Source of the DNA: an uncultured candidatus Brocadiaceae bacterium | GTDB lineage: Bacteria > Planctomycetota > UBA1135 > UBA2386 | DNA length: 64,000 nucleotides | Assembly: GCA_964418595.1 (NCBI GenBank) | Contig: CAYQMF010000001.1 | Coordinates: 92,258 to 156,257 of the forward strand | Reading direction: 5' to 3' | Part shown: positions 1 to 64,000 of the stretch, piece by piece | How the letters are laid out: every line of letters starts with the position of its first letter | Numbering within the stretch: the stretch's first letter is position 1 | Program-made: the position numbers and the translations under genes | The notes under the pieces: generated by a model | Seen by the model: only the letters and a program-made list of their open reading frames with translations | What the model was told of the DNA's origin: nothing | The model's database searches: none

Positions 1-648
1 GTCGACGCATCGCGGCGCGTGCTCGGGGATCGGCACGTGGAGACGCGCAACGCGATGGGCTCGTTGGCCAGGCAGCTCTCGACCGCGCGGCGCCACGACG
101 AGGCGCTGCATTGGTACGAGGAAGTGCTGCGCTGCTCGGACGATCTGCCCGCCACGGATCCCAAGCTGCTGTTCGCGCGGATCCGCCACGCCGACGGCCT
201 GCGCGCGGTCGGCCGTCTCGACGAAGCCGACGGCGAACTCGGCGCGGCTCGCGAGGTGTGCGAGGGGGCGCTGGGTCCGCACCATGCGCTCACGGGCATG
301 GCGCAACGCATGCAGGCCGACCTCTGGATCGCCCAGGGGCGGCGGGCCGAAGCCGCCGAGCTGGTCGCCGGCATCCTCGCCGCCGCATCCGGCGAGGCCA
401 CCGGCCAGCTCGCACACCTGCGCCTGCGGCACGCCGGCAACCTGCGCGCGCTGGGGCGGCATGCCGAAGCCGAGGCGCAGTTGCGCGACGCGCACGCGTT
501 CTTCGCGGAGGCGCGGGTCGGCGATCCGGCGCTGGGACGCGTGTTCGAGGAGTACGCGGCGCTGACGGAGGCGATGGGCAAGCCCGACGAGGCCGCCGTG
601 TGGCGGGAGCGACTGCAGGCGTGGCGGGCGACGCGCAGCGAGCGGTGA
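1..648 (+). CDS. TPR-repeat protein, C-terminal part (5' end outside the window)
   Basis: Frame 1 is open from nt 1 to the TGA at 646-648 (track ORF 19..648). It has A/L/R/E-rich helical pairs of the TPR kind (EALHWYEEVLRCSDD, AEAEAQLRDAHAFFAEA, EEYAALTEAMGKPDEAAVW). Third codon positions are G/C-dominated. Confidence 0.6.
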   Translation, partial: VDASRRVLGDRHVETRNAMGSLARQLSTARRHDEALHWYEEVLRCSDDLPATDPKLLFARIRHADGLRAVGRLDEADGELGAAREVCEGALGPHHALTGMAQRMQADLWIAQGRRAEAAELVAGILAAASGEATGQLAHLRLRHAGNLRALGRHAEAEAQLRDAHAFFAEARVGDPALGRVFEEYAALTEAMGKPDEAAVWRERLQAWRATRSER

Positions 649-706
649 TCGACGCCGACGATCCCGCCGGAACGCGCCGGGCTCGATTCCGTAGCATGGC
701 CCTCTC

Positions 707-2032
707 ATGTCGATCCCCCTCTCGCGCGTCTGCCTGTCCCTGTCTCTTCTCTCCGCCGCCGCGGCCGCGCAGCGCCTGTACGTCGACGCCGCCGCACCCC
801 CCGGCGGCAACGGCCAGACCTGGGCCACGGCCTACAACACGCTCGCCGACGCGGTCGTGCGCGTGACCGCGGGCGGTGAGATCTGGGTCGCACGCGGACT
901 CTATGCGGCCGGAGCCACGCTCCCCGCCAACGTCACCCTGCGCGGCGGCTTCCGCAACGGCGACACGCGCGCGGAGCAGGCGCAACCGATGCGCCAGCCC
1001 ACGTACCTCGACGGCGGCGGCACCCGCCGCGTGCTGACCCTGGCCAACGGCGTCGTCGTCGACGGCTTCGTGCTGCAGAACGGCAACGCACCGGCCCCCG
1101 GCGGCGGCGGCGCGCTCATCGATGCGACCAACCCCACGGTCCGGCGGTGCGTGTTCACGGCCAACAGCAACTCCGGCGGCCGCGGCGCCGCGCTCAGCGT
1201 GATCAATGGCGCCGATCCCGTCATCGCCGACTGCCTGTTCATCGCCAACGGCAACACCGGCCACACCATCGACGTCGACCGCGGCGCGGGCGGGACCTAC
1301 GACCACCTCACCGTCGCCGACAACCCGCACAACGGCCTGCACATGCAGGACGGCGCAGCGTGCGTGATCCGCAACAGCATGTTCGTGCGCAACAACGGCC
1401 GCGGCATCTGCGACTTCTCGAGCGGCGCGGCCAACCGGCCCACGCTCGACAACAACCTGTTCTGGCAGAACTCGGTCTCGCTCATGCACTACCGCGGCCA
1501 GGAGTTCCGCACGCTGGCAGCGGTGAACGCCCTGAGCTACGCGCGCGCCAACGTCGAGGGCGACCCGAACTTCGTCGGTGCCGGCGACTATCGCCTGCGC
1601 TCGCCCTCGGTCGCCATCGACGCCGGCACCGGCGACCCGGGCGTGGCGATGGATGCCTTCGGCGATCCCCGCGCGCTGGACGGTGACCTGAACGGCACGA
1701 TCGTGACCGACATCGGCTTCCACGAGTTCAGCCACGCGACGCTCGCGATCACCGGCACGCCCCGCCCCGGCAACACGCTCACCCTCGCGCTCGACGGCCA
1801 GGCCGGTCTGCTCGGCGCCCTCGCGCTGGGCGCACCCGGCGCGGCGTTCGTGCTGCCCCCGTTCGGAACGGTGTACGGCACGCCGCTCGTCGTGCTCGGC
1901 GTGGGCACGATCCCCGCGAACCTGCCGGTGCTGATCCCGGCGGGCGTGCGCGCGAATCTCGTCGCACAGCCCGTGGGCGCCAACGCCACGGCCGGCAACC
2001 TCGGCAACGCGATCGAGCTGCGGATCCAGTAG
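707..2032 (+). CDS. Secreted right-handed beta-helix repeat protein with C-terminal beta-sandwich-like module
   Basis: ATG at 707. The N-terminus is signal-like (LSLSLLSAAAAAQ). Repeated turn motifs (VLQNGNAPAPGGGGAL, FTANSNSGGRGAAL, FIANGNTGHTI, FVRNNGRGI) are typical of parallel beta-helix proteins. GC3 is strong. Confidence 0.7.
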   Translation: MSIPLSRVCLSLSLLSAAAAAQRLYVDAAAPPGGNGQTWATAYNTLADAVVRVTAGGEIWVARGLYAAGATLPANVTLRGGFRNGDTRAEQAQPMRQPTYLDGGGTRRVLTLANGVVVDGFVLQNGNAPAPGGGGALIDATNPTVRRCVFTANSNSGGRGAALSVINGADPVIADCLFIANGNTGHTIDVDRGAGGTYDHLTVADNPHNGLHMQDGAACVIRNSMFVRNNGRGICDFSSGAANRPTLDNNLFWQNSVSLMHYRGQEFRTLAAVNALSYARANVEGDPNFVGAGDYRLRSPSVAIDAGTGDPGVAMDAFGDPRALDGDLNGTIVTDIGFHEFSHATLAITGTPRPGNTLTLALDGQAGLLGALALGAPGAAFVLPPFGTVYGTPLVVLGVGTIPANLPVLIPAGVRANLVAQPVGANATAGNLGNAIELRIQ

Positions 2033-2084
2033 CGGGGCGACGCCCGAGCTTGCGCACGCGTCGCGCAACCGCCAACCTCCGGCG

Positions 2085-3392
2085 ATGCGCGTCGTGCTCG
2101 TCCTCGCCATCCTCGGAGGCACGCTGGCTTTCGACCCCCAGGACGGCGCCCACCCCCGCGGGCACGACCGCGAAGGCCTCCTCGTCGCCGAGCGACCGCT
2201 TCCCCTCTACTCCGACGACGTCGATCACCCGCTCAACCGGCTGCACGCGGCGCTGTTCGTCGCCACGCTCGTGCCCGACGAGATCGGGGCCGCGCTTCCC
2301 GCGGAGCGCCGGACCGCGGGGGACGCGTTCTTCGCGCCGAAGTGGTACTTCGCACACCGCGCGGGCAAGGCCGACGATGCCGCGGTGTTCGGCGGCGACG
2401 TGCGGTTCTCGCCGCTGCGCGAGCTGAAGGGTGAGCGCGCCGGGCGCGTGCGCGAGTTGCTCGCCGCGATGCAGACCACGGCCCAGGTCGACGCGATCCC
2501 GGAGCTGCGCGCGCCGCTCATGCGCCTCCTCCTGCAGTGGGACCTGCTCTCGCTGTGGTGGCGCTGCGAGCGCGACGACGCCGCCGACGCGGACACGCTG
2601 CTCGCCATGGCGCGCGCCATCCAGGCGCTCGCGCTGGATCCGGCCACACTCGCCGCGTTGGCGTCGGGGCGCGACGAGCTGGGCGCGTACGTCACAGAAG
2701 ACTCACCCGATCCGGCGAAACCCTGGTTCCCAGCCGACCTGCTGGCCACGCCGTCGACCTTCGTCGAGATCGATCGCAAGGACATGGCCCTCTTCCACGC
2801 GGAGAAGTCGCTGCGCGCGGTGCGCGCTTTCGTGCGCGTGCCGGAAGGCCGTGAGGCGAGCGAGAAGGCCATCCTTGCCGCCGGCGCCGCCGGCAGGGAC
2901 GGCCCGCTCCCCGAGATCCCGCTCGGCTCCGAGGTGGCACTCGCGCTCTCGCTCCTGGCGGTGGCGCCCGACCTCTCGATCGTCGCGACCCCGGTGATCG
3001 ACGAGGTGCGCGTGCGCCGCATCACCGGCGAAGCGAAGTTCGCGCCCGACAACGGCAGCAGCCGCGACGGCATGAGCCACTGGGTCTACTTTCGCTCGCG
3101 GCGCGGCAGCCGCGTCCCGGCGACGACGCCCGCCTTCCGCTTCGTGCCCGACACGACGCAGGCCATGTTCCTGGAGTACGGCACCCTCAAGCGCACGACG
3201 TACTTCGCCCAGTGCGCCCTGTGCCACCGCCTCACTGGGGGCAGCACCCAGACCCCCGCCGGCATCACCTCGCTCGGCCGATTCGCCGAGGCAAAGGTCT
3301 GCGACGACCCGGCCACCCGGTTGCGGCGCGCCGAAGCGCAGGCCAGCAAGATCGGCGAACGGCTGCGCGCGCGGCTCGGCTCCTGCCGCTGA
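2085..3392 (+). CDS. Hypothetical exported protein with a single C-terminal CxxCH motif
   Basis: ATG at 2085. The N-terminus is hydrophobic (MRVVLVLAILGGTLAF). The frame is GC3-rich for 435 codons. CALCH is encoded at 3213-3227. I recognise no family. Confidence 0.6.
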   Translation: MRVVLVLAILGGTLAFDPQDGAHPRGHDREGLLVAERPLPLYSDDVDHPLNRLHAALFVATLVPDEIGAALPAERRTAGDAFFAPKWYFAHRAGKADDAAVFGGDVRFSPLRELKGERAGRVRELLAAMQTTAQVDAIPELRAPLMRLLLQWDLLSLWWRCERDDAADADTLLAMARAIQALALDPATLAALASGRDELGAYVTEDSPDPAKPWFPADLLATPSTFVEIDRKDMALFHAEKSLRAVRAFVRVPEGREASEKAILAAGAAGRDGPLPEIPLGSEVALALSLLAVAPDLSIVATPVIDEVRVRRITGEAKFAPDNGSSRDGMSHWVYFRSRRGSRVPATTPAFRFVPDTTQAMFLEYGTLKRTTYFAQCALCHRLTGGSTQTPAGITSLGRFAEAKVCDDPATRLRRAEAQASKIGERLRARLGSCR

Positions 3393-3470
3393 TCCGTTAT
3401 CTTGAACGGACCTGTAATGGCCCGCGCGGTCGTCGGACTGGTGGTGCGTCCCTCACCCAAACGAGAACCC

Positions 3471-3998
3471 ATGAACCTCCTCCGCAAGAACCTCCTCCGC
3501 AACGCCGCCGCCGCCCTTCTCTTCGCCGCCGCCCCCCTCAGCGCGCAGACCACGGGTGTCCCCGGCATCAACAACCTCCAGATGATGCTCCCGCCGGGCT
3601 ACCTCCCCACGGGCGGCAGCACGGTGTCCTGCTCGACCTTCGTCACCACCGGCGCCACCGGCACCAACGTCGTCGCCTTCCAGCTCGATGCAGTCGGCGC
3701 GACCGGCGCGATGCTGCTCGTCAGCCCGCTCGGCTGCAACCCGACGTACTGGCCGTTCTTCCCCACCGCCGCGCCCGCGTGCGCCGGCCCGCTCGGCGGC
3801 CCCACCAACCTCTGGCTGTCGCTCGTCGCCGGCGGCCCGTTCCCCATCATGATCGCGGGTCAGATCAACAGCGCCGGCATGGCGCGGTGGAACTTCAACC
3901 TCACCTGGCCGATCCCGCCGCTCTACTTCCAGGGCCTGATGATCGACCTCTGCTCGCCGACGGGCTTCAAGTTCTCGCAGGCGATGGGCTTCCAGTAG
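3471..3998 (+). CDS. Small secreted Cys-containing protein of unknown function
   Basis: The track ORF is 3402..3998. I prefer the ATG at 3471 (MNLLRKNLLRNAAAALLFAAAPLSAQ), which gives a canonical signal peptide. The C-terminal LYFQGLMID...GFQ resembles the module in four other exported proteins here. Confidence 0.6.
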   Translation: MNLLRKNLLRNAAAALLFAAAPLSAQTTGVPGINNLQMMLPPGYLPTGGSTVSCSTFVTTGATGTNVVAFQLDAVGATGAMLLVSPLGCNPTYWPFFPTAAPACAGPLGGPTNLWLSLVAGGPFPIMIAGQINSAGMARWNFNLTWPIPPLYFQGLMIDLCSPTGFKFSQAMGFQ

Positions 3999-4034
3999 GC
4001 CTGCGCGCTACCTGAGGTACTGCGCCGGGTCGGC
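3997..4034. repeat. Left copy of the 38/39-bp direct repeat flanking the mntA-hepT cassette
   Basis: aggcctgcgcgctacctgaggtactgcgccgggtcggc. It differs from 4879-4917 by 2 substitutions and 1 indel. It contains the palindrome TACCTGAGGTA. On the minus strand it encodes a ghost gene end, ...DPAQYLR-stop. Confidence 0.9.
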
Positions 4035-4054
4035 CTCGGGCCTAGACTGCGTTC

Positions 4055-4444
4055 GTGCTCGAGGCCATCGCCCAAGTCCTCCGTCAGGAACCGAGGGTCG
4101 CATACGCGCTCCTGTTCGGTTCCAGGGCTCGGGGAGATGCGCGCCAAGACAGCGACCTGGACCTGGCAGTGGGCACGAGCGCCGGCCTGGATGCGCGCGA
4201 ACTGGGAGATCTGATCGGACGCCTCGAGAGCGTGTCGGGCGCGACCGTCGATCTGATCCTCCTCGACGAGGCACCGCCTGCACTGGCCTACCGGGTCTTC
4301 CGCGACGGTGTGGTCGTGCTCGAGCGGGACCACCGCGCGTTGGTCGCGCGCAAGGCCAAGGCAGTGCTGGAGTACCTCGACTTCAAGCCGATCGAAGACC
4401 TGTGCGCGGCGGGCGCGTTGGCGGTGGCGCGGCGTGGTCGATAA
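4055..4444 (+). CDS. mntA: MntA-type nucleotidyltransferase (type VII antitoxin)
   Basis: GTG at 4055. It has the minimal nucleotidyltransferase motif LFGSRARGDARQDSDLDLAV (GSx..GxxxxxSDxD), is 129 aa long, and sits immediately upstream of and overlapping a DUF86 gene. Confidence 0.85.
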   Translation: MLEAIAQVLRQEPRVAYALLFGSRARGDARQDSDLDLAVGTSAGLDARELGDLIGRLESVSGATVDLILLDEAPPALAYRVFRDGVVVLERDHRALVARKAKAVLEYLDFKPIEDLCAAGALAVARRGR

Positions 4445-4868
4445 GCCACTCCTCGCGAAGGGGCTCGCCGAGATTCGCGACGCCGTGTTGCGGATTCGCG
4501 ACGTGCTGCCAGCCAGGTTCGAGGACTTCGCCAAGGACCGCACGGCGCGTGAGGTCGTCGTGCTCAACCTGTTCGTCGCGCTGCAACTGTGTCTGACGCT
4601 CGCCGCCCACTGGTTGGCGGATGAGGGGCGCAAGGTGCCGGCTGGCTACCGTGACCTGTTCCTCGCCCTGGCGGGCACGGGCGCGCTCGAAGCCGGACTC
4701 GCTTCGCGACTTGCCGCGGCGTCGGGTCTCCGCAACCTGATCGCGCATCGCTACGGCATCATCGACTGGGCGCGCATCCATGCGATCGCCGGGCGCGACC
4801 TCGACGACCTCCTGGCATTCTGCACACAGTTGGCACTGCGGGCCGACCAGGCACCACCTGGACCGTGA
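4434..4868 (+). CDS. hepT: HepT-type (DUF86) RNase toxin
   Basis: The in-frame GTG at 4434 overlaps the mntA stop by 11 nt (the track ORF 4308..4868 is over-extended upstream). The HEPN Rx4HxY motif is present as RNLIAHRY. Confidence 0.85.
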   Translation: MVDKPLLAKGLAEIRDAVLRIRDVLPARFEDFAKDRTAREVVVLNLFVALQLCLTLAAHWLADEGRKVPAGYRDLFLALAGTGALEAGLASRLAAASGLRNLIAHRYGIIDWARIHAIAGRDLDDLLAFCTQLALRADQAPPGP

Positions 4869-4878
4869 GCGCGGTCGA

Positions 4879-4917
4879 AGGCCCGCGCGCTACCTGAGGT
4901 ACTCCGCCGGGATCGGC
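4879..4917. repeat. Right copy of the direct repeat flanking the mntA-hepT cassette
   Basis: aggcccgcgcgctacctgaggtactccgccgggatcggc. It overlaps the true 3' end (...PIPAEYLR-stop) of the minus-strand ThuA-like gene. Confidence 0.9.
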
Positions 4918-6359
4918 GCCGTCGCGCTCTCCTGCTGCCAGAACACGTTCAGGATCCACCAGCGGGTGCCGTCGAAGACGCACTGGATGCTGTTGATCCC
5001 GCGCATGAAGGGCTTCGCCTCCTCGCCGCGCCACGCCTCGTAGGTGCTGAACACCTGCGCGATGTTGCCGAAACGATCGACGCGGCGCGCGATCTCCTTC
5101 TCACGGAAGCCCATGCTCACCAGGCTGTCGCCGGAGCGCGCGATGTAGTCCTCGACGCTCACGAAGGTGTGGCCGTGACCGCCACCCGACCGCGGCCCGC
5201 TCGGGATCAAGCGGGCGTCGGGGGCGAAGAGCGAGCGCATGAGGTCGAAGTCGCGGGGCGCGCCGACCGGGCCGGAGATCGCCGCGTAGAGCCCCGCGAT
5301 GATGCCGTCGAGCGTGGTCAGGTCCCCGCCGAGGGCGGCCTGCGCCGGCGTCATCGCCTTCTCGACCCAGTGCTCGTCCTTGTGGAAGGCAAACCGCGAC
5401 GGGTCGTACGCGCCGACGAGCGCCGCGTCGGTGCCGGTCGCCGGGATCGCTTCGCCGAGCCCCGCGAGCCAGTACACCGCGTTCACCAGCATCCGCCGCG
5501 TGCCCTCGCGCACGAGGTCGGTGGACGCCCCCATCGTCGTCGCGAATGAGCGCCCCGGCTTCCCGCCGGGCAACGTGTAGGTCTTGGTCCACGCCACCGG
5601 CATCAACGGGTCGTTCTTCTTGCCCTCCACCGGCGCGTCGTCCGGCGACATCCCGGCCAGCACCTGCCCGAGCACGATCGGTTGGCTGTCGCCGGGCAAT
5701 GGCAGGCGCACGCCGTACACATCGGTGGGCCCCCACACGTCGCGATCCTGCAGGCCGCGCGTCAGCACGTGCGTGCGCGCGCCGGGCGCGATCAGGCCGC
5801 CCGTGCTCTCCTGGCCGTGGTGGCCATGGTGGCTGATCCACATCTCGCCGAGCACCAGCCGTCCGAAGCCCCCCTTCCACTCGGCCGGCTCACCGCCGAA
5901 CCCGTTGCCGTAGCGCGCGTACGGCTTGTCCTTCGGAATGTTGAACGCGTGCGTCGCGGTGCGCATGCCGAGCACCGGGCCGCCGCGCATGAGGTACGCG
6001 TCGATGTGCGCCATCTGCTCGTCGGGCAGGTCGCGGAAGCGCGTCTGGATCACCATCACATCCGCCGACGCGAGCGCCTCGAGGCCGGGGATGTTGTGCG
6101 TGTTGTTCGGCTGGATCTGGCCGGTTGCCGGATCGATCGCGAACAGCACCGTGCAACGGAAGCCGTGCCGCACGGCGAGGATCTTGCCCAGCGCGGGCAG
6201 CGCTTCCTCGCTGCGGTACTCCTCGTCGCCGGACACCAGCACGATGTGCTTGCCCTTGCCGGGGCCGTCCCCGCCTTCGTAGGTGGTCCACGGCTGCTGA
6301 GCCGCGGCGGGCGGGAGGAAGACGCAGAGCGCGAGGAGGGAAGTCTTCATGACGGGCAT
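4890..6359 (-). CDS. Exported ThuA-like (class I glutamine amidotransferase-fold) domain fused to a C-terminal NTF2/SnoaL-like domain
   Basis: The start is the ATG at 6359 (MPVMKTSLLALCVFLPPAAAQ, a signal peptide). The track ORF 4890..6836 is over-extended into the upstream gene. The ThuA-like core reads HIVLVSGDEEYRSEE...VMVIQTRF. The last ~140 aa look like an NTF2-like fold (GIIAGLYAAISG...CVFDGTRWWILNVFWQ). It lies 12 nt downstream of the 1462-aa gene. Confidence 0.75.
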   Translation of the reverse strand: MPVMKTSLLALCVFLPPAAAQQPWTTYEGGDGPGKGKHIVLVSGDEEYRSEEALPALGKILAVRHGFRCTVLFAIDPATGQIQPNNTHNIPGLEALASADVMVIQTRFRDLPDEQMAHIDAYLMRGGPVLGMRTATHAFNIPKDKPYARYGNGFGGEPAEWKGGFGRLVLGEMWISHHGHHGQESTGGLIAPGARTHVLTRGLQDRDVWGPTDVYGVRLPLPGDSQPIVLGQVLAGMSPDDAPVEGKKNDPLMPVAWTKTYTLPGGKPGRSFATTMGASTDLVREGTRRMLVNAVYWLAGLGEAIPATGTDAALVGAYDPSRFAFHKDEHWVEKAMTPAQAALGGDLTTLDGIIAGLYAAISGPVGAPRDFDLMRSLFAPDARLIPSGPRSGGGHGHTFVSVEDYIARSGDSLVSMGFREKEIARRVDRFGNIAQVFSTYEAWRGEEAKPFMRGINSIQCVFDGTRWWILNVFWQQESATAPIPAEYLR

Positions 6360-6370
6360 GGGTGGTCGGT

Positions 6371-9300
6371 TCACGGACGGACGTGCATCACGCCGCGCAT
6401 GATGCGCCAGTGGCCGGGGAAGGTGCAGACGTACGGGTAGTCGCCGGGGGTCGAGGGCGCCGTGAACTCCAGGGTCGCGCTCTCGCCGGGGTTGAGCAGG
6501 CGGATCGAGTGCAGCACGCGCGGGTCCTGCGGCACGAAGTTCTTCGCGAAGCCGTCGGCCCCCATCACGTCGGCGAGCGCGCCGATCGCCTCGAGCGAGC
6601 CCGGTGCGAGGATCAGCAGGTTGTGCTGCATGGCGTCCGGATTCCGCAGGACGAGCCGCACCGGCCGACCCGCGGTGACCGCGAACTCCTCCTGGTCGTA
6701 GCGCATCTTCTCGGGCACCGTGCGCAGCTCGACGACCTGCGGGTTGATCGCGGTCAGCGAAGCGCGCACCGGTGTCGCCTCCGCTGCGGGCAAGGCACCC
6801 GCGAGCTGCTCCGTCAGCCGCACCACACGCTTCCACGCCTCCGCCTCACGCTCCGCCGGCGCCGCCGCCGTCGCGATCCGCAGCAGGTCGCGCACGAGCA
6901 CCCGGGCGACGGGCGCCGGCATCTCCGCACACGGCATCTGCAGGAGCGCGTCGACCGCCGCGCCGCGCACCTGGTCGGCGCGTACGAGCTGCGCCAGATC
7001 TGCGAACTTCGCGTCGCGCTGCCCCGGCACCCGCACCGCGGCCGCAATCGCCGCGCGCCGCAACGCGAGGCTGCCGTCGACGCTCAGCGCGGCCGCGGGG
7101 ATGTCCTGCTTGCCGAAGCCGGGCCCGCTCCACGCCAGGCGCAGATGATCGGCGCCGCCGGCGTCGTAGTAGGTGACGACGATGGGGTGCTGGCCGACCA
7201 GAAGGTCGATCGTGCCACGCTTCTCGACCACGCCGTGCGGGCCATCGTTGCTGACCACTTCGCGGTCGTCGACCCATAGGCGCGAGCCGTCGTCGGACGC
7301 GCAGAAGAACGTGTACTTCCCCGGCGCCGCCACGCTCAGCGTCGCCGACAGCACGAGCGCGTAGGGCTCGCTCGTGATCCCGGGGACCTCGTGCGTGAAG
7401 GTCTCGACCGTACCCATGGCCTTGGGCGTGAGCGCCGCCAGCGTCTCACGCCGCACGTCGGGGAAGCTCTGCTCCTCGTACAGCGAAAACGCGACGCCGG
7501 TGCTGCCCGGCGCGCCCGCCGCGAGGCTCTCCGGCACCCCGAACATCAGCGGCTGCACGCGCGCCCACGCGTCGCCCGCGGTCGCGGGCAACTCGCCGCC
7601 GAACGCAATCCCGCGCAACAGCTCGCTCAGGGCGGCGACGCTGGTGCTCGCGGTCTCCCACGCCGAAGCGACCCCGCCCGACGCCCGCACCCAGGCGCCG
7701 TAGGCGGCGGCGCGCACGTCGCTCCGCTTCGCCTCGCGCGCCAGCGCCTGCACCTCCGCCAGTCTGCCGGTCAGCTCCGCCGGCGGCCAGGCGACCAGCA
7801 GCGCACCGAGGTCCGTCGCCCCCGGCGCATCCGACGCCGCGCCGCGCAGGCTCGCCAGCAGTTCGACCAGCGCCGGCCGACCGCTCTTCTGCGCGAGCGC
7901 TTCGAGCGCGCTGCGGCGCTCGCTCGCGGCCACGCCGGCGCGGCCCAGCAAAGCCTTGCACACCGCGTCGGTGCGCGGCAGGCGCGCGAGGTCGGCGGCG
8001 TCGACCATGTCGAGCAGCCAGGCCAACCCCGCGTCGTGGCCCTTCGCGAACGACTCGCCGGCGCGGATCGCCTCCGTCCACTGCGGGCGCAGGGTCAGCA
8101 TGGTCTCGCGCAGCATGTAGCGCAGGTAGCGGTCCAAGGGCTGGCTTGCGGCGCGCAGCGCGATCTCCGCCGCGCGGGCGCTGGCGAAGAAGCTGCACGC
8201 CCGCACCACCTCCGCGCGCACGCGCGCATCGGGATCGACGACCATCTCGCCGAGCACGTCGAGCGCATACGGCGCCGTGTGGCGGACCTCGCACAGCACG
8301 CGCGTGGCGGCCGCGCGCGCCCGCGCCTCCGGCGAGCGGAGCACGCGACGCAGGTGGTCGGCGTCGACGGCGTCGCACATCTGCTGCACCCACAGCGCCT
8401 CGAGCAGCAGGTGCTCGCGATCCGGTGCGTCGGCGGGCAGCGCCGCGAGCCACGCCTGCAGCGCGACGAGGACCTTCGCCGGCGGACGGCCCGAGAGTTC
8501 CCGCCGCGCCCGGTAGCGCACCGGGTCGTCGCGCTCCGCGAGCTGCGCCATGAGCGTCGCCTCGCTCGCTTCGTGGTTCGCCTTCGGCGTGAGCCTGCTC
8601 CGCTCCGGGTTGCTGATGCGATACACGCGGCCGTGCACGCGATCGCGGCTCGGATCGCGCAGGTTGTGCTGCATGTGCCCGATGATCGGGTTCTGCCAAT
8701 CGACGAAGTACACCGCCCCGTCGCCGCCGATCTCGACGTCGACCGGCCGGAAGTTCGAGTCCGTCGACGACACCAACGGCTCGACCTCCGTGGCCTGGAA
8801 GCCCGCGCCGTCGTCCTCGAAGCGGTACTGCAGGATGCCGAGGAAACCGATGCAGTTGCTCACCAGCCAGTTGCCCTGCATCGCCTCGGGGAAGTGCGCG
8901 CTGGACAGGATCGCGGTGCCGCCGCACGGCCGCGTGCGCTGGCGGTACACGGTGGGCGCGCCGGCCACCTTGCGCGGGTGCTCCGTGTGCACGGAGATCG
9001 CCGCGCCCCAGTACGGCACGGCACCCGTGCCGTCGGTGACGAAGTCCTGGCCCCAGCGGTCGAACACGTGCCCGTGCGGGTTGGCGAAGCCGTACGCCGC
9101 ATACACCTCGAAGCGATCGCTGCGCGGCTCGTAACGGAACACGCCGGCGTTGAAGCTCCGCACCGGCGGTCCCCACGGCGTCTCGACGCCGGTGTGGTGA
9201 AACGTGCCCTCCTGCATGTAGAGCGCGCCGCCGGGGCTGAACACGAAGCTGTTGATCGAGTGGTGCGTGTCGGCGGAATCGATGCCGGAGAGCACGCGCA

Positions 9301-10759
9301 CGCGCACGTCGGCCAGGTCGTCGCCGTCGATGTCCTTGAGGAACCACAGGTCCGGCACCTGCGCCACGAGCACGCCGCCGTTCCAGAAGTCGAAGCCGGT
9401 GGGGTTGTGCAGGTCGGAGGCAAACTCGATGCAGCGGTCGGCGCGGCCGTCGCCATCGTCGTCCGGCAGGATCAGGAGCTTGTCGTTGCGCGGGGTCTTG
9501 GGCTGCCAGTGCGGGTAGGTGGGCCACGCCGTCACCCACAGCCGGCCGCGTGGGTCGACCGCGCACTGGTTGGGGTTCACCAGCGCGGGGAACTGCTCCT
9601 CCGACGCGAACAGGTTCACCTGCAGGCCCTCGGCCACGGTCATCCTCGCGATCGCCTCCTCGCCGCCGAGGAAGACGTGCGCGCCGCCGTCACCCTTGCC
9701 CTTGATGTTGGTCTCCACCGGGAGGAAGGGCGGCGTGTTCGTGTCGTCGACGGCGAAGTACTCGCCGCGCGCGCGCGCCCAGATGGCGCGGTCGCGGTTG
9801 GCGGTCATGGTGTCGAGCACCTCCAGCTCGCGGTTCATCACGTCGCGGTTGGTCTGCCCGGCGACGAACTGCAGGTCGCCACGATCGCCGTAGATCGAGT
9901 AGCCGTCGGTGGTGCGGTAGCGGTGGAACCACGCGTCGTTCTTGACGAGGACCGCGGCGCGGATCTTCGCTTCGTGCGCGGCGGCGGGGCGCGGACCGGA
10001 GAAGAGCGCGGCGTCGATGCTCTCCGCCACGCGCCGGTTGCCTTGCTTCGTCAGGCGGATGCCGTCTATGGTCCAGTCGTCACCGCCCGGCGCCCGCGTG
10101 AACAGGTCCACGAACGCCGCGCCGTGTTGCGCCGCCACGCGGCGCATCGTCTCCGTGTAGAGCTTCAGCCGCTCGTTGGTCGCGGTCACGTCGGCCTGCT
10201 GCGGAAACGGCCGCGCTTCCTGCTCGATCGGCGAGCACAACACCACGCGCGTCTCGCCCTTGCCGTAGCGGAGCTGCCGCACGTGGTGCACCCACGTGGC
10301 GAGATCGGCCTCGAACTTCGGCAGCCCGGCCTCGCCCTCGAACGACTCGTTGCGTCCGAAGAACGCGATCACCACGTCTGTCTTGCAGCGCTCCAGGTGC
10401 TGGTCGGGCGTGCCGAAGTTCTTCGAGCGCGGGCGCACGACGACCTCGTCGCCGGCGAAGCCGAGATCGCGGACCACGAGGTCGTGCTGCGGGAAGCGCG
10501 CGTGCAGGAAGGTCTCGAGCCAGCCGTCGTGCTGCATGCGCTCCGCCAGCCCGTCGCCGACGATGGCGATGTGATCGCCCGGGTTCAGGGTGAACGCCCC
10601 GGCCGCGGCGGACGCGGCGCTGCCGTGCGCGTGGTGCGCGTGCGCGCCGGCGCCGGACGCGCCCTGTGCGCTCGCACTCGCCGCCGTTGCCTCGCGGGGG
10701 CACCCGAGGACGCACGCAGCGGACAGGACGAGAATCAGCCGACTTGGGAGACGTGGCAT
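6371..10759 (-). CDS. Giant exported multidomain protein: SGNH-like / beta-propeller 'membrane-bound dehydrogenase' domain / HEAT repeats / PA14 / azurin-type cupredoxin
   Basis: ATG at 10759 with a signal peptide (MPRLPSRLILVLSAACVLG). The SGNH-like block reads HIAIVGDGLAERM...VVIAFFGRNE. The propeller region reads DPRGRLWVTAWPTYPHW...DDDGDGRADRCIEF...GGALYMQEGTFHHTG. It also has HEAT-like helices, a PA14 core and a C-terminal blue-copper site. Confidence 0.85.
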   Translation of the reverse strand: MPRLPSRLILVLSAACVLGCPREATAASASAQGASGAGAHAHHAHGSAASAAAGAFTLNPGDHIAIVGDGLAERMQHDGWLETFLHARFPQHDLVVRDLGFAGDEVVVRPRSKNFGTPDQHLERCKTDVVIAFFGRNESFEGEAGLPKFEADLATWVHHVRQLRYGKGETRVVLCSPIEQEARPFPQQADVTATNERLKLYTETMRRVAAQHGAAFVDLFTRAPGGDDWTIDGIRLTKQGNRRVAESIDAALFSGPRPAAAHEAKIRAAVLVKNDAWFHRYRTTDGYSIYGDRGDLQFVAGQTNRDVMNRELEVLDTMTANRDRAIWARARGEYFAVDDTNTPPFLPVETNIKGKGDGGAHVFLGGEEAIARMTVAEGLQVNLFASEEQFPALVNPNQCAVDPRGRLWVTAWPTYPHWQPKTPRNDKLLILPDDDGDGRADRCIEFASDLHNPTGFDFWNGGVLVAQVPDLWFLKDIDGDDLADVRVRVLSGIDSADTHHSINSFVFSPGGALYMQEGTFHHTGVETPWGPPVRSFNAGVFRYEPRSDRFEVYAAYGFANPHGHVFDRWGQDFVTDGTGAVPYWGAAISVHTEHPRKVAGAPTVYRQRTRPCGGTAILSSAHFPEAMQGNWLVSNCIGFLGILQYRFEDDGAGFQATEVEPLVSSTDSNFRPVDVEIGGDGAVYFVDWQNPIIGHMQHNLRDPSRDRVHGRVYRISNPERSRLTPKANHEASEATLMAQLAERDDPVRYRARRELSGRPPAKVLVALQAWLAALPADAPDREHLLLEALWVQQMCDAVDADHLRRVLRSPEARARAAATRVLCEVRHTAPYALDVLGEMVVDPDARVRAEVVRACSFFASARAAEIALRAASQPLDRYLRYMLRETMLTLRPQWTEAIRAGESFAKGHDAGLAWLLDMVDAADLARLPRTDAVCKALLGRAGVAASERRSALEALAQKSGRPALVELLASLRGAASDAPGATDLGALLVAWPPAELTGRLAEVQALAREAKRSDVRAAAYGAWVRASGGVASAWETASTSVAALSELLRGIAFGGELPATAGDAWARVQPLMFGVPESLAAGAPGSTGVAFSLYEEQSFPDVRRETLAALTPKAMGTVETFTHEVPGITSEPYALVLSATLSVAAPGKYTFFCASDDGSRLWVDDREVVSNDGPHGVVEKRGTIDLLVGQHPIVVTYYDAGGADHLRLAWSGPGFGKQDIPAAALSVDGSLALRRAAIAAAVRVPGQRDAKFADLAQLVRADQVRGAAVDALLQMPCAEMPAPVARVLVRDLLRIATAAAPAEREAEAWKRVVRLTEQLAGALPAAEATPVRASLTAINPQVVELRTVPEKMRYDQEEFAVTAGRPVRLVLRNPDAMQHNLLILAPGSLEAIGALADVMGADGFAKNFVPQDPRVLHSIRLLNPGESATLEFTAPSTPGDYPYVCTFPGHWRIMRGVMHVRP
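6374..6736 (-). other. Azurin-type type-1 copper (cupredoxin) domain within the giant protein
   Basis: aa ~1342-1462. The upstream His is in NPDAMQHNLL. The site YVCTFPGHWRIM has Cys-x4-His-x3-Met, the same spacing as the azurin ligands Cys112/His117/Met121. Confidence 0.7.
7115..7498 (-). other. PA14 domain within the giant protein
   Basis: aa ~1088-1215: KYTFFCASDDGSRLWVDDREVVSNDG...VGQHPIVVTYYDAGGADHLRLAWSGPGF, the typical PA14 pattern. Confidence 0.7.
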
Positions 10760-10803
10760 GGGGACGCACAGCGTCCCGCCGCCGGGCGGTCAAGTCGAGG
10801 CCT

Positions 10804-12306
10804 TCAGCGCTGATAGATCTCGATGTCGGTCGGGCCGCCGCCCATCACCATCACCGTGCCGTCCGGCAGGTTGGCGGTGACCGGGAACAGCCGCGGCGCC
10901 GCCATGGATCCCGTCGGCGCAAGCGTGTTGGGCCCCTGCGAGAACACGTCGGCCGACGACGTGGCGGTCGCCTCGAAGGTCATGGTGCCGAGGTCGAAGG
11001 TCACCCGGAACCCGCCCGCGATGAGCGCCCGCCCGCCGGGCAGCGCCGCGATGGCCGCACCGGCGCGACCTTCCTGCATGCCGTTGACCGTCGTGAACGT
11101 GCCGAAGCCGAGGAAGCTCGACGTGTAGAGCTGACAGTCGGTGCGCGTGCCGACGATGATGTCGGCGATGTTGAGGGTCTGCAGGAACTGCGTGAGGTCG
11201 AGCGTCAGGCCACCCGCGAGCAGCACCCTCCCGTCGCTCAGCCCGACCGCGCTGTGCAGGAAGCGTGCGCCGTTCATGAACGCGGGCAGGCCGAAGCTGC
11301 CGCTCGTCGGGTTGAAGCGGTACGCCGTCGCCGACACGGTCGGCAGGTTGACGATCGGGATGAGCGTGAGTCCGCCGGTGATGAGCACCTGGCCGTTGCT
11401 GAGGCTGCTCGACGAGTGCAGCGCGCGCGCCTCGAGCATGTTGGGTCCCGGCGCGAACGTGTTCGTCGCGGGATCGAAGATCTCCGTCGACGCGCGGATG
11501 CCCGCGAACAACTGCAGGGGATCGGTGAGCGTCAGGACCTCGAAGCCACCGGTGATGAGCACGCGGCCGTTCCCCATGAGCGAGGCGCCGTGGCCGGCGC
11601 GCGCGATGCCCATCGCCAGCGTCGTCGTCTGCTGGGTGGCGGGGTCGTACACCGCCGCCGCCGCGGTCGGCTGGCCGTCGAGGCCCATGCCGCCGGTGAA
11701 CAGCACGCGGCCATCGGCCAGCCCGGTGGTCTGCGACAGCAGGCCGACGCCGAACGTCACGCCGGAGAGCGTCCAGTCCTCCGTGCGCGACGCGAAGCGC
11801 TGCGCGACCGGACCGGAGCCGCCGACGAAGAGCAACTCGTTGTTCGCGCTGCGCGCCACGCCGCCGCCGAGGATCGGGACCGACGGCTGGTGCAGCGCCC
11901 GCTTGAAGGTGCCCGGCACCTGCGGCGTGATCCGCACGAGGTTCGACGTGACGAGGGGGTCACCGCCGATCGCCTGCAGCGAGAGCACGATGTTCTCGAG
12001 CGCCGGCAGGTCGGGCAGGACGAGGCTCGGTGCCGCCTGACCCGAGGCCGGGAACACGCCGAGGAACCCCGGCAGGGCGAGGCACGCGTCGACGAGTTCG
12101 AGCCCGACGTCGACGGTGATGCCGAGGCCGGGGACCGGCGTCCTGGTCTCGACGGTCGAGAGCAGGAGCAGGTACGGCCCCTGCGCGGGCCCGGTCATCG
12201 GGAAGGTCGACACCCCGGGGACGGCGCCGCCGGTCTTGTCGAGGGTGATCTGGGCGCTCAGCGGGAGCGTGAGCGCGAGAACGCAGGCGAGCTGGGATGG
12301 GCGCAT
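10804..12306 (-). CDS. Secreted Kelch-repeat protein with N-terminal shared module
   Basis: The start is the ATG at 12306 (MRPSQLACVLALTLPLSAQ). The track ORF 10804..13917 is over-extended. Kelch-like blade motifs recur: DGRVLFTGG, NGRVLITGG, NGQVLITGG, DGRVLLAGG, GGRALIAGG, DGTVMVMGG. Confidence 0.8.
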   Translation of the reverse strand: MRPSQLACVLALTLPLSAQITLDKTGGAVPGVSTFPMTGPAQGPYLLLLSTVETRTPVPGLGITVDVGLELVDACLALPGFLGVFPASGQAAPSLVLPDLPALENIVLSLQAIGGDPLVTSNLVRITPQVPGTFKRALHQPSVPILGGGVARSANNELLFVGGSGPVAQRFASRTEDWTLSGVTFGVGLLSQTTGLADGRVLFTGGMGLDGQPTAAAAVYDPATQQTTTLAMGIARAGHGASLMGNGRVLITGGFEVLTLTDPLQLFAGIRASTEIFDPATNTFAPGPNMLEARALHSSSSLSNGQVLITGGLTLIPIVNLPTVSATAYRFNPTSGSFGLPAFMNGARFLHSAVGLSDGRVLLAGGLTLDLTQFLQTLNIADIIVGTRTDCQLYTSSFLGFGTFTTVNGMQEGRAGAAIAALPGGRALIAGGFRVTFDLGTMTFEATATSSADVFSQGPNTLAPTGSMAAPRLFPVTANLPDGTVMVMGGGPTDIEIYQR

Positions 12307-12471
12307 GGGGGGACGGGCGCGTGGGCGGGCGGCGGAGGATCTTGCCACGGAAACCCGACCGTGTCCCAGCCCGGGCGGCGGATCCTCCGCAGGCGCGCGC
12401 AATGACCGATGGCACCGGCCTCCGGCAGCGCCATGTCGGCCCTGGAACGACTCGCTGCTACCCTGCCATGC

Positions 12472-12708
12472 ATGGCCAAGTCCGCATGCCCTCTGTCGCA
12501 AGCCCAGTTCCTCGAACACGCCCAGCCGCTCGAGATCGTCATCAACGGTCAGACGATGCTCGCCGAGGTGAAGGCGTTCTCCACCGGTTCGTTCGGTTGG
12601 TACCTCAACGGCAAGACCATGATCGCCGTCGACGGCAAGCCGGTGTCGGTGCAGATCGGCATGAACCTCACCATCGTCGGCAGCAAGGAGGCCCCGCGCG
12701 GCGGGTGA
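12472..12708 (+). CDS. Small hypothetical protein (78 aa)
   Basis: ATG at 12472 (MAKSACPLSQAQFLEHAQP...). The frame is GC3-rich. The beta-rich core reads KAFSTGSFGWYLNGKTMIAVDGKPVSVQIGMNLTIVGSK. I can name no family. The track ORF starts at 12409. Confidence 0.55.
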   Translation: MAKSACPLSQAQFLEHAQPLEIVINGQTMLAEVKAFSTGSFGWYLNGKTMIAVDGKPVSVQIGMNLTIVGSKEAPRGG

Positions 12709-12744
12709 GCCTTCGCGACGCAACCCCGAAGACGGATTCACACC

Positions 12745-13584
12745 ATGAGCTTCGAGACCAACGAGATCAGCCTCGCGCAGCGCGCGTCCTGGAACAGGTT
12801 CTCCCCCGGCTGGAAGAAGTGGGACGCGCACACGATGGCGTTCCTCGCGCCGCACGGGGACGCGATCGTCGACTACCTCGCCCCCGGCGGCACACAGGTG
12901 ATCCTCGACATCGCCGCGGGCACGGGCGAGCCGGGGCTGAGCATCGCGCGCCGGCTGCGCGGCGGACGCGTCGTGATCACCGACCTCGCCGACGGGATGC
13001 TCGCGGTCGCCAAGGAGAAGGCCGCGCGCGCCGGCGTGACGAACGTGGAGTTCCGCGAGGCCGACGCCTGCGCGCTGCCCTTCCCCGACAACACGTTCGA
13101 CGCGGTGAGCTGCCGGCTCGGCTACATGTTCTTCCCCGACATGGCCATCGCGGCGCGTGAGATGGCGCGCGTGGTCAAGCCGGGCGGCAGGGTGGCGACC
13201 ACCGTGTGGGGCGCGCCGGAGCGCAACTTCTGGGTGACCTGCATGGTGCAGAACATCGGCAAGCACATGGACGTGCCGCCGACGCCGCCCGGCGCGCCGG
13301 GCATGTTCCGCTGCGCGCAGCCGGGGCTGATCGCGGGCTTGTTCAAGACCGCGGGCCTCAGTGGCGTCGCCGAACGCGAGGTGCCCTGCACCGTCGGGCT
13401 CAGCGGGCCGGCGGAGTACTGGGAGATGGTGACGGAGATCTCCGCCCCGTTCGTGGGTCTGCTCAGCAAGGCCGACGCCGCGACCGTGGCGCGGATCAAG
13501 GCGGGCGTCCTCGCCGCCATGGGTGAGCGCCACCCCGACGGCAAGATCCCCGCGTGCGGCATCCTCATCACGGGCCGCAAGTGA
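12745..13584 (+). CDS. Class I SAM-dependent methyltransferase
   Basis: Motif I is VILDIAAGTGEPG. The acidic post-I residue is in VVITDLADGM. Motif III reads FDAVSCRLGYMFFPD. The protein is 279 aa. Confidence 0.85.
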   Translation: MSFETNEISLAQRASWNRFSPGWKKWDAHTMAFLAPHGDAIVDYLAPGGTQVILDIAAGTGEPGLSIARRLRGGRVVITDLADGMLAVAKEKAARAGVTNVEFREADACALPFPDNTFDAVSCRLGYMFFPDMAIAAREMARVVKPGGRVATTVWGAPERNFWVTCMVQNIGKHMDVPPTPPGAPGMFRCAQPGLIAGLFKTAGLSGVAEREVPCTVGLSGPAEYWEMVTEISAPFVGLLSKADAATVARIKAGVLAAMGERHPDGKIPACGILITGRK

Positions 13585-13603
13585 CCATTCGACGGATCCA
13601 CGA

Positions 13604-15682
13604 TCAGCGGATCTTGCCGAGCGCCGCCTGCGCGCGGCTGCGCACCTCGGGCGCGAGCGTCGGTTCACGCAGGAGCGCCTCGAGCACGGGGCGTGCGTCG
13701 GCGGCGCGCCCCTGCCCAACCAGGATCTCGCCGGCGTAGAGGCGAGCGCGGACGCCGGTGGCGTCGACCTGCTCCGCGGCGGGCAGCACGCCCAGAAGAA
13801 CGAGCCAGCGCTGCGCGATCCCCGGCAGCTCCACCGGCGTGAGGCGTCCCGACTCGTGCGCGAACAGGCCGCGCCGCAGTTCGAAGCGTGGGTCCGTCGG
13901 GTAGCGACGCACCGCATCGTCGAGCATGCGGGTGTACGTCTCCGGCGCCACGCGGCCGAGCGTCAGGTCGAGGAGCGCGACGCGCGCGTAGTAGTGGTCG
14001 GGCAGGGCAGCGAGCGTCTCCTGGCACACGGTCACCGCCGCCTCGACCTTGCCGCGCTGTTGCAGGATGCGGATGAGGCCCTCCGCGAGGCGCGCTTGCG
14101 AGCCGGAATGCGCGACGTGCTTCGTCGCCAGCGCCCGGCGCAGGTTCGCCTCCGCGCCCTCGACGTCGCCCTGCGTGGCCAGCAGCGCCGCGAGGTTGCC
14201 GAAGCCGCCGGAGTGCTCCGGGTCTGCGGCGATGGCGCGCTCGAAGTAGGCCCGCGCCCGCGCCGGGTCGGTGCCGAGCAGCGTGTAGCCCGCCTTCACC
14301 TGCAGGTCGGCGCTCGCGGGCGTACGGTCGGCATCGGTGCAGAGCAGCGTCGTCGAGTCGCGCCACGCGCCGTTGCGCGCGAGGATCACCGCTGCGTGTG
14401 CGACGCCGAGCGCGAGCAGGGCGATCACGGCCGCGCGCCGCGCAGGCGAACCTTCGCGCAGCTTCGCCACCGCCCACGCTGCGAACAGGCACACGCCGAG
14501 GCTCGGCACGTAGTAGCCGCGCTCGCCGAAGATCGTGCCGACGGCGACGGGGATGTTCGAACCGATGAACGAGAAGCCGAGGAACACAGTGGCGCCGAGG
14601 AACAGGAGCGGCTGGCGCCGCCGCAACCGAAGCGCGAGCGCGAGCCACGCCCCGAGCACGCCGAGCGCCGCCAGGAAACCCGGCGCCAGCGGCGAAGTGA
14701 GTACTGGCAGGGCGCCAGGCCCGTAGATCGACGAGAGCCCGTACGGGACGACACACTTGAGCAGGCCGAAGCCCAGGAGCGCGACCGCGGTGAGGACGCG
14801 CGGACCGGCGCCGGTGTGGGCGAGCGGGTTGTGTTCGTACGCCGGCAGGTACGCAGCCATGTCGCCGACGACGACCTGGCGCAGCACGAAGAACAGGACG
14901 AGCGGCGGCCCGAGCGCGATGGCCAGCGCCTTGCCTCGCGTGCGCAGGAGCTGCGCGAGCGTCAGTGGCTCGCCGGCGAGCCAGGCCTTCGCCAGCAGAT
15001 GGCAGACGAGGAACGGCGCCCACGCCAGCGCGCTCTCCTTGGCGCCGAAGGTCAGGAAGAAGACGAATGCCGCCGCGGCCACGCGCCCGCGATCGAACAG
15101 GCGCAGGGCCGACAACCCGAGCGCCATGCCCATCGGATCCGCGCGTCCCACGATCCCGGCGACGGACTCGCTGTGGATGCCGCAGACGGCGAACCCGCCC
15201 GCGGCGAGCAGCGCGACGAAGGCGCCCGCGCCGAGGTCGCGCAGCCAGCGCCACACCAGGAACACCGCGAGCACGTGCACCAGCACGTTGAACAGGTGCT
15301 GCGGCAACGCCTCGAGGTTCGCCGGCAGGAGCGGCGCCGCAATCAGGTTGTAGACGAGCGCGAAGCTCAGGATCGTCGTGGGCCGGTACTCGAACGACGC
15401 GGCGGCACTGCCGGCGGTGTACTTCTGGCCGAAGTACCACCAGGGTTCCTTCAGGCCGGCGATGACCTGGTGCGGCTTGCCGTCGGGCCCGACCGCCTGC
15501 GCGAACGACGCGTCGTCGAGCGCGAAGCCGTTGCCGAGCGAGGGCGCAAAGACCAGGAACGCAACGGCGAGGACGACCAGCAGGATCCGCTTCTCGAGAG
15601 GCTCGGGCAAGGCGCGGATCGTAGACGGCGCACGCGCACTAGCCGACGCAACCTTGACGACTTCGCGGCGCACCATCACCAT
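13604..15682 (-). CDS. GT-C-fold membrane glycosyltransferase (PMT/TMTC-like) with C-terminal TPR repeats
   Basis: The start is the ATG at 15682 (MVMVRREVV...), with an alternative ATG at 15721. It has about 11 hydrophobic segments and a first-loop acidic motif, GNGFALDDASF. The C-terminal TPR-like region reads ARAYFERAIAADPEHSGGFGNLAALLATQGDVEGAEANLRRAL. The track ORF 13604..16774 is over-extended. Confidence 0.75.
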   Translation of the reverse strand: MVMVRREVVKVASASARAPSTIRALPEPLEKRILLVVLAVAFLVFAPSLGNGFALDDASFAQAVGPDGKPHQVIAGLKEPWWYFGQKYTAGSAAASFEYRPTTILSFALVYNLIAAPLLPANLEALPQHLFNVLVHVLAVFLVWRWLRDLGAGAFVALLAAGGFAVCGIHSESVAGIVGRADPMGMALGLSALRLFDRGRVAAAAFVFFLTFGAKESALAWAPFLVCHLLAKAWLAGEPLTLAQLLRTRGKALAIALGPPLVLFFVLRQVVVGDMAAYLPAYEHNPLAHTGAGPRVLTAVALLGFGLLKCVVPYGLSSIYGPGALPVLTSPLAPGFLAALGVLGAWLALALRLRRRQPLLFLGATVFLGFSFIGSNIPVAVGTIFGERGYYVPSLGVCLFAAWAVAKLREGSPARRAAVIALLALGVAHAAVILARNGAWRDSTTLLCTDADRTPASADLQVKAGYTLLGTDPARARAYFERAIAADPEHSGGFGNLAALLATQGDVEGAEANLRRALATKHVAHSGSQARLAEGLIRILQQRGKVEAAVTVCQETLAALPDHYYARVALLDLTLGRVAPETYTRMLDDAVRRYPTDPRFELRRGLFAHESGRLTPVELPGIAQRWLVLLGVLPAAEQVDATGVRARLYAGEILVGQGRAADARPVLEALLREPTLAPEVRSRAQAALGKIR

Positions 15683-15724
15683 GCGCCGGCGCCGGTGCCC
15701 ACCTCGCGTCGGCGCCGACATCCC

Positions 15725-16990
15725 GTGCCGCCGACGAGCCCCGCGCCCGACTCCACTCCCGCCCTCGCCGGAGCGCCCCTCGCACTGGGGCGCTCCCGTT
15801 GGGAAGTCGCGGGCCTGTGGGTGTGGGGACTCCTGGCACTGGGCATCGCCATCCGCATCGGCCTGGTCGAAGCCGACCCGCGCCGCAACAACGTCTACCT
15901 CAAGGTGTTCGCCGAGGCGGGCGACGCGTTCGCGCAGGGTCGCAGTCTCTACTACCTGCCAGACGGCACGAGGACCGGCTTCCGCTACCCGCCGTTGACC
16001 GCCGCGGTCTTCACGCCGTTCGCGTTGTGCGGGCCGATCGTCGGCAGCCTGTTGTGGCGCGCGCTCAACTTCGGCGTGCTCCTGGCGGGCCTGCGCGCGT
16101 GCTTCCGCGCCGGCTTCCCGTGCCGGCTCGACAGCGCACCCCGCGGCGTGCTCCTCGTGCTGGTGGCGCTGGCGGGGATCACGAGCTTCAACAACGGGCA
16201 GACGAACCCGCTGGTGCTGGGCCTGTTCCTGCTCGCGACGACCGCCACGCTGGCGGGGCGCGCGCTCGGGCCAGCGGTGGCCACGGGGACCGGCGTCATC
16301 CTCAAGCTCTACCCCATCGCCTATGCCGGCGTCCTCGGGGCGCTGCGGCCGCGGCAGATCCTGTGGCTCGTGCCCGTGCTTGGCCTCGGCCTGCTGCTGC
16401 CGTTCGCGCTGCAGGACAGCCAGTACATCGCCGACCAGTACCGCGACCTGCAGACCCTCCTGCAGGCGGAGGACCGCAGCCAGGATGGCCTGTGGAACCG
16501 CTACCGCGACCTGCGGCTGGTCACCGAATCGCTGGGGTTTCTGCTGCCGGAGCGGGTGTTCCAGGTGCTGCAGGTCATCGGCGGCGGCGCCATCGTGGGC
16601 CTGTGCCTCTGGCTGCGGCGCGCCGGCGCGCAGCCGAAGCTGGTTCTGGACTACGCGTTCTCGCTGACGATGTGCTGGTTCATGCTGCTCGGCCCGGCGA
16701 CCGAGAAGGCCACCTACATCCTCGTCGCCCCGAGCGTCGTCTGGCCCCTGCTCCAGGTCTGGCCCGACCGGCATCGCCGGCGAGGCACCTGCGCCGCGCT
16801 GGTGGTGGCGAACGCGTGCATGCTGACGTCGCTCTTCCCCATCGACCTCAGCCGCACCTCGGATCAGGTCTGGCGCTGGTGCTTCCTGCCGTACGCGGTC
16901 CTGATCCTGACGCTGGTCCTCGGCTGCCGCGCCGCCGACGATCTGCGCCAGCTCCGTCGCGGCGAACCATCGCGGCGGGCCGTCACCTGA
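15725..16990 (+). CDS. GT87/DUF2029-like polytopic membrane glycosyltransferase
   Basis: It is the real part of track ORF 13523..16990. There is no in-frame ATG; the candidate GTG starts are 15695 and 15725. It has many TM segments and a DUF2029-like FRYPPLTAAVFTPFA motif. The exact start is uncertain. Confidence 0.65.
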   Translation: MPPTSPAPDSTPALAGAPLALGRSRWEVAGLWVWGLLALGIAIRIGLVEADPRRNNVYLKVFAEAGDAFAQGRSLYYLPDGTRTGFRYPPLTAAVFTPFALCGPIVGSLLWRALNFGVLLAGLRACFRAGFPCRLDSAPRGVLLVLVALAGITSFNNGQTNPLVLGLFLLATTATLAGRALGPAVATGTGVILKLYPIAYAGVLGALRPRQILWLVPVLGLGLLLPFALQDSQYIADQYRDLQTLLQAEDRSQDGLWNRYRDLRLVTESLGFLLPERVFQVLQVIGGGAIVGLCLWLRRAGAQPKLVLDYAFSLTMCWFMLLGPATEKATYILVAPSVVWPLLQVWPDRHRRRGTCAALVVANACMLTSLFPIDLSRTSDQVWRWCFLPYAVLILTLVLGCRAADDLRQLRRGEPSRRAVT

Positions 16991-17021
16991 TCCGACCCCG
17001 ACCCCCGCTCCCCGCCCCGTC

Positions 17022-17864
17022 TTGTCGCAAGCCCCGCGCCTCGCCCTGACGCTCGTCGTGCCCGTCTACAACGGCGCGTCGTTCCTGGCGAGCACGCTGC
17101 AGCAGGTGCAGCAGTGGCTGGCGGAGCGGACCCGGCCGTGCGAGGTCATCGTGGTCGACGACGGCAGCACCGACGGCACGGCGGCGATGCTCGCGGCGTT
17201 CGTGGCCGGGCGACCAGCGACCCCCGGCGCCGACGTCGTGGTCCTGCGCAACGCCACGAACCGGGGCAAGGGGTTCAGCGTGCGCCGCGCGTTCCTGCAC
17301 GCGCGCGGCGAGCACGTCGTGTTCACCGACGCCGACCTGACCTACTCGCTCGACAACCTGGTGCCCATCGTCGGCGCTCTCGAAGGTGGCGCCGACATCG
17401 CCTACGGGAGCCGCATGCACCGCGAGAGCCGGTACATCGTCGCGCCCACGTTCTTCGGCAAGCTGTTCACGCGGCACCTCTCGGGGCGCTGCTTCAACCT
17501 GCTGGTGCGCATCCTCGTCCTGCCCGGCGTGCTCGACACCCAGGCCGGGCTGAAGGGCTTCCGGCGCGACGCGGCGCGCACCCTCGCCGGGCGGGTGCGG
17601 CTCGACCGCTTCTCGTTCGATGTCGAGCTGCTGTTCGCGGCACGGCGCCTGGGGATGACGCTGACCGGCTGTCCGGTGCTGTTCGTGTACCGCAAGGAGC
17701 CGACGACGGTGCGCTTCGCGCGCGACTCGCTCGCCATGTTGCGCGACATGCTCCGCGTGCGCTGGCGCGCGCTGCGCGGCGTCTACGCGCGCGAGGCGCC
17801 GGCCGAGGTCATCGAGGATCTGCGCTGCGGCGGGGCCGCGCGGTCGCCCGGCACGGCGGGCTGA
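17022..17864 (+). CDS. GT2 polyprenol-phosphate glycosyltransferase (DPM1/ArnC-like)
   Basis: TTG at 17022. Motifs: LTLVVPVYNGASFL, VIVVDDGSTDGT, VVFTDADLTYS (DxD), and GFRRDAAR...FSFDVELL. Confidence 0.85.
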   Translation: MSQAPRLALTLVVPVYNGASFLASTLQQVQQWLAERTRPCEVIVVDDGSTDGTAAMLAAFVAGRPATPGADVVVLRNATNRGKGFSVRRAFLHARGEHVVFTDADLTYSLDNLVPIVGALEGGADIAYGSRMHRESRYIVAPTFFGKLFTRHLSGRCFNLLVRILVLPGVLDTQAGLKGFRRDAARTLAGRVRLDRFSFDVELLFAARRLGMTLTGCPVLFVYRKEPTTVRFARDSLAMLRDMLRVRWRALRGVYAREAPAEVIEDLRCGGAARSPGTAG

Positions 17865-17868
17865 GCCG

Positions 17869-18717
17869 ATGGCGAGCGCAGCGCGCCGGATCGTCTTCGT
17901 CGCCGACGACCTCGGGATCTCGGATGGCGTGAACGAAGGCATCGCGCGCGCCGCGCGCGCCGGCCTCGTGTACGAGGCGTCGGCGTGCGTCACCGGCGAC
18001 GCCCTGGCGGCGGGAATCGACATGGCCCGCGACGTCGGCATCGGCGTCGGCCTGCACCTGTCGTTCACGCTGGGCAGGTCGCTGACCGGCCCCATCGCCG
18101 GGCTCACCGACGCGACCGGCGCCTTCCGCGATCTCGCGCAGGTGCTGGTCGCGTGCCTGCGCCGGCGCGTCGACCTCGCCGCCGCCGCGCGCGAGACCGA
18201 CGCCCAACTCGCGCGCCTGCGCGACGCGGGTGTCACGCCGACGCACCTCAACGGCCACCATCACGTGCACTGCATGCCGGGCCTCCGCGACGTGGCGCTC
18301 GCGGCCGCGGCGCGGCACGGCATCCGCTGGACACGCCTGCCGCTCGAACATCGCGCCGCGGGCGGCCGCCTGCGGCCGACGCGCTGGTTGCTCGCGCGCC
18401 TCGCGCGCGCGACGCGCCCCGTGGTCGTGCGACACGGTCTTTCGGCCTTGCCCTTCGTGGGGGTCACGCTCGAAGCGTGCCGTGGCTATGGCGCGCGCGT
18501 GCGCGCGCTGGCCAGCCGCCTTCCGCCCGGCGACTACGAGTGGATGGTGCATCCGCGCGTCGCCGACGACGCGTTCGCGCGCCTCGACCCGCGCAGCGTG
18601 CCGCGCACCGACGCGACGGCCGAGGAACTGGCCGCACTGACCGATCCGGCCCTCGTGCGCGATCTGGCCGCCACCGGCGTGACGACGGCGCGCTTTCCGC
18701 CGGCTACTCGGCCTTGA
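17869..18717 (+). CDS. YdjC/ChbG/NaxD-family carbohydrate deacetylase
   Basis: The start RIVFVADDLGISDGVNEGI and the metal-site region HLNGHHHVH are characteristic of the YdjC family. It begins 5 nt after the GT2 stop. Confidence 0.8.
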   Translation: MASAARRIVFVADDLGISDGVNEGIARAARAGLVYEASACVTGDALAAGIDMARDVGIGVGLHLSFTLGRSLTGPIAGLTDATGAFRDLAQVLVACLRRRVDLAAAARETDAQLARLRDAGVTPTHLNGHHHVHCMPGLRDVALAAAARHGIRWTRLPLEHRAAGGRLRPTRWLLARLARATRPVVVRHGLSALPFVGVTLEACRGYGARVRALASRLPPGDYEWMVHPRVADDAFARLDPRSVPRTDATAEELAALTDPALVRDLAATGVTTARFPPATRP

Positions 18718-18973
18718 TGTGTTTCGAGACGAGCTTCGTCATCTCGAACATCGTCACCTTCGCCTTGCCGCCGAACACCGCCTTCAGCTTCTCGTCGGCG
18801 TTGATGTTGGTGCGGACCTTGGCGTCCTGCAGCCCGTGCTTCTTGATGTAGTCCCACAGGCGCTTGGTGATCTGACCGCGGGGCGCCGGCTTGGGGCCGA
18901 TCACGGCGGCGAGGACTTCGTCGGGCTGGACCGGCTTCATCAGCGCCGGATTGATCTTTCGCTTGGTGGCCAT
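18704..18973 (-). CDS. SWIB/MDM2-domain protein (89 aa)
   Basis: ATG at 18973 (MATKRKINPALMKPVQP...). The SWIB-like core reads RGQITKRLWDYIKKHGLQD...INADEKLKAVFGGKAKVTMFEMTKLVSKHI. The track ORF 18704..19741 is over-extended. Confidence 0.8.
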   Translation of the reverse strand: MATKRKINPALMKPVQPDEVLAAVIGPKPAPRGQITKRLWDYIKKHGLQDAKVRTNINADEKLKAVFGGKAKVTMFEMTKLVSKHIKAE

Positions 18974-19047
18974 CGGCCGGAACGGTAGCAGGGCGCCCCG
19001 AAGGCGAGCATCCCGAGGCACAGAATCCGGCAGAAGCCGCGCGCGCG

Positions 19048-19692
19048 TCAGCCCGCGACGCGACCTGGGCAGTCGGGGGCCAGCGCGCAGCCGGCGCAGT
19101 CGGGACGCACCCGGCACACCGTCTGGCCGTGATGGCGGAGCCGGTGGAACGCGTCGACGCGCACCTCGGTGTCCTCGGGCAGCTCCGCGGCGGCCGCGCG
19201 CTGGGCCGAGCGATAGCTCGTCGCGTACGCCTTCGCCTCCTCGCCGTAGCCGAGGCGCAGCAGGACGCGCAGACCATTGCTGTCGAGGGCGACCGCGGGC
19301 ACCACGCCCGCGAACAGCAGGAGGCGATCGGCCCCCGGCACGCCGATCCCGGGAAACCGGCGCACCCTCGCGCGCGAGGCCTTGGCATCGGCGGTGACGA
19401 TCGCCGTCGGACCGCCCATCTCCTCGCACAGCATCGCGCACGAGCGCAGCTTGCGAACCTGCTGCGCCGCCATGCGACCCTCGCCACACGCCGCCGCGAG
19501 GACCGGATCGGGCGCCGTGGCGATGCGTGCGGCCCGCAGCCCCGTGTCGCGGCGCAACCGCGCCAGTGCCCGGCCCCGCGCCGCGTCGTCGGCAAGGTAG
19601 ACCACGTTCTCCCACAGGATCTGCACCCACGGATCCCGGGGCAGAAGGGTCACGTCGTGCTGCACCCGGCGCAGGGCGCGCAGGAGGTTCAT
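19048..19692 (-). CDS. HhH-GPD / endonuclease III-like DNA glycosylase with Fe-S cluster loop
   Basis: ATG at 19692 (MNLLRALRR...), with an alternative at 19710. The helix-hairpin-helix is FPGIGVPGADRLLLF. The C-terminal CRVRPDCAGCALAPDC matches Cx6Cx2Cx5C. Confidence 0.75.
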   Translation of the reverse strand: MNLLRALRRVQHDVTLLPRDPWVQILWENVVYLADDAARGRALARLRRDTGLRAARIATAPDPVLAAACGEGRMAAQQVRKLRSCAMLCEEMGGPTAIVTADAKASRARVRRFPGIGVPGADRLLLFAGVVPAVALDSNGLRVLLRLGYGEEAKAYATSYRSAQRAAAAELPEDTEVRVDAFHRLRHHGQTVCRVRPDCAGCALAPDCPGRVAG

Positions 19693-19756
19693 GAGGCGCG
19701 GAGGAGGCATCGGGAGACGCGGCGATGATAGTCCCCGCCACCGGGCGACGGCGCTA

Positions 19757-19767
19757 CGCGTACACTC
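19757..19767. repeat. Left copy of the 11-bp direct repeat CGCGTACACTC
   Basis: Exact match to 22618-22628. It is intergenic and lies at the transition from high-GC to lower-GC DNA. Confidence 0.6.
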
Positions 19768-19865
19768 CAGCCCGATGACGTCCTCGCCGCCGTGATCGGC
19801 AACAAGCCGGCGCAGGGCACCGGGGCGATTGAACACCCAGGTCCCCTGCGGGTAGCGTGCCCCCG

Positions 19866-20813
19866 ATGGCAAAGACCAACCCGCCGGACGACGACGCGGA
19901 GATAGCGAAGAAGCTGTTCTTCCAAGAGTTCCTGATCGACTTCCTGGGCGGTCTCGTTCCAGGGATCCTCTTCCTGGTAGCAGCGACGTTCGCTGCAGTC
20001 CCCCCGCTGTTGGCGCTGTTCACGGCGCTCAAGCCGCCGCCCCCGCCAGGTTCGCCAGACCCCGGGCCTGGACAAATGCTACTGGAGGCTCTGTCGAAGA
20101 CGCAGAATACGCCGAGCGCGGTATGGATCAGCGCGTTCGTCATATTCGTACTCCTAGCCTATGTCATCGGCCACCTCTTCTACCGACACGACCTCAAGCG
20201 TGCCGATCGAGCAAGCTTCGCCAGACTAGCAAAGACAGAGGATAACAAGACGGATGAAGGCAAGAAACGCAACCTGGCCTGCTCGAACGTCTCCGAATGC
20301 GAGTTCCCCTATCCCTATTACCATTTGTACCTCCAGCAGCGCGGTCTGACCCATCTCGTCCCCCTAGCCGTCTGGCGCAAGAATCAATTCCACCGTAGCA
20401 AGACCTACATCAACACGCTCAAGATACGTCTCAAGCACTACTATCCCGACAAGTGCGGGACCATTATCAAAAACGAGGCCCACGTCCGCCTAGCGTCGTC
20501 TGCTTGGTATGTCTCACTACTCCTCATTGTCTTGGCTGTCGTGGCCATCGTCGTCGTCGGTGCAGCCCTGATCATCTCTTGGAGTAGGGGTCGGCTCGGT
20601 TCATGGAGCGATTACGCGCTCGCCCATCTGCCGGGTTTCGTAGCTCCAGCTATCGTTCTCGGCATGGCCGCTTTCTCTAGGAAGATCATCAACGGGTTCC
20701 TTCATTACCAACGGTTGCGCGAGGTCTTCTTTGTGCTGGAAACTGCGTTCACAGCCTTTCGCGACAACACCGACCGACTTGATCCGCCATTCCCCCAAGC
20801 GCCCGAAAATTGA
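19866..20813 (+). CDS. Orphan 4-TM membrane protein of unknown function
   Basis: ATG at 19866 (MAKTNPPDDD...); the track starts at GTG 19857. It has two TM pairs (LVPGILFLVAATFAAVPPLLALF and VWISAFVIFVLLAYVIGHLF; AWYVSLLLIVLAVVAIVVVGAALII and FVAPAIVLGMAAF). These flank a ~115-aa basic/aromatic loop. Many codons end in A/T. Confidence 0.65.
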   Translation: MAKTNPPDDDAEIAKKLFFQEFLIDFLGGLVPGILFLVAATFAAVPPLLALFTALKPPPPPGSPDPGPGQMLLEALSKTQNTPSAVWISAFVIFVLLAYVIGHLFYRHDLKRADRASFARLAKTEDNKTDEGKKRNLACSNVSECEFPYPYYHLYLQQRGLTHLVPLAVWRKNQFHRSKTYINTLKIRLKHYYPDKCGTIIKNEAHVRLASSAWYVSLLLIVLAVVAIVVVGAALIISWSRGRLGSWSDYALAHLPGFVAPAIVLGMAAFSRKIINGFLHYQRLREVFFVLETAFTAFRDNTDRLDPPFPQAPEN

Positions 20814-20898
20814 GGCGGAGCTGAGTAAGACGCGGTTTCACAACCTGGTACATGGATGGCACTTGTACTTTTTCCCGGTCTGTGGCTTCGTCTGCGGG

Positions 20899-21550
20899 AT
20901 GGCAAAGCGATTCTCACGAATCCTGAGCGACGAGCAATGGTCAGTCCTGCAGCCGCTGTTCCCCACGCCGAAGGTGCGCAAGGGCAGGAACAAGGGCGGG
21001 CGGCCATGGCGTGGCAACCGCGAGTGCCTCGAGGGGATCATCTGGATCTTGCGCTCGGGAGCGCGATGGCGGGATCTGCCGCCTCCGTTTCCGAGCGGCG
21101 TGACGTGCTGGCGCCGCTTGCGGGATTGGCAGAAGAAGAGAGTCTGGCGAGCGGCCTGGGAGGCGCTGCTCGGTGTTCTGGACGAACGGGGTCGACTCGA
21201 CCTGCAAGAGGCGTACGTGGACGCGACCTTTCGGGCCGCCAGAAAGAGGCGACGGAATTGGCCTCACGAAGCGTGGGAAGGGCACGAAGGCCGAGTTCCT
21301 CGTGAGCCCAGAGGGCGTGCCGCTGGCCGCGGTCAGTGCCCCCGCTTCGGTCGGAGAAACCAAGCTTGTCGAGCCAGTGCTCGAGCAACTCAACGGCAGC
21401 GGCTGCCCGGACCTCTGGCCAGAGATCGTGATCGCGGACAAGGCGTACGACAGCGACGCCCTACGAGACGTCACCGCATCGGTCGGCATCCTCCTGCTTT
21501 CTCCCCATCGGCGGAACCGGCGGCCCGACAAGCGCACGAACGACGCATGA
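20899..21550 (+). pseudogene. IS5-family (DUF4096 + DDE, IS427/IS1031-like) transposase, frame-broken and 3'-truncated
   Basis: The N-terminal part, in the frame of track ORF 20731..21561, reads MAKRFSRILSDEQWSVLQPLFP...LRSGARWRDLPPPFPSGVTCWRRLRDW. Similarity jumps near 21229-21235 to the frame of ORF 21173..21550 (LTKRGKGTKAEFLV...IVIADKAYDSDALR...SPHRRNR). The product ends before the expected C-terminal RWxVE/RYE catalytic region. Confidence 0.8.
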
Positions 21551-21557
21551 GATCGTC

Positions 21558-22382
21558 GTGACGTCGCCGGGCGAACATCGCCGTGGCCTGTCGAAGAGGA
21601 TCTGCGAAGTGATGGGCGGAAGACGAACGGACGCCTCAAGGACCGATCGTGCCGTGACGTGCTGCAGAAGCTGGACGCAGCAGGCTTCCTGCACCTGCCC
21701 CCGAGGCGGCGGCCACCGACGTGCCGGCAACCGATCCAGATCACCGCCCACACAGATCCCCGACCAGCCCCTGCTGCCTTCGGCCCGCGCGACGTTGGCA
21801 CCGAGTGCTTCCAGATCGTCTCGCGTGATGGACACTCCGCCGCGGCGAGGCTGTGGAACGAGTACGTCGAGCGGTACCACTACCTGTGCTACGGCATCCC
21901 CGTCGGACCGCACATCAAGTACTTCGTCCACGTGCATGACGAGCCCATCGCCCTCATAGCCTTCGGCGGAGCCGCATGGAAGACTGCACCTCGCGACCAG
22001 TGGATCGGTTGGTCCAGAGCGCAACGGGAAGCCAACCTGCATCTCGTCGTCAACAACACCCGCTTCCTGATCCTCCCTTGGATTCGCATCGACAACCTCG
22101 CCTCGCGCTTGCTGTCGATCGCCGCAAAGCGACTACCGGAAGACTGGAATCGCCTATGCCTACCGACCGCTTCTCCTTGAGACCTTCGTCCACGCCGAGC
22201 GCCATGCGGGAACGTGCTACCGAGCCGCGAACTGGATCTGCGTCGGCACCACCAAGGGCCGCGGTAAGACCAACCGCAGCAAGAAGGACCGCATCCCCAA
22301 GAAGCTCGTCTCTTTGCTTCCGCTCGTTCGCGATGCACGCGAAAGGCTCGCGGCTGCCGACGCAGGCAATGTCGACCCGTGA
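21558..22382 (+). pseudogene. DUF4338 (DruA-like) gene remnant with at least two frame breaks
   Basis: Family-like segments lie in three frames. These are RRGLSKRICEVMG, then KTNGRLKDRSCRDVLQKLDAAGFLHLPP...VERYHYLCYG...AAWKTAPRDQWIGWS...VVNNTRFLILPWIRIDNLASRLL...EDWN, then YAYRPLLLETFVHAERHAGTCYRAANWICVGTTKGRGK. The breaks are near 21612-21618 and 22150-22153. The N-terminal part is missing. Confidence 0.7.
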
Positions 22383-22591
22383 ACGGTTACGCGGCCGTGC
22401 TGCGCGGGTTCTTCGACTATGCGACCGTGCTGGCCGGCGTCTTGATCTTCGCGGATCGGCCGGTCGAGCCCACCCAGACTCATTACGTGCGCCTCGCGGG
22501 GCTCACCTCGCTGCTGGCGTTCGTGCTGAACTACCATCCGGCCCGGTTCGGGAACCTGCTGAAGCGGGCGGGAGAGTTGGTGGGGAAGTAG
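22379..22591 (+). CDS. Small hydrophobic ORF (70 codons), possibly a gene fragment
   Basis: The GTG at 22379 overlaps the DUF4338 stop. The frame is GC3-rich (unlike the 4-TM gene). It has no recognisable motif. Confidence 0.3.
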   Translation: MNGYAAVLRGFFDYATVLAGVLIFADRPVEPTQTHYVRLAGLTSLLAFVLNYHPARFGNLLKRAGELVGK

Positions 22592-22617
22592 GGTTCCGAC
22601 CAACTGGGAGTGCCTCG

Positions 22618-22628
22618 CGCGTACACTC
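22618..22628. repeat. Right copy of the 11-bp direct repeat CGCGTACACTC
   Basis: Exact match to 19757-19767. It lies 33 nt upstream of the Vgb-like gene start. Confidence 0.6.
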
Positions 22629-22660
22629 GCCCTCCTGCCCCCAGCGCGAGAAGACCGAAC

Positions 22661-24007
22661 ATGCGCACCCTCCTCCTCGCTGCCCTCGCGGCGTCCCCAG
22701 CCCTGCCCGCCCAACTCACCGTGCGCGAGTACCTCCTCCCGCGCGCCAACGCCTTCCCGCACGACCCTGCGGTCGGGCTCGACGGGATGGTGTGGTACAC
22801 CGACCAGACCAACAGCCGCATCGGTCGCCTCGATCCCGACACGGGGGTGATCGTCGACTTCCCCACCCCCACGCCGAACTCGGGGCCGCACGGCATCACC
22901 GTCACGCCCGACGGGTTCATCTCGTACACCGCGCAGGACACCGGCAGGCTCGGGCGCGTCGATCCGGCGACGGGACGGATCACCGAGTACGTCCTGCCGG
23001 CCAACGCGTCGCGGCCGCACACGCCGATCGCGCACGCGGGCGCGGTGTGGTTCACGGCGCAGACCAACGACACGTTCGGGCGGTTCGATCCGACCAGCAA
23101 TCAGACGCAGGTGTGGTCGGCGCCGAGCGGGTCACGACCGTATGGCATCGCGCCGGCGCCGGACGGATCGCTGTGGATCGCGCTGTTCGGCACGAACAAG
23201 CTCGGGCGCGTCGACACGGCGAACGGCGGGCTCACGCTGTTCGACCTGCCCAACGCAGCCGCGCGACCGCGCCGTCTCGTGGTGGCCAATGACGGGCGGG
23301 TGTACTACAGCGACTACGCGCGCGGCTACCTCGGCCGCCTCGACCCGACGACGCGGCAGGTCCGCGAGTGGCGCTCGCTCGGCACGAGCCCCCGGCCATA
23401 CGGGATCTGGACGGGAACCGACAGCCGCATCTGGTTCAACACGTCGGGCGCCAACCTCATGGTGGCGTTCGACCCGCGCACGGAGCAGATGGAGGCCGTC
23501 CCCATCCCGACCAGTGGCAGCATCGTGCGACACATGGTGTGGGACACGCCCCGCGGTCGCCTGTGGCTGGCGCTGAGTGGAACGCAGCGCATCGGCGAGA
23601 TCCGGCTCGACGTGCCGGTGACGCGGTACGGCAATGCTTGCCCGGGAAGCCTCGGCAACCCCTCGCTCACGACCGCGGGCCTGCCGCGCATCGGGGACAC
23701 CTTCACCGTGGGCGTGAGCAACACGGCAGCACCGGCCGCGGCGCTGTTCCTCGGCGAGTCCGACGCGATGTGGAACAACGTGCCGCTACCGCTCGGGCTT
23801 GGCTTCCTCGGCGCGCCGGCCTGCGCCGTGCACCCGGCGTGGAGCCTGATCGTCTACAACGGCCACGCGGGCGCGGTGCCGATCCAGGTGCCGCTGGCGC
23901 TCGAGCTGGGCGGCGCGCGCCTGTTCTTCCAGTGGGCGCTCGCCGGCGAGCCGGGCTACGCGCTCACGACGACCGCGGCGGCGCGCGTGGTCGTGATCGG
24001 GACCTGA
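22661..24007 (+). CDS. Secreted Vgb (streptogramin lyase)-like beta-propeller protein with C-terminal shared module
   Basis: ATG at 22661 (MRTLLLAALAASPALPAQ). Propeller blades repeat: PHDPAVGLDGMVWYTDQTNSRIGRLD, PHGITVTPDGFISYTAQDTGRLGRVD, PYGIAPAPDGSLWIALFGTNKLGRVD, and others. The last 126 aa begin YGNACPGSLG. The track ORF starts at 22610. Confidence 0.75.
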   Translation: MRTLLLAALAASPALPAQLTVREYLLPRANAFPHDPAVGLDGMVWYTDQTNSRIGRLDPDTGVIVDFPTPTPNSGPHGITVTPDGFISYTAQDTGRLGRVDPATGRITEYVLPANASRPHTPIAHAGAVWFTAQTNDTFGRFDPTSNQTQVWSAPSGSRPYGIAPAPDGSLWIALFGTNKLGRVDTANGGLTLFDLPNAAARPRRLVVANDGRVYYSDYARGYLGRLDPTTRQVREWRSLGTSPRPYGIWTGTDSRIWFNTSGANLMVAFDPRTEQMEAVPIPTSGSIVRHMVWDTPRGRLWLALSGTQRIGEIRLDVPVTRYGNACPGSLGNPSLTTAGLPRIGDTFTVGVSNTAAPAAALFLGESDAMWNNVPLPLGLGFLGAPACAVHPAWSLIVYNGHAGAVPIQVPLALELGGARLFFQWALAGEPGYALTTTAAARVVVIGT

Positions 24008-24027
24008 CGCGCGGGGCCAACCAAGAG

Positions 24028-24062
24028 AAAAACCGGCTCAGGGTCGCGCCGACGCCGGGTTT
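24028..24062 (+). terminator. Possible hairpin terminator after the Vgb-like gene
   Basis: aaaaaccggc ...16 nt... gccgggttt. The stem is about 8 bp with one bulge. It has an A-tract before and only TTT after, so it is weak. Confidence 0.3.
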
Positions 24063-24163
24063 CGCGACACTGAGCGGTGCCGCTCCACGCCGGACGGCCT
24101 CGTTCTCGCCAACGCAGCCCGCGGCTGGTTCTGCCTCGCGCCGCGCGCAAGAAGGATTGCCAG

Positions 24164-33622: not shown

Positions 33623-36600
33623 ATGCTCCGCTCGCGCTCCTTGCTCTTCGTCACCCTCGCCCTGATCCTCGTCGGCCTGGGCGGCTGGATCCTCAGCGGC
33701 GGCGGCAGCCGGGACACCGGCATCGCGACCGGCCCCGACGCCGCGGCCGAGAACCCCGCCGCGACCTCTCTGCACAGCGAAGGCGGCCCGGACGCCGCCG
33801 CGGCACTCAATGTCTCGGACGCCCAGCGCAGCGAAGTGGCGGCGGGGGCGGCGGGCACGGCGGGTGTCGGCATCACCGGACAAGTGGTCGACGCGAGCGG
33901 CAAGCCGGTCGCGGCCGCGAAGGTCGTGTGCCAGGCTCGCCCGGACTTCGACTTCGACCCGGACACGTTCGATCCCGACGACCTCGACCTCGACAGCATC
34001 CGCGACCGCTTCCGCGGCGTGCGCAGCGAGTCGACGGAGACGCTCACCGATGCGCAAGGCAGGTTCCGGGTCGGCGCACCGGGCAGCAGCGCCAACATTC
34101 AGCTCCGCGTGGAGGCGCGCGCCTTCCTGGTGCTGAACCGCAGCGTGCCGCGCCCCACCGACCGCGACGTCGACCTCGGCGCCCTCACCGTGCAGACCGG
34201 CGCCATCGTGTCGGGGCGCGTGCTCGATCGCGGCGGCCGTCCGGTGGCCGAGGCGCGCGTGTCGCGGCGCGGCGAGCGCGCGCGCGGAGGCGACTTCGAG
34301 GGCATCGAGTTCCTCGCCGGCGACATCGCCGACCGCTTCGGCGGCGGCGACGGCGTCACCACCGACGCCGAAGGACGCTTCGAGCTGCTGCACGCGGCGC
34401 CCGGCAACTTCTCGCTCGTCGCGCGCCACGAGGAATTCCCCACGGCGCGGCGCGACGGCCTGTCGGTGTTGCCCGGCGGCACGTTGGCCGACGTGATCGT
34501 CACCGTCGAGCCGGGCACGACGATCGCCGGCAAGCTGCTCGACATCCCCAAGGGCACCGACCGCCTCCGCGTGCTGGCGAGCGTGCCGCGCGGCAACGGC
34601 GACGGCAACGCCAACAACGTGCTCGCCTTCCTCGGCGACACCGGCGAGATGCTCGGCAACTTCGGCGGCTCGGAGCGGTCGGCCGACGTCGGCAAGGACG
34701 GCAGCTTCCGGTTGCGCGGTCTCGCCACCGGCCAGACCTACAAGGTGTGGGCGGTGCAACGCGGGCGCGGCTTCACCGGCAACGCAACCTGCAGCCAGCG
34801 CCACGACGTGGTGTCCGGCGCGCAGGACGTCGAGTTGCGCTACGAGGCCGGGGTGACGGTGACCTTCACCGCGCTGGATGCCGCGACCGGCGCGCCGATC
34901 GAGAAGCTGTGGGTCTCCGATCGCCTCGTCGGCGCCAGCCGCGAGGGCTTCGACTTCATGAGCTTCGCGCCGAGCTTCGCCCGCGCGCGCACCTATCCCG
35001 AGGGCAAGGTGACCATCGCCAACCTGCGGCCGAAGGAGAAGCAGACGCTGACGCTGGCGGTCGAGGCGCTGGGCTTCGCCAAGCAGGAGCGCAAGGGGAT
35101 CGAGATGCCGCTGGTCGGGCAGCTCGACCTCGGCGCGATCCGCTTCGAGCCGACGCCGATCGTCACCGTGCAGGTGACCAGCAACGTCGACGGCACGCCG
35201 GTGGCCGGCGCCACCGTGCAGCTCCGCGAGCGGCGGCAGGGCAACGGCAACAACCCGCTCGACTTCGCGATGCAGATCCAGATGCCGGGCATGACCACGC
35301 CGCAGTCGGGCAAGACCGACGCCGAGGGCAAGGTGATGCTCAACGGCAAGAAGGGCGGGACGGTCGCGGTGGCGGTGACGGGCAAGGAGTGGGCGCCGTA
35401 CGAGAGCGCCGATCTCACCGTGAGCGAGCGCGGCGCCACGCACGACGTGCGCATGCTGCGCGGCGGCACGGTGGAGGTGACCGTGCTCGACGCCGACGGC
35501 AAGCCGGCGCCGGAGACCAACGTCGATCACAAGGGCCCGGGCGACGTGAGCGACAGCCGCCGCACCGATCAGGACGGGATCGCGCGCTTCGAGCACCTCA
35601 CGCCGGGCGAGCATCGCTTCAAGCTGGGCGGTCGCGGCAACGCGATCGAGATGGCCCAGGGGATGTCGTTCCAGATGCGGATGGACGGCGCGCGCGCTTC
35701 GGCGACCGACGACTGGCAGAAGGTCGCCGTCGCCGACGAGACGAAGTCGACGGTGCAGCTCGCGAAGTCGGCGGTGGCGAGCCTGAGTGGCTTCGTGCGC
35801 GAGAACGGCCTGCCGCTGGCGGGCGCGCAGGTGAGCTTCGTCAAGGGCACGGGCGGAGGCGAGGAGGGCGCGGAGGCGCAGATCGGCCAGGCGATCGAGG
35901 CGACGTTGGGCGACCTCGGCGGCGGTGGGCGCAACCGCGGCACGACGCGCAACCGCACCGACGAGAGCGGCAGCTACGCGCTGTCGAACCTCCCCGTCGG
36001 CGAGCATCGCTTGCGCATCACACACAAGGAGCGCGCGATGCCCACGACCGTGCGCATCTCGCTGCGCGCGGGCAGCAACGCCTTCGACGTGGGCCTCGCC
36101 ACCACGATCCTGCGCGGCACCGTGCGCGACCACGCCGGCAAGCCCGTGGCGGGCGCGAGCGTCAGCGTCGCCGCCGGCAACGCGGCGGCGGACGCGGTCG
36201 GCGTGGCGATGGACGTCTTCGGCAGCATGCCGGAGATGGCCCAGTTCGGTGGTCGGCGCGGCGGCGGGGTCACGACCGACGACCAGGGCCGATACGAGCT
36301 GCGCGGCGTGCAGGACGGCGTGCCGATCACGGTGCGGGCGCAGGCCAAGGGATGTGCGCCGGCCACGTCGAAGCCGGTGACCCCGGCCGCGGGCACGACC
36401 ACCGACGACGTCGACGTACAACTCCTCGCCGCCGGCAGCGTGCGCGTGCGCTACACGACGCAGGCGCCGTTCGCCTCGGTGATGGCGACGTGCACGTCGG
36501 CGGAAGGCGTGCCCCCCGTCACCCGCATGCTGCGCCGCGGCGAGGTGACGCTCGACGGCCTGCAGCCCGGGACCTGGAAGCTGACGTTGATGCTGCCGGG

Positions 36601-36667
36601 CGGTACGGCGCCGGACCCCCGGACGGTCGAGGTCGTGCCCGGGCAGGTCGTCGACGTGGCGTACTGA
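33623..36667 (+). CDS. Membrane-anchored protein with ~8-9 tandem CarboxypepD_reg-like (Ig-like) domains
   Basis: ATG at 33623 (MLRSRSLLFVTLALILVGLGGWIL). Repeated starts include ITGQVVDASGKPVAAAKV, VSGRVLDRGGRPVAEARV, LSGFVRENGLPLAGAQV and LRGTVRDHAGKPVAGASV. Repeated TDxxGxFxL turns include DAQGRFRVG and DAEGRFELL. The track ORF 32831..36667 is over-extended. Confidence 0.8.
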   Translation: MLRSRSLLFVTLALILVGLGGWILSGGGSRDTGIATGPDAAAENPAATSLHSEGGPDAAAALNVSDAQRSEVAAGAAGTAGVGITGQVVDASGKPVAAAKVVCQARPDFDFDPDTFDPDDLDLDSIRDRFRGVRSESTETLTDAQGRFRVGAPGSSANIQLRVEARAFLVLNRSVPRPTDRDVDLGALTVQTGAIVSGRVLDRGGRPVAEARVSRRGERARGGDFEGIEFLAGDIADRFGGGDGVTTDAEGRFELLHAAPGNFSLVARHEEFPTARRDGLSVLPGGTLADVIVTVEPGTTIAGKLLDIPKGTDRLRVLASVPRGNGDGNANNVLAFLGDTGEMLGNFGGSERSADVGKDGSFRLRGLATGQTYKVWAVQRGRGFTGNATCSQRHDVVSGAQDVELRYEAGVTVTFTALDAATGAPIEKLWVSDRLVGASREGFDFMSFAPSFARARTYPEGKVTIANLRPKEKQTLTLAVEALGFAKQERKGIEMPLVGQLDLGAIRFEPTPIVTVQVTSNVDGTPVAGATVQLRERRQGNGNNPLDFAMQIQMPGMTTPQSGKTDAEGKVMLNGKKGGTVAVAVTGKEWAPYESADLTVSERGATHDVRMLRGGTVEVTVLDADGKPAPETNVDHKGPGDVSDSRRTDQDGIARFEHLTPGEHRFKLGGRGNAIEMAQGMSFQMRMDGARASATDDWQKVAVADETKSTVQLAKSAVASLSGFVRENGLPLAGAQVSFVKGTGGGEEGAEAQIGQAIEATLGDLGGGGRNRGTTRNRTDESGSYALSNLPVGEHRLRITHKERAMPTTVRISLRAGSNAFDVGLATTILRGTVRDHAGKPVAGASVSVAAGNAAADAVGVAMDVFGSMPEMAQFGGRRGGGVTTDDQGRYELRGVQDGVPITVRAQAKGCAPATSKPVTPAAGTTTDDVDVQLLAAGSVRVRYTTQAPFASVMATCTSAEGVPPVTRMLRRGEVTLDGLQPGTWKLTLMLPGGTAPDPRTVEVVPGQVVDVAY

Positions 36668-36694
36668 CCAAGAGCTTGACCAGCGCGTGAGCCG

Positions 36695-38632
36695 TCATCG
36701 GCCGCTCTCGCGGATCGCCACCAGTGCCCGCTGCGCGGCACGGGCGTTGGCACGGTTGAGCGTCTGGGCGGCGATGGGCGCCAACGCGCGCTCGACGTCG
36801 CGCGCCGCCGGGCCGAGGCGAGCGATCGCATCAGCGGCAGCGCGGACGAGGTCGTCGTCCTGGTGCTCGAGCGCGCCCGCGGCGAGGCGCGCGGCGTCGG
36901 CGGCGAAGGCCCGCGCGTCACCGAGCCGACGCAGCAGCGCCACGCGCGTGCCGACGTGCCACTCGTGGCGCAGCAGCCACGCATACGCCGCGATCGAGAT
37001 CGGCCGGTTGCCGGCGTGTTCCACCAGCGTCCGTGCCGCGTCGCCGCACGGATCAGCGGCGTCGCGCGCGAGCAGGTCCGCCGCACCGCCCTCGAACATC
37101 ACGACCTCGCGCGCGATCACTTCGACCAGGAGCTCCGCGAGCGCCTGATCCAGGCGGGCCGCGCCGCGCAACAGCCGGGCGGCGAGGGCGGCCTCCGCGA
37201 CCGACCCCGTCTGCAGCGCCCGCCGCAGGCGCTCCTCCGACGCATCCGCGCGCAGTCGGACGAGCGCATCCAGGCGCGCCACCAGGCCCACGGCGGAGGC
37301 ACGCGCGAGGCACGCGCGCACCGGCGCGTCGGTGCCGGTGTCGACCGCGAGGTCGACGAACATCGTGAGCCAGGTGTGCGTCGCCTCCGCGGACCGGCGC
37401 TCCGGCGAGGCGAGCAGGCCCGAGATCCGATCGGCGAGCGCTGCGCCCGCGGCCGGGCCGCAGCTCCGCACGATCTCCCGGCACACGCTACCGGCGTGGC
37501 GCGCGTTCGGGGTCGCGATGTGCGCGAGCAGGTGCTCGGCCGCGGGCGCCCCGAGCGCGCCGAGCTCCAGGGCGGCGGCCTTCCACCGATGCGCGTGGAC
37601 GAGATCGGCGATGAGGTCCTCGACCTGCCCGGCGACGTCGGGCACCCGGCTGATCCGACGCCGGGCAATGCGGGCCAGGCGCTGCGTCTCCTTGTCCGCG
37701 GCGTGCTCGATGCGATCCTCGATCGCCGGCAGCGTCGATGCCGCCACTGCACCGAGTCGGGTGATCGCTTCGAGCGCGGCCCGACACACGGCGTCGTCGA
37801 AATGCAGGAGCGCGTCGACGAGGGCGGGGACCGCGTCGCGCGCGCGCGACCCCAACGCACCGATGGCGGTGATGACGGCGATCTTCTGGGGCGGCGCGCG
37901 ATCGATGCGGAGCGCCTGCGCGTACGCTGCCCCGATGTCTTGATCCTCCGGCTGGATCGCGATCAGTGTTTCCGCCAGCAGGTCGAGCAGGCGAAGCCGC
38001 ATGGGCTCCGCGTCGACCTCGAGGTTCACGCGCAGGTGGGCGCGTTCTCCCCAAAGCTCGCGGACGCGCGACGCGTGCTCGGCGCCGGCCGCGCCGCGGC
38101 GGGCGAGGATCTCGAGCGCGGCCTCGAGCGCGAAGACATCGTCGCCGGACAAGGCATGCACGAGCGCCGCGCACCCCGGGTCCGGTCCCAGCGCGAGCCG
38201 GACGCGCAGGCGATCGGACACGGGCAGACGCGCGACAGCAGCGGCGGTCGCGGGCACGGTGAGCGCCAGGGCTTCCACCAACTCCCGGGCGCGCCACTGC
38301 ATCGCGCCGTCGATCCGATCGTTCGCCGCGACCTCGAGCGCCAGCTCGAGGGCGGGCTTCGCCTCTGCGCCCATGGCCTGCAGGACCGGCTGCCAGCAGC
38401 GGCTCGGCAGATAGCCCGAGTGCCGCGGCGGTGAAATGCACTGCTCCGCGATCGCGCGCGCCGCAAGCCGCCCCAGCGCCGCCAACTCGATCCGGGCGGC
38501 CGATGCGAGGAGCGGGTCTTCGAGGTCGAAGAGGAGGGCCTCGACGCGGGAGCCGAGATCGTCGTGCTGCGCGGCGATGGGCGCGAGCGCGCACGCAAGC
38601 ATGCCAACCAGGGGCAGGAGAGCCGGGGACAT
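36695..38632 (-). CDS. Exported HEAT/armadillo-like repeat protein
   Basis: ATG at 38632 (MSPALLPLVGMLACALAPIAAQ). It has a long array of A/L/R-rich helical hairpins (AVPALVDALLHFDDAVCRAALEAITRLG, and others). The track ORF extends to 38761. Confidence 0.7.
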   Translation of the reverse strand: MSPALLPLVGMLACALAPIAAQHDDLGSRVEALLFDLEDPLLASAARIELAALGRLAARAIAEQCISPPRHSGYLPSRCWQPVLQAMGAEAKPALELALEVAANDRIDGAMQWRARELVEALALTVPATAAAVARLPVSDRLRVRLALGPDPGCAALVHALSGDDVFALEAALEILARRGAAGAEHASRVRELWGERAHLRVNLEVDAEPMRLRLLDLLAETLIAIQPEDQDIGAAYAQALRIDRAPPQKIAVITAIGALGSRARDAVPALVDALLHFDDAVCRAALEAITRLGAVAASTLPAIEDRIEHAADKETQRLARIARRRISRVPDVAGQVEDLIADLVHAHRWKAAALELGALGAPAAEHLLAHIATPNARHAGSVCREIVRSCGPAAGAALADRISGLLASPERRSAEATHTWLTMFVDLAVDTGTDAPVRACLARASAVGLVARLDALVRLRADASEERLRRALQTGSVAEAALAARLLRGAARLDQALAELLVEVIAREVVMFEGGAADLLARDAADPCGDAARTLVEHAGNRPISIAAYAWLLRHEWHVGTRVALLRRLGDARAFAADAARLAAGALEHQDDDLVRAAADAIARLGPAARDVERALAPIAAQTLNRANARAAQRALVAIRESGR

Positions 38633-38709
38633 CGAAGCTCCGGGTCGGGAAACGGGGCGCGCCGAGGGTAGCGCGCTCGACGAGCAGGCGGACCTACAAT
38701 CCCGTCCCC

Positions 38710-40059
38710 ATGCGCTGGCTCGCTCTGCTCTGTCTCGTCCCTTGCGTGCCGCTCGCCGCACAGCTTCGCGCCGAGAAGGTCATCGCCCCAGAGACTCCCC
38801 CCAACATCGTCGTGATCCTCGCCGACGACGCCGGGTGGGCGGACTTCGGCTTCCAGCCGGCGTGCATGGCGGACTGCAAGCGCCTCACGCCCCGCATCGA
38901 CTCGATCGCGGCGGCGGGGGCGCGCTTCGACGCAGCGTACGTCACCGGCGTCGTGTGCTCGCCGTCGCGCGCCGGCTTCCTCACCGGCCGCTACCAGCAG
39001 CGCTTCGGGCACGAGACCAACCTGCCGCCCGGCTACATGCAAGGAGGCCTCGACCTCGGTGAGCGCCTGATCCCGGATCGACTCGCGGAGCTGGGCTACC
39101 CCACCGGGATGGTCGGCAAGTGGCACCTCGGCTACCCGCCGGAGTACCACCCCAACCGCCGCGGCTTTGCGTGGTTCCACGGCCTGCTGCAAGGCTCACG
39201 GCCGTACGGCGCCATCGCGCAGCCGAATGGCAACCGCGTGCTGCAGGAGAACGGCGTCGCGCAGCCGGAGGTCGGCTACGTCACCGATCGCTTCGGCGCC
39301 GCGGCCGCGCGCTACATCGGCGAGAACGCGGACGCGCCGTTCTTCCTGTACGTGGCGTTCACCGCGACACACGGGCCGCTGCAGCCGCTCGACGGGGACG
39401 TCGAGGCGCTGCCCGCGACGATCCCGCAACGGCGCCGCAACAACCTCGGCCTGCTGGTCGGGCTCGATCGCGCGGTCGGCGTGATCCTCGACGCGCTGGA
39501 CCAGCACGGCCTCGCCGACCGCACGCTGCTCGTGTTCACCAACGACAACGGCGGCCAGACGCTGACCGGCGCCAAGAACGGGCCGCTGCGCGGCCACAAG
39601 GGTCAGGTGTGGGAAGGCGGCATCCGCGTGCCGATGGCGGTGCGCTGGCCCGGACGAGTGAAGCCCGGCCTCGTGATCGACGACGCGGTGATGCTCTTCG
39701 ACCTGCTGCCGACGTTCGTCGTCGCCGGCGGCGGCCAGGTGTCCGAAGAGTGGAAGCTCGACGGCGTCGATCTCGGGCCGCGCCTGCGCAGTGAGCAGAC
39801 GGCGCTCGCGCCGCGGCCGTTGTTCTGGCGCACGCAAGGATCGAAGGGACCCGTCGCGATGCGCGAGGGAACGTGGAAGCTCGCGTGGGAGCGCGGCACC
39901 GAAGGCGCACAGCCGCAGCTCTTCGATCTGGGCAAGGACATCGGCGAGAAGACCGACGTCGCCGCGGACCACACCGAGCAGATGGAGAAGATGCTCGCTG
40001 CGCTGAAGACGTGGGAGGCGCAGCTCATCGAGCCTCGCTGGGGCGGCAAGGACGACTGA
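38710..40059 (+). CDS. Secreted arylsulfatase-family enzyme (formylglycine type)
   Basis: ATG at 38710 (MRWLALLCLVPCVPLAAQ). Motifs: NIVVILADDAGWADFG and the CxPxR motif CSPSRAGFLTGRY. The track ORF starts at 38431. Confidence 0.85.
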   Translation: MRWLALLCLVPCVPLAAQLRAEKVIAPETPPNIVVILADDAGWADFGFQPACMADCKRLTPRIDSIAAAGARFDAAYVTGVVCSPSRAGFLTGRYQQRFGHETNLPPGYMQGGLDLGERLIPDRLAELGYPTGMVGKWHLGYPPEYHPNRRGFAWFHGLLQGSRPYGAIAQPNGNRVLQENGVAQPEVGYVTDRFGAAAARYIGENADAPFFLYVAFTATHGPLQPLDGDVEALPATIPQRRRNNLGLLVGLDRAVGVILDALDQHGLADRTLLVFTNDNGGQTLTGAKNGPLRGHKGQVWEGGIRVPMAVRWPGRVKPGLVIDDAVMLFDLLPTFVVAGGGQVSEEWKLDGVDLGPRLRSEQTALAPRPLFWRTQGSKGPVAMREGTWKLAWERGTEGAQPQLFDLGKDIGEKTDVAADHTEQMEKMLAALKTWEAQLIEPRWGGKDD

Positions 40060-40074
40060 GGCCCGGCCCGCGCG

Positions 40075-40602
40075 TCACGCGCCCTGCAGCACGCGCAGGT
40101 ACTCGCGCCAGGGCCCGACCTGATCGCCCACGCGCTTGGCCATCACCCGCGCGATCTGGGTCACGTGCGTGAGGTCGTGTGCCACCCAGGTGGCGAGGAG
40201 CGCACGCATGGTGACGACGCCGAGCGCGGGGTGGAGGCCGCGGCGGTCGAGGTCGGCGGCGCCGAGGTCGAGGGCGCGCAGCGAGGCGAGGCTGGCGGCG
40301 CGCTTCTGCGCGAACTCGTCGAGCAGGCTCGGCAGGCTGCGGCCGGCGAAACGCTCCGCCTGGGCGAAGCGATCGAACGGCGGGAACGCCTTGCTCTCCC
40401 CGTGCGCGAGGATCCAGCGCGCGCGCGGGATCCAGTCGGTGTCCTCGCCGTGGATGAGGTGGCCGACCACGTCGATCGCCGACCAGGTGTCTTGCCCCTC
40501 GTTGCAGCGGGTCCAACCGTCTTCGAGATCGCGCAGCCACGCGTCGAGCAGCGCGGGGGTCCGGCGCAGCGACTGGCTGAAGGTGTCGACTTCGGGGTTC
40601 AT
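40075..40602 (-). CDS. DinB-family (DinB_2/YfiT-like) metal-dependent protein
   Basis: It is a four-helix-bundle-type sequence with conserved His positions (VVGHLIHGED..., WVAHDLTHVTQI). The protein is 175 aa. Confidence 0.7.
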   Translation of the reverse strand: MNPEVDTFSQSLRRTPALLDAWLRDLEDGWTRCNEGQDTWSAIDVVGHLIHGEDTDWIPRARWILAHGESKAFPPFDRFAQAERFAGRSLPSLLDEFAQKRAASLASLRALDLGAADLDRRGLHPALGVVTMRALLATWVAHDLTHVTQIARVMAKRVGDQVGPWREYLRVLQGA

Positions 40603-40655
40603 GCCCTCACGATTACCCGGCAGCCGCGCCCCGTCGACGTGTTAGGAAGATCACC

Positions 40656-41429
40656 GTGCGGGTCGTCTCCCTCAACTGCTTGAACACCGAGATCGTGCAC
40701 GCGCTCGGCTGCGCCGATCGCCTGGTCGCGGTCGACGCCGACTCCGACTGGCCGCAGGATGTCGTCGCGCCGTTGCCGCGGGTCGGCCGCGACCTCGACA
40801 TCGACATCGCGCAGGTCAAAGCCCTGCGGCCGGACCTCGTGCTGGCGTCGAACACCGTGCCCGGGCACGAGCGCGTGATCGAGGGGCTGCGCGCCGCCGG
40901 CGTGCCCTTCTTCGCGCCCGAGACGCAGAGCCTCGCCGACACCTATGCCGACATCCGTGCGATCGCCGCCGCGCTCGGCGTGGTGGCGCGCGGCGAAACG
41001 CTCGTCGCCACGATGCGCGGGGTGCTCGAAGCACCGGCCGAACCCGCGCGGCGCCGGCCGAAGATCCTCGTGCAGTGGTGGCCCAAGCCGGTCATCGCGC
41101 CGGGTCGTCGCAGTTGGGTGCACGACATGCTCGTGGCCGCCGGCGCCGACAACCCGCTGGGCCATCGCGACATCAAGAGCGAGCCACTCGCCGATCCCGC
41201 CGTCGCCGACCTCGCGCCCGACTTCGTCGTGCTGTCGTGGTGCGGCGTGCGCCCGGAGAAGTACCGCCCCGACGTCGTCACCGGCAACCCCGCGTTCCGC
41301 GACCTGCCCGCTGTGCGGAACGACCGCGTGGTCTGCATCCCGGAGGCCTTCCTCGGTCGACCAGGTCCGCGCCTCGTCGAGGGCAGTCGCGCGCTGCGGG
41401 CACTCGTGCGCGCATTCGCGCCTGGATAG
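40656..41429 (+). CDS. BtuF/TroA-like periplasmic-binding-fold protein (cobalamin/siderophore-binding family)
   Basis: The GTG at 40656 is preceded by AGGAAG. Motifs: RVVSLNCLNTEIVHALGCADRLVAV and LRPDLVLAS. No cognate permease or ATPase gene is adjacent. Confidence 0.65.
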   Translation: MRVVSLNCLNTEIVHALGCADRLVAVDADSDWPQDVVAPLPRVGRDLDIDIAQVKALRPDLVLASNTVPGHERVIEGLRAAGVPFFAPETQSLADTYADIRAIAAALGVVARGETLVATMRGVLEAPAEPARRRPKILVQWWPKPVIAPGRRSWVHDMLVAAGADNPLGHRDIKSEPLADPAVADLAPDFVVLSWCGVRPEKYRPDVVTGNPAFRDLPAVRNDRVVCIPEAFLGRPGPRLVEGSRALRALVRAFAPG

Positions 41430-41441
41430 AGTGCCGCGCCG

Positions 41442-41972
41442 ATGGTGCGCTTCCGTGTGAGTCTCGCCGTCAGCCTCGACGGCTGTATCGCCGACACCCA
41501 GGGTGGCGTGAAGTGGCTCGAGCCGTTCTTCACCAAGGAGATCGACTTCCCCGGCTTCCTCGCGACCATCGGCGCGGTGGTGATGGGGCGGACCACCTAC
41601 GAGCAGACGCTCACCTTCGGCCAGGGCGGCGGGGCGGCAACCCCGTGCTTCGTGCTCACGCACCGGCCGCTCCCCGCAGACACACCCAAGCACGTCGAGG
41701 CGGTGAGCGGCGACCTCGGCAAGCTCGCCGCGCGCCTGCGCAAGACGATCAAGAAGGACGTGTGGCTGATGGGCGGCGGCGTGTCGCTCGAGAGCTGCCG
41801 GCAGGCCGGCATCATCGACCGCTGGGAGCTGTCGTTCATCCCGGTGCTGCTGGGCGCTGGCATCCCGTTGTTCCCCCCACGCGCCGCCGGCCTCGATGCA
41901 CTGCGCCTCGTGCACACGCGCGCGCTCGGCAACGGCATCCTCGAGGCGCACTACGAGCCGAAGCGACGTTGA
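41442..41972 (+). CDS. Dihydrofolate reductase-like protein (RibD C-terminal domain family)
   Basis: Motifs: SLDGCIADTQGGVKWL, VVMGRTTYE, VWLMGGGVSL and ELSFIPVLLGAGIPLF. Confidence 0.75.
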   Translation: MVRFRVSLAVSLDGCIADTQGGVKWLEPFFTKEIDFPGFLATIGAVVMGRTTYEQTLTFGQGGGAATPCFVLTHRPLPADTPKHVEAVSGDLGKLAARLRKTIKKDVWLMGGGVSLESCRQAGIIDRWELSFIPVLLGAGIPLFPPRAAGLDALRLVHTRALGNGILEAHYEPKRR

Positions 41973-42012
41973 ACGAGACCGCCGCCGCCCCCTCAACGTC
42001 GGCGAGCGTGGC

Positions 42013-42174
42013 GCGGAGTTCCGCTGGCGTGACGGTGCGCATGGCAACCGCTCGCGGACGATGCTCCTGCCCGGAATGGGGTTCGCGCTCGGCTTCCCGA
42101 CGCACGTGCCGACGCGCGGATTGCCGCGGCTCCGGCACTACGGCTTGCTCGTCGACCGCAGCCAGGCGGGTTAG
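42013..42174 (+). pseudogene. Relic of an IS91-family (Y2/rolling-circle) transposase C-terminus
   Basis: AEFRWRDGAHGNRSRTMLLPGMGFALGFPTHVPTRGLPRLRHYGLLVDRS parallels the family pattern V.F.Y.D...M.L...EF.RRFL.HVLPKGF.RIRHYG.L.NR. Only about 55 codons remain, and everything upstream is missing. Confidence 0.5.
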
Positions 42175-42307
42175 GCTGGTCTGCGTACTGGGGACGGCGC
42201 CGCCCCTTGCGCCAGGCGGAGCGGCGGGTGATGTTGGTGAGGGTCCCCGATAGGCGGGCGAGCCCGCCGGGTTCGGGGGGAGTACACCGAACAACCGAAG
42301 AACAGAG

Positions 42308-42802
42308 TTGGGGCGACCGGGAGCGCACTTGAACACAGGCGTCAAGATTGAAGTCATCTGGCTGGATGACGAACTCGTTGAGGTTCGGGTCGAGGCGAAC
42401 AACGGGCGTTTCGCTGGCGCGGCGGACTGCTACTGCGGGCACGACACGATCTCGCGCCTGGCTGCTGCCGCCCGCGGCTTCCCCTCATCGTGGGAGGATC
42501 TACGCGAGATGGAGATCGGCACGTTCGATCCGGGTTTCGCGGGGGGCGGTGCCAAGCTCGTGTTTCGTTGCGTCGATCGAACCGGGCACGCCGTCGTGGA
42601 TGTTGCCATGCGGGCTGACCCTCGAGGAGCGGCTGGACTGGCTGAGACTGCATCCTTCTGCTTGCCAGTTGAGCCTGCTGCGGTCGACCAGTTCGTCGCC
42701 GCTCTTGGTAGGATGCGCTTGGTCGTCGGAGCAGTGGCAAGTCTGCGGTCGGCGACCCAACCCGGCGCAGCAGCCGACGCGCCCCAAGCGGCGCGCGGCT
42801 GA
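42308..42802 (+). CDS. Hypothetical protein (about 160 aa), lower GC3
   Basis: The candidate starts are TTG at 42308 or 42329; there is no ATG. It reads KIEVIWLDDELVEVRVEANNGRFAGAADCY...GAKLVFRCVDRTGHAVVDVAMRAD. Many codons end in A/T (att, gaa, gat, gtt, ttt, cta). Confidence 0.5.
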   Translation: MGRPGAHLNTGVKIEVIWLDDELVEVRVEANNGRFAGAADCYCGHDTISRLAAAARGFPSSWEDLREMEIGTFDPGFAGGGAKLVFRCVDRTGHAVVDVAMRADPRGAAGLAETASFCLPVEPAAVDQFVAALGRMRLVVGAVASLRSATQPGAAADAPQAARG

Positions 42803-42835
42803 GCGCCAGCGACGTTGGGTGGGGTGGCGCGCACC

Positions 42836-43207
42836 ATGAAGTACAAGCGGATCAAGTCCGCCATCCACAACTTCGGCCACTCGTTCGTGAGCCTCATGAA
42901 CTACGTCGACGGCGAGTACATCATCGACGTGCTTCCGCCGCTTCTCCGCGACCTCCCTGGCAACGCTCTCACGATTCGATTCCCCGCTGGCACGCTTGAG
43001 CCGGATCGCGAGTACCCCAGCACGTTGCGCAAGTCCGTCACCTACTGGGCGGCGTCGTATCCCGACCAACTGCGCAGCCAAGGCATCGATCCGGACGCGC
43101 TCGTAGAGTCGTGTCTCGTGCTCTCGCTCGGTCCCGGTCTTCGGTGCGAGGCGCGCGCCGTCGACGATCGCGGGAACGTTCACAGCGTCATCGTGCAGCC
43201 CGCCTGA
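42836..43207 (+). CDS. Hypothetical protein (123 aa), lower GC3
   Basis: ATG at 42836 (MKYKRIKSAIHNFGHSFVSLMNYVDGEYIIDVLPPLL...). I recognise no family. The track ORF starts at 42815. Confidence 0.55.
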   Translation: MKYKRIKSAIHNFGHSFVSLMNYVDGEYIIDVLPPLLRDLPGNALTIRFPAGTLEPDREYPSTLRKSVTYWAASYPDQLRSQGIDPDALVESCLVLSLGPGLRCEARAVDDRGNVHSVIVQPA

Positions 43208-43388
43208 CAAGCCGCTGCCGCCGACGAGTGGCGGGCGCGCGAGGGGCCGATGCGGTTGCGTGCGCCGCTCGCGGCTGAGCGGCAGGTCGTTCGGGCAGCA
43301 ACCCGCGTCGATCCGCCGCTTCGTCCGCGTCAGACCCTGTTCGTCAGCCAGCGAGCCAGCTCGGCGCAGGCTGCCGCCGCAACCGCGA

Positions 43389-44522
43389 TCAGCGACCCGT
43401 GAAGGGCCGCAGCACCTCGACCAGCGCCTCGCCGACCAGGCGGTTGCCGAGCACCGTCCAGTGCGGATCCTCCCACAGGTAGACCGCCTCGCCCTTGTGC
43501 GCGCGCAACAGCGGCAGGGTGTCGAGCACCGTGAATCCGAGTTCGCGCGCGCGCGCAACCACCCGGATGTAGCCCGCCTGCTGCACGCCGAACGGGTCGG
43601 GCGACGGATCGACGGACGCGTATTCCTCGATGTAGACCTGCTCGCGGTACGGCGCGGCGACGAACACCGGCACGAAGCCGTGTGCATCGGCCAGCGCCCG
43701 GAAGCGCGCGAGCTGCTTCTCCATCGCCTGCATGCCGAGCGCGATGCGCTCGCGGCGCAGGTCGAGGTTGCGCCGCCAGAACACCGAGAACAGATGGCTG
43801 CGCTCGCCATCCCGCCACGCGACGTTGCCGGAGCTCAGCGGTTTGCCGGCGTAGCGGATCAGCTTGTAGGCGGCGCTGTAGCGGTTGAGCGCGTACTCGA
43901 GCCACGACTTGGGCACAAACCAGGGGTTGGTACCGTGCGGGTCCCAGTTCTCGAACCACGGCGCGTCGTCGAGGTCGTTGCCGTAGAAGAGCCACACGAC
44001 GACCTTCGGCGCACAACCGAGCCCGAAGCGCTCGAGCGTGCCGAGCGCGTGCTGCGGACCGTAGCCGGACACGCCGAGGTCGTAGATCGGCTTGCCCAGC
44101 GCCCGCTCCGTCACCCGCACGAACACGTCCCCGTCGTCGACGCCCCAGCCCATCGCGAATGAGTCGCCGACCAGCACGCCCCACGCCGGCGTGACCGCGA
44201 AGCTGTCGCGGAAGCCGACGTGGGTCTCCTTCGACCACGGCGCCGGCCTGGTCGTGACATGGAAGATGCGGAAGTCGGACGTGGCGAGCGGATGCGCGTC
44301 GAAACCGGGGCGCATGACGTAGCCGAGCGTCGGGTCGGCCTGCGTGACGAAGCGCAGGTCGTGCAGGCTCACCGCGGCGCGGATGCCCGGCGCCAGCGAC
44401 ACGGGCAGCAGGCGCGCGACGATCTCGAGGCCGATCGGGGCGAGCAGGATGCCGATGGCGATGGCCAGGATGCGCCGGCGCCAGCGACGTCGAGGGCGGG
44501 GAACGGTCGTTGGCGCGGACAA
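43389..44522 (-). CDS. Membrane-anchored SGNH/GDSL-family hydrolase
   Basis: TTG at 44522. The N-terminal TM segment is ILAIAIGILLAPIGLEIVARLL. Block I is VLVGDSFAMGWGV, followed later by LFYGNDLDD. Confidence 0.7.
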   Translation of the reverse strand: MSAPTTVPRPRRRWRRRILAIAIGILLAPIGLEIVARLLPVSLAPGIRAAVSLHDLRFVTQADPTLGYVMRPGFDAHPLATSDFRIFHVTTRPAPWSKETHVGFRDSFAVTPAWGVLVGDSFAMGWGVDDGDVFVRVTERALGKPIYDLGVSGYGPQHALGTLERFGLGCAPKVVVWLFYGNDLDDAPWFENWDPHGTNPWFVPKSWLEYALNRYSAAYKLIRYAGKPLSSGNVAWRDGERSHLFSVFWRRNLDLRRERIALGMQAMEKQLARFRALADAHGFVPVFVAAPYREQVYIEEYASVDPSPDPFGVQQAGYIRVVARARELGFTVLDTLPLLRAHKGEAVYLWEDPHWTVLGNRLVGEALVEVLRPFTGR

Positions 44523-44562
44523 GGCGACGGCATCCTACGCCGCAGCGCGGCCAGCGCGACGA

Positions 44563-45171
44563 TCACATGCCGTGCGCCAGCAGCGTCGCACTCAGTGCCT
44601 CCGCCGCGGCGCGCGGATCGCGCGCCTCCGTGACGGCGCGCATCACCGCGATGCCCGCCGGCTTGAATGGCGCGATCGAGGCGACGTTGGTGAGGTCGAT
44701 CCCGCCGAGCCACACGGCAAGCAACGAAGTCCCCGCCGCGAGCGCGGCGGTCGCCTCCGGCCCGAGCCCGGTGCCGCCGGGGTGGCTGCGCGTCTTGAAG
44801 ACCGGCGAGACGAGGACGTAGTCGGCGCCACCCGCACCGCGCACCTCCGCCGCATCGTGCACGGAGATGCCGACGACCACGCCGTCGCGACAGGCATCGA
44901 CCACGCGCCGCGTCGCACAGGGGGGCAGCGACCGCTGGCCGAGGTGCACGCCGTGCGCGTGCCCACTCGCCGCCAAGGCGACCCGATCGTTCACGAGCAG
45001 GAGCCCGTCGACTGCTTCGAGCCGCGGCCGCAACGCCTCGCACACCTCGATCAGCTCGCGCGGGGTGAGGCGCGGCTCGCGCACCTGCACGCAACGCACG
45101 CCGCCGTCGATGGCAGCGAGCGCCGTGCGCAGCAGCCGCGCGCGATTCCCCTCGCCGTCGGTGATCAGCAT
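44563..45171 (-). CDS. thiE: Thiamine-phosphate synthase
   Basis: ATG at 45171 (MLITDGEG...). Motifs: VQVREPRLTPREL, GVHLGQ, GADYVLVSPVFKTRSHPG and LGGI. The start could lie slightly upstream. The track ORF 44563..45918 is over-extended. Confidence 0.8.
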   Translation of the reverse strand: MLITDGEGNRARLLRTALAAIDGGVRCVQVREPRLTPRELIEVCEALRPRLEAVDGLLLVNDRVALAASGHAHGVHLGQRSLPPCATRRVVDACRDGVVVGISVHDAAEVRGAGGADYVLVSPVFKTRSHPGGTGLGPEATAALAAGTSLLAVWLGGIDLTNVASIAPFKPAGIAVMRAVTEARDPRAAAEALSATLLAHGM

Positions 45172-45215
45172 CAGCCGCAGGCAACGGCGAAGGTCGCGCA
45201 CGGCATCACAGCCCC

Positions 45216-46442
<1,227 letters not shown>

Positions 46443-46517
46443 GGTGCGCGGGTCGGAGTCGCGGAAAAGGGCGCGGTAGGTTAGCGCGTGAACGCCGCGA
46501 TGTCGAAGCCGTGCCCG

Positions 46518-47867
46518 TCAGCTCGGTCCACCGGGCGGCGTGCCCTTCCCCCGCGCATTCGCCTGGCGGAGCGCCACGAACGCCTCCCGCCGCGCGCGGG
46601 ACACGACCGGGGCGTCGTCCCGCCGGGGTGACGCCACCGCCTGTCGATACACCGCCTCGACCCCACTGAGGTGTTCTCCCCATCCCACGCCGCGAAGGGG
46701 GATCTGCGCCGCGGCCGCTGCCAACGGCGCCGGATCTGCCGCCAGCGCCTGCAAGGTCTTCTGCCACGCCGCCACGTCGCCGGTGGGAACGCGGATCGCC
46801 GCTGCTCCGCCCCGGCTGGCCAGCGCGCCCCGGTCGCTCACGACCACCGGCAGGCCCAGCTCGAACGCCTCGTCAAGCACGAACGCGTGGGTCTCGAAGG
46901 CGAGGCTCGGGAACACGGCGCCGTGCAGAGGCGCAGCCGCCAGCGTGGCCGCGTCGTACGGGCCGTGCAGATGTACGGGCGCGCCCTCGCGGAGCCGCAG
47001 GAGTCGGGCCTCGAACTCCGGGGTCTCGGCGCGGCCGTACAGGTGCAGCTCGACCCGGCGGCGCAGGCCCGCGCGGTGCGCGCGCGAGAACGCATCCACC
47101 AGCATCGCCACGCCCTTGTGTCGTGCCAGCAGCCCGAAATACCCGAGGCGCAACGGTTCATCGGGGGCGGGCAAGCGATGCGGCCGCGTCATCCCCCCGA
47201 AGCGCGCCTCGTACGGCATCGGCACGACGGCGAAGCGGGCGCGCGGCACGTCGCGCTGCGCAGCGATGAAGTCCGCGGTCCCGGCGTCGGACACGACGAG
47301 CTGCCGCGCGCGCAGCAGCTCGCTGCGGGTCTGCGCGAAGAACAGGTCGATGCCTTCACGCAGCTCGCCTTCGCTCTCGTGCCCGTAGCGCGGCGCGCAC
47401 GGCAGGCAGCTCGCCACCCCCGCGGGCCGCGCGCAGGCGTGCCCGTCGCGGTCGACGCGGAACGCGCGCGGGCAGGTGGTGTACACGTCGTGCAGGGTCA
47501 CCACCGCCGGCACCCCCTGCGCTTCGGCGAGCTCGACGAGATCCGAGGTGAGCCGGATCCACTGGTGGACGTGGACGAGGTCGGGGCGATGCCGTGCGAG
47601 GGCCGCCACGAACAGCGTGCCGATGCCGGCGTGCCACGCCTTCACGTGGTGGTCGAAGAACTCATCGTCGCGGTGCGCGCGCTCGACGACGATGCCGCCC
47701 TGGTCCTGCGTCTCGATGCCGCACGCCGGCCAGGGCACCATGCTGCCGGTGAGCAGGCCGACGTCGAGGCCGCGCTCCCGCTGCCTCGCCAGGAGCCCCG
47801 CGACGTAGGTCTCGACGCCGCCGACGCTCTCCGGCGCGGCGCCGTGCGTGACATGGAGGATCTTCAT
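46518..47867 (-). CDS. GT4-family (GT-B fold) glycosyltransferase
   Basis: The N-terminus is MKILHVTHGAAPESVGGVETYV. The C-terminal EX7E-like region reads FPSLAFETHAFVLDEAFELGLPVVVSD. Confidence 0.8.
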   Translation of the reverse strand: MKILHVTHGAAPESVGGVETYVAGLLARQRERGLDVGLLTGSMVPWPACGIETQDQGGIVVERAHRDDEFFDHHVKAWHAGIGTLFVAALARHRPDLVHVHQWIRLTSDLVELAEAQGVPAVVTLHDVYTTCPRAFRVDRDGHACARPAGVASCLPCAPRYGHESEGELREGIDLFFAQTRSELLRARQLVVSDAGTADFIAAQRDVPRARFAVVPMPYEARFGGMTRPHRLPAPDEPLRLGYFGLLARHKGVAMLVDAFSRAHRAGLRRRVELHLYGRAETPEFEARLLRLREGAPVHLHGPYDAATLAAAPLHGAVFPSLAFETHAFVLDEAFELGLPVVVSDRGALASRGGAAAIRVPTGDVAAWQKTLQALAADPAPLAAAAAQIPLRGVGWGEHLSGVEAVYRQAVASPRRDDAPVVSRARREAFVALRQANARGKGTPPGGPS

Positions 47868-47909
47868 CGGAGAAGGCGGCGGCGCGGAGCATAGCCGCGC
47901 GCCAGCCAG

Positions 47910-49427
47910 TCACGCCGGCGGCGGTGCGCCGATCGGGCCGCAACAGCCCTCGGCCGCGTGCGCCGGGTCGGCCGGATCGTGGCCGGGACCCGTGCCCGTC
48001 TCGTGCAGCACGCTGCGCCGCTGCGGATCGTTGCGCAGGTCGACGACCACGCGCTCGCTCGGCGCCAGCTCCGTCCCGTCTGCAGCCGCGCTCATCACCA
48101 CGCGCGGTTGCTCCAGCTCGTTCGTCTGCTCGAGCACGAACGCGGTTTCGCCGCTGCTGAGGCGCACGTAGTTGCCGGTCGCGTGCACGCCGTTGTGGCG
48201 GATGAAGCGCGTGAGCATGCGGGGATCGAAGTGCCCCTGCATCGAGAGCATGATCCGGTACGCGCGCACCGCCGACATCGGCGGCTTGTACGGACGGGCC
48301 GCGGTGAGGGCCTCGTACACGTCGCAGATCTTGACGATGCGCGTCGCCACCGACTGCGCGTGTTCATGCCAGGTGGCCGGATAGCCCTGGCCCGTGAACT
48401 GGCGGTGGTGCCCGAAAGACGCGGCGATCGCCAGCTCATCGGAATCGTCGTGGCCGAGCAGGATCTCGGCACCCAGCTCCGGATGGCGGGCGACCACGCG
48501 GCGTTCCTCGTCGCTGAGTGCGCGCCGCGCGTGCAGGATCTCGAACGGCACCATCGCCTTGCCGATGTCGTGCATGAGGGCGGCGGCGCCGAGGCGGAGC
48601 ATCTCCGGCGCGGAGAAGCCGAGGCTCCTGGCGAAGCTCATCGCCAGCACCGTCACGCGCATCGAATGGCCGAGAGTGAAGGCGTCGTACTCCTGGCTGT
48701 TGGCGAGCCCGGTGAGCGGGCCGGCCGAAGCGTTGATCTGCTGCACGAGGCGCTCGGCCTCCGCGTACACGGAGCCGAACTCGATCCGCCCGCCCTGGCA
48801 GACGGTCACCGTCAAGTCCTGCAGCAGGCGCAGCGCCTCCTGATAGCGGTGCGTGGGCACCAGCACGGGCTGGTCGGTGATCGGGTCGTGACCCAGCGTC
48901 TTCTCGCCGCGCGCGATCGGGTCGGCATCCACGCCGGCCTCGGCTGCGGTCGACCACGTGCCTTCCGGTACGGGGGCGAGCACGCGGATCCCGCGCACTC
49001 CGCGCTGCTGCAGCGCACGCCCCACCGCCACCTCGCCGAGGTTGGGCGCCGTCGTCGTGTTGAGGACGTCGACGAGCGCGCGGTAGGCCTCGAGGTCCGC
49101 GGTCGCGTCGATCTCCACACCGCCCAGACGCAGGCGGTCGAAGGTCTCGAGCAGGCGGCCGGCGGCGAGACTGGCGTTGATCACCGGCCGGTTCTGGAAC
49201 ACGACGTAGCCCCAGCCGAACTGCAGCGTGACGCGCGGCCGGCGGCTCGACCTGGCCAGCTCCGCCACCGCCGCCTGGAACTGCTCCAGCGACAGGGTCA
49301 CGCGCGGATGGCCGCTGAAGTAGACGCGGGCGTTCATCAGCGCCGTGACGAAGCCGTCGACGATCTCACGGATGCTCACTCCCTCACGGGTGGCCGCGGG
49401 GGCAGGGCGGGACACGAACGTGGTCAT
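47910..49427 (-). CDS. HD-GYP domain protein (predicted c-di-GMP phosphodiesterase) with unknown N- and C-terminal regions
   Basis: ATG at 49427 (MTTFVSRPAP...) overlaps the upstream stop as ATGA. The HD motifs are HSMRV and ALMHDIGK. The HHRQFTGQGYP segment is the GYP motif. The track ORF 47910..50015 is over-extended. Confidence 0.85.
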   Translation of the reverse strand: MTTFVSRPAPAATREGVSIREIVDGFVTALMNARVYFSGHPRVTLSLEQFQAAVAELARSSRRPRVTLQFGWGYVVFQNRPVINASLAAGRLLETFDRLRLGGVEIDATADLEAYRALVDVLNTTTAPNLGEVAVGRALQQRGVRGIRVLAPVPEGTWSTAAEAGVDADPIARGEKTLGHDPITDQPVLVPTHRYQEALRLLQDLTVTVCQGGRIEFGSVYAEAERLVQQINASAGPLTGLANSQEYDAFTLGHSMRVTVLAMSFARSLGFSAPEMLRLGAAALMHDIGKAMVPFEILHARRALSDEERRVVARHPELGAEILLGHDDSDELAIAASFGHHRQFTGQGYPATWHEHAQSVATRIVKICDVYEALTAARPYKPPMSAVRAYRIMLSMQGHFDPRMLTRFIRHNGVHATGNYVRLSSGETAFVLEQTNELEQPRVVMSAAADGTELAPSERVVVDLRNDPQRRSVLHETGTGPGHDPADPAHAAEGCCGPIGAPPPA

Positions 49428-51328
49428 CGCTTCCTCCAGGTCCGCAGCACGTCGCGCGCCGCGCGCCGCACTTGCTTCGACTCGCGACGCAGGAACACGG
49501 CGCGGCGCGCGCCCACGAGTTCGTGCAGGTAGGCGCGGAGCGCATCGCTCGGGAAGCCCTCCATCGCCTTGATGCACGCGACGCGGGTGGCTTCCTTCTG
49601 CGGTTGGGCAGTGAGTTCCTGGGCGGCCTGCCGCAGCGCCTCGCCCGTGGCGGCGAGCAGCTCGGGGGGAGGCGTTCCACCGTCGAGCAGGAACGCGGCG
49701 AGCCGGGCCAGGTAGTCGACCGACAGCCGGGTCGAGGGGTCGGCCACCACCAGGGGTGCAACGACCGCCGCGCTCCCGTTGAGGCCCCGCAGGTAGTCCG
49801 CGACGAAACCGCGGCAATCGTTCGGGGAGTGGCGCAGGGCGAGGATCGCCATCGGCAGGAGCGACCGGCCACCGAGGGGGAGCAGCTTCTCGACGCACTC
49901 GCCGGTGAGGACCGTGCGGTGCCGCGCGAACCAGCGGTCCGCGGCCAGGATCTTCTGCGGCGACAGACGCCGCGCCGTCTCGGCGAGCACCTGCGCGGCC
50001 TGCTCCGCCGAGCACACGTCGACGAGCAACGGCACGCGGCGGGGGAAGTCCGCGGCGACTCCTTCGGCGGCGAGGAACCCGCTGGTCTGCAACATGCCGC
50101 GCGCGTCCAGCGAGTGGACGAGTTCCTGCAGGCGGCCGGGCTTGCCGCCGCGCTCGTCGTCGTCGAGGGCGCGATCGACGTACGCGCAGATCGTCGCGTT
50201 GACGCCGGGACCGGCGATCAGGGCCTGCTTCAGCAGGCGCGCCCGCAGCGCATCGGTCGGCAGGCGGTCCGACCCGGCCAGCGTGTGCAGCACGATCCCG
50301 GCGACCTCGGCGGCGGTGCTGGTCTCCCCCGCAAGATCTGCGGCCGGGGTCGTCACCGGAGCAGCCCGCAGGCGAGCCACCGGACGGGTCTGTGCTTCCG
50401 CCTGGGTCAGCTCCGCGAGGAGTGCCCCAGGGTCATGGAGGATGTGCTCGTCGTTGTGGCCCCGCCCCGGCGCGGCCACCGTCGGCGCCGACGCAACGTC
50501 GATCCGCGGGAACAGCTTGCGCCCCAGCTCCATGAGCATCGGCGTGATGTCGTCGCGTCGCGGGCGCGCCTCGTCCTGCATGAAGGTGCGCCGCACCGAC
50601 GACAGCACGCGCTCCGCAACCACCGCCGCATAGTCGGGATCACGCACGGCTTCCGTCGACAGGTTGCGCACCAGCTCGTCGAGCAGGTCGGTGACCTGCG
50701 CGGCGTTGGTGGTTCCTCCACGCGCGAGCAGGTTCTGCAGCGCCCGCAGCTCGCCGGCGACCCGCGCATTCGCAGCCAGCATGGACTTGAGCTGGTCGAC
50801 GGCCACGGCCTCGGGGACGTCGGTCGTCGCAGCCGGGCCGTCCTCGGCGCCAGGTGAGGCCGTCGCCAGCATGAACTCACGCACCGTGATCCCGGGCAGG
50901 ACCACGCCGCCCCAGGTCGCGGCGTAGGTCAGCGAACGATTGGCCTGAGCGCACTGCAGATGACGGATCCACGCCAGGACGGCGCCGTCGGCGACAGAGG
51001 TCTCGAACGCGACCATGCCGAGCCGGCTCGAAATCATCACGTCGCGGAACCACTCGGTGAGCGGTCCATCTGCCGCGATCGCGCACTCGTCGACCGAGAG
51101 ACCGGTGTCGAGCACGCCCACGCGCACGATCGGCGCGCCCGCGGCGCACGCGCGCAGCGCGACCATCGCTTCGGCGAGGCTCGCCAGCACACGATGATTG
51201 CCGTCCGGGTAGACGAACGCGCTCTTGGCGAACACGGCGAGGCGCTCGACGAGCGTCGTCGCCTGGATCGCTTCGGAGCCGGTCGCGAAGCCTGTGTAGG
51301 CAGGTGGCATGGTCGTGGCGGGGTTCAT
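49424..51328 (-). CDS. Large helical protein of unknown function, translationally coupled to the HD-GYP gene
   Basis: I prefer the ATG at 51328 (MNPATTMPPAYTG...); the track starts at 51445. It is 634 aa and GC3-rich. Its N-terminal ~110 aa resemble the HD-GYP protein N-terminus. Confidence 0.65.
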   Translation of the reverse strand: MNPATTMPPAYTGFATGSEAIQATTLVERLAVFAKSAFVYPDGNHRVLASLAEAMVALRACAAGAPIVRVGVLDTGLSVDECAIAADGPLTEWFRDVMISSRLGMVAFETSVADGAVLAWIRHLQCAQANRSLTYAATWGGVVLPGITVREFMLATASPGAEDGPAATTDVPEAVAVDQLKSMLAANARVAGELRALQNLLARGGTTNAAQVTDLLDELVRNLSTEAVRDPDYAAVVAERVLSSVRRTFMQDEARPRRDDITPMLMELGRKLFPRIDVASAPTVAAPGRGHNDEHILHDPGALLAELTQAEAQTRPVARLRAAPVTTPAADLAGETSTAAEVAGIVLHTLAGSDRLPTDALRARLLKQALIAGPGVNATICAYVDRALDDDERGGKPGRLQELVHSLDARGMLQTSGFLAAEGVAADFPRRVPLLVDVCSAEQAAQVLAETARRLSPQKILAADRWFARHRTVLTGECVEKLLPLGGRSLLPMAILALRHSPNDCRGFVADYLRGLNGSAAVVAPLVVADPSTRLSVDYLARLAAFLLDGGTPPPELLAATGEALRQAAQELTAQPQKEATRVACIKAMEGFPSDALRAYLHELVGARRAVFLRRESKQVRRAARDVLRTWRKR

Positions 51329-51486
51329 CGACCACGGAGGGCACCCGGGTTGCGGGCTTTCGCCGCGTTGGCCGCGCGCGCGCCCAGCCGGGAATGCGAC
51401 GCGGCAGACCGATGCCATCGGCGGTGTCGGATCCCGCCTCACCACTGTCGGTTTCCTGGTCGATCAAGACTCGGGGACTGCACGCG

Positions 51487-52422
51487 ATGACGACACCGTT
51501 GCTCCTGGCCGGCCGCGATCTGCGGCGCGCCCTGGTCGACCGCCTCGGCTCGGTCGTCGCGCTCGAACCTGCGACCGCCGACAGCGTGGTCGTCGCGCTG
51601 CTGGCTGGAGGTCACGTGCTGATCGAAGGCCCGCCCGGCGTCGGCAAGACGCTGCTGGCCCGCACGCTGGCGCGCTGCGTCGGCCTCGGCTTCCGTCGGA
51701 TCCAGTTCACCAACGACCTTCTGCCCGCCGACGTCGTCGGGTCGATGGTGTGGCGGCCGCGCCGCGAAGAGTTCGAGTTCGTGCCGGGCCCGATCTTCTC
51801 GAACATCGTGCTCGCTGACGAGATCAACCGCACGAGCCCGCGGACGTTGTCGTGCCTGCTCGAGGCGATGGAGTCGGGACACGTGTCGGTGGACACCACG
51901 ACCCGCTCGCTGGGCGAGCCCTTCTTCGTCATGGCGACGCGCAATGGCCTCGAGTTCCACGGCACGTTCCCGATGCCGGAGGCGGCGCTCGACCGCTTCA
52001 TGGTGAGCGCCCGCCTCGACTACCCGAGCGTCGATGCCGAGCTGGCCCTCTACCTGGGCGCCGATCCGGAGAGTCGGCTTGCGGCGCTGACGCCCGTGCT
52101 CGATGCAGCGCAGCTCCGCGAGGCCATGCACGCCGTGGCCAACGTCGAAGTGAGCGAAAGCGTCGCGCGCTACTGCCACCGCCTCGTGCAGGCAACGCGC
52201 ACGCATGCGGCCGTCGCGTTGGGGGCGAGCCCGCGCGCCGCCCTGGCGTGGCTGCGCGCAGCGCGTGCCCACGCGTTCCTGCGCGGTCGGGACTACGTGC
52301 TGCCCGACGATCTGCAGGCACTCCTCTTGCCCTTGCTCTGGCACCGCACCGTGCTCGTCGACGGCGGCGACCCGGAGCCCGTCCTCGTCGAGATCCTGGC
52401 GCACACCCCAGTGGAGCTCTGA
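51487..52422 (+). CDS. MoxR-family AAA+ ATPase
   Basis: ATG at 51487 (MTTPLLLAGRDL...). Walker A is GPPGVGKT. Walker B is VLADEINRTSPRT. It also has FFVMATRN and the LDRF motif. The track ORF starts at 51304. Confidence 0.9.
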   Translation: MTTPLLLAGRDLRRALVDRLGSVVALEPATADSVVVALLAGGHVLIEGPPGVGKTLLARTLARCVGLGFRRIQFTNDLLPADVVGSMVWRPRREEFEFVPGPIFSNIVLADEINRTSPRTLSCLLEAMESGHVSVDTTTRSLGEPFFVMATRNGLEFHGTFPMPEAALDRFMVSARLDYPSVDAELALYLGADPESRLAALTPVLDAAQLREAMHAVANVEVSESVARYCHRLVQATRTHAAVALGASPRAALAWLRAARAHAFLRGRDYVLPDDLQALLLPLLWHRTVLVDGGDPEPVLVEILAHTPVEL

Positions 52423-52424
52423 GC

Positions 52425-53387
52425 GTGCGGGTCACGGCGCTGGGCCTGCGCGCGCTGCTGTTCCTCGCCCTGCTGTGGGCCACGTTCTTCGCGATCCCGT
52501 ACACGAACCTGTACTTCCTGGGGATCACGTTCCTCACGGTGTGGCTCGTTCTCGCGGCCACCTGGACCATCGCCAACCTGCGCGGTCTGGATGCGCGCGG
52601 ACTGCGCGGGTCGACGGCGCGTGCGCCCGGGCAGCCCTTCGCCATCCCGGCGGGCTCGTCCTTCCGTCTGCAGTTCGACGTCTCGCCGCGCGGCAGGCCG
52701 CGCGCGGGCGTGGGCGTGGTCGTCGATCTGCCGGACGGGCCGGTCCGATCCATGGCGGTGCCCGTCGAAGGCTCCGCGTCGTCGGTGACCGTGGAGCTGT
52801 CGGGGCTGCCGCGCGGCGTGCACGCGGTGCGCAGGGCGTTCGTCATCTCGAGCGCACCGTTCGGTCTCTTCGCGCGGCGCGTGCCGCTGCCCGGTCTCGA
52901 CGAGCTGGTCGTCTACCCGGCACCAGCCGCGGCGCCGGCGCTGACCGGACACGTCATGGCCGAGTCGACGCGCACCGTCCGGGCGGCCGGGCGACGGCCG
53001 CGAACGGACGAAGTCACGGGTCTGCGCGAGTACCGGGCCGGCGACGAGCCGCGGAGCGTGCACTGGCGGGCTTCGGCGCGGCGCGATGCGCTCGTGGTGC
53101 GGCAGATGGCCTCGCCCAACGCGGGCGGTCCGGAGCTGATTCTCGACCGTCGGGTCGAGCCCGCGGCCCTCGAAGCGAACCTGTCGGCGGCCGTCACCGT
53201 CGCGTTGCGTGCCCGCGACGAGCAGTCGCCGCTCACCATCCACACCCAGGGCATGCGTCGCGAGTTCACCTGCGTCGGTCGCGACTTCGACGCGCTCCTG
53301 CGCATCCTGGCGGAGCTGCGCACGACCGGCCTCGATGCCGGCCCGCCGGTCGCGCGCTCGCAACGGACAGCGGGAGCGCACCGGTGA
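52425..53387 (+). CDS. DUF58 protein (MoxR partner)
   Basis: The GTG at 52425 lies 3 nt after the MoxR stop. It has two N-terminal TM segments and the signature LREYRAGDEPRSVHWRASARRDALVV. Confidence 0.85.
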   Translation: MRVTALGLRALLFLALLWATFFAIPYTNLYFLGITFLTVWLVLAATWTIANLRGLDARGLRGSTARAPGQPFAIPAGSSFRLQFDVSPRGRPRAGVGVVVDLPDGPVRSMAVPVEGSASSVTVELSGLPRGVHAVRRAFVISSAPFGLFARRVPLPGLDELVVYPAPAAAPALTGHVMAESTRTVRAAGRRPRTDEVTGLREYRAGDEPRSVHWRASARRDALVVRQMASPNAGGPELILDRRVEPAALEANLSAAVTVALRARDEQSPLTIHTQGMRREFTCVGRDFDALLRILAELRTTGLDAGPPVARSQRTAGAHR

Positions 53388-55285
53388 TCGTCGACGCGTT
53401 CCTCGCCGCGCTGGTGCTGCTCGACCTCCTGTTCATCCACGTCACTGGCATCGTCCCGGGCGCGTGGAGCGCCGGCTTCGCCGCGGTGATCGTCGCCGCA
53501 CCGTGGGTCCGCCGTCTCGCCGAGCGGCTGGCGTGGCGGATCGCGTGGGATCTCGTCGTCATCGTGCTGTTCGCGAGCCTCGTCCTGCGCACCGTGCAGC
53601 ACGGGGTGGAGCGCATGCTCGAGAGCGGCTTGATCCTGGCGATGTTCTGCCAGGTCCACCTGGTAAACAACCTCTCGCGTCGACAGCGACCCGACCTGCT
53701 GCTCTTCAACTCCTTCGTCATCGCGGTGATCACCGCGTTCTTCGCGCAGGAGGTGTCGTACTGCGCCGTGTTCGTGGCCTACGCCTACACGTTCACGATC
53801 ACCTGGAAGCTGGTCGCGTGGCGCGACGCTCCCGACTCGCGCCTGGGGCCGCTCCTGCGCGCGAGCGTTCGGCAGGCGACCTGCGTGCTCGCGGTGACCG
53901 GAGCCGTGTTCCTGTTCTGGCCACGCGACTTCGAACGGGAAGGCCTCGTCACCACGAGTCTGTTGCGGGCACGCCAGGGGAGCGGCGATCTGGCGGACCA
54001 CATCGGCATGCAACGCCAGGGCGGACTGCAGAGCGACCAGATCATCATGCGCATCCACGGCGAGGCGCCCGTGCCCGCCCACTGGCGGACCACGACCTTC
54101 CAGGTGTTCGACGCGGCCGGGTGGCACGCAGACCGCGCGCTGCAGGCCGATCGGCGCCGGGGTGAAGGACCGTTGTGGCGGGCGCAGGGTGCCGGCACGT
54201 GGCTGCGTCCGGGGTGCGAAGGCGACGCGTCGTTCGAAGTGGAATGCGCAGCGAGCGGCGGCCGCGTCCCCCTGCCCCTCGGCGCCAGTCTCGTCGCGCT
54301 GGATCCCGTGACCGGGGATGTGCCGCACATGCCGCTGGCCGATGGGACCATCGCGATGTTCGGCGTACCGTCGCCGCTGCGCTACACCGCCGAGTGCGGG
54401 CTCGCGGTGCAGAAGGCAGGTGGCCGGTTCGCTCGCGAGGAGCGCGCACGGCTCGCGCCGTGGCTCGGTCTGTGGCGCGGCCCGGCGCAGCGGACGGCGC
54501 AGGATCTGGCGATGGCGTTGCGTGCCGGTCTCCCCGAAGACGTCGATCAGGTGACGCTCGTCGAAGAGCTGCGCTCGCACCTCGAGACGGAGTTCACGTA
54601 CGGGCTGCCTGGCAAGGCCGGGAGCGCGCGCACGCTCGACGAGTTCTTCAGGTCGCGGCGCGGACACTGCGAGTTCTTCGCGAGCGCGCTCGCCCTCATG
54701 CTCCGCAGCGTCGATGTCCCGTGTCGAGTGGTGGGCGGCTTCCTCGCGGTCGAGTCCGACGACAACGGCAGGGTCCTCGTCCGCGCGCGGCACGCGCACG
54801 CCTGGGTCGAAGTGCTCGACCCACGCGCCGGCTGGACGACCATCGATCCGACCCCGGCGGGGCTGGACGAGCGCAGCGCCGACGACGACGGCGGCCTCCT
54901 CGCCACCCTGCGCGCGGCGTGGCGCCGCGTCGCGGACTTCAGCGGGGCGGATCGCCGCTCGGCCCTCGCCTTCATCGCCGATCTGCCGGCGCGGGGTGTG
55001 CGCATGGCATCGACCCACCCCGTGGCCGGGCTCCTGCTGGCGGCGGCACTCGCGCTCGGGTTGGTCGTGCGTCGGCGCCCGCGCGCACCGCTCGCGGTGC
55101 GTGCCTACTGCCGGCTCGTGCGTCGGCTGCGCCTCCCGCGCCTGCCCGGCGAGACGCCGCGGCAGCGGCTGGCCCGGGCGCGCGCCCAAGGGCTCGACGC
55201 GCCGGCGCTCGCATCGCTCGAGAAGGCCACGCACGCGCACGAGTGCGCGCGCTACCGGCGTGAGCGCGCTGTGCCCAGCAAGTAG
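53384..55285 (+). CDS. Polytopic membrane protein with transglutaminase-like cysteine protease core
   Basis: The GTG at 53384 overlaps the DUF58 stop (GTGA). It has N-terminal TM segments. The Cys-His-Asp triad context is RRGHCEFFAS ... HAWVEV ... IDPT. Confidence 0.85.
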   Translation: MIVDAFLAALVLLDLLFIHVTGIVPGAWSAGFAAVIVAAPWVRRLAERLAWRIAWDLVVIVLFASLVLRTVQHGVERMLESGLILAMFCQVHLVNNLSRRQRPDLLLFNSFVIAVITAFFAQEVSYCAVFVAYAYTFTITWKLVAWRDAPDSRLGPLLRASVRQATCVLAVTGAVFLFWPRDFEREGLVTTSLLRARQGSGDLADHIGMQRQGGLQSDQIIMRIHGEAPVPAHWRTTTFQVFDAAGWHADRALQADRRRGEGPLWRAQGAGTWLRPGCEGDASFEVECAASGGRVPLPLGASLVALDPVTGDVPHMPLADGTIAMFGVPSPLRYTAECGLAVQKAGGRFAREERARLAPWLGLWRGPAQRTAQDLAMALRAGLPEDVDQVTLVEELRSHLETEFTYGLPGKAGSARTLDEFFRSRRGHCEFFASALALMLRSVDVPCRVVGGFLAVESDDNGRVLVRARHAHAWVEVLDPRAGWTTIDPTPAGLDERSADDDGGLLATLRAAWRRVADFSGADRRSALAFIADLPARGVRMASTHPVAGLLLAAALALGLVVRRRPRAPLAVRAYCRLVRRLRLPRLPGETPRQRLARARAQGLDAPALASLEKATHAHECARYRRERAVPSK

Positions 55286-56628
55286 GCCAGGAGCGCCGCC
55301 CCCAGCGAGCACAGGAACGGGTGCGACTCGACCCACGGCAGGGCCTCGAGGTGCAGGTACTTCAGGCTCCAGGTGATCGCCCCGGCCGCCATCGCGAGCA
55401 GCGCGCTGCGGGCGTTGCCGACGCGGGTGAAGAGGCCGAAGACCACGCTCACCACGATCCCACTGCTGCCGAATCCGGACGACTCCTCGATCAGCTCGAA
55501 CACGGTCTCCGCTTCGAGCGCGAGCAGCCACGCCACGAGACCGAGGCCGACGACCGAGAGGCGTGCCGTCCACACGCGCGTGCGCTCGCTCACGGTCCGC
55601 CCGGCGAGGATCAGGTTGCGCGACAGGAACGATGCCGCGACGAGCATCGCGCTGTCGATGGTGGAGAGGATCGCCGAGACCAGCGCACCGGCGAACACCA
55701 CGAAACCGAACTGGGTCATGCGCGAGCGCGCCAGCTCCGGCAGGAATTGCTCCGGTTCGTCGACGCCGGGCAGCAGCGCCGGCCCCAGTAGTCCCAGCAG
55801 GACCGGGATCGCACCCACCGCCAGGTAGATTCCGCCGCCTACGAACATCGCGCGGCGCGCGACCCCGACGCTGCGCGCGGCGAGCGCCCGCGACAGGATC
55901 TCCGGCGCGAGCACGGAGCCGCAGATCGGCAAGGCCCACGCCTCGAACACGTCGAGCCACGGCGGCTGCTGGCCGCCGATGAGTTGCACACGGTCCGGGT
56001 CGAGCTTCGCGAACAGCTCGCCGACGCCGCCGATTTCGAGCGTGACGGCGCCGAACAGCCAGAGCAGCCCGACCACCAGCACGATGCCCTGGATGAGGTC
56101 GGTGATGATGTCGGCGAGCAGGCCGCCGAGCATCGTGTAGAGCACCGAGAGTACCGCGGCGATCGCGATGCCGGTGCCGAGGTCGAAGCCCGACACCGAG
56201 CCGAGCACATGCCCGAACGCGCGGATCTGCGCCGCTGCCCAGAACACGGAGGTCGGGATGATGAGCAGCGCGGCCAGACGCTCGACGCCAGGGCCGAACC
56301 GGGCACGCAGCCAGTCGGCCAGGGTCGTGACCCGCGTCCGCCACAGCGCGGCCGCGAACAGGAAGCCGGTGACCAGCAGGCATGCCCCGTACGCGAACGG
56401 TTCGACGCTGGTACGCGTGATGCCGTCGACGTACGTGCTCCCGGCCGCGCTGACGCAGGTCTCCGCCCCGAACCAGGTCGCGAACACCGACATCGAGCAG
56501 AGCAACAGCCCGATCCGCCGACCGGCGACCAGGTAGTCGTCTTCGGTGCGGATCCGACGCGCGACCAGGGCACCGATGACGAGCTGCAGCCCGACGTACG
56601 CCAGGAGGCCGAGCAGCGCGACGTTCAT
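55252..56628 (-). CDS. Sodium:solute symporter (SSF) family transporter
   Basis: ATG at 56628 (MNVALLGLLAYVGLQLVIG...). The protein is ~13-TM with DYLVAGRRIGL and FATWFGAETC motifs. Its 3' end overlaps the convergent transglutaminase gene by 34 nt. Confidence 0.85.
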   Translation of the reverse strand: MNVALLGLLAYVGLQLVIGALVARRIRTEDDYLVAGRRIGLLLCSMSVFATWFGAETCVSAAGSTYVDGITRTSVEPFAYGACLLVTGFLFAAALWRTRVTTLADWLRARFGPGVERLAALLIIPTSVFWAAAQIRAFGHVLGSVSGFDLGTGIAIAAVLSVLYTMLGGLLADIITDLIQGIVLVVGLLWLFGAVTLEIGGVGELFAKLDPDRVQLIGGQQPPWLDVFEAWALPICGSVLAPEILSRALAARSVGVARRAMFVGGGIYLAVGAIPVLLGLLGPALLPGVDEPEQFLPELARSRMTQFGFVVFAGALVSAILSTIDSAMLVAASFLSRNLILAGRTVSERTRVWTARLSVVGLGLVAWLLALEAETVFELIEESSGFGSSGIVVSVVFGLFTRVGNARSALLAMAAGAITWSLKYLHLEALPWVESHPFLCSLGAALLAYLLGTARSRR

Positions 56629-56641
56629 CGAAGGCGGCCCG

Positions 56642-57442
56642 TCACGGGAGCCACCGTGGCCGGCGCTTCTCCAGGAACGCACTCATGCCTTCGCGTGCCT
56701 CCGACGTCGCGCGCAACTCGGCGATCCAGCGTGACGTGGCCGGGATGGCGTCCTCGAGACTGAGTGCGCCGATCGCACGGATCAGCTCCTTGGCGCTCGC
56801 GACCGCCGCCGGCCCGGACGACAGGAGCTGATCGACGACCCCCTGCACGGCGACGTCGAGGTCGGCGGCAGGCACGGCGCGATGCACGAGACCGACGCGC
56901 TCGGCCTCCGTTCCGTCGAAGCGTTCGCCGGTGAGGAAGAGCGTGCGCGCGCGACCCACGCCGATCTTCTGCATGACGAAGGGCGAGATCACCGCCGGCA
57001 CGATGCCGAGCTTCACCTCCGTGAGCCCGAAGACGGTGTCCTGCGTGCAGATGGCGATGTCTGAGGCCGCGGCGAGACCGGTGCCGCCGCCCAACGCGTG
57101 GCCGTGGATCCGGGCGACGACCGGTTTCGCGCAGCGCGCGATGGCGAGGAACATGCGCGCCATCGCTTCGGCACCGCGCGCGTTCGCTTCCGCGGACAGC
57201 GCCGCCTGCTCCTGCATCCACGCGAGATCGGCGCCGGCGCTGAAGCTGCGGCCGTTGCCGGACAGCACGACGACGCGGGTCTGGCTGTCGGCGCTGGCCG
57301 CCGCGAACGCCGCGCTCAGCTCCTCCACCACCGTGCCGTTGAATGCGTTGCGCACGTCGGGCCGGTTCAGGCGCACGTGCAGCACGGCGCCCGCGTGGGC
57401 GACGTCCAGAGTCCGATGGCTGGCGGCAGTCATGGGCTGCAA
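56642..57442 (-). CDS. Enoyl-CoA hydratase/isomerase (crotonase) family, methylglutaconyl-CoA hydratase-like
   Basis: LNRPDVRNAF, GNGRSFSAGADL, GHALGGGTGLAAASDI and FGLTEVKLGIVP are crotonase-fold motifs. Confidence 0.9.
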   Translation of the reverse strand: MQPMTAASHRTLDVAHAGAVLHVRLNRPDVRNAFNGTVVEELSAAFAAASADSQTRVVVLSGNGRSFSAGADLAWMQEQAALSAEANARGAEAMARMFLAIARCAKPVVARIHGHALGGGTGLAAASDIAICTQDTVFGLTEVKLGIVPAVISPFVMQKIGVGRARTLFLTGERFDGTEAERVGLVHRAVPAADLDVAVQGVVDQLLSSGPAAVASAKELIRAIGALSLEDAIPATSRWIAELRATSEAREGMSAFLEKRRPRWLP

Positions 57443-57606
57443 GGGTCGCGCATCGCCGCGGCGCGCGCAAACCTGGCGAGGTCACAATCTCGCCAATGCC
57501 GTGGCATTCGCCACGCCCGAGCGGCCCTGGAAGCCCCGACGCGGAGGGTTGCCGCCGCCGGCCGCGATGCGCGCATACAGAAGCGCCCGCCCCGAGAACA
57601 TGAAAG

Positions 57607-57634
57607 GGGTCCGGACCAGCAAGGATCCGGACCC
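57607..57634 (-). terminator. Rho-independent-type terminator downstream of the 57699..58460 gene
   Basis: The minus strand reads GGGTCCGGA-(10 nt loop)-TCCGGACCC, a 9-bp perfect stem, followed by CTTTCATGTTCTC. It lies 64 nt after the stop codon. Confidence 0.5.
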
Positions 57635-57698
57635 ACGCCCTGCTCTCAGCCTCCCTGTTCCCGTCGACGGCGCGAGCGCGCGCCGGGCGACTCTTCGA

Positions 57699-58460
57699 TC
57701 AGTCGATGGCGCCGGCCGTGGACTCGGCCTTCGCGAAGGCGACCTTGCGGATGCTCACCTCGATCGCACCAGAAGCCTCCCCGAGGTCGGCGCTGGCGCG
57801 CAGCGTCTCGAGGACGGTCAGGTGGCGCATGGCGGGGTCCGGCTCCATGAGTTCGTAGCGCAGCTCGATGCGATCAGCGGCGTCGATGCGGGCGGCGAGC
57901 CGCAAGGCGTAACCCGTGGTCGGAACGCGCACGGCGAGGTGCAGATGGATCTGCGGCGGCAGGCTGTCGGTGGCCGACAGCTCGGCCCGGACGTCGTACT
58001 CGCCCGACAACGCGTTGCTGACCTTCAGCTCCGGCGCGCGATCGGCCGGGCGCCGCAGTTCCTCGATCGGCGAGACGTCGACGCGCCCGTCGGGTCGGAG
58101 CTGGAGGGCGCGCAGGAGGATCGGCGCCGGCTGGCGCACGCCGTCGTCCGGCGGCAGGGGCAGCACCAGGCGGCCGGCGGCATCGAGCGCGCCGCCGCCG
58201 AAGAGCACGTCCACCGGCGCCATGTCCGCGTCGCCGATGATGGTGCGGGGGCGGAGGAACACGGCCACCATCGCGTGCGCCGTGCCGGTGACCGTGATCC
58301 GCTCGGCGTCGACGCGCAGCACGGGCGCCACCCAGGCGCCCCCATCGACACCGACGACATCGGCCTTGACGGGCGCACGGTCGGCATCGCCATCGGCCTG
58401 CGCGAACGCGGCCGGCACCAGCAGGAGGGGGATCAGGAACACTCGGGCTTCGATCTTCAC
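57699..58460 (-). CDS. Secreted hypothetical protein
   Basis: The GTG at 58460 is preceded by GGAGAG. The signal peptide is VKIEARVFLIPLLLVPAAFAQ. I recognise no family. The track ORF starts at 58502. Confidence 0.6.
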   Translation of the reverse strand: MKIEARVFLIPLLLVPAAFAQADGDADRAPVKADVVGVDGGAWVAPVLRVDAERITVTGTAHAMVAVFLRPRTIIGDADMAPVDVLFGGGALDAAGRLVLPLPPDDGVRQPAPILLRALQLRPDGRVDVSPIEELRRPADRAPELKVSNALSGEYDVRAELSATDSLPPQIHLHLAVRVPTTGYALRLAARIDAADRIELRYELMEPDPAMRHLTVLETLRASADLGEASGAIEVSIRKVAFAKAESTAGAID

Positions 58461-58548
58461 TGGACTCTCCGGGGTTGTTGTCGCCGGCGATCGTGCCGGC
58501 ACACACCTAGCGCGAGCGCCGCGCGCAACCGCAACCCGAAGTCGCAGA

Positions 58549-59673
58549 TCAGAGCCCGGCCTGAAGCGCCAGTGCCGCGAACGCGGTGTCCGCCACCACG
58601 AGGTACGCCTGACCGAGGAAGTCGCAGAACGAACCGTCGGCGCGCTGGGTCTTGACGACGTGGGTGCGCAACCGGGCGCGCAAGCTCTCGCGCTCCGCCT
58701 CCGGCAGCAGCTCGATGGCGAGCGCCGCGTAGTAGTGGCCGAAGAAGTAGAAGTAGCCGGCGTTGGCGTAGTACGCCTCGTGCGGGATCGGACGCATCCG
58801 CGCGACGTCGAGGAAGCGGTGCTCGGTGAAGAAGGCCTCGAGGCCGGCCCGCACGGTAGCGAGGTCGAGACTCTTGTCGTCGGCGCGGATGCGGGCCCAG
58901 TTGCACACCTGGGTCCGGCCGAGGCTGCCCTTCACCCGGTTGATGTGCTCGCCGCCGGTGATGCGTGGCACCGGACTGAGGTCGTACTCGTACGCTCCGC
59001 CGGGGAGCGCGCAGCGCTGCACGTAGGCGAGCGCCCGCTCGACGGGAGCGCGGTCGGTGAGCCAGCCGAGCCGCTCGGCCGCGATGAGCGACGGCAGGAC
59101 GGCGGCCGTGCAGAAGCTCGTCGACCACGTGGGGCGCCGCGAGAACGGCTTGAGGTCGTAGTAGGCGAAGCCGCCGGCAGGCGATTCGTTGTCCAGCAGG
59201 CGCGCGAGAAACTCCTTGCCGCGGGCCGCGAGGGCTTGCTGCTCCGGCTCCGTGAGGCGAGGGTGGTCGGCCGCGTGGGTGCAGACGATGGTGCCGTACA
59301 GGTAGGCCCAGACCGCGTCGTTGTCCCAGTCGCTGCCGCGCAGTGGCATGCGGGCCGCGATGAGCCACTGCACGGCCCGCCGCAGCGCCGCGTCGCGCTC
59401 CGGGGTCGACGGCACTTCGAGCAGCGCGAGCAGCGCGAGCTGGTGCGCACCGACCTGCCACGCGTAGAACGACTCGACCGCGTAGTGCGAGTCCAGCAGG
59501 CCCTCCGTCGACGCGCGCGCCCAGGTTCCGTCCTCGCGCTGCGTCTGCACCAGGAAAGCCACCGCGCGGTCGCGCGCGGCCGCCGCGGCGGCGGCGTCGA
59601 CGGGCTCGGTCGCCGGCGCCGGCGGCGCGTCCTGCGGGAACGCGGACACGAGAAGGAGCGCGGTCAGCAGCAC
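58549..59673 (-). CDS. Exported alpha/alpha-toroid protein (prenyltransferase/squalene-cyclase-like repeats)
   Basis: The GTG at 59673 is preceded by AGGAG and begins 8 nt after the upstream stop. Repeated DG.W/GGF motifs include QTQREDGTWAR, ESPAGGFAYY, LPGGAYEYD and TQRADGSFCDF. Confidence 0.7.
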   Translation of the reverse strand: MLLTALLLVSAFPQDAPPAPATEPVDAAAAAAARDRAVAFLVQTQREDGTWARASTEGLLDSHYAVESFYAWQVGAHQLALLALLEVPSTPERDAALRRAVQWLIAARMPLRGSDWDNDAVWAYLYGTIVCTHAADHPRLTEPEQQALAARGKEFLARLLDNESPAGGFAYYDLKPFSRRPTWSTSFCTAAVLPSLIAAERLGWLTDRAPVERALAYVQRCALPGGAYEYDLSPVPRITGGEHINRVKGSLGRTQVCNWARIRADDKSLDLATVRAGLEAFFTEHRFLDVARMRPIPHEAYYANAGYFYFFGHYYAALAIELLPEAERESLRARLRTHVVKTQRADGSFCDFLGQAYLVVADTAFAALALQAGL

Positions 59674-59680
59674 GGGGCGG

Positions 59681-60322
59681 TCACTCCTGTGCCTGGGCCT
59701 TGGCCAACGCGTTGGTCGCCGTGAGCACGTCACGCTCGCTCTTCAGCTTGGCCAGGGCCAGACCACGCTCGGCCTTGGCCAGAGCGCGGCGACGGTCGGC
59801 CACCTTGCCCTCGAGTTCCTTCACCTTCGCCACGTGTTCGATCTCCTGCTTCGCCGCGAGCGCGGCCTTGCTGAGGGCCAACCGTCGCTCCGCGACCTCG
59901 ACCTGCCGCCGGCCGCGCTGGAGCACCAGCTCCTTGGTCATCGCGGCGAACTGGTCGGCCTTGTACATCGCCTCGAGCTCCGCGAGTTCGGCGCGCGCTT
60001 CCTCGGAGCGGTAGACCGCCTCGTCGTGCGAGAGGCGCGCGTTCTCCAGTTCGTGAGGCGCGGTCCGCTCGACGAACGCAGCGAGTTCACGCTCGGCATC
60101 GGCCAGCTCCGTCTGCGCCTTCGCGATCTCGGCCTGGGCGTCGACGAGCTGCTGCTCGCGCTCCGTCTCGGCGATGACGAGGGCGACCCGCGCTTCCGCG
60201 ATCGACCGTTCCTTCTCGGCCGGAGCGGACTTGGGTGCGGGCGAGCCGTCGGTCGGCACCCCCGAACAGCCGAGGGCACCGAAGAGCAGGAGGGGGACGA
60301 CGACGCGGTGCAGCGCGAGCAT
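59681..60322 (-). CDS. Coiled-coil lipoprotein
   Basis: The lipobox reads MLALHRVVVPLLLFGALGCSG. The rest consists of long A/E/K/R/L heptad-like helices reminiscent of periplasmic adaptor hairpins. Confidence 0.7.
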   Translation of the reverse strand: MLALHRVVVPLLLFGALGCSGVPTDGSPAPKSAPAEKERSIAEARVALVIAETEREQQLVDAQAEIAKAQTELADAERELAAFVERTAPHELENARLSHDEAVYRSEEARAELAELEAMYKADQFAAMTKELVLQRGRRQVEVAERRLALSKAALAAKQEIEHVAKVKELEGKVADRRRALAKAERGLALAKLKSERDVLTATNALAKAQAQE

Positions 60323-60404
60323 GGCGCGGCAATCTAGCGATGGCGCGCGACCATTGCCTGCTTCGGGAACGATCCCTGGCCGTTGCGTGCGCGGCGTGGC
60401 GGCT

Positions 60405-62273
60405 TCAGAAGATGTAGACGCCGGTCGACTGGCTCAGGTACACGCTGCCCGCACTCGGCACGACGATGGCCTGGAACGCGACCTCGAGCCCGCGCAGGCC
60501 CGGATCGTCCGGCACCGGGAACCGCAATGCGCCGTGGCCCTGCAGCATCGGCGCCGGCAACGCGCCGAGCGGCAGCATCGCGGCGGGGTCGAGTTCGAGT
60601 TCGCCGAGACCGGTGATCGGCGTCGGCACCGTGAGGATGCGCGTGCCGAGGAAGAAGAACCCCGTGCCCGGACCCGGCCCCTGCACCCGCACGTCGATGT
60701 CGCTACCGCCCACGAAGACCCGATGGAAGTCCGGATACTGCCAGAGCGTGAGCACGTCCGGGTCGGCGGAGAAGCCGTAGATCGCATTGGGAAGGTCGAG
60801 GCGGCCGCTCTCCGAGTTCGCCCGCCCGCCGATCGGCGCCTGCGGCAACGCCGTGCTCTCGATCCGCCCGTTGAAGGTGCCGAACCCCAGCGCGCGGGCG
60901 CCGGCCGTGTCGGTGACGGTCAACGTGGTGCGCCAGATCGCGATCTGTGGCACGCCGACGAGCGTCTCCGTCAACCAGCGCTCGCGGCGCGCGTCGTAGA
61001 CGAAGAGCGTCGCGCCATCGACCGCGGCGAGGATGGCGCTCGAGGCGTTCACCTGGGTGGTGGCCCCCACCCCTGCGGCCACGCGCGTGATGCGGCCCGT
61101 GCGACCGCTGAAGGCAGCCAACCCGGTCTGCGTGCGGAACAGCGCCGAGGTCTCACACAGCTCCGGCAGCAGGGGCAACGCGTCGGCAGGACCGTCGAAC
61201 CACCGGCCGAGCACCGCCGAGTACAGCTTGAACGCGCCACTCTGCGTCACCATCGACGCGACGGCGCGGGACACGGACGTGGTGCTGACCGCGCCGAGCA
61301 CGGTCGCGGTGGCACCGGTGATCGCGCTGAACGCGTGCACGCGATCGGGGAGCGACAGCAACACCGACGCGGCCCCGACTTGCACGATCGGGTTCGTGGC
61401 GCTCGGCAGCGCGATCCATTGGGCACGCACCGCGGAGTACGCCCAGCTCTGGCCGGTTCCGTCCGCGAGGTAGACGACCGTCTCGCTGAGCTGCGTCGTG
61501 GCGGACGGCGATGCGACCTGCGACGCGAAGGTGGACCGCAGGCCGCTGAAGGCAACCCACGTGCCCGCATCGGCGGCGAGCGCAAGATCATCGCCGTACG
61601 ACCAGCTCGGACTCGCGCCTGGAGCGGCGTGCGTCGCCCACGTGTTGCGCATCGCCGAGAAGCCGTGGATCGAGCTTCCAGCCAGCACGACGCCAGCGGT
61701 TCCCCCCGCGTGTACGTAGGTCCCGGCCGACGCGGCCTGCCGGGCAACCCAGTTGCCGTGGAAGGCCGACATCCCGAACAGGCTGGTACCGTCGACGACG
61801 AGCGCCGTGTGCCGTTCGACCTGCGCGATCGCATTGCCCCCGACCTGCAGCCGCGTCCACGCGCCCGCAAACGCGTTGAACGCCCAGATGTCGCCGCCAT
61901 CGCGGATGAGCCAGATCGAGTCGTTCTTCTGGTTCGCGGGGTTGATCAACTGCGCACCGCCGCTCAAGGTCACCGACTGCCACTCCCCGGTGTACGCGGA
62001 GAACGCGTGGAACGTGGGCATCGCCGTGGCCAACACCGAGTCGTTGCTCACGCGCACCGTGGCGCCGACCACGGGTCGGCTCGCCCAGCGGCGGGCGAAC
62101 CCGGAGTACGCGTGGACCTGCCCGCTCTCGACATACGAAATGACCTTGCCAAGGGACTGGATGTTGATGGTCTGCACGCCGCCGGGCACCGCGAGGGCTG
62201 TCCATGCGGGCTGGGTCTGCGCGCACGCGCCGGCGACCAGGAGCGTGGCGAGGAGACTGGGAATCGTGCGCAT
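60405..62273 (-). CDS. Secreted protein with 13 tandem ~37-aa repeats and C-terminal shared module
   Basis: ATG at 62273 (MRTIPSLLATLLVAGACAQ). The repeat anchor is h-(A/G)-(F/Y)-S-x-x-x-G-x-W. See the findings. Confidence 0.8.
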   Translation of the reverse strand: MRTIPSLLATLLVAGACAQTQPAWTALAVPGGVQTINIQSLGKVISYVESGQVHAYSGFARRWASRPVVGATVRVSNDSVLATAMPTFHAFSAYTGEWQSVTLSGGAQLINPANQKNDSIWLIRDGGDIWAFNAFAGAWTRLQVGGNAIAQVERHTALVVDGTSLFGMSAFHGNWVARQAASAGTYVHAGGTAGVVLAGSSIHGFSAMRNTWATHAAPGASPSWSYGDDLALAADAGTWVAFSGLRSTFASQVASPSATTQLSETVVYLADGTGQSWAYSAVRAQWIALPSATNPIVQVGAASVLLSLPDRVHAFSAITGATATVLGAVSTTSVSRAVASMVTQSGAFKLYSAVLGRWFDGPADALPLLPELCETSALFRTQTGLAAFSGRTGRITRVAAGVGATTQVNASSAILAAVDGATLFVYDARRERWLTETLVGVPQIAIWRTTLTVTDTAGARALGFGTFNGRIESTALPQAPIGGRANSESGRLDLPNAIYGFSADPDVLTLWQYPDFHRVFVGGSDIDVRVQGPGPGTGFFFLGTRILTVPTPITGLGELELDPAAMLPLGALPAPMLQGHGALRFPVPDDPGLRGLEVAFQAIVVPSAGSVYLSQSTGVYIF

Positions 62274-62389
62274 GGAATCGGCGACAGCGACGGTCGTGGC
62301 GAAGGGTGGCAGGGAAGTCTAGCGCGCGCGCGAGGCGCTGCGGCCCGCACCGGTGCACGGTGAACCGAACACAGAGCGCCCGGGCCCGC

Positions 62390-63559
62390 TCAGTACACAC
62401 GCACGACGACGTCCGCGAGGTCGACACCTTCCACGACTTCCACCTCGGCCCAGCCCGCGACCTGCGTGGACTCTTCCACCGGCGCGGCCTGCGGCGAGCG
62501 TGGTCGCGGCCGCTGGGCGAACGCCTCGATCCGGACCAGGCCCGGTGGCACGAGATCCAGCTCGAACGCACCCTTGCTGTCGGTGTAGGCCCCCGCGTCG
62601 CCGCGCGGCCCGTGCGGGTGTTCGACGTAGGCCGAGACCACTGGTGCGTCGTTGTCGGCGCGCACCACGACCCCACGCACCCGCGCGCTGCGCGTCACGC
62701 GCAGCGTGACGGCCTGGTCGCCGGCGGTCACCAGGGTCGAACGGTGGGTGTATCCGGGCGGCAACCCGGCGACGAGGATGCGCGCGCGCGTCGGCGGCGC
62801 CGGCAGGTGGTCCAGATAGAAGACGCCGTCGTCGAGCGGTTTCGCATGCAGGCCCGGGACCCGGAACGCGCGAAGGAGCAAGCCCGTCGCGGCGATCGCG
62901 TCCGGCAGGACGAGCCGACCGGTGACGGGGCGCGTGGTGTGCAACTGGAGCACCACGTCGTGGTCGGCCACGACCTGCACGTCTTCCGTGCGCACGGCGA
63001 ACCCCTCCGCCCACGCACGCAACGCGTAGAAGGTGTTCGACGACGAGAGGCCGTCGACCTCGAAGCCACCCCGCGCGTCGCACGTCGCCTCCGCCAGGAG
63101 CACTCCGTAGCGGTCGCTCAGGACGTGCACGTGGGCGCCCGCAATGCCCGTGTCGCCGGCGCGGAGGATGCGACCCGTCATCTTCATCGGCGTGCCGAAC
63201 TCGAGCGACGCGCGGCCGCGCTCCGGGTCGAGGTGCGCCCACGCGATCCCGTGTGCGGGTGCGCGCGCGACGATCTGCCCCGGCCTACCGTCGAGGCGAG
63301 CCAGCGGCACGGCGACGTGGCCGTTGGCGTCGAACTCGACGCGCCCGAGCGAAGCCGGCGGGTACTCGCCCCCGCCCGACGCGTCGTAGGGGTACAGCTC
63401 GGCGACGAGTCCGGTCTGGTCGAGGGTCACGCCCGAGAACCCGACGGCCTCCACCGCGAGCACGGCGGGAAGGAGCGCACGCACGGCGAACACGGCCAGC
63501 GCGGCGGCGATCAGGGCCGGCACGCCGTAGCGCAGGGTGACCGGCATGTTGCGGAGCAT
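62390..63559 (-). CDS. Membrane-anchored CarboxypepD_reg-like repeat protein
   Basis: I prefer the ATG at 63559 (MLRNMPVTLRYGVPALIAAALAVFAV...); alternatives are 63547 and 63646. Repeat starts are MTGRILRAGDTGIAGAHV, VTGRLVLPD and VRGVVVRADNDAPVVSAYV. It also has a TDSKGAFELD turn. Confidence 0.7.
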   Translation of the reverse strand: MLRNMPVTLRYGVPALIAAALAVFAVRALLPAVLAVEAVGFSGVTLDQTGLVAELYPYDASGGGEYPPASLGRVEFDANGHVAVPLARLDGRPGQIVARAPAHGIAWAHLDPERGRASLEFGTPMKMTGRILRAGDTGIAGAHVHVLSDRYGVLLAEATCDARGGFEVDGLSSSNTFYALRAWAEGFAVRTEDVQVVADHDVVLQLHTTRPVTGRLVLPDAIAATGLLLRAFRVPGLHAKPLDDGVFYLDHLPAPPTRARILVAGLPPGYTHRSTLVTAGDQAVTLRVTRSARVRGVVVRADNDAPVVSAYVEHPHGPRGDAGAYTDSKGAFELDLVPPGLVRIEAFAQRPRPRSPQAAPVEESTQVAGWAEVEVVEGVDLADVVVRVY

Positions 63560-63729
63560 CTGCGCGCGCGTCGGCCGAGGCAGCGGCCGCGGTCGGCGGC
63601 CGCGGTCGTTGGTGGGTGCAGGCACGGAGGAAGCGTAGCGAGACATCGGGGCGAAGCCCGCCCAACGCTCCCGATGGGATCGGGTTCAGGCGGCGGGATG
63701 GGTCCGGCTGCGTGCATACTGCGCGGGCG

Positions 63730-64000
63730 ATGACCGACCCCTACGCAGTCGCCAAGCGCGCCGCCGGGCGCGCCGCCGCCGATCTCATCCGCAACGACAC
63801 CGTCGTGGGGCTCGGCACGGGGTCGACGGTGGCCTTCGTGCTGGAACGACTGGGCGAGCGCGTCGCCGGCGGCCTCGCCGTGCACGGGGTGCCGACCAGC
63901 GAGGACACGGCCACCAAGGCGCGCAAGCTCGGTGTGCCGTTGACGACCCTCGACGAGGTCGACCGGCTCGACATCACCATCGACGGCGCCGACGAGATCG
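63730..64000 (+). CDS. rpiA: Ribose-5-phosphate isomerase A, N-terminal part (3' end outside the window)
   Basis: ATG at 63730: MTDPYAVAKRAAGRAAADLIRNDTVVGLGTGSTVAFVLERLG...ITIDGADEI. GLGTGST and IDGADE are RpiA hallmarks. The frame is open to the window end. Confidence 0.85.
   Translation, partial: MTDPYAVAKRAAGRAAADLIRNDTVVGLGTGSTVAFVLERLGERVAGGLAVHGVPTSEDTATKARKLGVPLTTLDEVDRLDITIDGADEI

Follow-up and report, generated by a model that had tools for sequence, protein, structure and literature searches.

A type VII toxin–antitoxin module probably inserted with a 39-bp target duplication between two convergent genes

The 64-kb window (the whole stretch of DNA that was analysed) contains an MntA-HepT toxin–antitoxin (TA) operon bracketed by a direct repeat of 38/39 bp, and we consider it probable that this arrangement arose by insertion of an 844-bp TA module, in which 39 bp of the target were duplicated and the ends of the module were joined without a recombinase. 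The two parts of this statement differ in strength: that the module was inserted and that the duplication derives from the target is very likely, whereas the joining appears, with less assurance, to have been recombinase-independent rather than site-specific. The evidence consists of an empty site in a related genome, the orthology of the repeat with the end of a neighboring gene, and the absence of the repeat from related TA modules elsewhere.

The inserted segment and the empty site

The inserted segment comprises 8 nt of filler, the mntA-hepT operon with a conserved upstream box, and 10 nt of filler, and mntA and hepT are the only genes between the two repeat copies (Table 1). MntA matches the NCBIfam equivalog MntA_antitoxin (NF047752) with 88.6 bits and HepT matches the equivalog HepT_toxin (NF047751) with 98.8 bits, the cut-off being 60 in each case. 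The GSX10DXD motif of MntA (GSRARGDARQDSDLD, residues 22-36) and the Rx4H motif of HepT with its following tyrosine (RNLIAHRY, residues 100-107) are both intact, and the HepT product of the gene caller (P0121) is of equal length. The genes are adjacent and co-oriented, with the antitoxin first and an overlap of 11 nt (4434-4444); judged from these sequences, they constitute a complete and intact type VII TA operon. The only feature of the HepT sequence that would be linked to AMPylation is the conserved tyrosine after Rx4H. The heptamer CTAGACT upstream of mntA is found at the same offset in the two closest relatives of the module (L056 and L057), and as CTACAGT in a further one (L065); it may serve as the -10 element of a leaderless transcript. 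The GC3 of mntA and hepT is 0.80-0.81, compared to 0.93-0.97 in the neighboring genes, which we read as a foreign signature; GC3 discriminates better than total GC, which is only slightly low in the cassette (68% vs 71%).

Table 1. Features at the insertion locus, with positions in the window.
Feature	Position	Strand	Length	Description
Left flanking gene	3471..3998	+	175 aa	Secreted protein; TAG stop (3996-3998) overlaps first 2 bases of left repeat copy
Left repeat copy	3997-4034		38 nt	AGGCCTGCGCGCTACCTGAGGTACTGCGCCGGGTCGGC; ghost of the ThuA-like gene 3' end, non-functional
Inserted segment	4035..4878	+	844 bp	Without counterpart in the empty-site relative (blastn and three-way junction alignment)
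CTAGACT box	4043..4049	+		6-12 nt upstream of MntA start; left limit of DNA homology with related cassettes
mntA	4055..4444	+	129 aa	Type VII antitoxin, adenylyltransferase; PF18765, 8.9e-20
hepT	4434..4868	+	144 aa	Type VII HEPN RNase toxin; PF01934, 1.4e-21
Right repeat copy	4879-4917		39 nt	AGGCCCGCGCGCTACCTGAGGTACTCCGCCGGGATCGGC; true 3' end of the minus-strand ThuA-like gene
Right flanking gene	4890..6359	-	489 aa	Secreted ThuA-domain protein; PF06283, 4.7e-9; intact, ends ..PIPAEYLR-stop

In a preliminary description of this DNA, the TA pair had been regarded as a discrete cassette that came to lie at the junction of two convergent genes by insertion, and a single copy of the repeat between the two stop codons of a relative had been named as the observation that would support this view. 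Such a site was found in contig JADJWB010000013.1 (L062) of a related Phycisphaerales MAG, in which both orthologous genes are arranged tail to tail with 9 nt between their stop codons; the repeat occurs there once, and TA genes are absent. By blastn, window positions 3491-4038 align with 8006-8560 of this contig and positions 4879-6198 with 8518-9843; both window copies of the repeat (3997-4038 and 4879-4921) thereby fall on the same bases (8518-8560), and window positions 4039-4878 have no counterpart. Synteny extends further to the left (window 2083-3376 to L062 5804-7106), so that the left flank aligns over 0.55 kb and 1.3 kb, and the right flank over 1.3 kb. This empty-site evidence comes from a single relative (n=1), which represents a different species-level lineage (79-87% nucleotide identity) and not a sister strain.

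The flanking genes themselves are conserved beyond this pair of genomes. The left flanking protein has no Pfam or NCBIfam match; its orthologs P0242-P0247 are 74-77% identical, and the ortholog in L062 occupies positions 8001-8519 (172 aa). The right flanking gene was labeled ThuA-like in the preliminary description, and it does encode a ThuA domain, but this is fused to a C-terminal domain of ~145 aa, and it is in the latter that the repeat falls. The ortholog in L062 has 86.6% nucleotide identity and is in frame to the contig end, and other orthologs are 85% (P0002), 83% (P0003), and 66% (P0004) identical. The P0002 and P0003 loci were considered as further empty sites and are uninformative: synteny stops exactly at the stop codon of the ThuA-like gene, and the downstream genes are unrelated. 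A scan of genome contigs with the ThuA-like protein yielded no empty site, the best relative being only 66% identical. None of the relatives examined carries both repeat copies without the TA genes, an arrangement that the preliminary description had named as evidence against an insertion.

The two window copies of the repeat share CTC AGG, at a position where L062 and another ThuA-like ortholog (L054) have CTG AAG and a third (L053) has CTG CGG. These substitutions are specific to the window and common to both of its copies, and the duplication is therefore later than them and took place in the window lineage. Together, the aligned sequences show that the window lineage gained the segment by insertion and that the relative did not lose it.

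Source and properties of the repeat

The coordinates of the repeat given in the preliminary description, its offset of 882, and the differences between the copies (two substitutions and a 1-nt indel) were confirmed by reading the sequence. Thirty-six positions are identical, the longest exact run common to both copies is 19 nt, and similarity ends sharply at both boundaries of the repeat. The right copy covers the final 8-9 codons of the ThuA-like gene, the stop, and 11 nt past it; conserved ThuA-like coding sequence makes up 28 of the 39 nt. On the minus strand the right copy reads ..PIPAEYLR-stop and the left copy ..ADPAQYLR-stop, in agreement with the earlier interpretation of the former as the true 3' end and of the latter as a ghost end; the left copy begins at the second base of the stop codon of the plus-strand gene. 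In alignment with L062, L053, and L054, the derived changes of the left copy are a deletion of 1 nt and a C>G substitution (plus strand), and that of the right copy is a single T>C at 4884, in its non-coding part.

An alignment of ThuA-like 3' ends, as suggested in the preliminary description, identified the right copy as orthologous to the ends of this gene in four relatives (L053, L054, L055, and L062). By contrast, the closest relatives of the TA module, in which HepT is 85% (L056) and 82% (L057) identical at the amino acid level, can be aligned with the window only between CTAGACT (4043) and the HepT stop; their flanks and neighboring genes are unrelated to those in the window, and the repeat is lacking at either boundary. 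Related MntA-HepT modules (82-85% amino acid identity) thus occupy other gene contexts without it. The presence of the repeat in the ThuA-like orthologs, and not with the related TA modules, means that it is target DNA rather than a cassette end; that the repeat derives from the target is therefore shown by sequence comparison.

The 38/39-nt repeat is the sole high-identity local direct repeat in the 64-kb window. Chance predicts 0.01 occurrences of its 19-nt exact core in 64 kb, and two are present; the flank-to-flank local alignment scores 30, compared to a null mean of 10-12.7 and a null maximum of 16.5. No further copy was present in the window, and the only other instances in ~1 Mb of fetched related loci were orthologous ThuA 3' ends; the ubiquitous REP-like element that the preliminary description had entertained as a contrary outcome was therefore not seen. 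A scan of metagenome contigs with the 19-mer core returned only two matches, about the chance number, and both were rejected as chance: one is the end of an unrelated gene (..GKYLR-stop) and the other is internal to a gene (ARYLRY).

The palindrome noted in the preliminary description (TACCT-G-AGGTA) is present, but it is not conserved in the single copy in L062 (TACTTCAGATA), and folding of the repeat is no better than that of shuffled sequence (z -0.76 to +0.92), with no exceptional hairpin; the palindrome has no detectable significance. Scans for a terminator consensus and for a sigma-70 consensus promoter found neither, and no attC consensus (RYYYAAC ... GTTRRRY) was found in or beside the repeat by direct reading. 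Thus, interpretations of the repeat as a hairpin, att site, terminator, or promoter received no support from folding or consensus scans. The ends of the insert have no terminal inverted repeats (score 5, compared to a null mean of 6.3).

Among loci carrying the same TA family (n=7, five independent contexts), no significant direct repeats were detected between flanks within 300 and 1000 nt; a 20-nt flanking repeat in L056 has p about 0.05, uncorrected. These five other independent loci thus give no ground for regarding long-duplication insertion as a general feature of this TA family. A search for a donor or vehicle in plasmid, phage, and viral collections gave no match.

How the segment may have been joined

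Very probably, a segment with little beyond the MntA-HepT operon entered the chromosome at the junction of the convergent genes, and its ends were joined to the target 39 bp apart. The duplicated 39-bp stretch accordingly begins at the second base of the left stop codon and extends 28 nt into the ThuA-like gene. As to the joining itself, we propose illegitimate end-joining, in which the two ends would have been attached at staggered positions, for instance on two sister duplexes at a fork or break. The right copy keeps the ThuA-like gene intact and would remain under selection, and the left copy retains the stop codon of the left gene and otherwise decays as a ghost 3' end. This product may have survived because, with 9 nt between the stops, almost any other outcome would truncate a neighbor, and the addiction property of the TA pair would favor its retention once inserted.

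The rival that survives best, although we regard it as unlikely, is site-specific integration, in which the 39 bp would be an att site (attB in L062, attL and attR in the window), a tyrosine or serine recombinase encoded elsewhere would act on it, and the TA pair would have been carried by a small circular non-autonomous element with attP. This reading accounts for the neat 844-bp unit and for the presence of exactly one copy in the empty site; in addition, integrase-mediated islands typically carry direct repeats by which the 3' end of the target gene is restored, and some integrase att identities have been noted to exceed 30 bp (Furuta et al., 2010; PMC2853133). By itself, the empty site does not discriminate between integration of this kind and target duplication, because one att copy is also expected at the empty site of a site-specific event. 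Other observations weigh against it. As stated in the preliminary description, no integrase or transposase accompanies the cassette: recombinase domains are absent from the insert and from the scanned open reading frames of the first ~24 kb of the window, in which the sole mobility match is a DDE transposase fragment at 21.1 kb, 16 kb away. The closest cassette relatives have no repeat-like sequence at either end, so no copy of attP was seen, and the repeat occurs nowhere else in the window or in the ~1 Mb of related loci, nor meaningfully in the metagenome scan. There is also no conserved inverted-repeat core, given that the palindrome is missing from the L062 copy and the folding z is near 0, and ThuA-like orthologs with other downstream neighbors show no second copy. 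Of the two origins offered in the preliminary description, a long target duplication is accordingly favored over an att-like site, based on the absence of the repeat from the flanks of the TA relatives and the lack of other copies.

Very unlikely, in our assessment, is the survival of the TA pair as the remnant of a larger island or prophage that integrated at the ThuA-like 3' end with 39-bp att repeats and then lost everything else by internal deletion. Integrative elements often carry TA modules, which resist loss (Mruk and Kobayashi, 2014), and the copies of the repeat have already diverged at three positions, from which it follows that the event is not recent. Yet the TA-homologous segment lies just 8 nt and 10 nt away from the repeats, which would require near base-precise deletions on both sides, and neither pseudogene debris nor an integrase fragment was found.

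It is more improbable still that no insertion occurred in the window lineage, either because the TA genes and repeats are ancestral and were lost in L062, or because the TA genes landed between pre-existing repeats. Recombination between 39-bp direct repeats would indeed regenerate a single copy, structurally the same as a never-occupied site; such a history would nevertheless need parallel change or gene conversion to place CTC AGG in both window copies and not in L062, L053, or L054, and it is at odds with the single 3' end in the other ThuA-like orthologs, the atypical GC3 of the TA genes, and the occurrence of related TA modules in unrelated contexts. It is hardly credible that the repeat is an assembly artefact or a generic intergenic sequence (REP- or MITE-like element, terminator, or integron attC): it has a short palindrome and sits at a gene junction, and the assembly is metagenome-style with MAGs as relatives, but the core has only two copies in 64 kb against 0.01 expected, 28 of 39 nt are conserved ThuA-like coding sequence, terminator and promoter consensus, attC signature, and terminal inverted repeats are lacking, folding is like that of shuffled sequence, and an artefact is unlikely because k-mer misassembly would not yield copies that differ from each other and match exactly over no more than 19 nt in a row.

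Relation to known insertions and meaning for toxin–antitoxin modules

The closest precedent for the preferred reading, insertion with target duplication, would be the ‘insertion with long target duplication’ of restriction-modification (RM) complexes (Nobusato et al., 2000, Gene 259:99), a class defined by target duplications >30 bp without mobility genes (Furuta, Abe and Kobayashi, 2010, NAR 38:2428; PMC2853133). The definition used by Furuta et al. (2010) comprises a repeat >30 bp, an insert <20 kb that forms a complete module without mobility genes, the alignment of both copies to one site in a related genome with conserved flanks and no insert, and a repeat that does not recur elsewhere in the genome as a mobile-element end would. 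Here, the repeat is 38/39 nt, the 844-bp insert holds mntA and hepT alone, and both copies align to a single site in L062 with conserved flanks; with respect to uniqueness, the repeat is unique within the 64-kb window, and the fetched loci show only orthologous gene ends. The original scope of the class was RM cargo, whereas the cargo here is a TA pair, a difference in the scope of the survey and not in a mechanistic requirement. From this comparison, the locus appears to belong to an already described insertion class with a new type of cargo, the mechanism of joining being our own interpretation.

The likeness to the RM cases is close: each involves a small addiction-type module between direct repeats >30 bp, without mobility genes, and a single copy of the repeat in a related genome devoid of the module. 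The RM repeats are also unique, as is the present repeat within the 64 kb of the window. In the RM cases of Haemophilus influenzae, 46-bp repeats reach 15 bp or 2 bp into the 3' end of a flanking gene (PMC2853133); in the window, the repeat overlaps one neighbor by 28 nt and the other by 2 nt. The differences are that the cargo in the window is a type VII TA pair without a DNA-cleaving enzyme, that the insert is unusually minimal (844 bp), that the comparison is between species-level lineages and not strains, and that the host has a Planctomycetota-type high-GC genome. As HepT/MntA systems go, the window genes are ordinary (equivalog cut-offs passed, motifs intact, antitoxin first, genes overlapping), and the interest lies only in the insertion.

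Integrase-mediated islands at gene 3' ends resemble the locus in that their repeats reproduce the target 3' end and leave the gene intact, with one copy in the empty site. They differ from it in that no integrase was found here, the element is <1 kb, the cassette relatives have no att-like sequence, and none of the relatives examined has other cargo at this site.

Integron cassettes and Xer-dependent dif modules are known ways by which small TA cassettes move without a recombinase of their own. The locus shares with them a small, nearly promoter-less unit of one or two genes, TA cargo, and repeated boundary sites; unlike them, it has no ends with the attC consensus, bottom-strand hairpin, or 11-6-11 dif-like architecture, and its boundary repeat is host coding sequence and not cassette-borne.

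A more far-reaching reading, which we consider very doubtful, is that MntA-HepT, and perhaps other naked TA pairs, would be autonomous minimal mobile units inserted at convergent-gene junctions by a dedicated long-duplication process. Such a process might use the Pol-beta-fold nucleotidyltransferase of the module itself, or circles formed by recombination between the duplicated ends. If true, this would extend to TA systems the virus-like life cycle that Kobayashi proposed for RM systems.

The movement of naked chromosomal TA modules without a linked transposase or integrase is poorly documented, and a literature search for TA modules with long flanking duplications recovered RM literature only. 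The locus provides a base-precise before-and-after picture of such a movement, with an empty site, an 844-bp insert, and a 39-bp duplication that spares both neighbors. As a single case, it is useful as an example and as a template for searches, and it does not establish a new principle. For the RM cases, Furuta et al. (2010) suggested a common property, namely a cargo enzyme able to make the initiating break (PMC2853133); if a TA module without a DNA-cutting enzyme was inserted in the same way, the idea that a cargo endonuclease initiates such events would be weakened. The route of long target duplication, described for RM systems, would thus apply also to a TA module that encodes no DNA-cutting enzyme.

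A direct repeat around mntA-hepT

The preliminary description placed mntA-hepT between 38/39-nt direct repeats (see table), and this is confirmed by the window sequence, the alignment score and the count of the repeat core. Two substitutions and a 1-nt indel distinguish the copies, which are offset by 882 nt and have sharp edges, with similarity lost abruptly at either side. The 64-kb window contains the exact 19-nt core just twice (0.01 expected), local alignment of flank against flank scores 30 (null mean 10-12.7, null maximum 16.5), and no other local direct repeat of high identity is present in the window. The right copy comprises the final codons and stop of the ThuA-like gene (..PIPAEYLR*) plus 11 nt past it. 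The left copy, whose first base is the second of the left neighbour's TAG stop, reads ..ADPAQYLR* on the minus strand. The 3' ends of ThuA-like orthologs from loci L053 (85% aa), L054 and L055 (both 83%) and L001 (66%) match the right copy in alignment. The left copy has a 1-nt deletion that breaks the frame and a substitution found in none of the orthologs compared, and is therefore a decaying ghost.

Features of the mntA-hepT locus and alignments to L062 (window coordinates unless a locus is named)
Feature	Location	Strand	Match or sequence
Left neighbour (175 aa)	3471-3998	+	
Left repeat copy	3997-4034		AGGCCTGCGCGCTACCTGAGGTACTGCGCCGGGTCGGC
CTAGACT box	4043-4049		L056 about 1783-1789; L057 about 35-41; L065 about 3504-3510 (CTACAGT in L065)
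mntA	4055-4444	+	PF18765 8.9e-20; NCBIfam MntA equivalog 88.6 bits (cut-off 60); GSX10DXD motif intact
hepT	4434-4868	+	PF01934 1.4e-21; NCBIfam HepT equivalog 98.8 bits (cut-off 60); RNLIAHRY motif intact
GGTCGA	4873-4878		L057 about 864-869
Right repeat copy	4879-4917		AGGCCCGCGCGCTACCTGAGGTACTCCGCCGGGATCGGC
ThuA-like gene	4890-6359	-	
ThuA-like C-terminal ~145 aa	4890-5330	-	
DDE_Tnp_1 transposase fragment	21104-21547		6.8e-8
Druantia DruA fragment, directly after transposase fragment	21551-22177		6.2e-27
blastn	2083-3376		L062 5804-7106, 78.7% identity
blastn	3491-4038		L062 8006-8560, 79.7% identity
blastn	4879-6198		L062 8518-9843, 86.6% identity

Only mntA and hepT, which overlap by 11 nt, lie between the copies; the GC3 of the cassette is 0.80-0.81, against 0.93-0.97 in neighbouring genes. 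The CTAGACT box, at 6-12 nt ahead of MntA and conserved in related cassettes as a TAGACT-type box 6-7 nt from the start, suggests that the cassette carries its own -10 element, so near the start codon that the mRNA would be leaderless; transcription could also read through from the gene upstream. The ThuA-like gene product is a fusion protein whose last ~145 residues have no counterpart among Pfam or NCBIfam families; this C-terminal domain stands alone in Flavobacteriia, Chitinophaga and Gemmatimonadota (L043-L052) and is lacking from most planctomycete ThuA homologs. In L053, an 18-nt inverted near-copy (1710-1727) of the ThuA-like 3' end (1617-1637) lies inside the 3' end of a convergent methyltransferase gene (..AIPADYRGAQD*); it is probably due to chance (E = 0.076), but might reflect a further rearrangement at the ThuA-like gene end.

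The insert-free locus in L062

The relatives found from the ThuA side were uninformative on an empty site, because their synteny ends at the ThuA-like stop codon. A search with the 175-aa left-neighbour protein reached L062 (contig JADJWB010000013.1, a Phycisphaerales MAG), in which the left neighbour has a 172-aa ortholog (8001-8519) and the stop of a convergent gene lies 9 nt further. The latter, which stays in frame as far as the contig end, is the ortholog of the ThuA-like gene, with a product ending ..WWILNVFWQQESAATPIPAEYLK*. The two blastn alignments that adjoin the insert overlap at L062 8518-8560, so both window copies correspond to one L062 sequence, AGGCCTGCGCGCTACTTCAGATACTCCGCCGGGATCGGC, and neither blastn nor junction alignments gave a counterpart of window 4039-4878. 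The single repeat copy between convergent stops that the preliminary description had proposed to seek in a relative is thus present in L062, with the insert absent, and supports its claim that the TA pair was inserted as a cassette. An 844-bp insertion duplicated a 39-bp target stretch and preserved both neighbouring genes.

The codons CTC AGG (Leu-Arg) are common to both window copies, versus CTG AAG in L062 and L054 and CTG CGG in L053; the duplication therefore postdates substitutions specific to the window lineage. These codons argue for insertion in the window lineage and against the rival polarity, a precise loss in L062. Since the duplication, the left copy has changed twice and the right copy once (in its non-coding part), and changes in both indicate that the event is not recent. 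The window and L062 differ by a second indel, without a flanking direct repeat: in L062, a minus-strand msrB (SelR) gene (7124-7555) separates the orthologs of genes 2085-3392 and 3471-3998, which in the window are just 78 nt apart (3393-3470).

Related modules and the origin of the repeat

The closest TA relatives are HepT proteins P0122 (85%, locus L056) and P0123 (82%, locus L057). Both loci share DNA homology with the window from CTAGACT, which lies 12 nt ahead of MntA, as far as the HepT stop; outside 4043-4868, DNA similarity is absent and neighbouring genes are unrelated. More distant family members (L058, L065-L068, L069) also have different gene contexts, and no significant flanking repeats were found at five other independent loci of the family (300 or 1000 nt searched). 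The occurrence of related modules in other contexts without the repeat indicates that movement or acquisition of the module has occurred more than once and that the 38-nt sequence is target-specific; on these comparisons, the repeat is target DNA and no part of the cassette. No donor or vehicle of the insert was found in plasmid, phage and viral collections. The locus thus documents one well-resolved event and gives no evidence of a family-wide mechanism.

A 20-nt direct repeat (18/20) in L056 (1688-1707 and 3281-3300) encloses MntA-HepT and a 135-aa ORF, and reaches marginal significance in comparison with shuffled sequence (uncorrected p about 0.05). A convergent gene follows hepT in six of seven independent loci (L056, L057, L058, L065-L067, L068, L069 versus the window), often after a gap of just 15-130 nt, and the upstream gene is co-directional where visible; this suggests that the modules survive at, or prefer, convergent junctions, although the count is not statistically significant. 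GGTCGA lies 4 nt past the HepT stop in the window and 9 nt past it in L057, so cassette homology may reach the junction with the right repeat; the bases at this join (GGTCGA followed by AGGCC, compared with GGTCGAGAGC) hint at microhomology.

Mobility features and class of event

No recombinase domain was detected in the insert or in the scanned ORFs of the first ~24 kb of the window, where the sole mobility-related match was a DDE transposase fragment (21.1-21.5 kb) adjoining a DruA fragment. Both fragments lie in a patch (19833-22180) with GC3 of 0.71-0.77, against about 0.9 elsewhere; this patch, at a distance of 16 kb from the TA insert, probably represents the remains of a mobile or defence island. 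The insert ends lack terminal inverted repeats; the repeat folds no better than shuffled sequence and contains no terminator or promoter consensus; and direct reading of the window sequence gave no attC-type consensus. Across the fetched related loci and a metagenome scan, further matches to the repeat were restricted to the ends of orthologous genes and to two metagenome sequences attributable to chance. The palindrome TACCTGAGGTA is not conserved in the L062 copy.

The insert is unlikely to be a larger element that has decayed, because the filler between the repeats and the segment common to other cassettes amounts to no more than 8 nt and 10 nt. The preliminary description allowed either an att-like site or a long duplication; the absence of the repeat from the flanks of the closest TA relatives, of further copies in the sequences searched and of a recombinase in the scanned ORFs favours long target duplication over the att-like reading, and insertion by a site-specific recombinase acting in trans is an improbable alternative.

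The class ‘insertion with long target duplication’ was defined on restriction-modification (RM) systems (Nobusato et al., 2000; Furuta et al., 2010, PMC2853133) and comprises duplications >30 bp around inserts <20 kb without mobility genes, with both repeats aligning to a single copy in an insert-free genome (PMC2853133). The structure of the mntA-hepT locus agrees with this definition, and its geometry is very like that of two H. influenzae cases, in which 46-bp repeats overlap the 3' end of a flanking gene by 15 bp or 2 bp (PMC2853133). Such a duplication may have arisen when an incoming linear fragment was joined illegitimately, with its ends 39 bp apart on the target, possibly where a replication fork or broken chromosome presented sister duplexes; alternatively, staggered processing could have been followed by fill-in. 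With just 9 nt between the stop codons, an overlap-duplicating product would be among the few that leave both genes functional, and an addictive TA pair would stabilise itself after insertion. The review of Mruk and Kobayashi gives the long-target-duplication route for RM systems alone (PMC3874152), and no TA example was found in the literature searched. Thus, this kind of rearrangement is already known; what is new here is the TA cargo and the planctomycete-type host.

Follow-up and report, generated by a model that had tools for sequence, protein, structure and literature searches.

A patchwork of five unrelated pieces between direct 11-bp repeats upstream of a Vgb-like gene in a candidatus Brocadiaceae contig

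Two copies of an 11-bp direct repeat enclose 2872 nt in the 64-kb stretch of DNA analysed here (the window). The enclosed interval is a patchwork, made up of a 48-nt piece of a SWIB-domain gene, an intact gene for a 4-TM membrane protein, a broken IS5 transposase gene, a broken DUF4338 gene and a gene fragment, orf70. It is best explained as the foreign-looking core of a variable slot of about 3.9 kb between conserved YdjC and Vgb genes, a patchwork that is non-autonomous. The repeat itself may be a target-type duplication produced when a mosaic block was inserted, a reading to which we give about even chances. The sequence-only reading had seen here a horizontally acquired element that had kept its target-site duplication or att core while its mobility genes decayed. 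Foreign DNA is indeed indicated by GC3, but the interval is an assembly of pieces rather than one element with decayed mobility genes; and of the two origins offered for the repeat, the target-type duplication is the favoured one, the att core being very improbable, with no integrase and no tRNA. The features are as follows.

18691-22617, no strand: full variable slot from YdjC to Vgb, as delimited by blastn against the relative L019; the nth-like gene is its sole content with a counterpart in L019, where it lies elsewhere
18704-18973, minus: resident SWIB/MDM2-domain gene (PF02201 at 5.4e-27; GC3 0.94)
19048-19692, minus: nth-like gene, an endonuclease III/MutY-like (HhH-GPD, Fe-S) glycosylase homologue, with weak NCBIfam DNA glycosylase matches
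19757-19767, plus: left copy of the 11-bp repeat CGCGTACACTC, exact match; its final 2 nt (TC) fall within the SWIB-like fragment
19766-19813, plus: SWIB-domain gene fragment of 48 nt, codons about 16-31, QPDDVLAAVIGNKPA, cut on both sides
19866-20813, plus: gene for a four-helix 4-TM membrane protein of 315 aa, intact, belonging to no Pfam family
20899-21550, plus: IS5-family transposase remnant (PF13340 at 9.8e-25, PF01609 at 4.2e-08)
21558-22382, plus: DUF4338/DruA-like (GNAT-like) pseudogene (PF14236 at 3.7e-27 and 3.6e-05)
22343-22591, plus: orf70, the 3' third of a membrane-protein gene, identified by phmmer, tblastn and GC3
22618-22628, plus: right copy of CGCGTACACTC, exact match, 33 nt upstream of the Vgb-like start codon
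22661-24007, plus: Vgb-lyase-like beta-propeller gene (PF24684 at 1.2e-52)

The anatomy, the composition, the break in synteny and the positions of the junctions can be read directly from the DNA. Both repeat copies are where they had been reported, on the plus strand, and they are the only exact copies of CGCGTACACTC in the 64-kb window; copies with up to two mismatches number 27, against 38 expected, which is no enrichment. Both are also intergenic, as had been stated, between the nth-like gene on the minus strand and the Vgb-like gene on the plus strand. The left copy sits inside the 173-nt gap that separates the start of the nth-like gene (19692) from that of the 4-TM gene (19866), and the right copy falls between the stop of orf70 at 22591 and the Vgb start at 22661, a start that is backed by a database protein of 448 aa (P0108) and by the orthologue in L019.

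Is the repeat anything more than a coincidence? When zones of the strict intergenic size (173 x 69 nt) were drawn at random from the window with the same spacing, 2.2% of the pairs shared an exact direct match of at least 11 nt; dinucleotide shuffles gave 0.7%, and for k-mers with at least four A/T the expectation in these zones is 0.4%. In about 1-3% of cases one would expect the two zones to share a match as long as this one. Extending the right zone to 278 nt raises the chance to 3-10%, and with zones of 500 x 500 nt it reaches 44%; 11-nt direct pairs spaced 0.5-10 kb apart number 1332 in the window. The earlier judgement that the match is unlikely by chance thus holds for the strict zones (0.7-2.2%) but is weakened by the looser ones (10-44%) and by the many pairs in the window. 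Taken alone, the repeat is nominally unlikely and not decisive. No other direct repeat of at least 9 nt links the two boundary zones, and the left copy overlaps the start of the 48-nt SWIB fragment by 2 nt. The start of this homology is a real rearrangement junction, and we estimate the further coincidence of having the left copy within 2 nt of it at roughly 5-10%. The view that the repeat is better than a random coincidence is supported.

The SWIB fragment is 92% identical to part of the resident SWIB gene, whose source-like copy lies at 18883-18930 in the opposite orientation, so that the two form an inverted repeat. The local alignment has 44/48 matches and does not extend further; read from the sequence, the four differences comprise one synonymous change, an E>D replacement and a two-base P>N replacement. 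The resident gene overlaps the 3' end of YdjC by 14 nt and has no counterpart in L019. An origin of the arrangement by inversion between the 48-nt inverted repeats was rejected on logic: either pre-inversion state would contain a broken SWIB gene.

The drop in composition inside the repeat was borne out by a GC scan (62.6% against 71.2% for the window). The repeat-bounded interval is the lowest-GC interval of 2872 nt in the window, its GC of 0.626 lying 4 sd below the mean of 0.712 (sd 0.021). Of the two hand counts that had been given, 54% for 20161-20260 was correct, while 19101-19200 has 78% rather than 76%. The deep trough (54-57%) is limited to the 4-TM gene, with a GC of 0.574, and the left end of IS5. 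GC3 is 0.71 in the 4-TM gene, 0.79 in IS5 and 0.77 in the DruA-like gene, against 0.90-0.94 in the flanking host genes. A host-trained Markov score dips over 19850-20950 and is still low to about 22350. That the interval contains foreign DNA is supported, and the 4-TM gene is clearly foreign cargo. By composition, the foreign core extends over about 19860-22350, and its boundaries are off the repeat positions. The outer 100-270 nt of the interval are not deviant: the inner left end, consisting of the SWIB fragment and 52 nt at 72% GC, is host-like, and so is the inner right end, where the codon usage of orf70 gives a GC3 of 0.90.

These host-like ends bring in another explanation, namely that the 11-mer pair arose by chance and that the patchwork grew in place, as one insertion after another (the 4-TM gene, IS5 and a DUF4338 element), along with deletions, altered a slot prone to recombination. 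Between nth and Vgb, this slot would once have contained native genes, a second SWIB copy and a gene for a membrane protein of about 200 aa, and the DNA that is truly foreign would run from about 19860 to about 22350, inside the repeat. Such a history suits the host-like fragments inside the repeat at both ends, the compositional boundaries away from it, and a slot that varies over its full length; the block has neither mobility machinery nor terminal repeats that would suit it, and the 1332 11-mer pairs of this GC-rich window, like the figures of 10-44% for looser zones, make a fortuitous match easier to accept. It has to be reconciled, on the other hand, with a strict-zone expectation of only 0.7-2.2% (or 0.4% with at least four A/T), with the position of the left copy at the SWIB junction, and with the absence of any second repeat of at least 9 nt between the zones. 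We consider this history possible but somewhat doubtful.

All the contents that had been listed for the interval (one intact 4-TM ORF, a broken IS5 transposase gene, a broken DUF4338 gene and a 70-codon ORF) are present. In the IS5 remnant, the DUF4096 part and the DDE_Tnp_1 part are in different frames, with the shift near 21215-21250; they correspond to positions 4-101 and 115-209 of the 258 positions of NF033580 (IS5_3), and the gene is truncated at its 3' end, about 50 codons short of the normal one. Its best plasmid-borne relatives are about 43% identical (ISDds9-like), and no DNA match was found in plasmids from which its boundaries could be taken. The remnant is an internal, truncated passenger of the block. 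It adjoins the DUF4338/DruA pseudogene, which is without its 5' end and whose frame shifts at least twice, near 21600 and near 22150. Positions 59-167 of the PF14236 model match in the frame of 21659 (3.7e-27) and positions 169-226 in the frame of 22152 (3.6e-05), and an N-terminal piece can be read from the sequence in the third frame. DUF4338 is a GNAT-like domain (PMC10853773), and the gene is not a mobility gene. Among plasmid sequences, the gene closest to it is a DUF4338 gene that stands alone in a region rich in IS elements on a Thiodictyon megaplasmid.

The 70-codon ORF, listed as a gene in the source record, turned out to be a fragment. A phmmer search gave 263 matches, the best being P0228 (203 aa), which is 73% identical, residues 5-70 of the query corresponding to 137-202 of the protein, and by tblastn the homology extends back to 22343-22361. 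This alignment identifies orf70 as the truncated 3' fragment of a gene for an uncharacterised membrane protein of about 180-230 aa. The missing 130 or so N-terminal codons were found nowhere in the window. Neither tblastn nor a DNA comparison connected orf70 to the tail of the p458 gene of L019, with which it shares only AAGTAGG around the stop codon, and such a relationship was rejected.

Alone in the block, the 4-TM gene still looks functional. Its reading frame is intact, and every residue that is invariant in the family is retained. The protein has four hydrophobic segments and matches nothing in Pfam, NCBIfam or PADLOC; its predicted structure (AF2 pLDDT 92.3) has no fold match in the PDB. 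There are about 100 homologues, at 33-54% identity, and they are encoded by solitary genes in unrelated neighbourhoods, with a GC3 below that of neighbour genes where the host is GC-rich. Around these homologues in other genomes, repeats were found at the level of chance matches only (8-12 nt, in 500-nt zones). A family that is well conserved, Pfam-less, solitary and compositionally atypical, in many phyla-level contexts, may merit functional study.

The only syntenic relative found is L019, a Planctomycetota MAG contig. Its gene order is YdjC - p458 - Vgb - nth(-) - MscS - MACPF, against YdjC-SWIB-nth-block-Vgb in the window, and by blastn its positions 1-3979 correspond to 14685-18690, 5762-7148 to 22617-24002 and 7163-7800 to 19048-19685 of the window. 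The difference between the two takes in all that lies from YdjC to Vgb, and not the repeat-bounded part alone. The p458 gene is absent from the window, no significant remnants of nth, MscS or p458 were detected in the window spacers, and the left zone of the window has no significant homology anywhere in L019; the 64 nt to the left of the left repeat copy likewise have no counterpart there. The Vgb-like gene (82% protein and 81.6% DNA identity to that of L019, P0109) is native, and so is the nth-like gene (GC3 0.90; 74.6% DNA identity to the L019 gene downstream of Vgb), even though it is placed differently in this relative. What emerges is a local change of gene order between two related Planctomycetota genomes, in which the nth-like gene switches sides of Vgb and p458, MscS and SWIB are lost or gained. 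A tandem duplication of [Vgb-nth] was considered as the source of both the order swap and the repeat and was dropped, since a separate 11-bp duplication would still be needed.

An empty site had been predicted, in which the nth-like and Vgb-like genes would be adjacent with a single repeat copy. It was not found: the two genes are adjacent in L019, but in the other order. Since YdjC and Vgb enclose another gene in L019, where nth lies beyond Vgb, the predicted site is not seen and the slot is wider (about 18691-22617). L019 has one related copy of the 11-mer (9/11) upstream of Vgb, and the gene to the left of that copy is another one. The sequence preceding the left copy and that preceding the right copy both lack significant similarity to the region upstream of Vgb in L019, so this comparison cannot tell which flank is ancestral. 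Searches for other relatives turned up none closer. The nth-like protein has one match among GTDB species genomes (40% identity, non-syntenic) and nine in JGI metagenomes (38-46% identity, none syntenic); the Vgb homologues P0110, P0113, P0111 and P0117 (66-74% identity) are not in synteny, leaving L019 (82%) as the one syntenic contig; and exact-protein look-ups for the SWIB protein, the 4-TM protein and P0001 of the window returned no record.

To the right of the slot, blastn picks up similarity between the window and L019 again at 22617, immediately at the right repeat copy. In its place L019 has CGCCTACACTG, with 9/11 bases conserved, followed by the conserved CCTGCCCCC, CGCG and the ATG. 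The right copy is native sequence upstream of Vgb. It contains TACACT, which is -10-like and may serve in a promoter. Could both copies, then, be the same cis-regulatory element, TACACT with its flanking bases, serving Vgb and the 4-TM gene, or divergently nth, and kept or converged by function? The right copy, 33 nt from the Vgb ATG and conserved in L019 together with the leader that follows, is suitably placed for this, as is the left copy, which precedes the 4-TM gene in the same orientation. Yet the intergenic regions of the window hold no further copies or near-copies, no sigma-70-type promoter was called at either site, 11 identical bases exceed what a -10 box requires, and the motif is missing upstream of more distant Vgb orthologues. 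We regard a shared cis-element as improbable. A dispersed motif or promoter was rejected on similar grounds: there is no enrichment of near-copies, no sigma-70-type site, no Rfam family (none was found within 18000-24500) and no conservation at distant Vgb genes.

How, then, might the block have been inserted? The promoter-proximal DNA immediately before Vgb could have been broken with a stagger of 9-11 nt, and the break filled in on the insertion of the mosaic block, or of a first version of it. The native sequence would then be the right copy, from which the left copy, now abutting the SWIB fragment, was duplicated. Frameshifts and internal deletions that came afterwards would have completed the decay, fusing the 3' end of IS5 to the 5' end of DUF4338 and, by another, later internal deletion, DUF4338 to the membrane-gene fragment. 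Both this mechanism and the order of its steps are reconstructions from the junctions described above. Speaking for an insertion are a repeat that is exact, unique in the window and not a dispersed motif, with its left copy at the SWIB junction and L019 homology resuming at the right copy, as well as the foreign core, the mobile-gene behaviour of the 4-TM family and the presence of p458 in the slot of L019. The slot also differs from that of L019 for another reason (p458 versus nth), however, and the break in synteny at the right copy is thus partly expected whatever the origin of the repeat. Speaking against it are the lack of an empty site (L019 is arranged differently, and more distant relatives are non-syntenic), the host-like inner ends with compositional boundaries that are not at the repeat, and the absence of terminal inverted repeats, of an integrase or transposase that could move the block, and of a tRNA. 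No inverted repeats of at least 9 nt were found between 19560-19900 and 22350-22760, no tRNA or tmRNA in the whole window, and scans of the interior ORFs with Pfam, NCBIfam and PADLOC gave IS5 and DruA matches only.

A bolder proposal, which we think unlikely, would have the block captured as fragments at a staggered chromosomal break, by end-joining and with no transposase or integrase, and the 11-bp duplication would be the trace of this capture; the 4-TM genes would be an uncharacterised family of solitary hopping genes, with a predicted fold unlike solved structures, kept by some selectable function, for example in defence or stress. As a whole, the interval is an ordinary relic of horizontal gene transfer. 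The outcome is mainly one of clean-up: the tidy-looking island with a target duplication has proved to be a junkyard, five unrelated pieces that share a variable slot, and neither the IS5 nor the DUF4338 remnant can account for the flanking repeat.

The repeat is neither the footprint of the IS5 remnant nor the att core of any recognisable integrative element. IS5-family elements are about 1-1.5 kb long, with the transposase gene filling most of the length, and they generate duplications of 2-4 bp (IS427/IS1031/ISL2-like groups), 4 bp (IS5) or 9 bp (IS903). The interval resembles them in holding an IS5-type transposase (DUF4096 + DDE_Tnp_1, NF033580). Here, however, the gene is frameshifted, 3'-truncated and 1.1 kb from either repeat copy, it shares the interval with three unrelated genes or fragments, and the inner ends are a SWIB fragment and a membrane-gene tail. 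Because IS5-family duplications are 2-9 bp, one of 11 bp does not fit, and an IS5 target-site duplication was rejected on this length, on the lack of inverted repeats inside the copies and on the confinement of the remnant to 20899-21550 within 2872 nt.

An att-flanked integrative island likewise has an exact direct repeat around foreign-looking DNA. The copies would on this model be attL and attR of a small integrative element brought in by site-specific recombination and whose integrase has since been deleted, as the heavy internal deletions could have brought about, and the atypical composition of the enclosed DNA is in keeping with it. We nevertheless consider it very improbable. No recombinase remnant was seen in any frame of the ORFs examined, there is no tRNA target, the interval is very small and it ends in ordinary chromosomal gene fragments rather than element ends; for the att core of an integrative element, moreover, 11 bp counts as short.

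With Druantia, in which DruA corresponds to DUF4338, the interval shares the PF14236 'DruA' match and a weak PADLOC DruA match. The gene here is solitary and broken, of about 280 codons, with no DruB-E partners and no large helicase nearby; instead of DruB-D and DruE (a DUF1998 helicase), its neighbours are IS5, the 4-TM gene and the membrane-gene fragment.

The last comparison is with a horizontally acquired genomic islet in a variable inter-gene slot, the kind of integration or recombination hotspot that lies between conserved core genes. This one is very small (2.9-3.9 kb) and has a single intact cargo gene of uncharacterised function; the core-like nth-like gene has changed sides of Vgb, and host-like gene fragments lie inside the repeat. 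What it shares with such islets are conserved genes to the left (YdjC) and to the right (Vgb and PASTA-MACPF) of a content that differs in L019, together with atypical GC and codon usage in its core, IS debris and pseudogenes.

What lies between the two copies of the 11-mer CGCGTACACTC is a decayed patchwork islet of an ordinary kind, set in a variable slot of a Planctomycetota-like genome. It is not one element but five unrelated pieces, all on the plus strand. The sequence-only reading had listed an intact four-helix membrane-protein (4-TM) ORF, broken IS5 and DUF4338 genes and a 70-codon ORF, and these are all present, but a 48-nt SWIB fragment went unlisted and the 70-codon ORF (orf70) is itself a gene fragment.

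Features of the repeat-bounded interval and the resident SWIB gene
18704-18973, minus: resident SWIB-domain gene, intact; matching arm at 18883-18930
19757-19767: left 11-mer copy, intergenic, in the 173-nt gap from the nth-like start (19692, minus) to the 4-TM start (19866)
19766-19813, plus: SWIB fragment, 48 nt, 92% identical to codons ~16-31 of the resident gene, in opposite orientation
19866-20813, plus: 4-TM gene, intact, 315 aa, four hydrophobic segments
20899-21550, plus: IS5-family transposase remnant, DUF4096 and DDE parts in different frames
~21558-22382, plus: DUF4338/DruA-like gene without its 5' end, adjoining the truncated IS5, in at least three frames
~22343-22591, plus: orf70, C-terminal third of an uncharacterised membrane-protein family of ~180-230 aa
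22618-22628: right 11-mer copy, intergenic, 27 nt past the orf70 stop and 33 nt before the Vgb-like ATG (22661)

The SWIB match is the top inverted repeat found, its arms (18883-18930 and 19766-19813) bracketing the nth-like gene. Its ends are sharp, with no homology beyond the 48 nt, and the fragment shares its first two bases with the end of the left 11-mer copy. The four differences (one synonymous, one E>D and two in a single codon, P>N) may suit a second SWIB copy that once functioned and has since diverged somewhat better than they suit random decay. The match of the IS5 remnant ends at position 209 of 258 in the NCBIfam IS5_3 model. Although annotated in the source as a 70-aa gene, orf70 is what remains of a longer one, with codon usage like that of the host. 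A full HMMER search across 1.84 billion representative proteins identified its family, the best match (P0228, 203 aa) being 73% identical between query 5-70 and residues 137-202; tblastn extends the homology back to 22343-22361, and the missing ~130 N-terminal codons are absent from the entire window.

How much of the interval is foreign? At 0.626, its GC is the lowest of its size in the window (mean 0.712, sd 0.021), and the earlier hand counts were essentially right (54% for 20161-20260, as stated; 78% rather than 76% for 19101-19200). GC3 is 0.90-0.94 in the host genes (YdjC, SWIB, nth-like, Vgb, PASTA-MACPF), 0.71 in the 4-TM gene, 0.79 in the IS5 remnant, 0.77 in the DUF4338 remnant and 0.90 in orf70. 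The score of a third-order Markov model trained on the host falls sharply only at ~19850-20950 and is moderately low until ~22350. Together, these profiles place the foreign core at ~19860-22350. The 11-mer copies lie outside it, by ~100 nt on the left and ~270 nt on the right, and the 98 nt from the left copy to the 4-TM start are 72% GC. At each end the repeat encloses a host-like gene fragment, which counts against a simple mobile element. So do the failure to find terminal inverted repeats, an integrase or a tRNA, and the IS5 remnant, which is an internal passenger; IS5-family duplications are 2-9 bp. The proposal of a horizontally acquired element with a surviving duplication or att core thus keeps its foreign core and a repeat that probably marks an insertion, but gives way to a five-piece patchwork, and a decayed att-flanked element is very improbable.

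Could the repeat be coincidental? Exact copies of the 11-mer occur on the two strands of the 64-kb window only at 19757-19767 and 22618-22628, the two intergenic sites originally reported. (The Vgb-like ATG at 22661 is backed by a 448-aa database protein and by the orthologue on L019, a 15-kb MAG contig.) Near-copies with at most two mismatches number 27 in the window against 38 expected, if anything below expectation, so the 11-mer is not a dispersed motif. The 71%-GC window also holds 1332 exact direct pairs of at least 11 nt at 0.5-10 kb spacing, so a pair of identical 11-mers is nothing unusual in itself. The question was accordingly framed as how often two given short zones have a match of at least 11 nt in common.

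Frequency of a match of at least 11 nt between two zones
Strict intergenic zones (173 x 69 nt), random pairs of zones at equal spacing in the window: 2.2%
Strict zones, dinucleotide shuffling of their actual sequences: 0.7%
Strict zones, k-mers containing four or more A/T, random zone pairs: 0.4%
173 x 278 nt (wider right zone), shuffles or random zone pairs: 3-10%
500 x 500 nt, random zone pairs: 44%

The match is thus improbable by chance, as the sequence-only reading held, for the strict zones (0.4-2.2%) but less so for wider ones (3-44%), and the rarity evidence is suggestive, short of decisive. Apart from the 11-mer, no direct repeat of at least 9 nt joins 19560-19900 to 22350-22760, and there are no inverted repeats of that length. 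The main rival explanation, that the slot gathered its contents in place and the pair is a coincidence, draws on the wider zones and is opposed by the strict ones; it is a serious if less probable possibility.

The nth-like protein has only distant relatives (40% in GTDB species genomes, at most 46% in JGI metagenomes), without synteny. The Vgb-like protein has closer ones, and P0109, 82% identical, is encoded on the syntenic L019, labelled Planctomycetota_UBA2386 by its depositor.

Segments of L019 aligned to the window (DNA identity)
1-3979 = window 14685-18690: 76%, left flank through most of YdjC
5762-7148 = window 22617-24002: 81.6%, Vgb and 45 nt upstream
7163-7800 = window 19048-19685: 74.6%, nth-like, same strand
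11954-15032 = window 24164-27236: 80%, PASTA-MACPF

The order in L019 is GT87, GT2, YdjC, p458 (a 458-aa gene), Vgb, nth (minus), MscS, PASTA/MACPF; in the window it is GT2, YdjC, SWIB (minus), nth (minus), the block, Vgb, PASTA/MACPF. The nth-like gene (window 19048-19692, L019 7163-7828) is upstream of Vgb in the window and directly downstream of it in L019, across a 9-nt convergent gap, so the predicted empty site, with divergent nth-like and Vgb genes around a single 11-mer, was not observed there. All of ~18691-22617, from YdjC to Vgb, differs, beyond the repeat-bounded part: SWIB, 4-TM, IS5, DUF4338 and orf70 are absent from L019, and p458 and the MscS-type gene (1116 aa) are absent from the window. 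Homology of YdjC to its L019 orthologue ends at 18690, ~27 nt before the window's YdjC stop, and the YdjC C-terminus was therefore remodelled by whatever changed the slot. (SWIB, minus, and YdjC, plus, overlap convergently by 14 nt, 18704-18717.)

The right 11-mer copy is part of the conserved DNA upstream of Vgb: the corresponding position in L019 reads CGCCTACACTG (9/11) and precedes a leader that is conserved too, and homology resumes at the right copy or at most ~10 nt from it. Neither the flank left of the left copy nor that left of the right copy has significant similarity to what precedes the 11-mer in L019, so this comparison cannot tell the ancestral flank. Vgb relatives at 66-74% identity have neither synteny nor the motif, and hence no outgroup polarises the rearrangements. 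A shared promoter element would suit the conserved right copy, set against those motif-free relatives, and is unlikely. Within the Vgb-like gene, five periodic repeats of ~126-129 nt (22795-23347, repeat family D1) are read as the blades of a beta-propeller rather than a mobile or tandem DNA repeat. Further downstream, a PASTA-repeat and MACPF-domain protein (24164-27235) has ~1020 aa from its likely start at 24164, the ORF-call start at 24077 being probably too early, judged from L019. The 3' half of its gene has a GC of 61-65%, below its surroundings, with a host-like GC3 of 0.91; PADLOC PD-T4-6 matches fall in its N-terminal region, which corresponds to NCBIfam PASTA repeats.

How, then, did the block arise? 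We give about an even chance to the insertion of a mosaic block at a staggered break directly upstream of Vgb, where fill-in would have duplicated 9-11 bp. Pieces of a related, GC-rich chromosome would have formed the ends of this block and foreign genes its middle, with internal decay after insertion. A repeat tied to the junctions is favored by the rarity of the 11-mer for strict zones and by the left copy lying within 2 nt of the SWIB-fragment breakpoint (5-10% by chance, on our own estimate). That the right copy sits where L019 homology resumes is a weaker argument, given that only a short promoter-proximal stretch is conserved in any case and that the slot also differs on other grounds. 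An insertion duplication is the probable, though not provable, origin of the flanking 11-bp repeat.

Only the local gene-order change and the uncharacterised 4-TM family deserve a further look. About 100 homologues of the latter were detected at 33-54% identity, and no Pfam, NCBIfam or PADLOC model matched. The family has strongly conserved motifs (GGLVPG, GHLFYRxDPK, CEFPYP, RSKTYINxLKIRL, NEAHVRLASS and FLHYQRLREV; alignment A1), and all its invariant residues are kept in the window's copy. AlphaFold2 on the family alignment gave a confident all-helical model (me499c64cacbb, pLDDT 92.3, pTM 0.88), for which Foldseek found no comparable PDB fold (best E 0.1, TM at most 0.22). The homologues are solitary, and their gene contexts are unrelated (behind an ATP synthase operon, next to toxin-antitoxin pairs, behind a kinase-WD40 gene); in all three GC-rich host loci examined, their GC3 is lower than that of the adjacent genes. 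The plasmid and phage collections contain none of them, and IMG/VR hardly any. As a family they behave like a single gene that is often transferred. On one 70%-GC Planctomycetota-like contig (L002), the homologue lies between two exact 12-nt copies of GCCCTCCGCTCG in direct orientation, at 7928-7939 and 9121-9132; such a repeat is within chance expectation for 500-nt zones, and none of its kind turned up at the other homologue loci.

Published work describes DUF4338 as an acetyltransferase domain of GNAT-like type (PMC10853773). The closest plasmid-borne relative of the remnant is a solitary gene in an IS-rich, integrase-bearing insertion of a Thiodictyon megaplasmid; that insertion, which also holds IS91 and IS4 besides the integrase, interrupts a DUF2235 gene. 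A second DUF4338-like match falls inside a gene that carries an ISAs1-family transposase annotation and belongs to a different IS cluster. The Thiodictyon megaplasmid loci are L026 (NZ_CP020372.1 278719-287417) and L027 (NZ_CP020371.1). This suggests that solitary DUF4338 genes travel with mobile elements, and the remnant fits mobile-element debris. A Druantia system was rejected, since the block's DUF4338 remnant is without any DruB-E partner and differs in this from Druantia, which has them.

Follow-up and report, generated by a model that had tools for sequence, protein, structure and literature searches.

The 622-aa protein encoded on the minus strand of the analysed window (the whole stretch of 64,000 nucleotides) is probably an exported protein of a Phycisphaerales-labelled family, in which 13 Kelch-like blades would form a single wide ring closed by a velcro strand and continued by a linker and a beta domain. 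From the N-terminus, the chain would comprise a signal peptide, a lone D-type strand, the 13 blades, a Q-x-P-x-F-x-R linker, and a ~105-aa beta domain (Table 1).

Table 1. Features of the 622-aa protein and its gene in the 64,000-nucleotide window
Feature	Residues (aa)	Coordinates	Strand	Basis or remark
Complete gene, 622-aa protein		60405..62273	minus	ORF list; GC3 0.91; homologues
Sec signal peptide	1-18	62220..62273	minus	predicted cleavage between A16-C17-A18 and Q19
Lone N-terminal D-type strand, PAWTALAVPG	22-31	62181..62210	minus	proposed velcro strand for blade 13
13 four-stranded blades, 35-41 aa each		60729..62174	minus	anchors, periodicity, hhalign, DSSP
Linker L-W-Q-Y-P-D-F-H-R	510-518	60720..60746	minus	joins blade 13 to the C-terminal domain
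C-terminal beta domain, ~105 aa	519-622	60408..60719	minus	motifs GLGxLxLDP and vPddPaLrGlxxxfQAlv

The gene, with its stop codon at 60405..60407, is real, as evidenced by the GC content at codon positions 1, 2, and 3 (0.64, 0.56, and 0.91, respectively) and by full-length homologues. With clustering at 90%, the homologue search yielded 15 proteins; with clustering at 50%, it yielded a minimum of 158 full-length representatives (E<1e-30). Almost all of these have a length of about 620 aa and align end to end, the number of repeats being constant at 13 throughout the family, which has more than 260 members at E<1e-10. None of the members is annotated, and the taxonomy of the family consists of one NCBI label, Phycisphaerales. 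Repeating the search with an alignment of 127 sequences brought up these 15 proteins again and none new. Two scans of genome contigs found no relative, the NCBIfam search with this protein found nothing, and searches of PDB sequences with the protein and with the family profile gave no significant match.

Export of the protein by Sec across the inner membrane is supported by a predicted signal peptide (MRTIPSLLATLLVAGACA, followed by Q) with a charged n-region, a hydrophobic core of 13 residues, and an AxA motif. In the family alignment, Q19 is nearly invariant ("AQ") and the hydrophobic N-terminus is conserved; residues 1-18 have pLDDT values below 50 in the full-length AlphaFold2 model. A lipoprotein reading was rejected since the cysteine of the signal peptide is not conserved among homologues, which excludes a lipobox. 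The preliminary description had proposed a secreted protein located on the cell surface; its export part agrees with the signal peptide, while the surface location was not upheld.

Each of the 13 anchors of the h-A-F-S-x-x-x-G-x-W type is present a single time, their first residues being aa 53, 88, 129, 165, 202, 239, 276, 312, 348, 385, 423, 461, and 498, with spacings of 35, 41, 36, 37, 37, 37, 36, 36, 37, 38, 38, and 37 aa. The (A/G)(F/Y)S positions listed earlier (aa 55 to 500) match the residue count exactly, and the repeat span delimited there, 60744..62141, corresponds to aa 45-510. Self-similarity scored with BLOSUM62 peaked at lags of 37, 73, and 110 aa, with z values of 4.7, 4.4, and 3.6, respectively; the maximum z over all lags in 1000 shuffles was 4.6. 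Comparison of unit against unit by hhalign, with per-unit alignments drawn from about 127 homologues, gave, across all 13 units, probabilities that mostly exceeded 90%; by this profile-profile evidence, the units are all mutually homologous. Likewise, the pooled unit HMM recovered 13 units and an N-terminal partial unit matching the last strand only. An origin of the repeats by chance or as a composition artefact was ruled out by the shuffled lag test and the hhalign comparison. Anchors, periodicity, and profile homology thus bear out the original claim of 13 tandem repeats of about 37 aa.

The full-length AlphaFold2 model, built on only 14-15 sequences, consists of 13 four-stranded blades and a C-terminal beta domain (pLDDT 89.3, pTM 0.88). 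DSSP assigned about 52 strands within aa 24-509, in 13 groups of four. Blades 1-7 occupy aa 34-70, 69-105, 110-146, 146-182, 183-219, 220-256, and 257-293, and blades 8-13 occupy aa 293-329, 329-365, 366-402, 404-440, 442-478, and 479-515; the first-strand segments of blades 3 and 10 are irregular (aa 103-119 and 361-375). The consensus of the unit is AAATVTAGSAVALVDDGTTLHAFSALTGTWTSLPAPA, and alanine, glycine, serine, and threonine together make up 45% of the repeat region. In the model, the anchor comprises strand C (h-h-A-F-S), a four-residue turn ending with Gly, and strand D, which begins at Trp. Foldseek matched the full model to propeller proteins of the PDB with a probability of 1.0 and E values of about 1e-15; of the 885 matches at E<=0.001, the best 50 were nearly all beta-propeller proteins. 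With its four-stranded antiparallel meanders and a Foldseek probability of about 1, the predicted structure has a beta-propeller fold. Of the new beta-repeat proposed initially, either propeller or solenoid, the propeller type was retained, and both the novelty of the repeat and the solenoid were not. The 37-aa period is indeed short, as had been remarked, yet still compatible with the lengths seen in propeller blades.

Sequence features and the model together indicate that the units are shortened, very diverged Kelch-like four-stranded blades. The Kelch motif comprises four hydrophobic residues and Gly-Gly, followed by Tyr and by Trp seven residues further; Kelch repeats are 44-56 aa long and form closed propellers of 5-7 blades. 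In the unit, a hydrophobic run occupies columns 11-14, D (38%) and G (45%) stand where Kelch has GG, F/Y is found at position 23 (86%), and W/F at position 30 (75%). The GG doublet is absent. The distance of seven residues from the aromatic to Trp is that of the Kelch Y-D-x5-W, which repeat 11 reproduces literally (VYDARRERW). The length and closure typical of Kelch were not found: there are 13 units of 35-41 aa, and seven consecutive blades fail to superpose on closed propellers (TM 0.30-0.37).

Natural members of the family all stayed below the curated thresholds of Pfam and NCBIfam, in agreement with the earlier statement that the unit could not be matched to a named repeat family. The 622-aa protein scored 18 bits with PF24681 against a cutoff of 50 bits, 7 of the 15 members had sub-threshold matches to PF24681 or Kelch_6 (best E 1e-4), and the family consensus reached 26.6 of 50 bits with PF24681 and 19.4 of 25.3 bits with Kelch_6. 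An idealised concatemer of seven units passed the cutoffs of Kelch_6 (38.7 vs 25.3 bits), Kelch_4 (36.6 vs 21.6), and Kelch_1 (30.4 vs 20.1), with the Kelch-type match covering the anchor, and that of PQQ_2 by a small margin (28.7 vs 27.6 bits). Natural sequences thus miss every Kelch threshold, only the idealised concatemer lying above, and it is these sub-threshold matches and the artificial consensus concatemer that form the basis for Kelch kinship. The profile of natural units had no significant match among PDB sequences; among the weak matches of the family profile, the sole propeller was a Kelch protein, whose alignment falls on repeat 11.

An origin from PQQ-like/BamB propellers instead of Kelch-like ones would account for the marginal PQQ_2 score and for the presence of BamB and tetrathionate hydrolase among the Foldseek matches of the fragment model described below. 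The Ala...Gly...Trp pattern also resembles the tryptophan-docking motif of PQQ-like propellers, which is the 11-residue A-x-D-x-x-T-G-x-x-x-W. However, the distance from Ala to Trp is 8 in the unit and 10 in this motif, natural members match Kelch models and in no case PQQ-like ones (PF13360, PF01011), and the concatemer scores higher on Kelch than on PQQ, making this lineage very unlikely. WD40 proteins match by fold alone (8%-12% identity in Foldseek), and no Pfam WD40 match was obtained with the protein, the 15 members, the consensus, or the concatemer.

Foldseek statistics, secondary structure, and the model of a fragment suggest that the 13 Kelch-like blades form one unusually wide ring, not two ordinary propellers. 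The full model could be aligned with single propellers of seven or eight blades over about 320 columns, with an rmsd of 12-15 Å and a target-normalised TM of 0.21-0.30, and with tandem propellers at a TM of 0.15-0.21. The AlphaFold and Foldseek check recommended in the preliminary description thus led to a prediction other than an ordinary known propeller. The fragment model contains the N-terminal strand and blades 1-7 (pLDDT 93.3, pTM 0.89); its seven blades could all be aligned with Fbw7, Hsv2/Atg18, BamB, G-beta, and Tako8, still with an rmsd of 11-14 Å and a TM of 0.30-0.37. In a crude geometric simulation, a seven-blade arc of a 13-blade ring deviated from a closed seven-blade ring by about 11 Å rmsd, and arcs of rings with 6-9 blades deviated by at most 6 Å.

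These data bear on the alternative of two ordinary propellers in tandem (7+6 or 6+7, as in EML TAPE, Aip1, Utp21, or BT4663-type sensors), followed by a beta-sandwich. Thirteen blades can be divided as 7+6, the top PDB matches of the full model in Foldseek are all tandem propeller proteins, including the BT4663/BT4673 sensors and PorZ, which also have a C-terminal beta-sandwich, and among adjacent pairs the coupling signals from direct coupling analysis (DCA) are weakest between blades 6 and 7 and between blades 7 and 8. Nevertheless, the fragment of blades 1-7 stays open, at the TM and rmsd given above, with its velcro strand disordered; none of the single-propeller targets could be superposed on a part of the full model (target-normalised TM <=0.30); and tandem WD40 proteins aligned in register reach a TM of only about 0.19. 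Moreover, the hairpin coupling 275-288 points to a fourth strand of blade 7's own. We consider the double propeller unlikely.

DCA was performed in mean-field and pseudolikelihood versions and is noisy, the effective number of sequences being about 143 for some 600 columns; many top couplings join strongly conserved positions and may stem from co-conservation instead of contact. Both versions recovered hairpins and contacts of adjacent blades, with a noise level that precludes a proof of ring closure. Adjacent-blade couplings were detected between blades 2 and 3, 4 and 5, 9 and 10, and 11 and 12, and the signals were weak at the two junctions of blade 7 and between blades 13 and 1. Interleaved two-ring topologies, with blades 3-9 or 5-11 inserted, were rejected: couplings of adjacent blades persist at the break points and therefore argue against them, and a contiguous closed ring was not detected in the Foldseek comparison of the full model.

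Closure of the single wide ring would be provided by the N-terminal strand, which may take the place of the fourth strand that blade 13 lacks. This segment contains the conserved W24, aligns with the unit HMM at positions 29-37 only, which are its D-strand part, and forms a strand at residues 24-28 in the full-length model and a coil with a pLDDT of 72 in the model of blades 1-7. The would-be fourth strand of blade 13 (507-509) is coupled with the C-terminal domain (507-530) and would run into this domain instead of completing the blade. Among the weak couplings 26-55, 26-497, and 45-500, the latter two connect blade 13 with the N-terminus and with blade 1. An open arc or shallow, solenoid-like superhelix of 13 blades with no ring would equally well produce the low curvature of both models and the weak couplings of blade 13 with blade 1, and the rmsd to eight-blade targets (about 11-12 Å, vs 8 Å simulated for an arc of a planar 13-blade ring) would allow for some pitch out of the plane. 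Such an arrangement is nevertheless improbable in view of the N-terminal D-type strand acquiring order only in the presence of the C-terminal half, the lack of an own fourth strand in blade 13, the pTM of the full-length model, which corresponds to a single rigid body, and the family-wide fixed count of 13, as for a closed object.

Residues Q512, P514, F516, and R518 of the linker are invariant (alignment A1), and residues 512-515 have low pLDDT. DCA shows strong couplings between the linker and R448, N486-E488, N77, and N117/D118. These positions are among the conserved polar residues (K43, N77/D78, N117/D118, R154, D229, R448, and N486-S487-E488) that co-vary with the linker and would constitute a polar belt at the turns between the first and second strands, on one face of the ring, at its inner rim. 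The belt may anchor the linker and the C-terminal domain or represent a putative ligand site. The C-terminal domain, with at least seven strands in the model and a pLDDT of 72-89, probably packs on blades 12-13, with which its DCA contacts are enriched. It has no Pfam match and belongs to no named family, and a homologue search with this domain alone found none, possibly because the query included the stop codon. Weak copies of the domain are present in two further secreted propeller proteins of the same window; one window protein carrying such a copy is a canonical secreted Kelch protein.

The likeliest function, assigned with low confidence, would be that of a binding platform without enzymatic activity, located in the periplasm or extracellularly. 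Gene context gives no direct functional support because the neighbourhood is not conserved: neighbours differ among loci L001-L010, and a CarboxypepD_reg neighbour is kept in one close relative only. Tentatively, the protein can be pictured as a single-chain closed propeller of 13 miniaturised Kelch-like blades, which would exceed all experimentally determined propellers in size, with the linker and the hitherto undescribed C-terminal domain placed on the inner-rim belt and the wide central opening possibly acting as a polymer collar or binding site in the planctomycete envelope.

Propellers belong to the most thoroughly studied repeat folds. If the wide ring is correct, 13 short blades, fixed in number and contained in one chain, would extend the natural range of 4-12 blades (10.1101/2021.04.09.438948), in which twelve was stated as the largest known propeller (10.1101/2022.03.13.484165). 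It would offer a natural test case of how blade length and wedge angle determine ring size, useful for repeat-protein design. The family comprises at least 158 clusters at 50% identity, all unannotated, and draws attention to an unnamed accessory beta domain common to several secreted propeller proteins of the same genome. Two ordinary propellers would make it merely a divergent Kelch-like hypothetical protein.

Among known systems, Kelch propellers such as galactose oxidase and Keap1 share with the 622-aa protein four-stranded blades, a hydrophobic second strand ending in x-G, the aromatic-x6-Trp pattern, and the velcro closure proposed here. They differ in the length of units (44-56 aa vs 35-41 aa here), in GG replaced here by "DG", in the sub-gathering scores of our family, and in having 5-7 blades instead of 13, with a curvature far above that predicted here. 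PQQ-like propellers and BamB are likewise built of short blades with an Ala...Gly...Trp girdle and are periplasmic, but they are closed eight-blade rings, and the motif spacing is off by two residues. The BT4663/BT4673 sensors and PorZ are also exported and have many short blades followed by a beta-sandwich (Foldseek E about 1e-14); unlike the model, they contain two closed seven-blade propellers (TM to the model 0.15-0.18, identity 7%-10%), and the 622-aa protein has no Pfam match to Reg_prop or Y_Y_Y.

Larger toroids of four-stranded blades are known from experiment. The Vps10 domain of sortilin has 10 blades in a single chain, likewise exceeding the usual 6-8, and shares no sequence similarity with the 622-aa protein. 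In Ph1500, 12 blades are assembled via oligomerisation, whereas here 13 would be contained in a single chain, without sequence similarity. We know of no single-chain ring of 13 blades among solved structures. Confidently predicted single-ring AFDB models with 13 (A0A2N2ZE83) and 14 (A0A9D1M187) blades and a TM below 0.5 to known propellers were described with no family, taxon, or function given (bioRxiv 10.64898/2026.05.19.725729). The Foldseek behaviour of our model matches that of these large single rings, as compared by their description.

The 622-aa product of the ORF at 60405..62273 (minus strand) belongs to an unannotated protein family. Its GC content of 0.64, 0.56 and 0.91 at codon positions 1, 2 and 3, in a genome with 72% GC, indicates a real gene. 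Pfam returned only Kelch matches below threshold (Kelch family PF24681, 18 bits against a 50-bit cutoff), such sub-threshold matches being present in 7 of 15 family members, and no match to NCBIfam was found. A word-indexed search yielded 15 relatives, of which the only named one was MBK9129652.1, "MAG: hypothetical protein [Phycisphaerales bacterium]", while an exhaustive profile search with an E cutoff of 0.001 retrieved 927 representatives, 264 of them passing 1e-10 and 158 passing 1e-30. Of the best 150 profile matches, nearly all were 610–660 aa long and aligned in one end-to-end stretch each, which indicates a long-established family whose architecture and count of 13 units are fixed rather than a recent repeat amplification. 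Residues 1–18 form a Sec signal peptide (site between A-C-A and Q). The hydrophobic N-terminus and the "AQ" are conserved across the family; since the signal-peptide cysteine is variable, a lipoprotein reading was rejected.

The preliminary description listed 13 repeats with an h-A-F-S-x-x-x-G-x-W anchor; each anchor string quoted there was found once, and the (A/G)(F/Y)S positions were identical. The anchors start at residues 53, 88, 129, 165, 202, 239, 276, 312, 348, 385, 423, 461 and 498, with spacings of 35–41 aa. BLOSUM62 lag-autocorrelation of residues 21–520 peaked at lags of 37, 73 and 110 aa (z 4.7, 4.4 and 3.6), and the maximum over all lags in 1000 shuffles was 4.6. Units excised from an alignment of ~127 full-length homologues matched each other with hhalign probabilities mostly >90%, unit 13 being the most divergent. 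The pooled unit HMM found all 13 units in the protein, as well as a partial match at residues 23–31 to the last strand of the unit only. The array is therefore real, and chance is ruled out.

The AlphaFold2 model, built on a 15-sequence alignment (pLDDT 89.3, pTM 0.88), contained ~52 short strands at residues 24–509 followed by a distinct beta domain at 525–620. Each unit begins with strand A and strand B, the latter a hydrophobic run ending in D-G; strand C reads h-h-A-F-S and is joined by a four-residue turn with Gly last to strand D, which opens with Trp. The pooled consensus is AAATVTAGSAVALVDDGTTLHAFSALTGTWTSLPAPA. The distance from the aromatic residue to Trp is 7, the same as in the Kelch motif. 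The protein, the family profile, and the natural-unit profile had no significant matches to PDB sequences, and the weak ones included a single propeller protein, a Kelch protein aligned on repeat 11 (VYDARRERW). The family consensus sequence scored higher against Kelch, still under the cutoffs, and an artificial sequence made of seven concatenated unit consensuses exceeded them for Kelch_6, Kelch_4, Kelch_1, and, barely, PQQ_2, with the match placed on the anchor. We read the unit as a remote homologue of Kelch-type blades within the propeller superfamily, outside the Pfam Kelch families. As a shortened and strongly diverged Kelch-like blade, it is therefore not the new kind of repeat initially proposed.

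No conserved neighbours of the gene were found across five distant loci. Only one relative, 74% identical, retained the upstream CarboxypepD_reg protein. Next to a 34%-identical relative lies a larger, convergent protein with this domain, and at four other loci no CarboxypepD_reg protein is present. The listed ORFs of the two downstream proteins overlap by ~50 bases. A conserved NUDIX – Omp85/BamA – DnaB block lies on the opposite strand a few genes from the relative's gene at two loci; this proximity in two distant relatives is lineage synteny and not an operon. Elsewhere in the window, the pairing of PASTA and MACPF/perforin domains in one protein is unusual, GC content falls to 0.62 across 20001..22000 against ~0.70–0.75 in other parts, and no Rfam families were found in the whole window.

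Features of the window and of loci (L) carrying relatives of the 13-repeat protein or their neighbourhoods
Feature	Sequence	Coordinates	Strand	Found by
Secreted Kelch protein, 500 aa; weak C-terminal-domain copy right behind signal peptide	window	10804..12306	-	domain HMM
Secreted Vgb_lyase-type propeller, 448 aa; weak domain copy at C-terminus	window	22661..24007	+	domain HMM
1052-aa protein, lipoprotein-like N-terminus; three PASTA (E 2.6e-34), MACPF/perforin (E 4.7e-14)	window	24077..27235	+	
Squalene-hopene-cyclase-like (prenyltransferase-fold) secreted protein, downstream	window	58549..59733	-	
213-aa coiled-coil protein, lipoprotein-type signal LFGALGC, downstream	window	59681..60322	-	
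CarboxypepD_reg-domain protein, adjoining	window	62390..63646	-	
CarboxypepD_reg protein at relative's locus	L008	1543..2700		
CarboxypepD_reg protein at relative's locus	L009	2729..5098		
998-aa protein; weak domain copy at C-terminus	L001			domain HMM
NUDIX – Omp85/BamA – DnaB block	L001	10817..16269		
NUDIX – Omp85/BamA – DnaB block	L005	4627..10736		

Residues 519–622 matched no Pfam family, and weak copies of this C-terminal domain were detected in other proteins. In the Vgb_lyase-type propeller (Pfam E 1.2e-52) it corresponds to the last ~90 aa (E 7e-4 among six-frame ORFs). In the canonical Kelch protein it occupies residues 42–113 (E 5e-5), followed by Kelch_4 (3.4e-14) and Kelch_6 (4.8e-12) matches; the longer ORF 10804..13917 is probably an over-extension of this protein. 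Judging from these matches, secreted propellers in the lineage seem to share this domain as an accessory module that has no name yet.

The top PDB matches of the full model were all 14-blade tandem propellers (E ~1e-15), with a TM of just 0.15–0.21 and rmsd of 17–25 Å. Among the best matches in a viral structure library, the single 7- and 8-blade targets aligned over ~300–420 columns with rmsd of 12–15 Å and target-normalised TM of 0.21–0.30, whereas a canonical closed ring of seven contiguous blades should superpose on some single-ring targets at 3–5 Å. Residues 20–295 (the N-terminal strand and blades 1–7) were also predicted alone (pLDDT 93.3, pTM 0.89); the N-terminal strand was coil in this fragment (pLDDT 72) and a strand in the full model (pLDDT ~92). 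All seven blades aligned to Fbw7, Hsv2/Atg18, BamB, G-beta, and the designed Tako8, but at an rmsd of 11–14 Å and a TM of 0.30–0.37, values pointing to an open arc of seven consecutive blades in the model. In a crude geometric simulation, a 7-blade arc of a 13-blade ring differed from a closed 7-blade ring by ~11 Å, and arcs cut from 6–9-blade rings by ≤6 Å. Direct-coupling analysis (DCA) of 163 sequences (~143 effective) recovered hairpins and adjacent-blade contacts, including 2/3, 4/5, 9/10 and 11/12, and placed the C-terminal domain in contact with blades 12 and 13. Coupling of residues 507 and 530 suggests that the would-be fourth strand of blade 13 is part of this domain. Taken together, the structure comparisons, fragment, simulation, and DCA led us to reject a 7+6 or 6+7 tandem propeller and to favour one wide 13-blade ring, predicted to be velcro-closed by the N-terminal strand joining blade 13; interleaved two-ring topologies appear unlikely. 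Weak couplings 26–497 and 45–500 were seen in the DCA, which is too noisy for proof of closure, and an open arc or shallow spiral of 13 blades is a possible alternative to the favoured ring.

Structural conservation in each blade concerns the S of AFS, the G, the W, and D-G. In addition, polar residues are family-conserved in the A-to-B turns of blades 1–4, 6, 12 and 13 (K43, N77/D78, N117/D118, R154, D229, R448/T449 and N486-S487-E488), as are Q512, P514, F516 and R518 in the linker. These polar and linker columns showed the strongest mutual DCA coupling, which either contact or joint conservation could explain. Their probable position is on a single face close to the inner rim, where they would serve either as the docking point of the linker and C-terminal domain or as a ligand site. 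No catalytic-domain signal was found in the protein, and no operon partner at the loci examined. Tentatively, we take the protein to be a binding platform with no enzymatic role, located in the periplasm or extracellularly; the cell-surface location first suggested would go beyond the supported export across the inner membrane.

Natural propellers range from 4 to 12 blades (10.1101/2021.04.09.438948), and the 12-blade one is oligomeric (10.1101/2022.03.13.484165). The predicted wide-ring architecture would lie beyond solved propellers; the original proposal of a new scaffold is partly supported. Its novelty is tempered by a 2026 preprint (bioRxiv 10.64898/2026.05.19.725729), which already pictures AlphaFold models with single 13- and 14-blade rings in a set of propellers whose TM to those known is <0.5.
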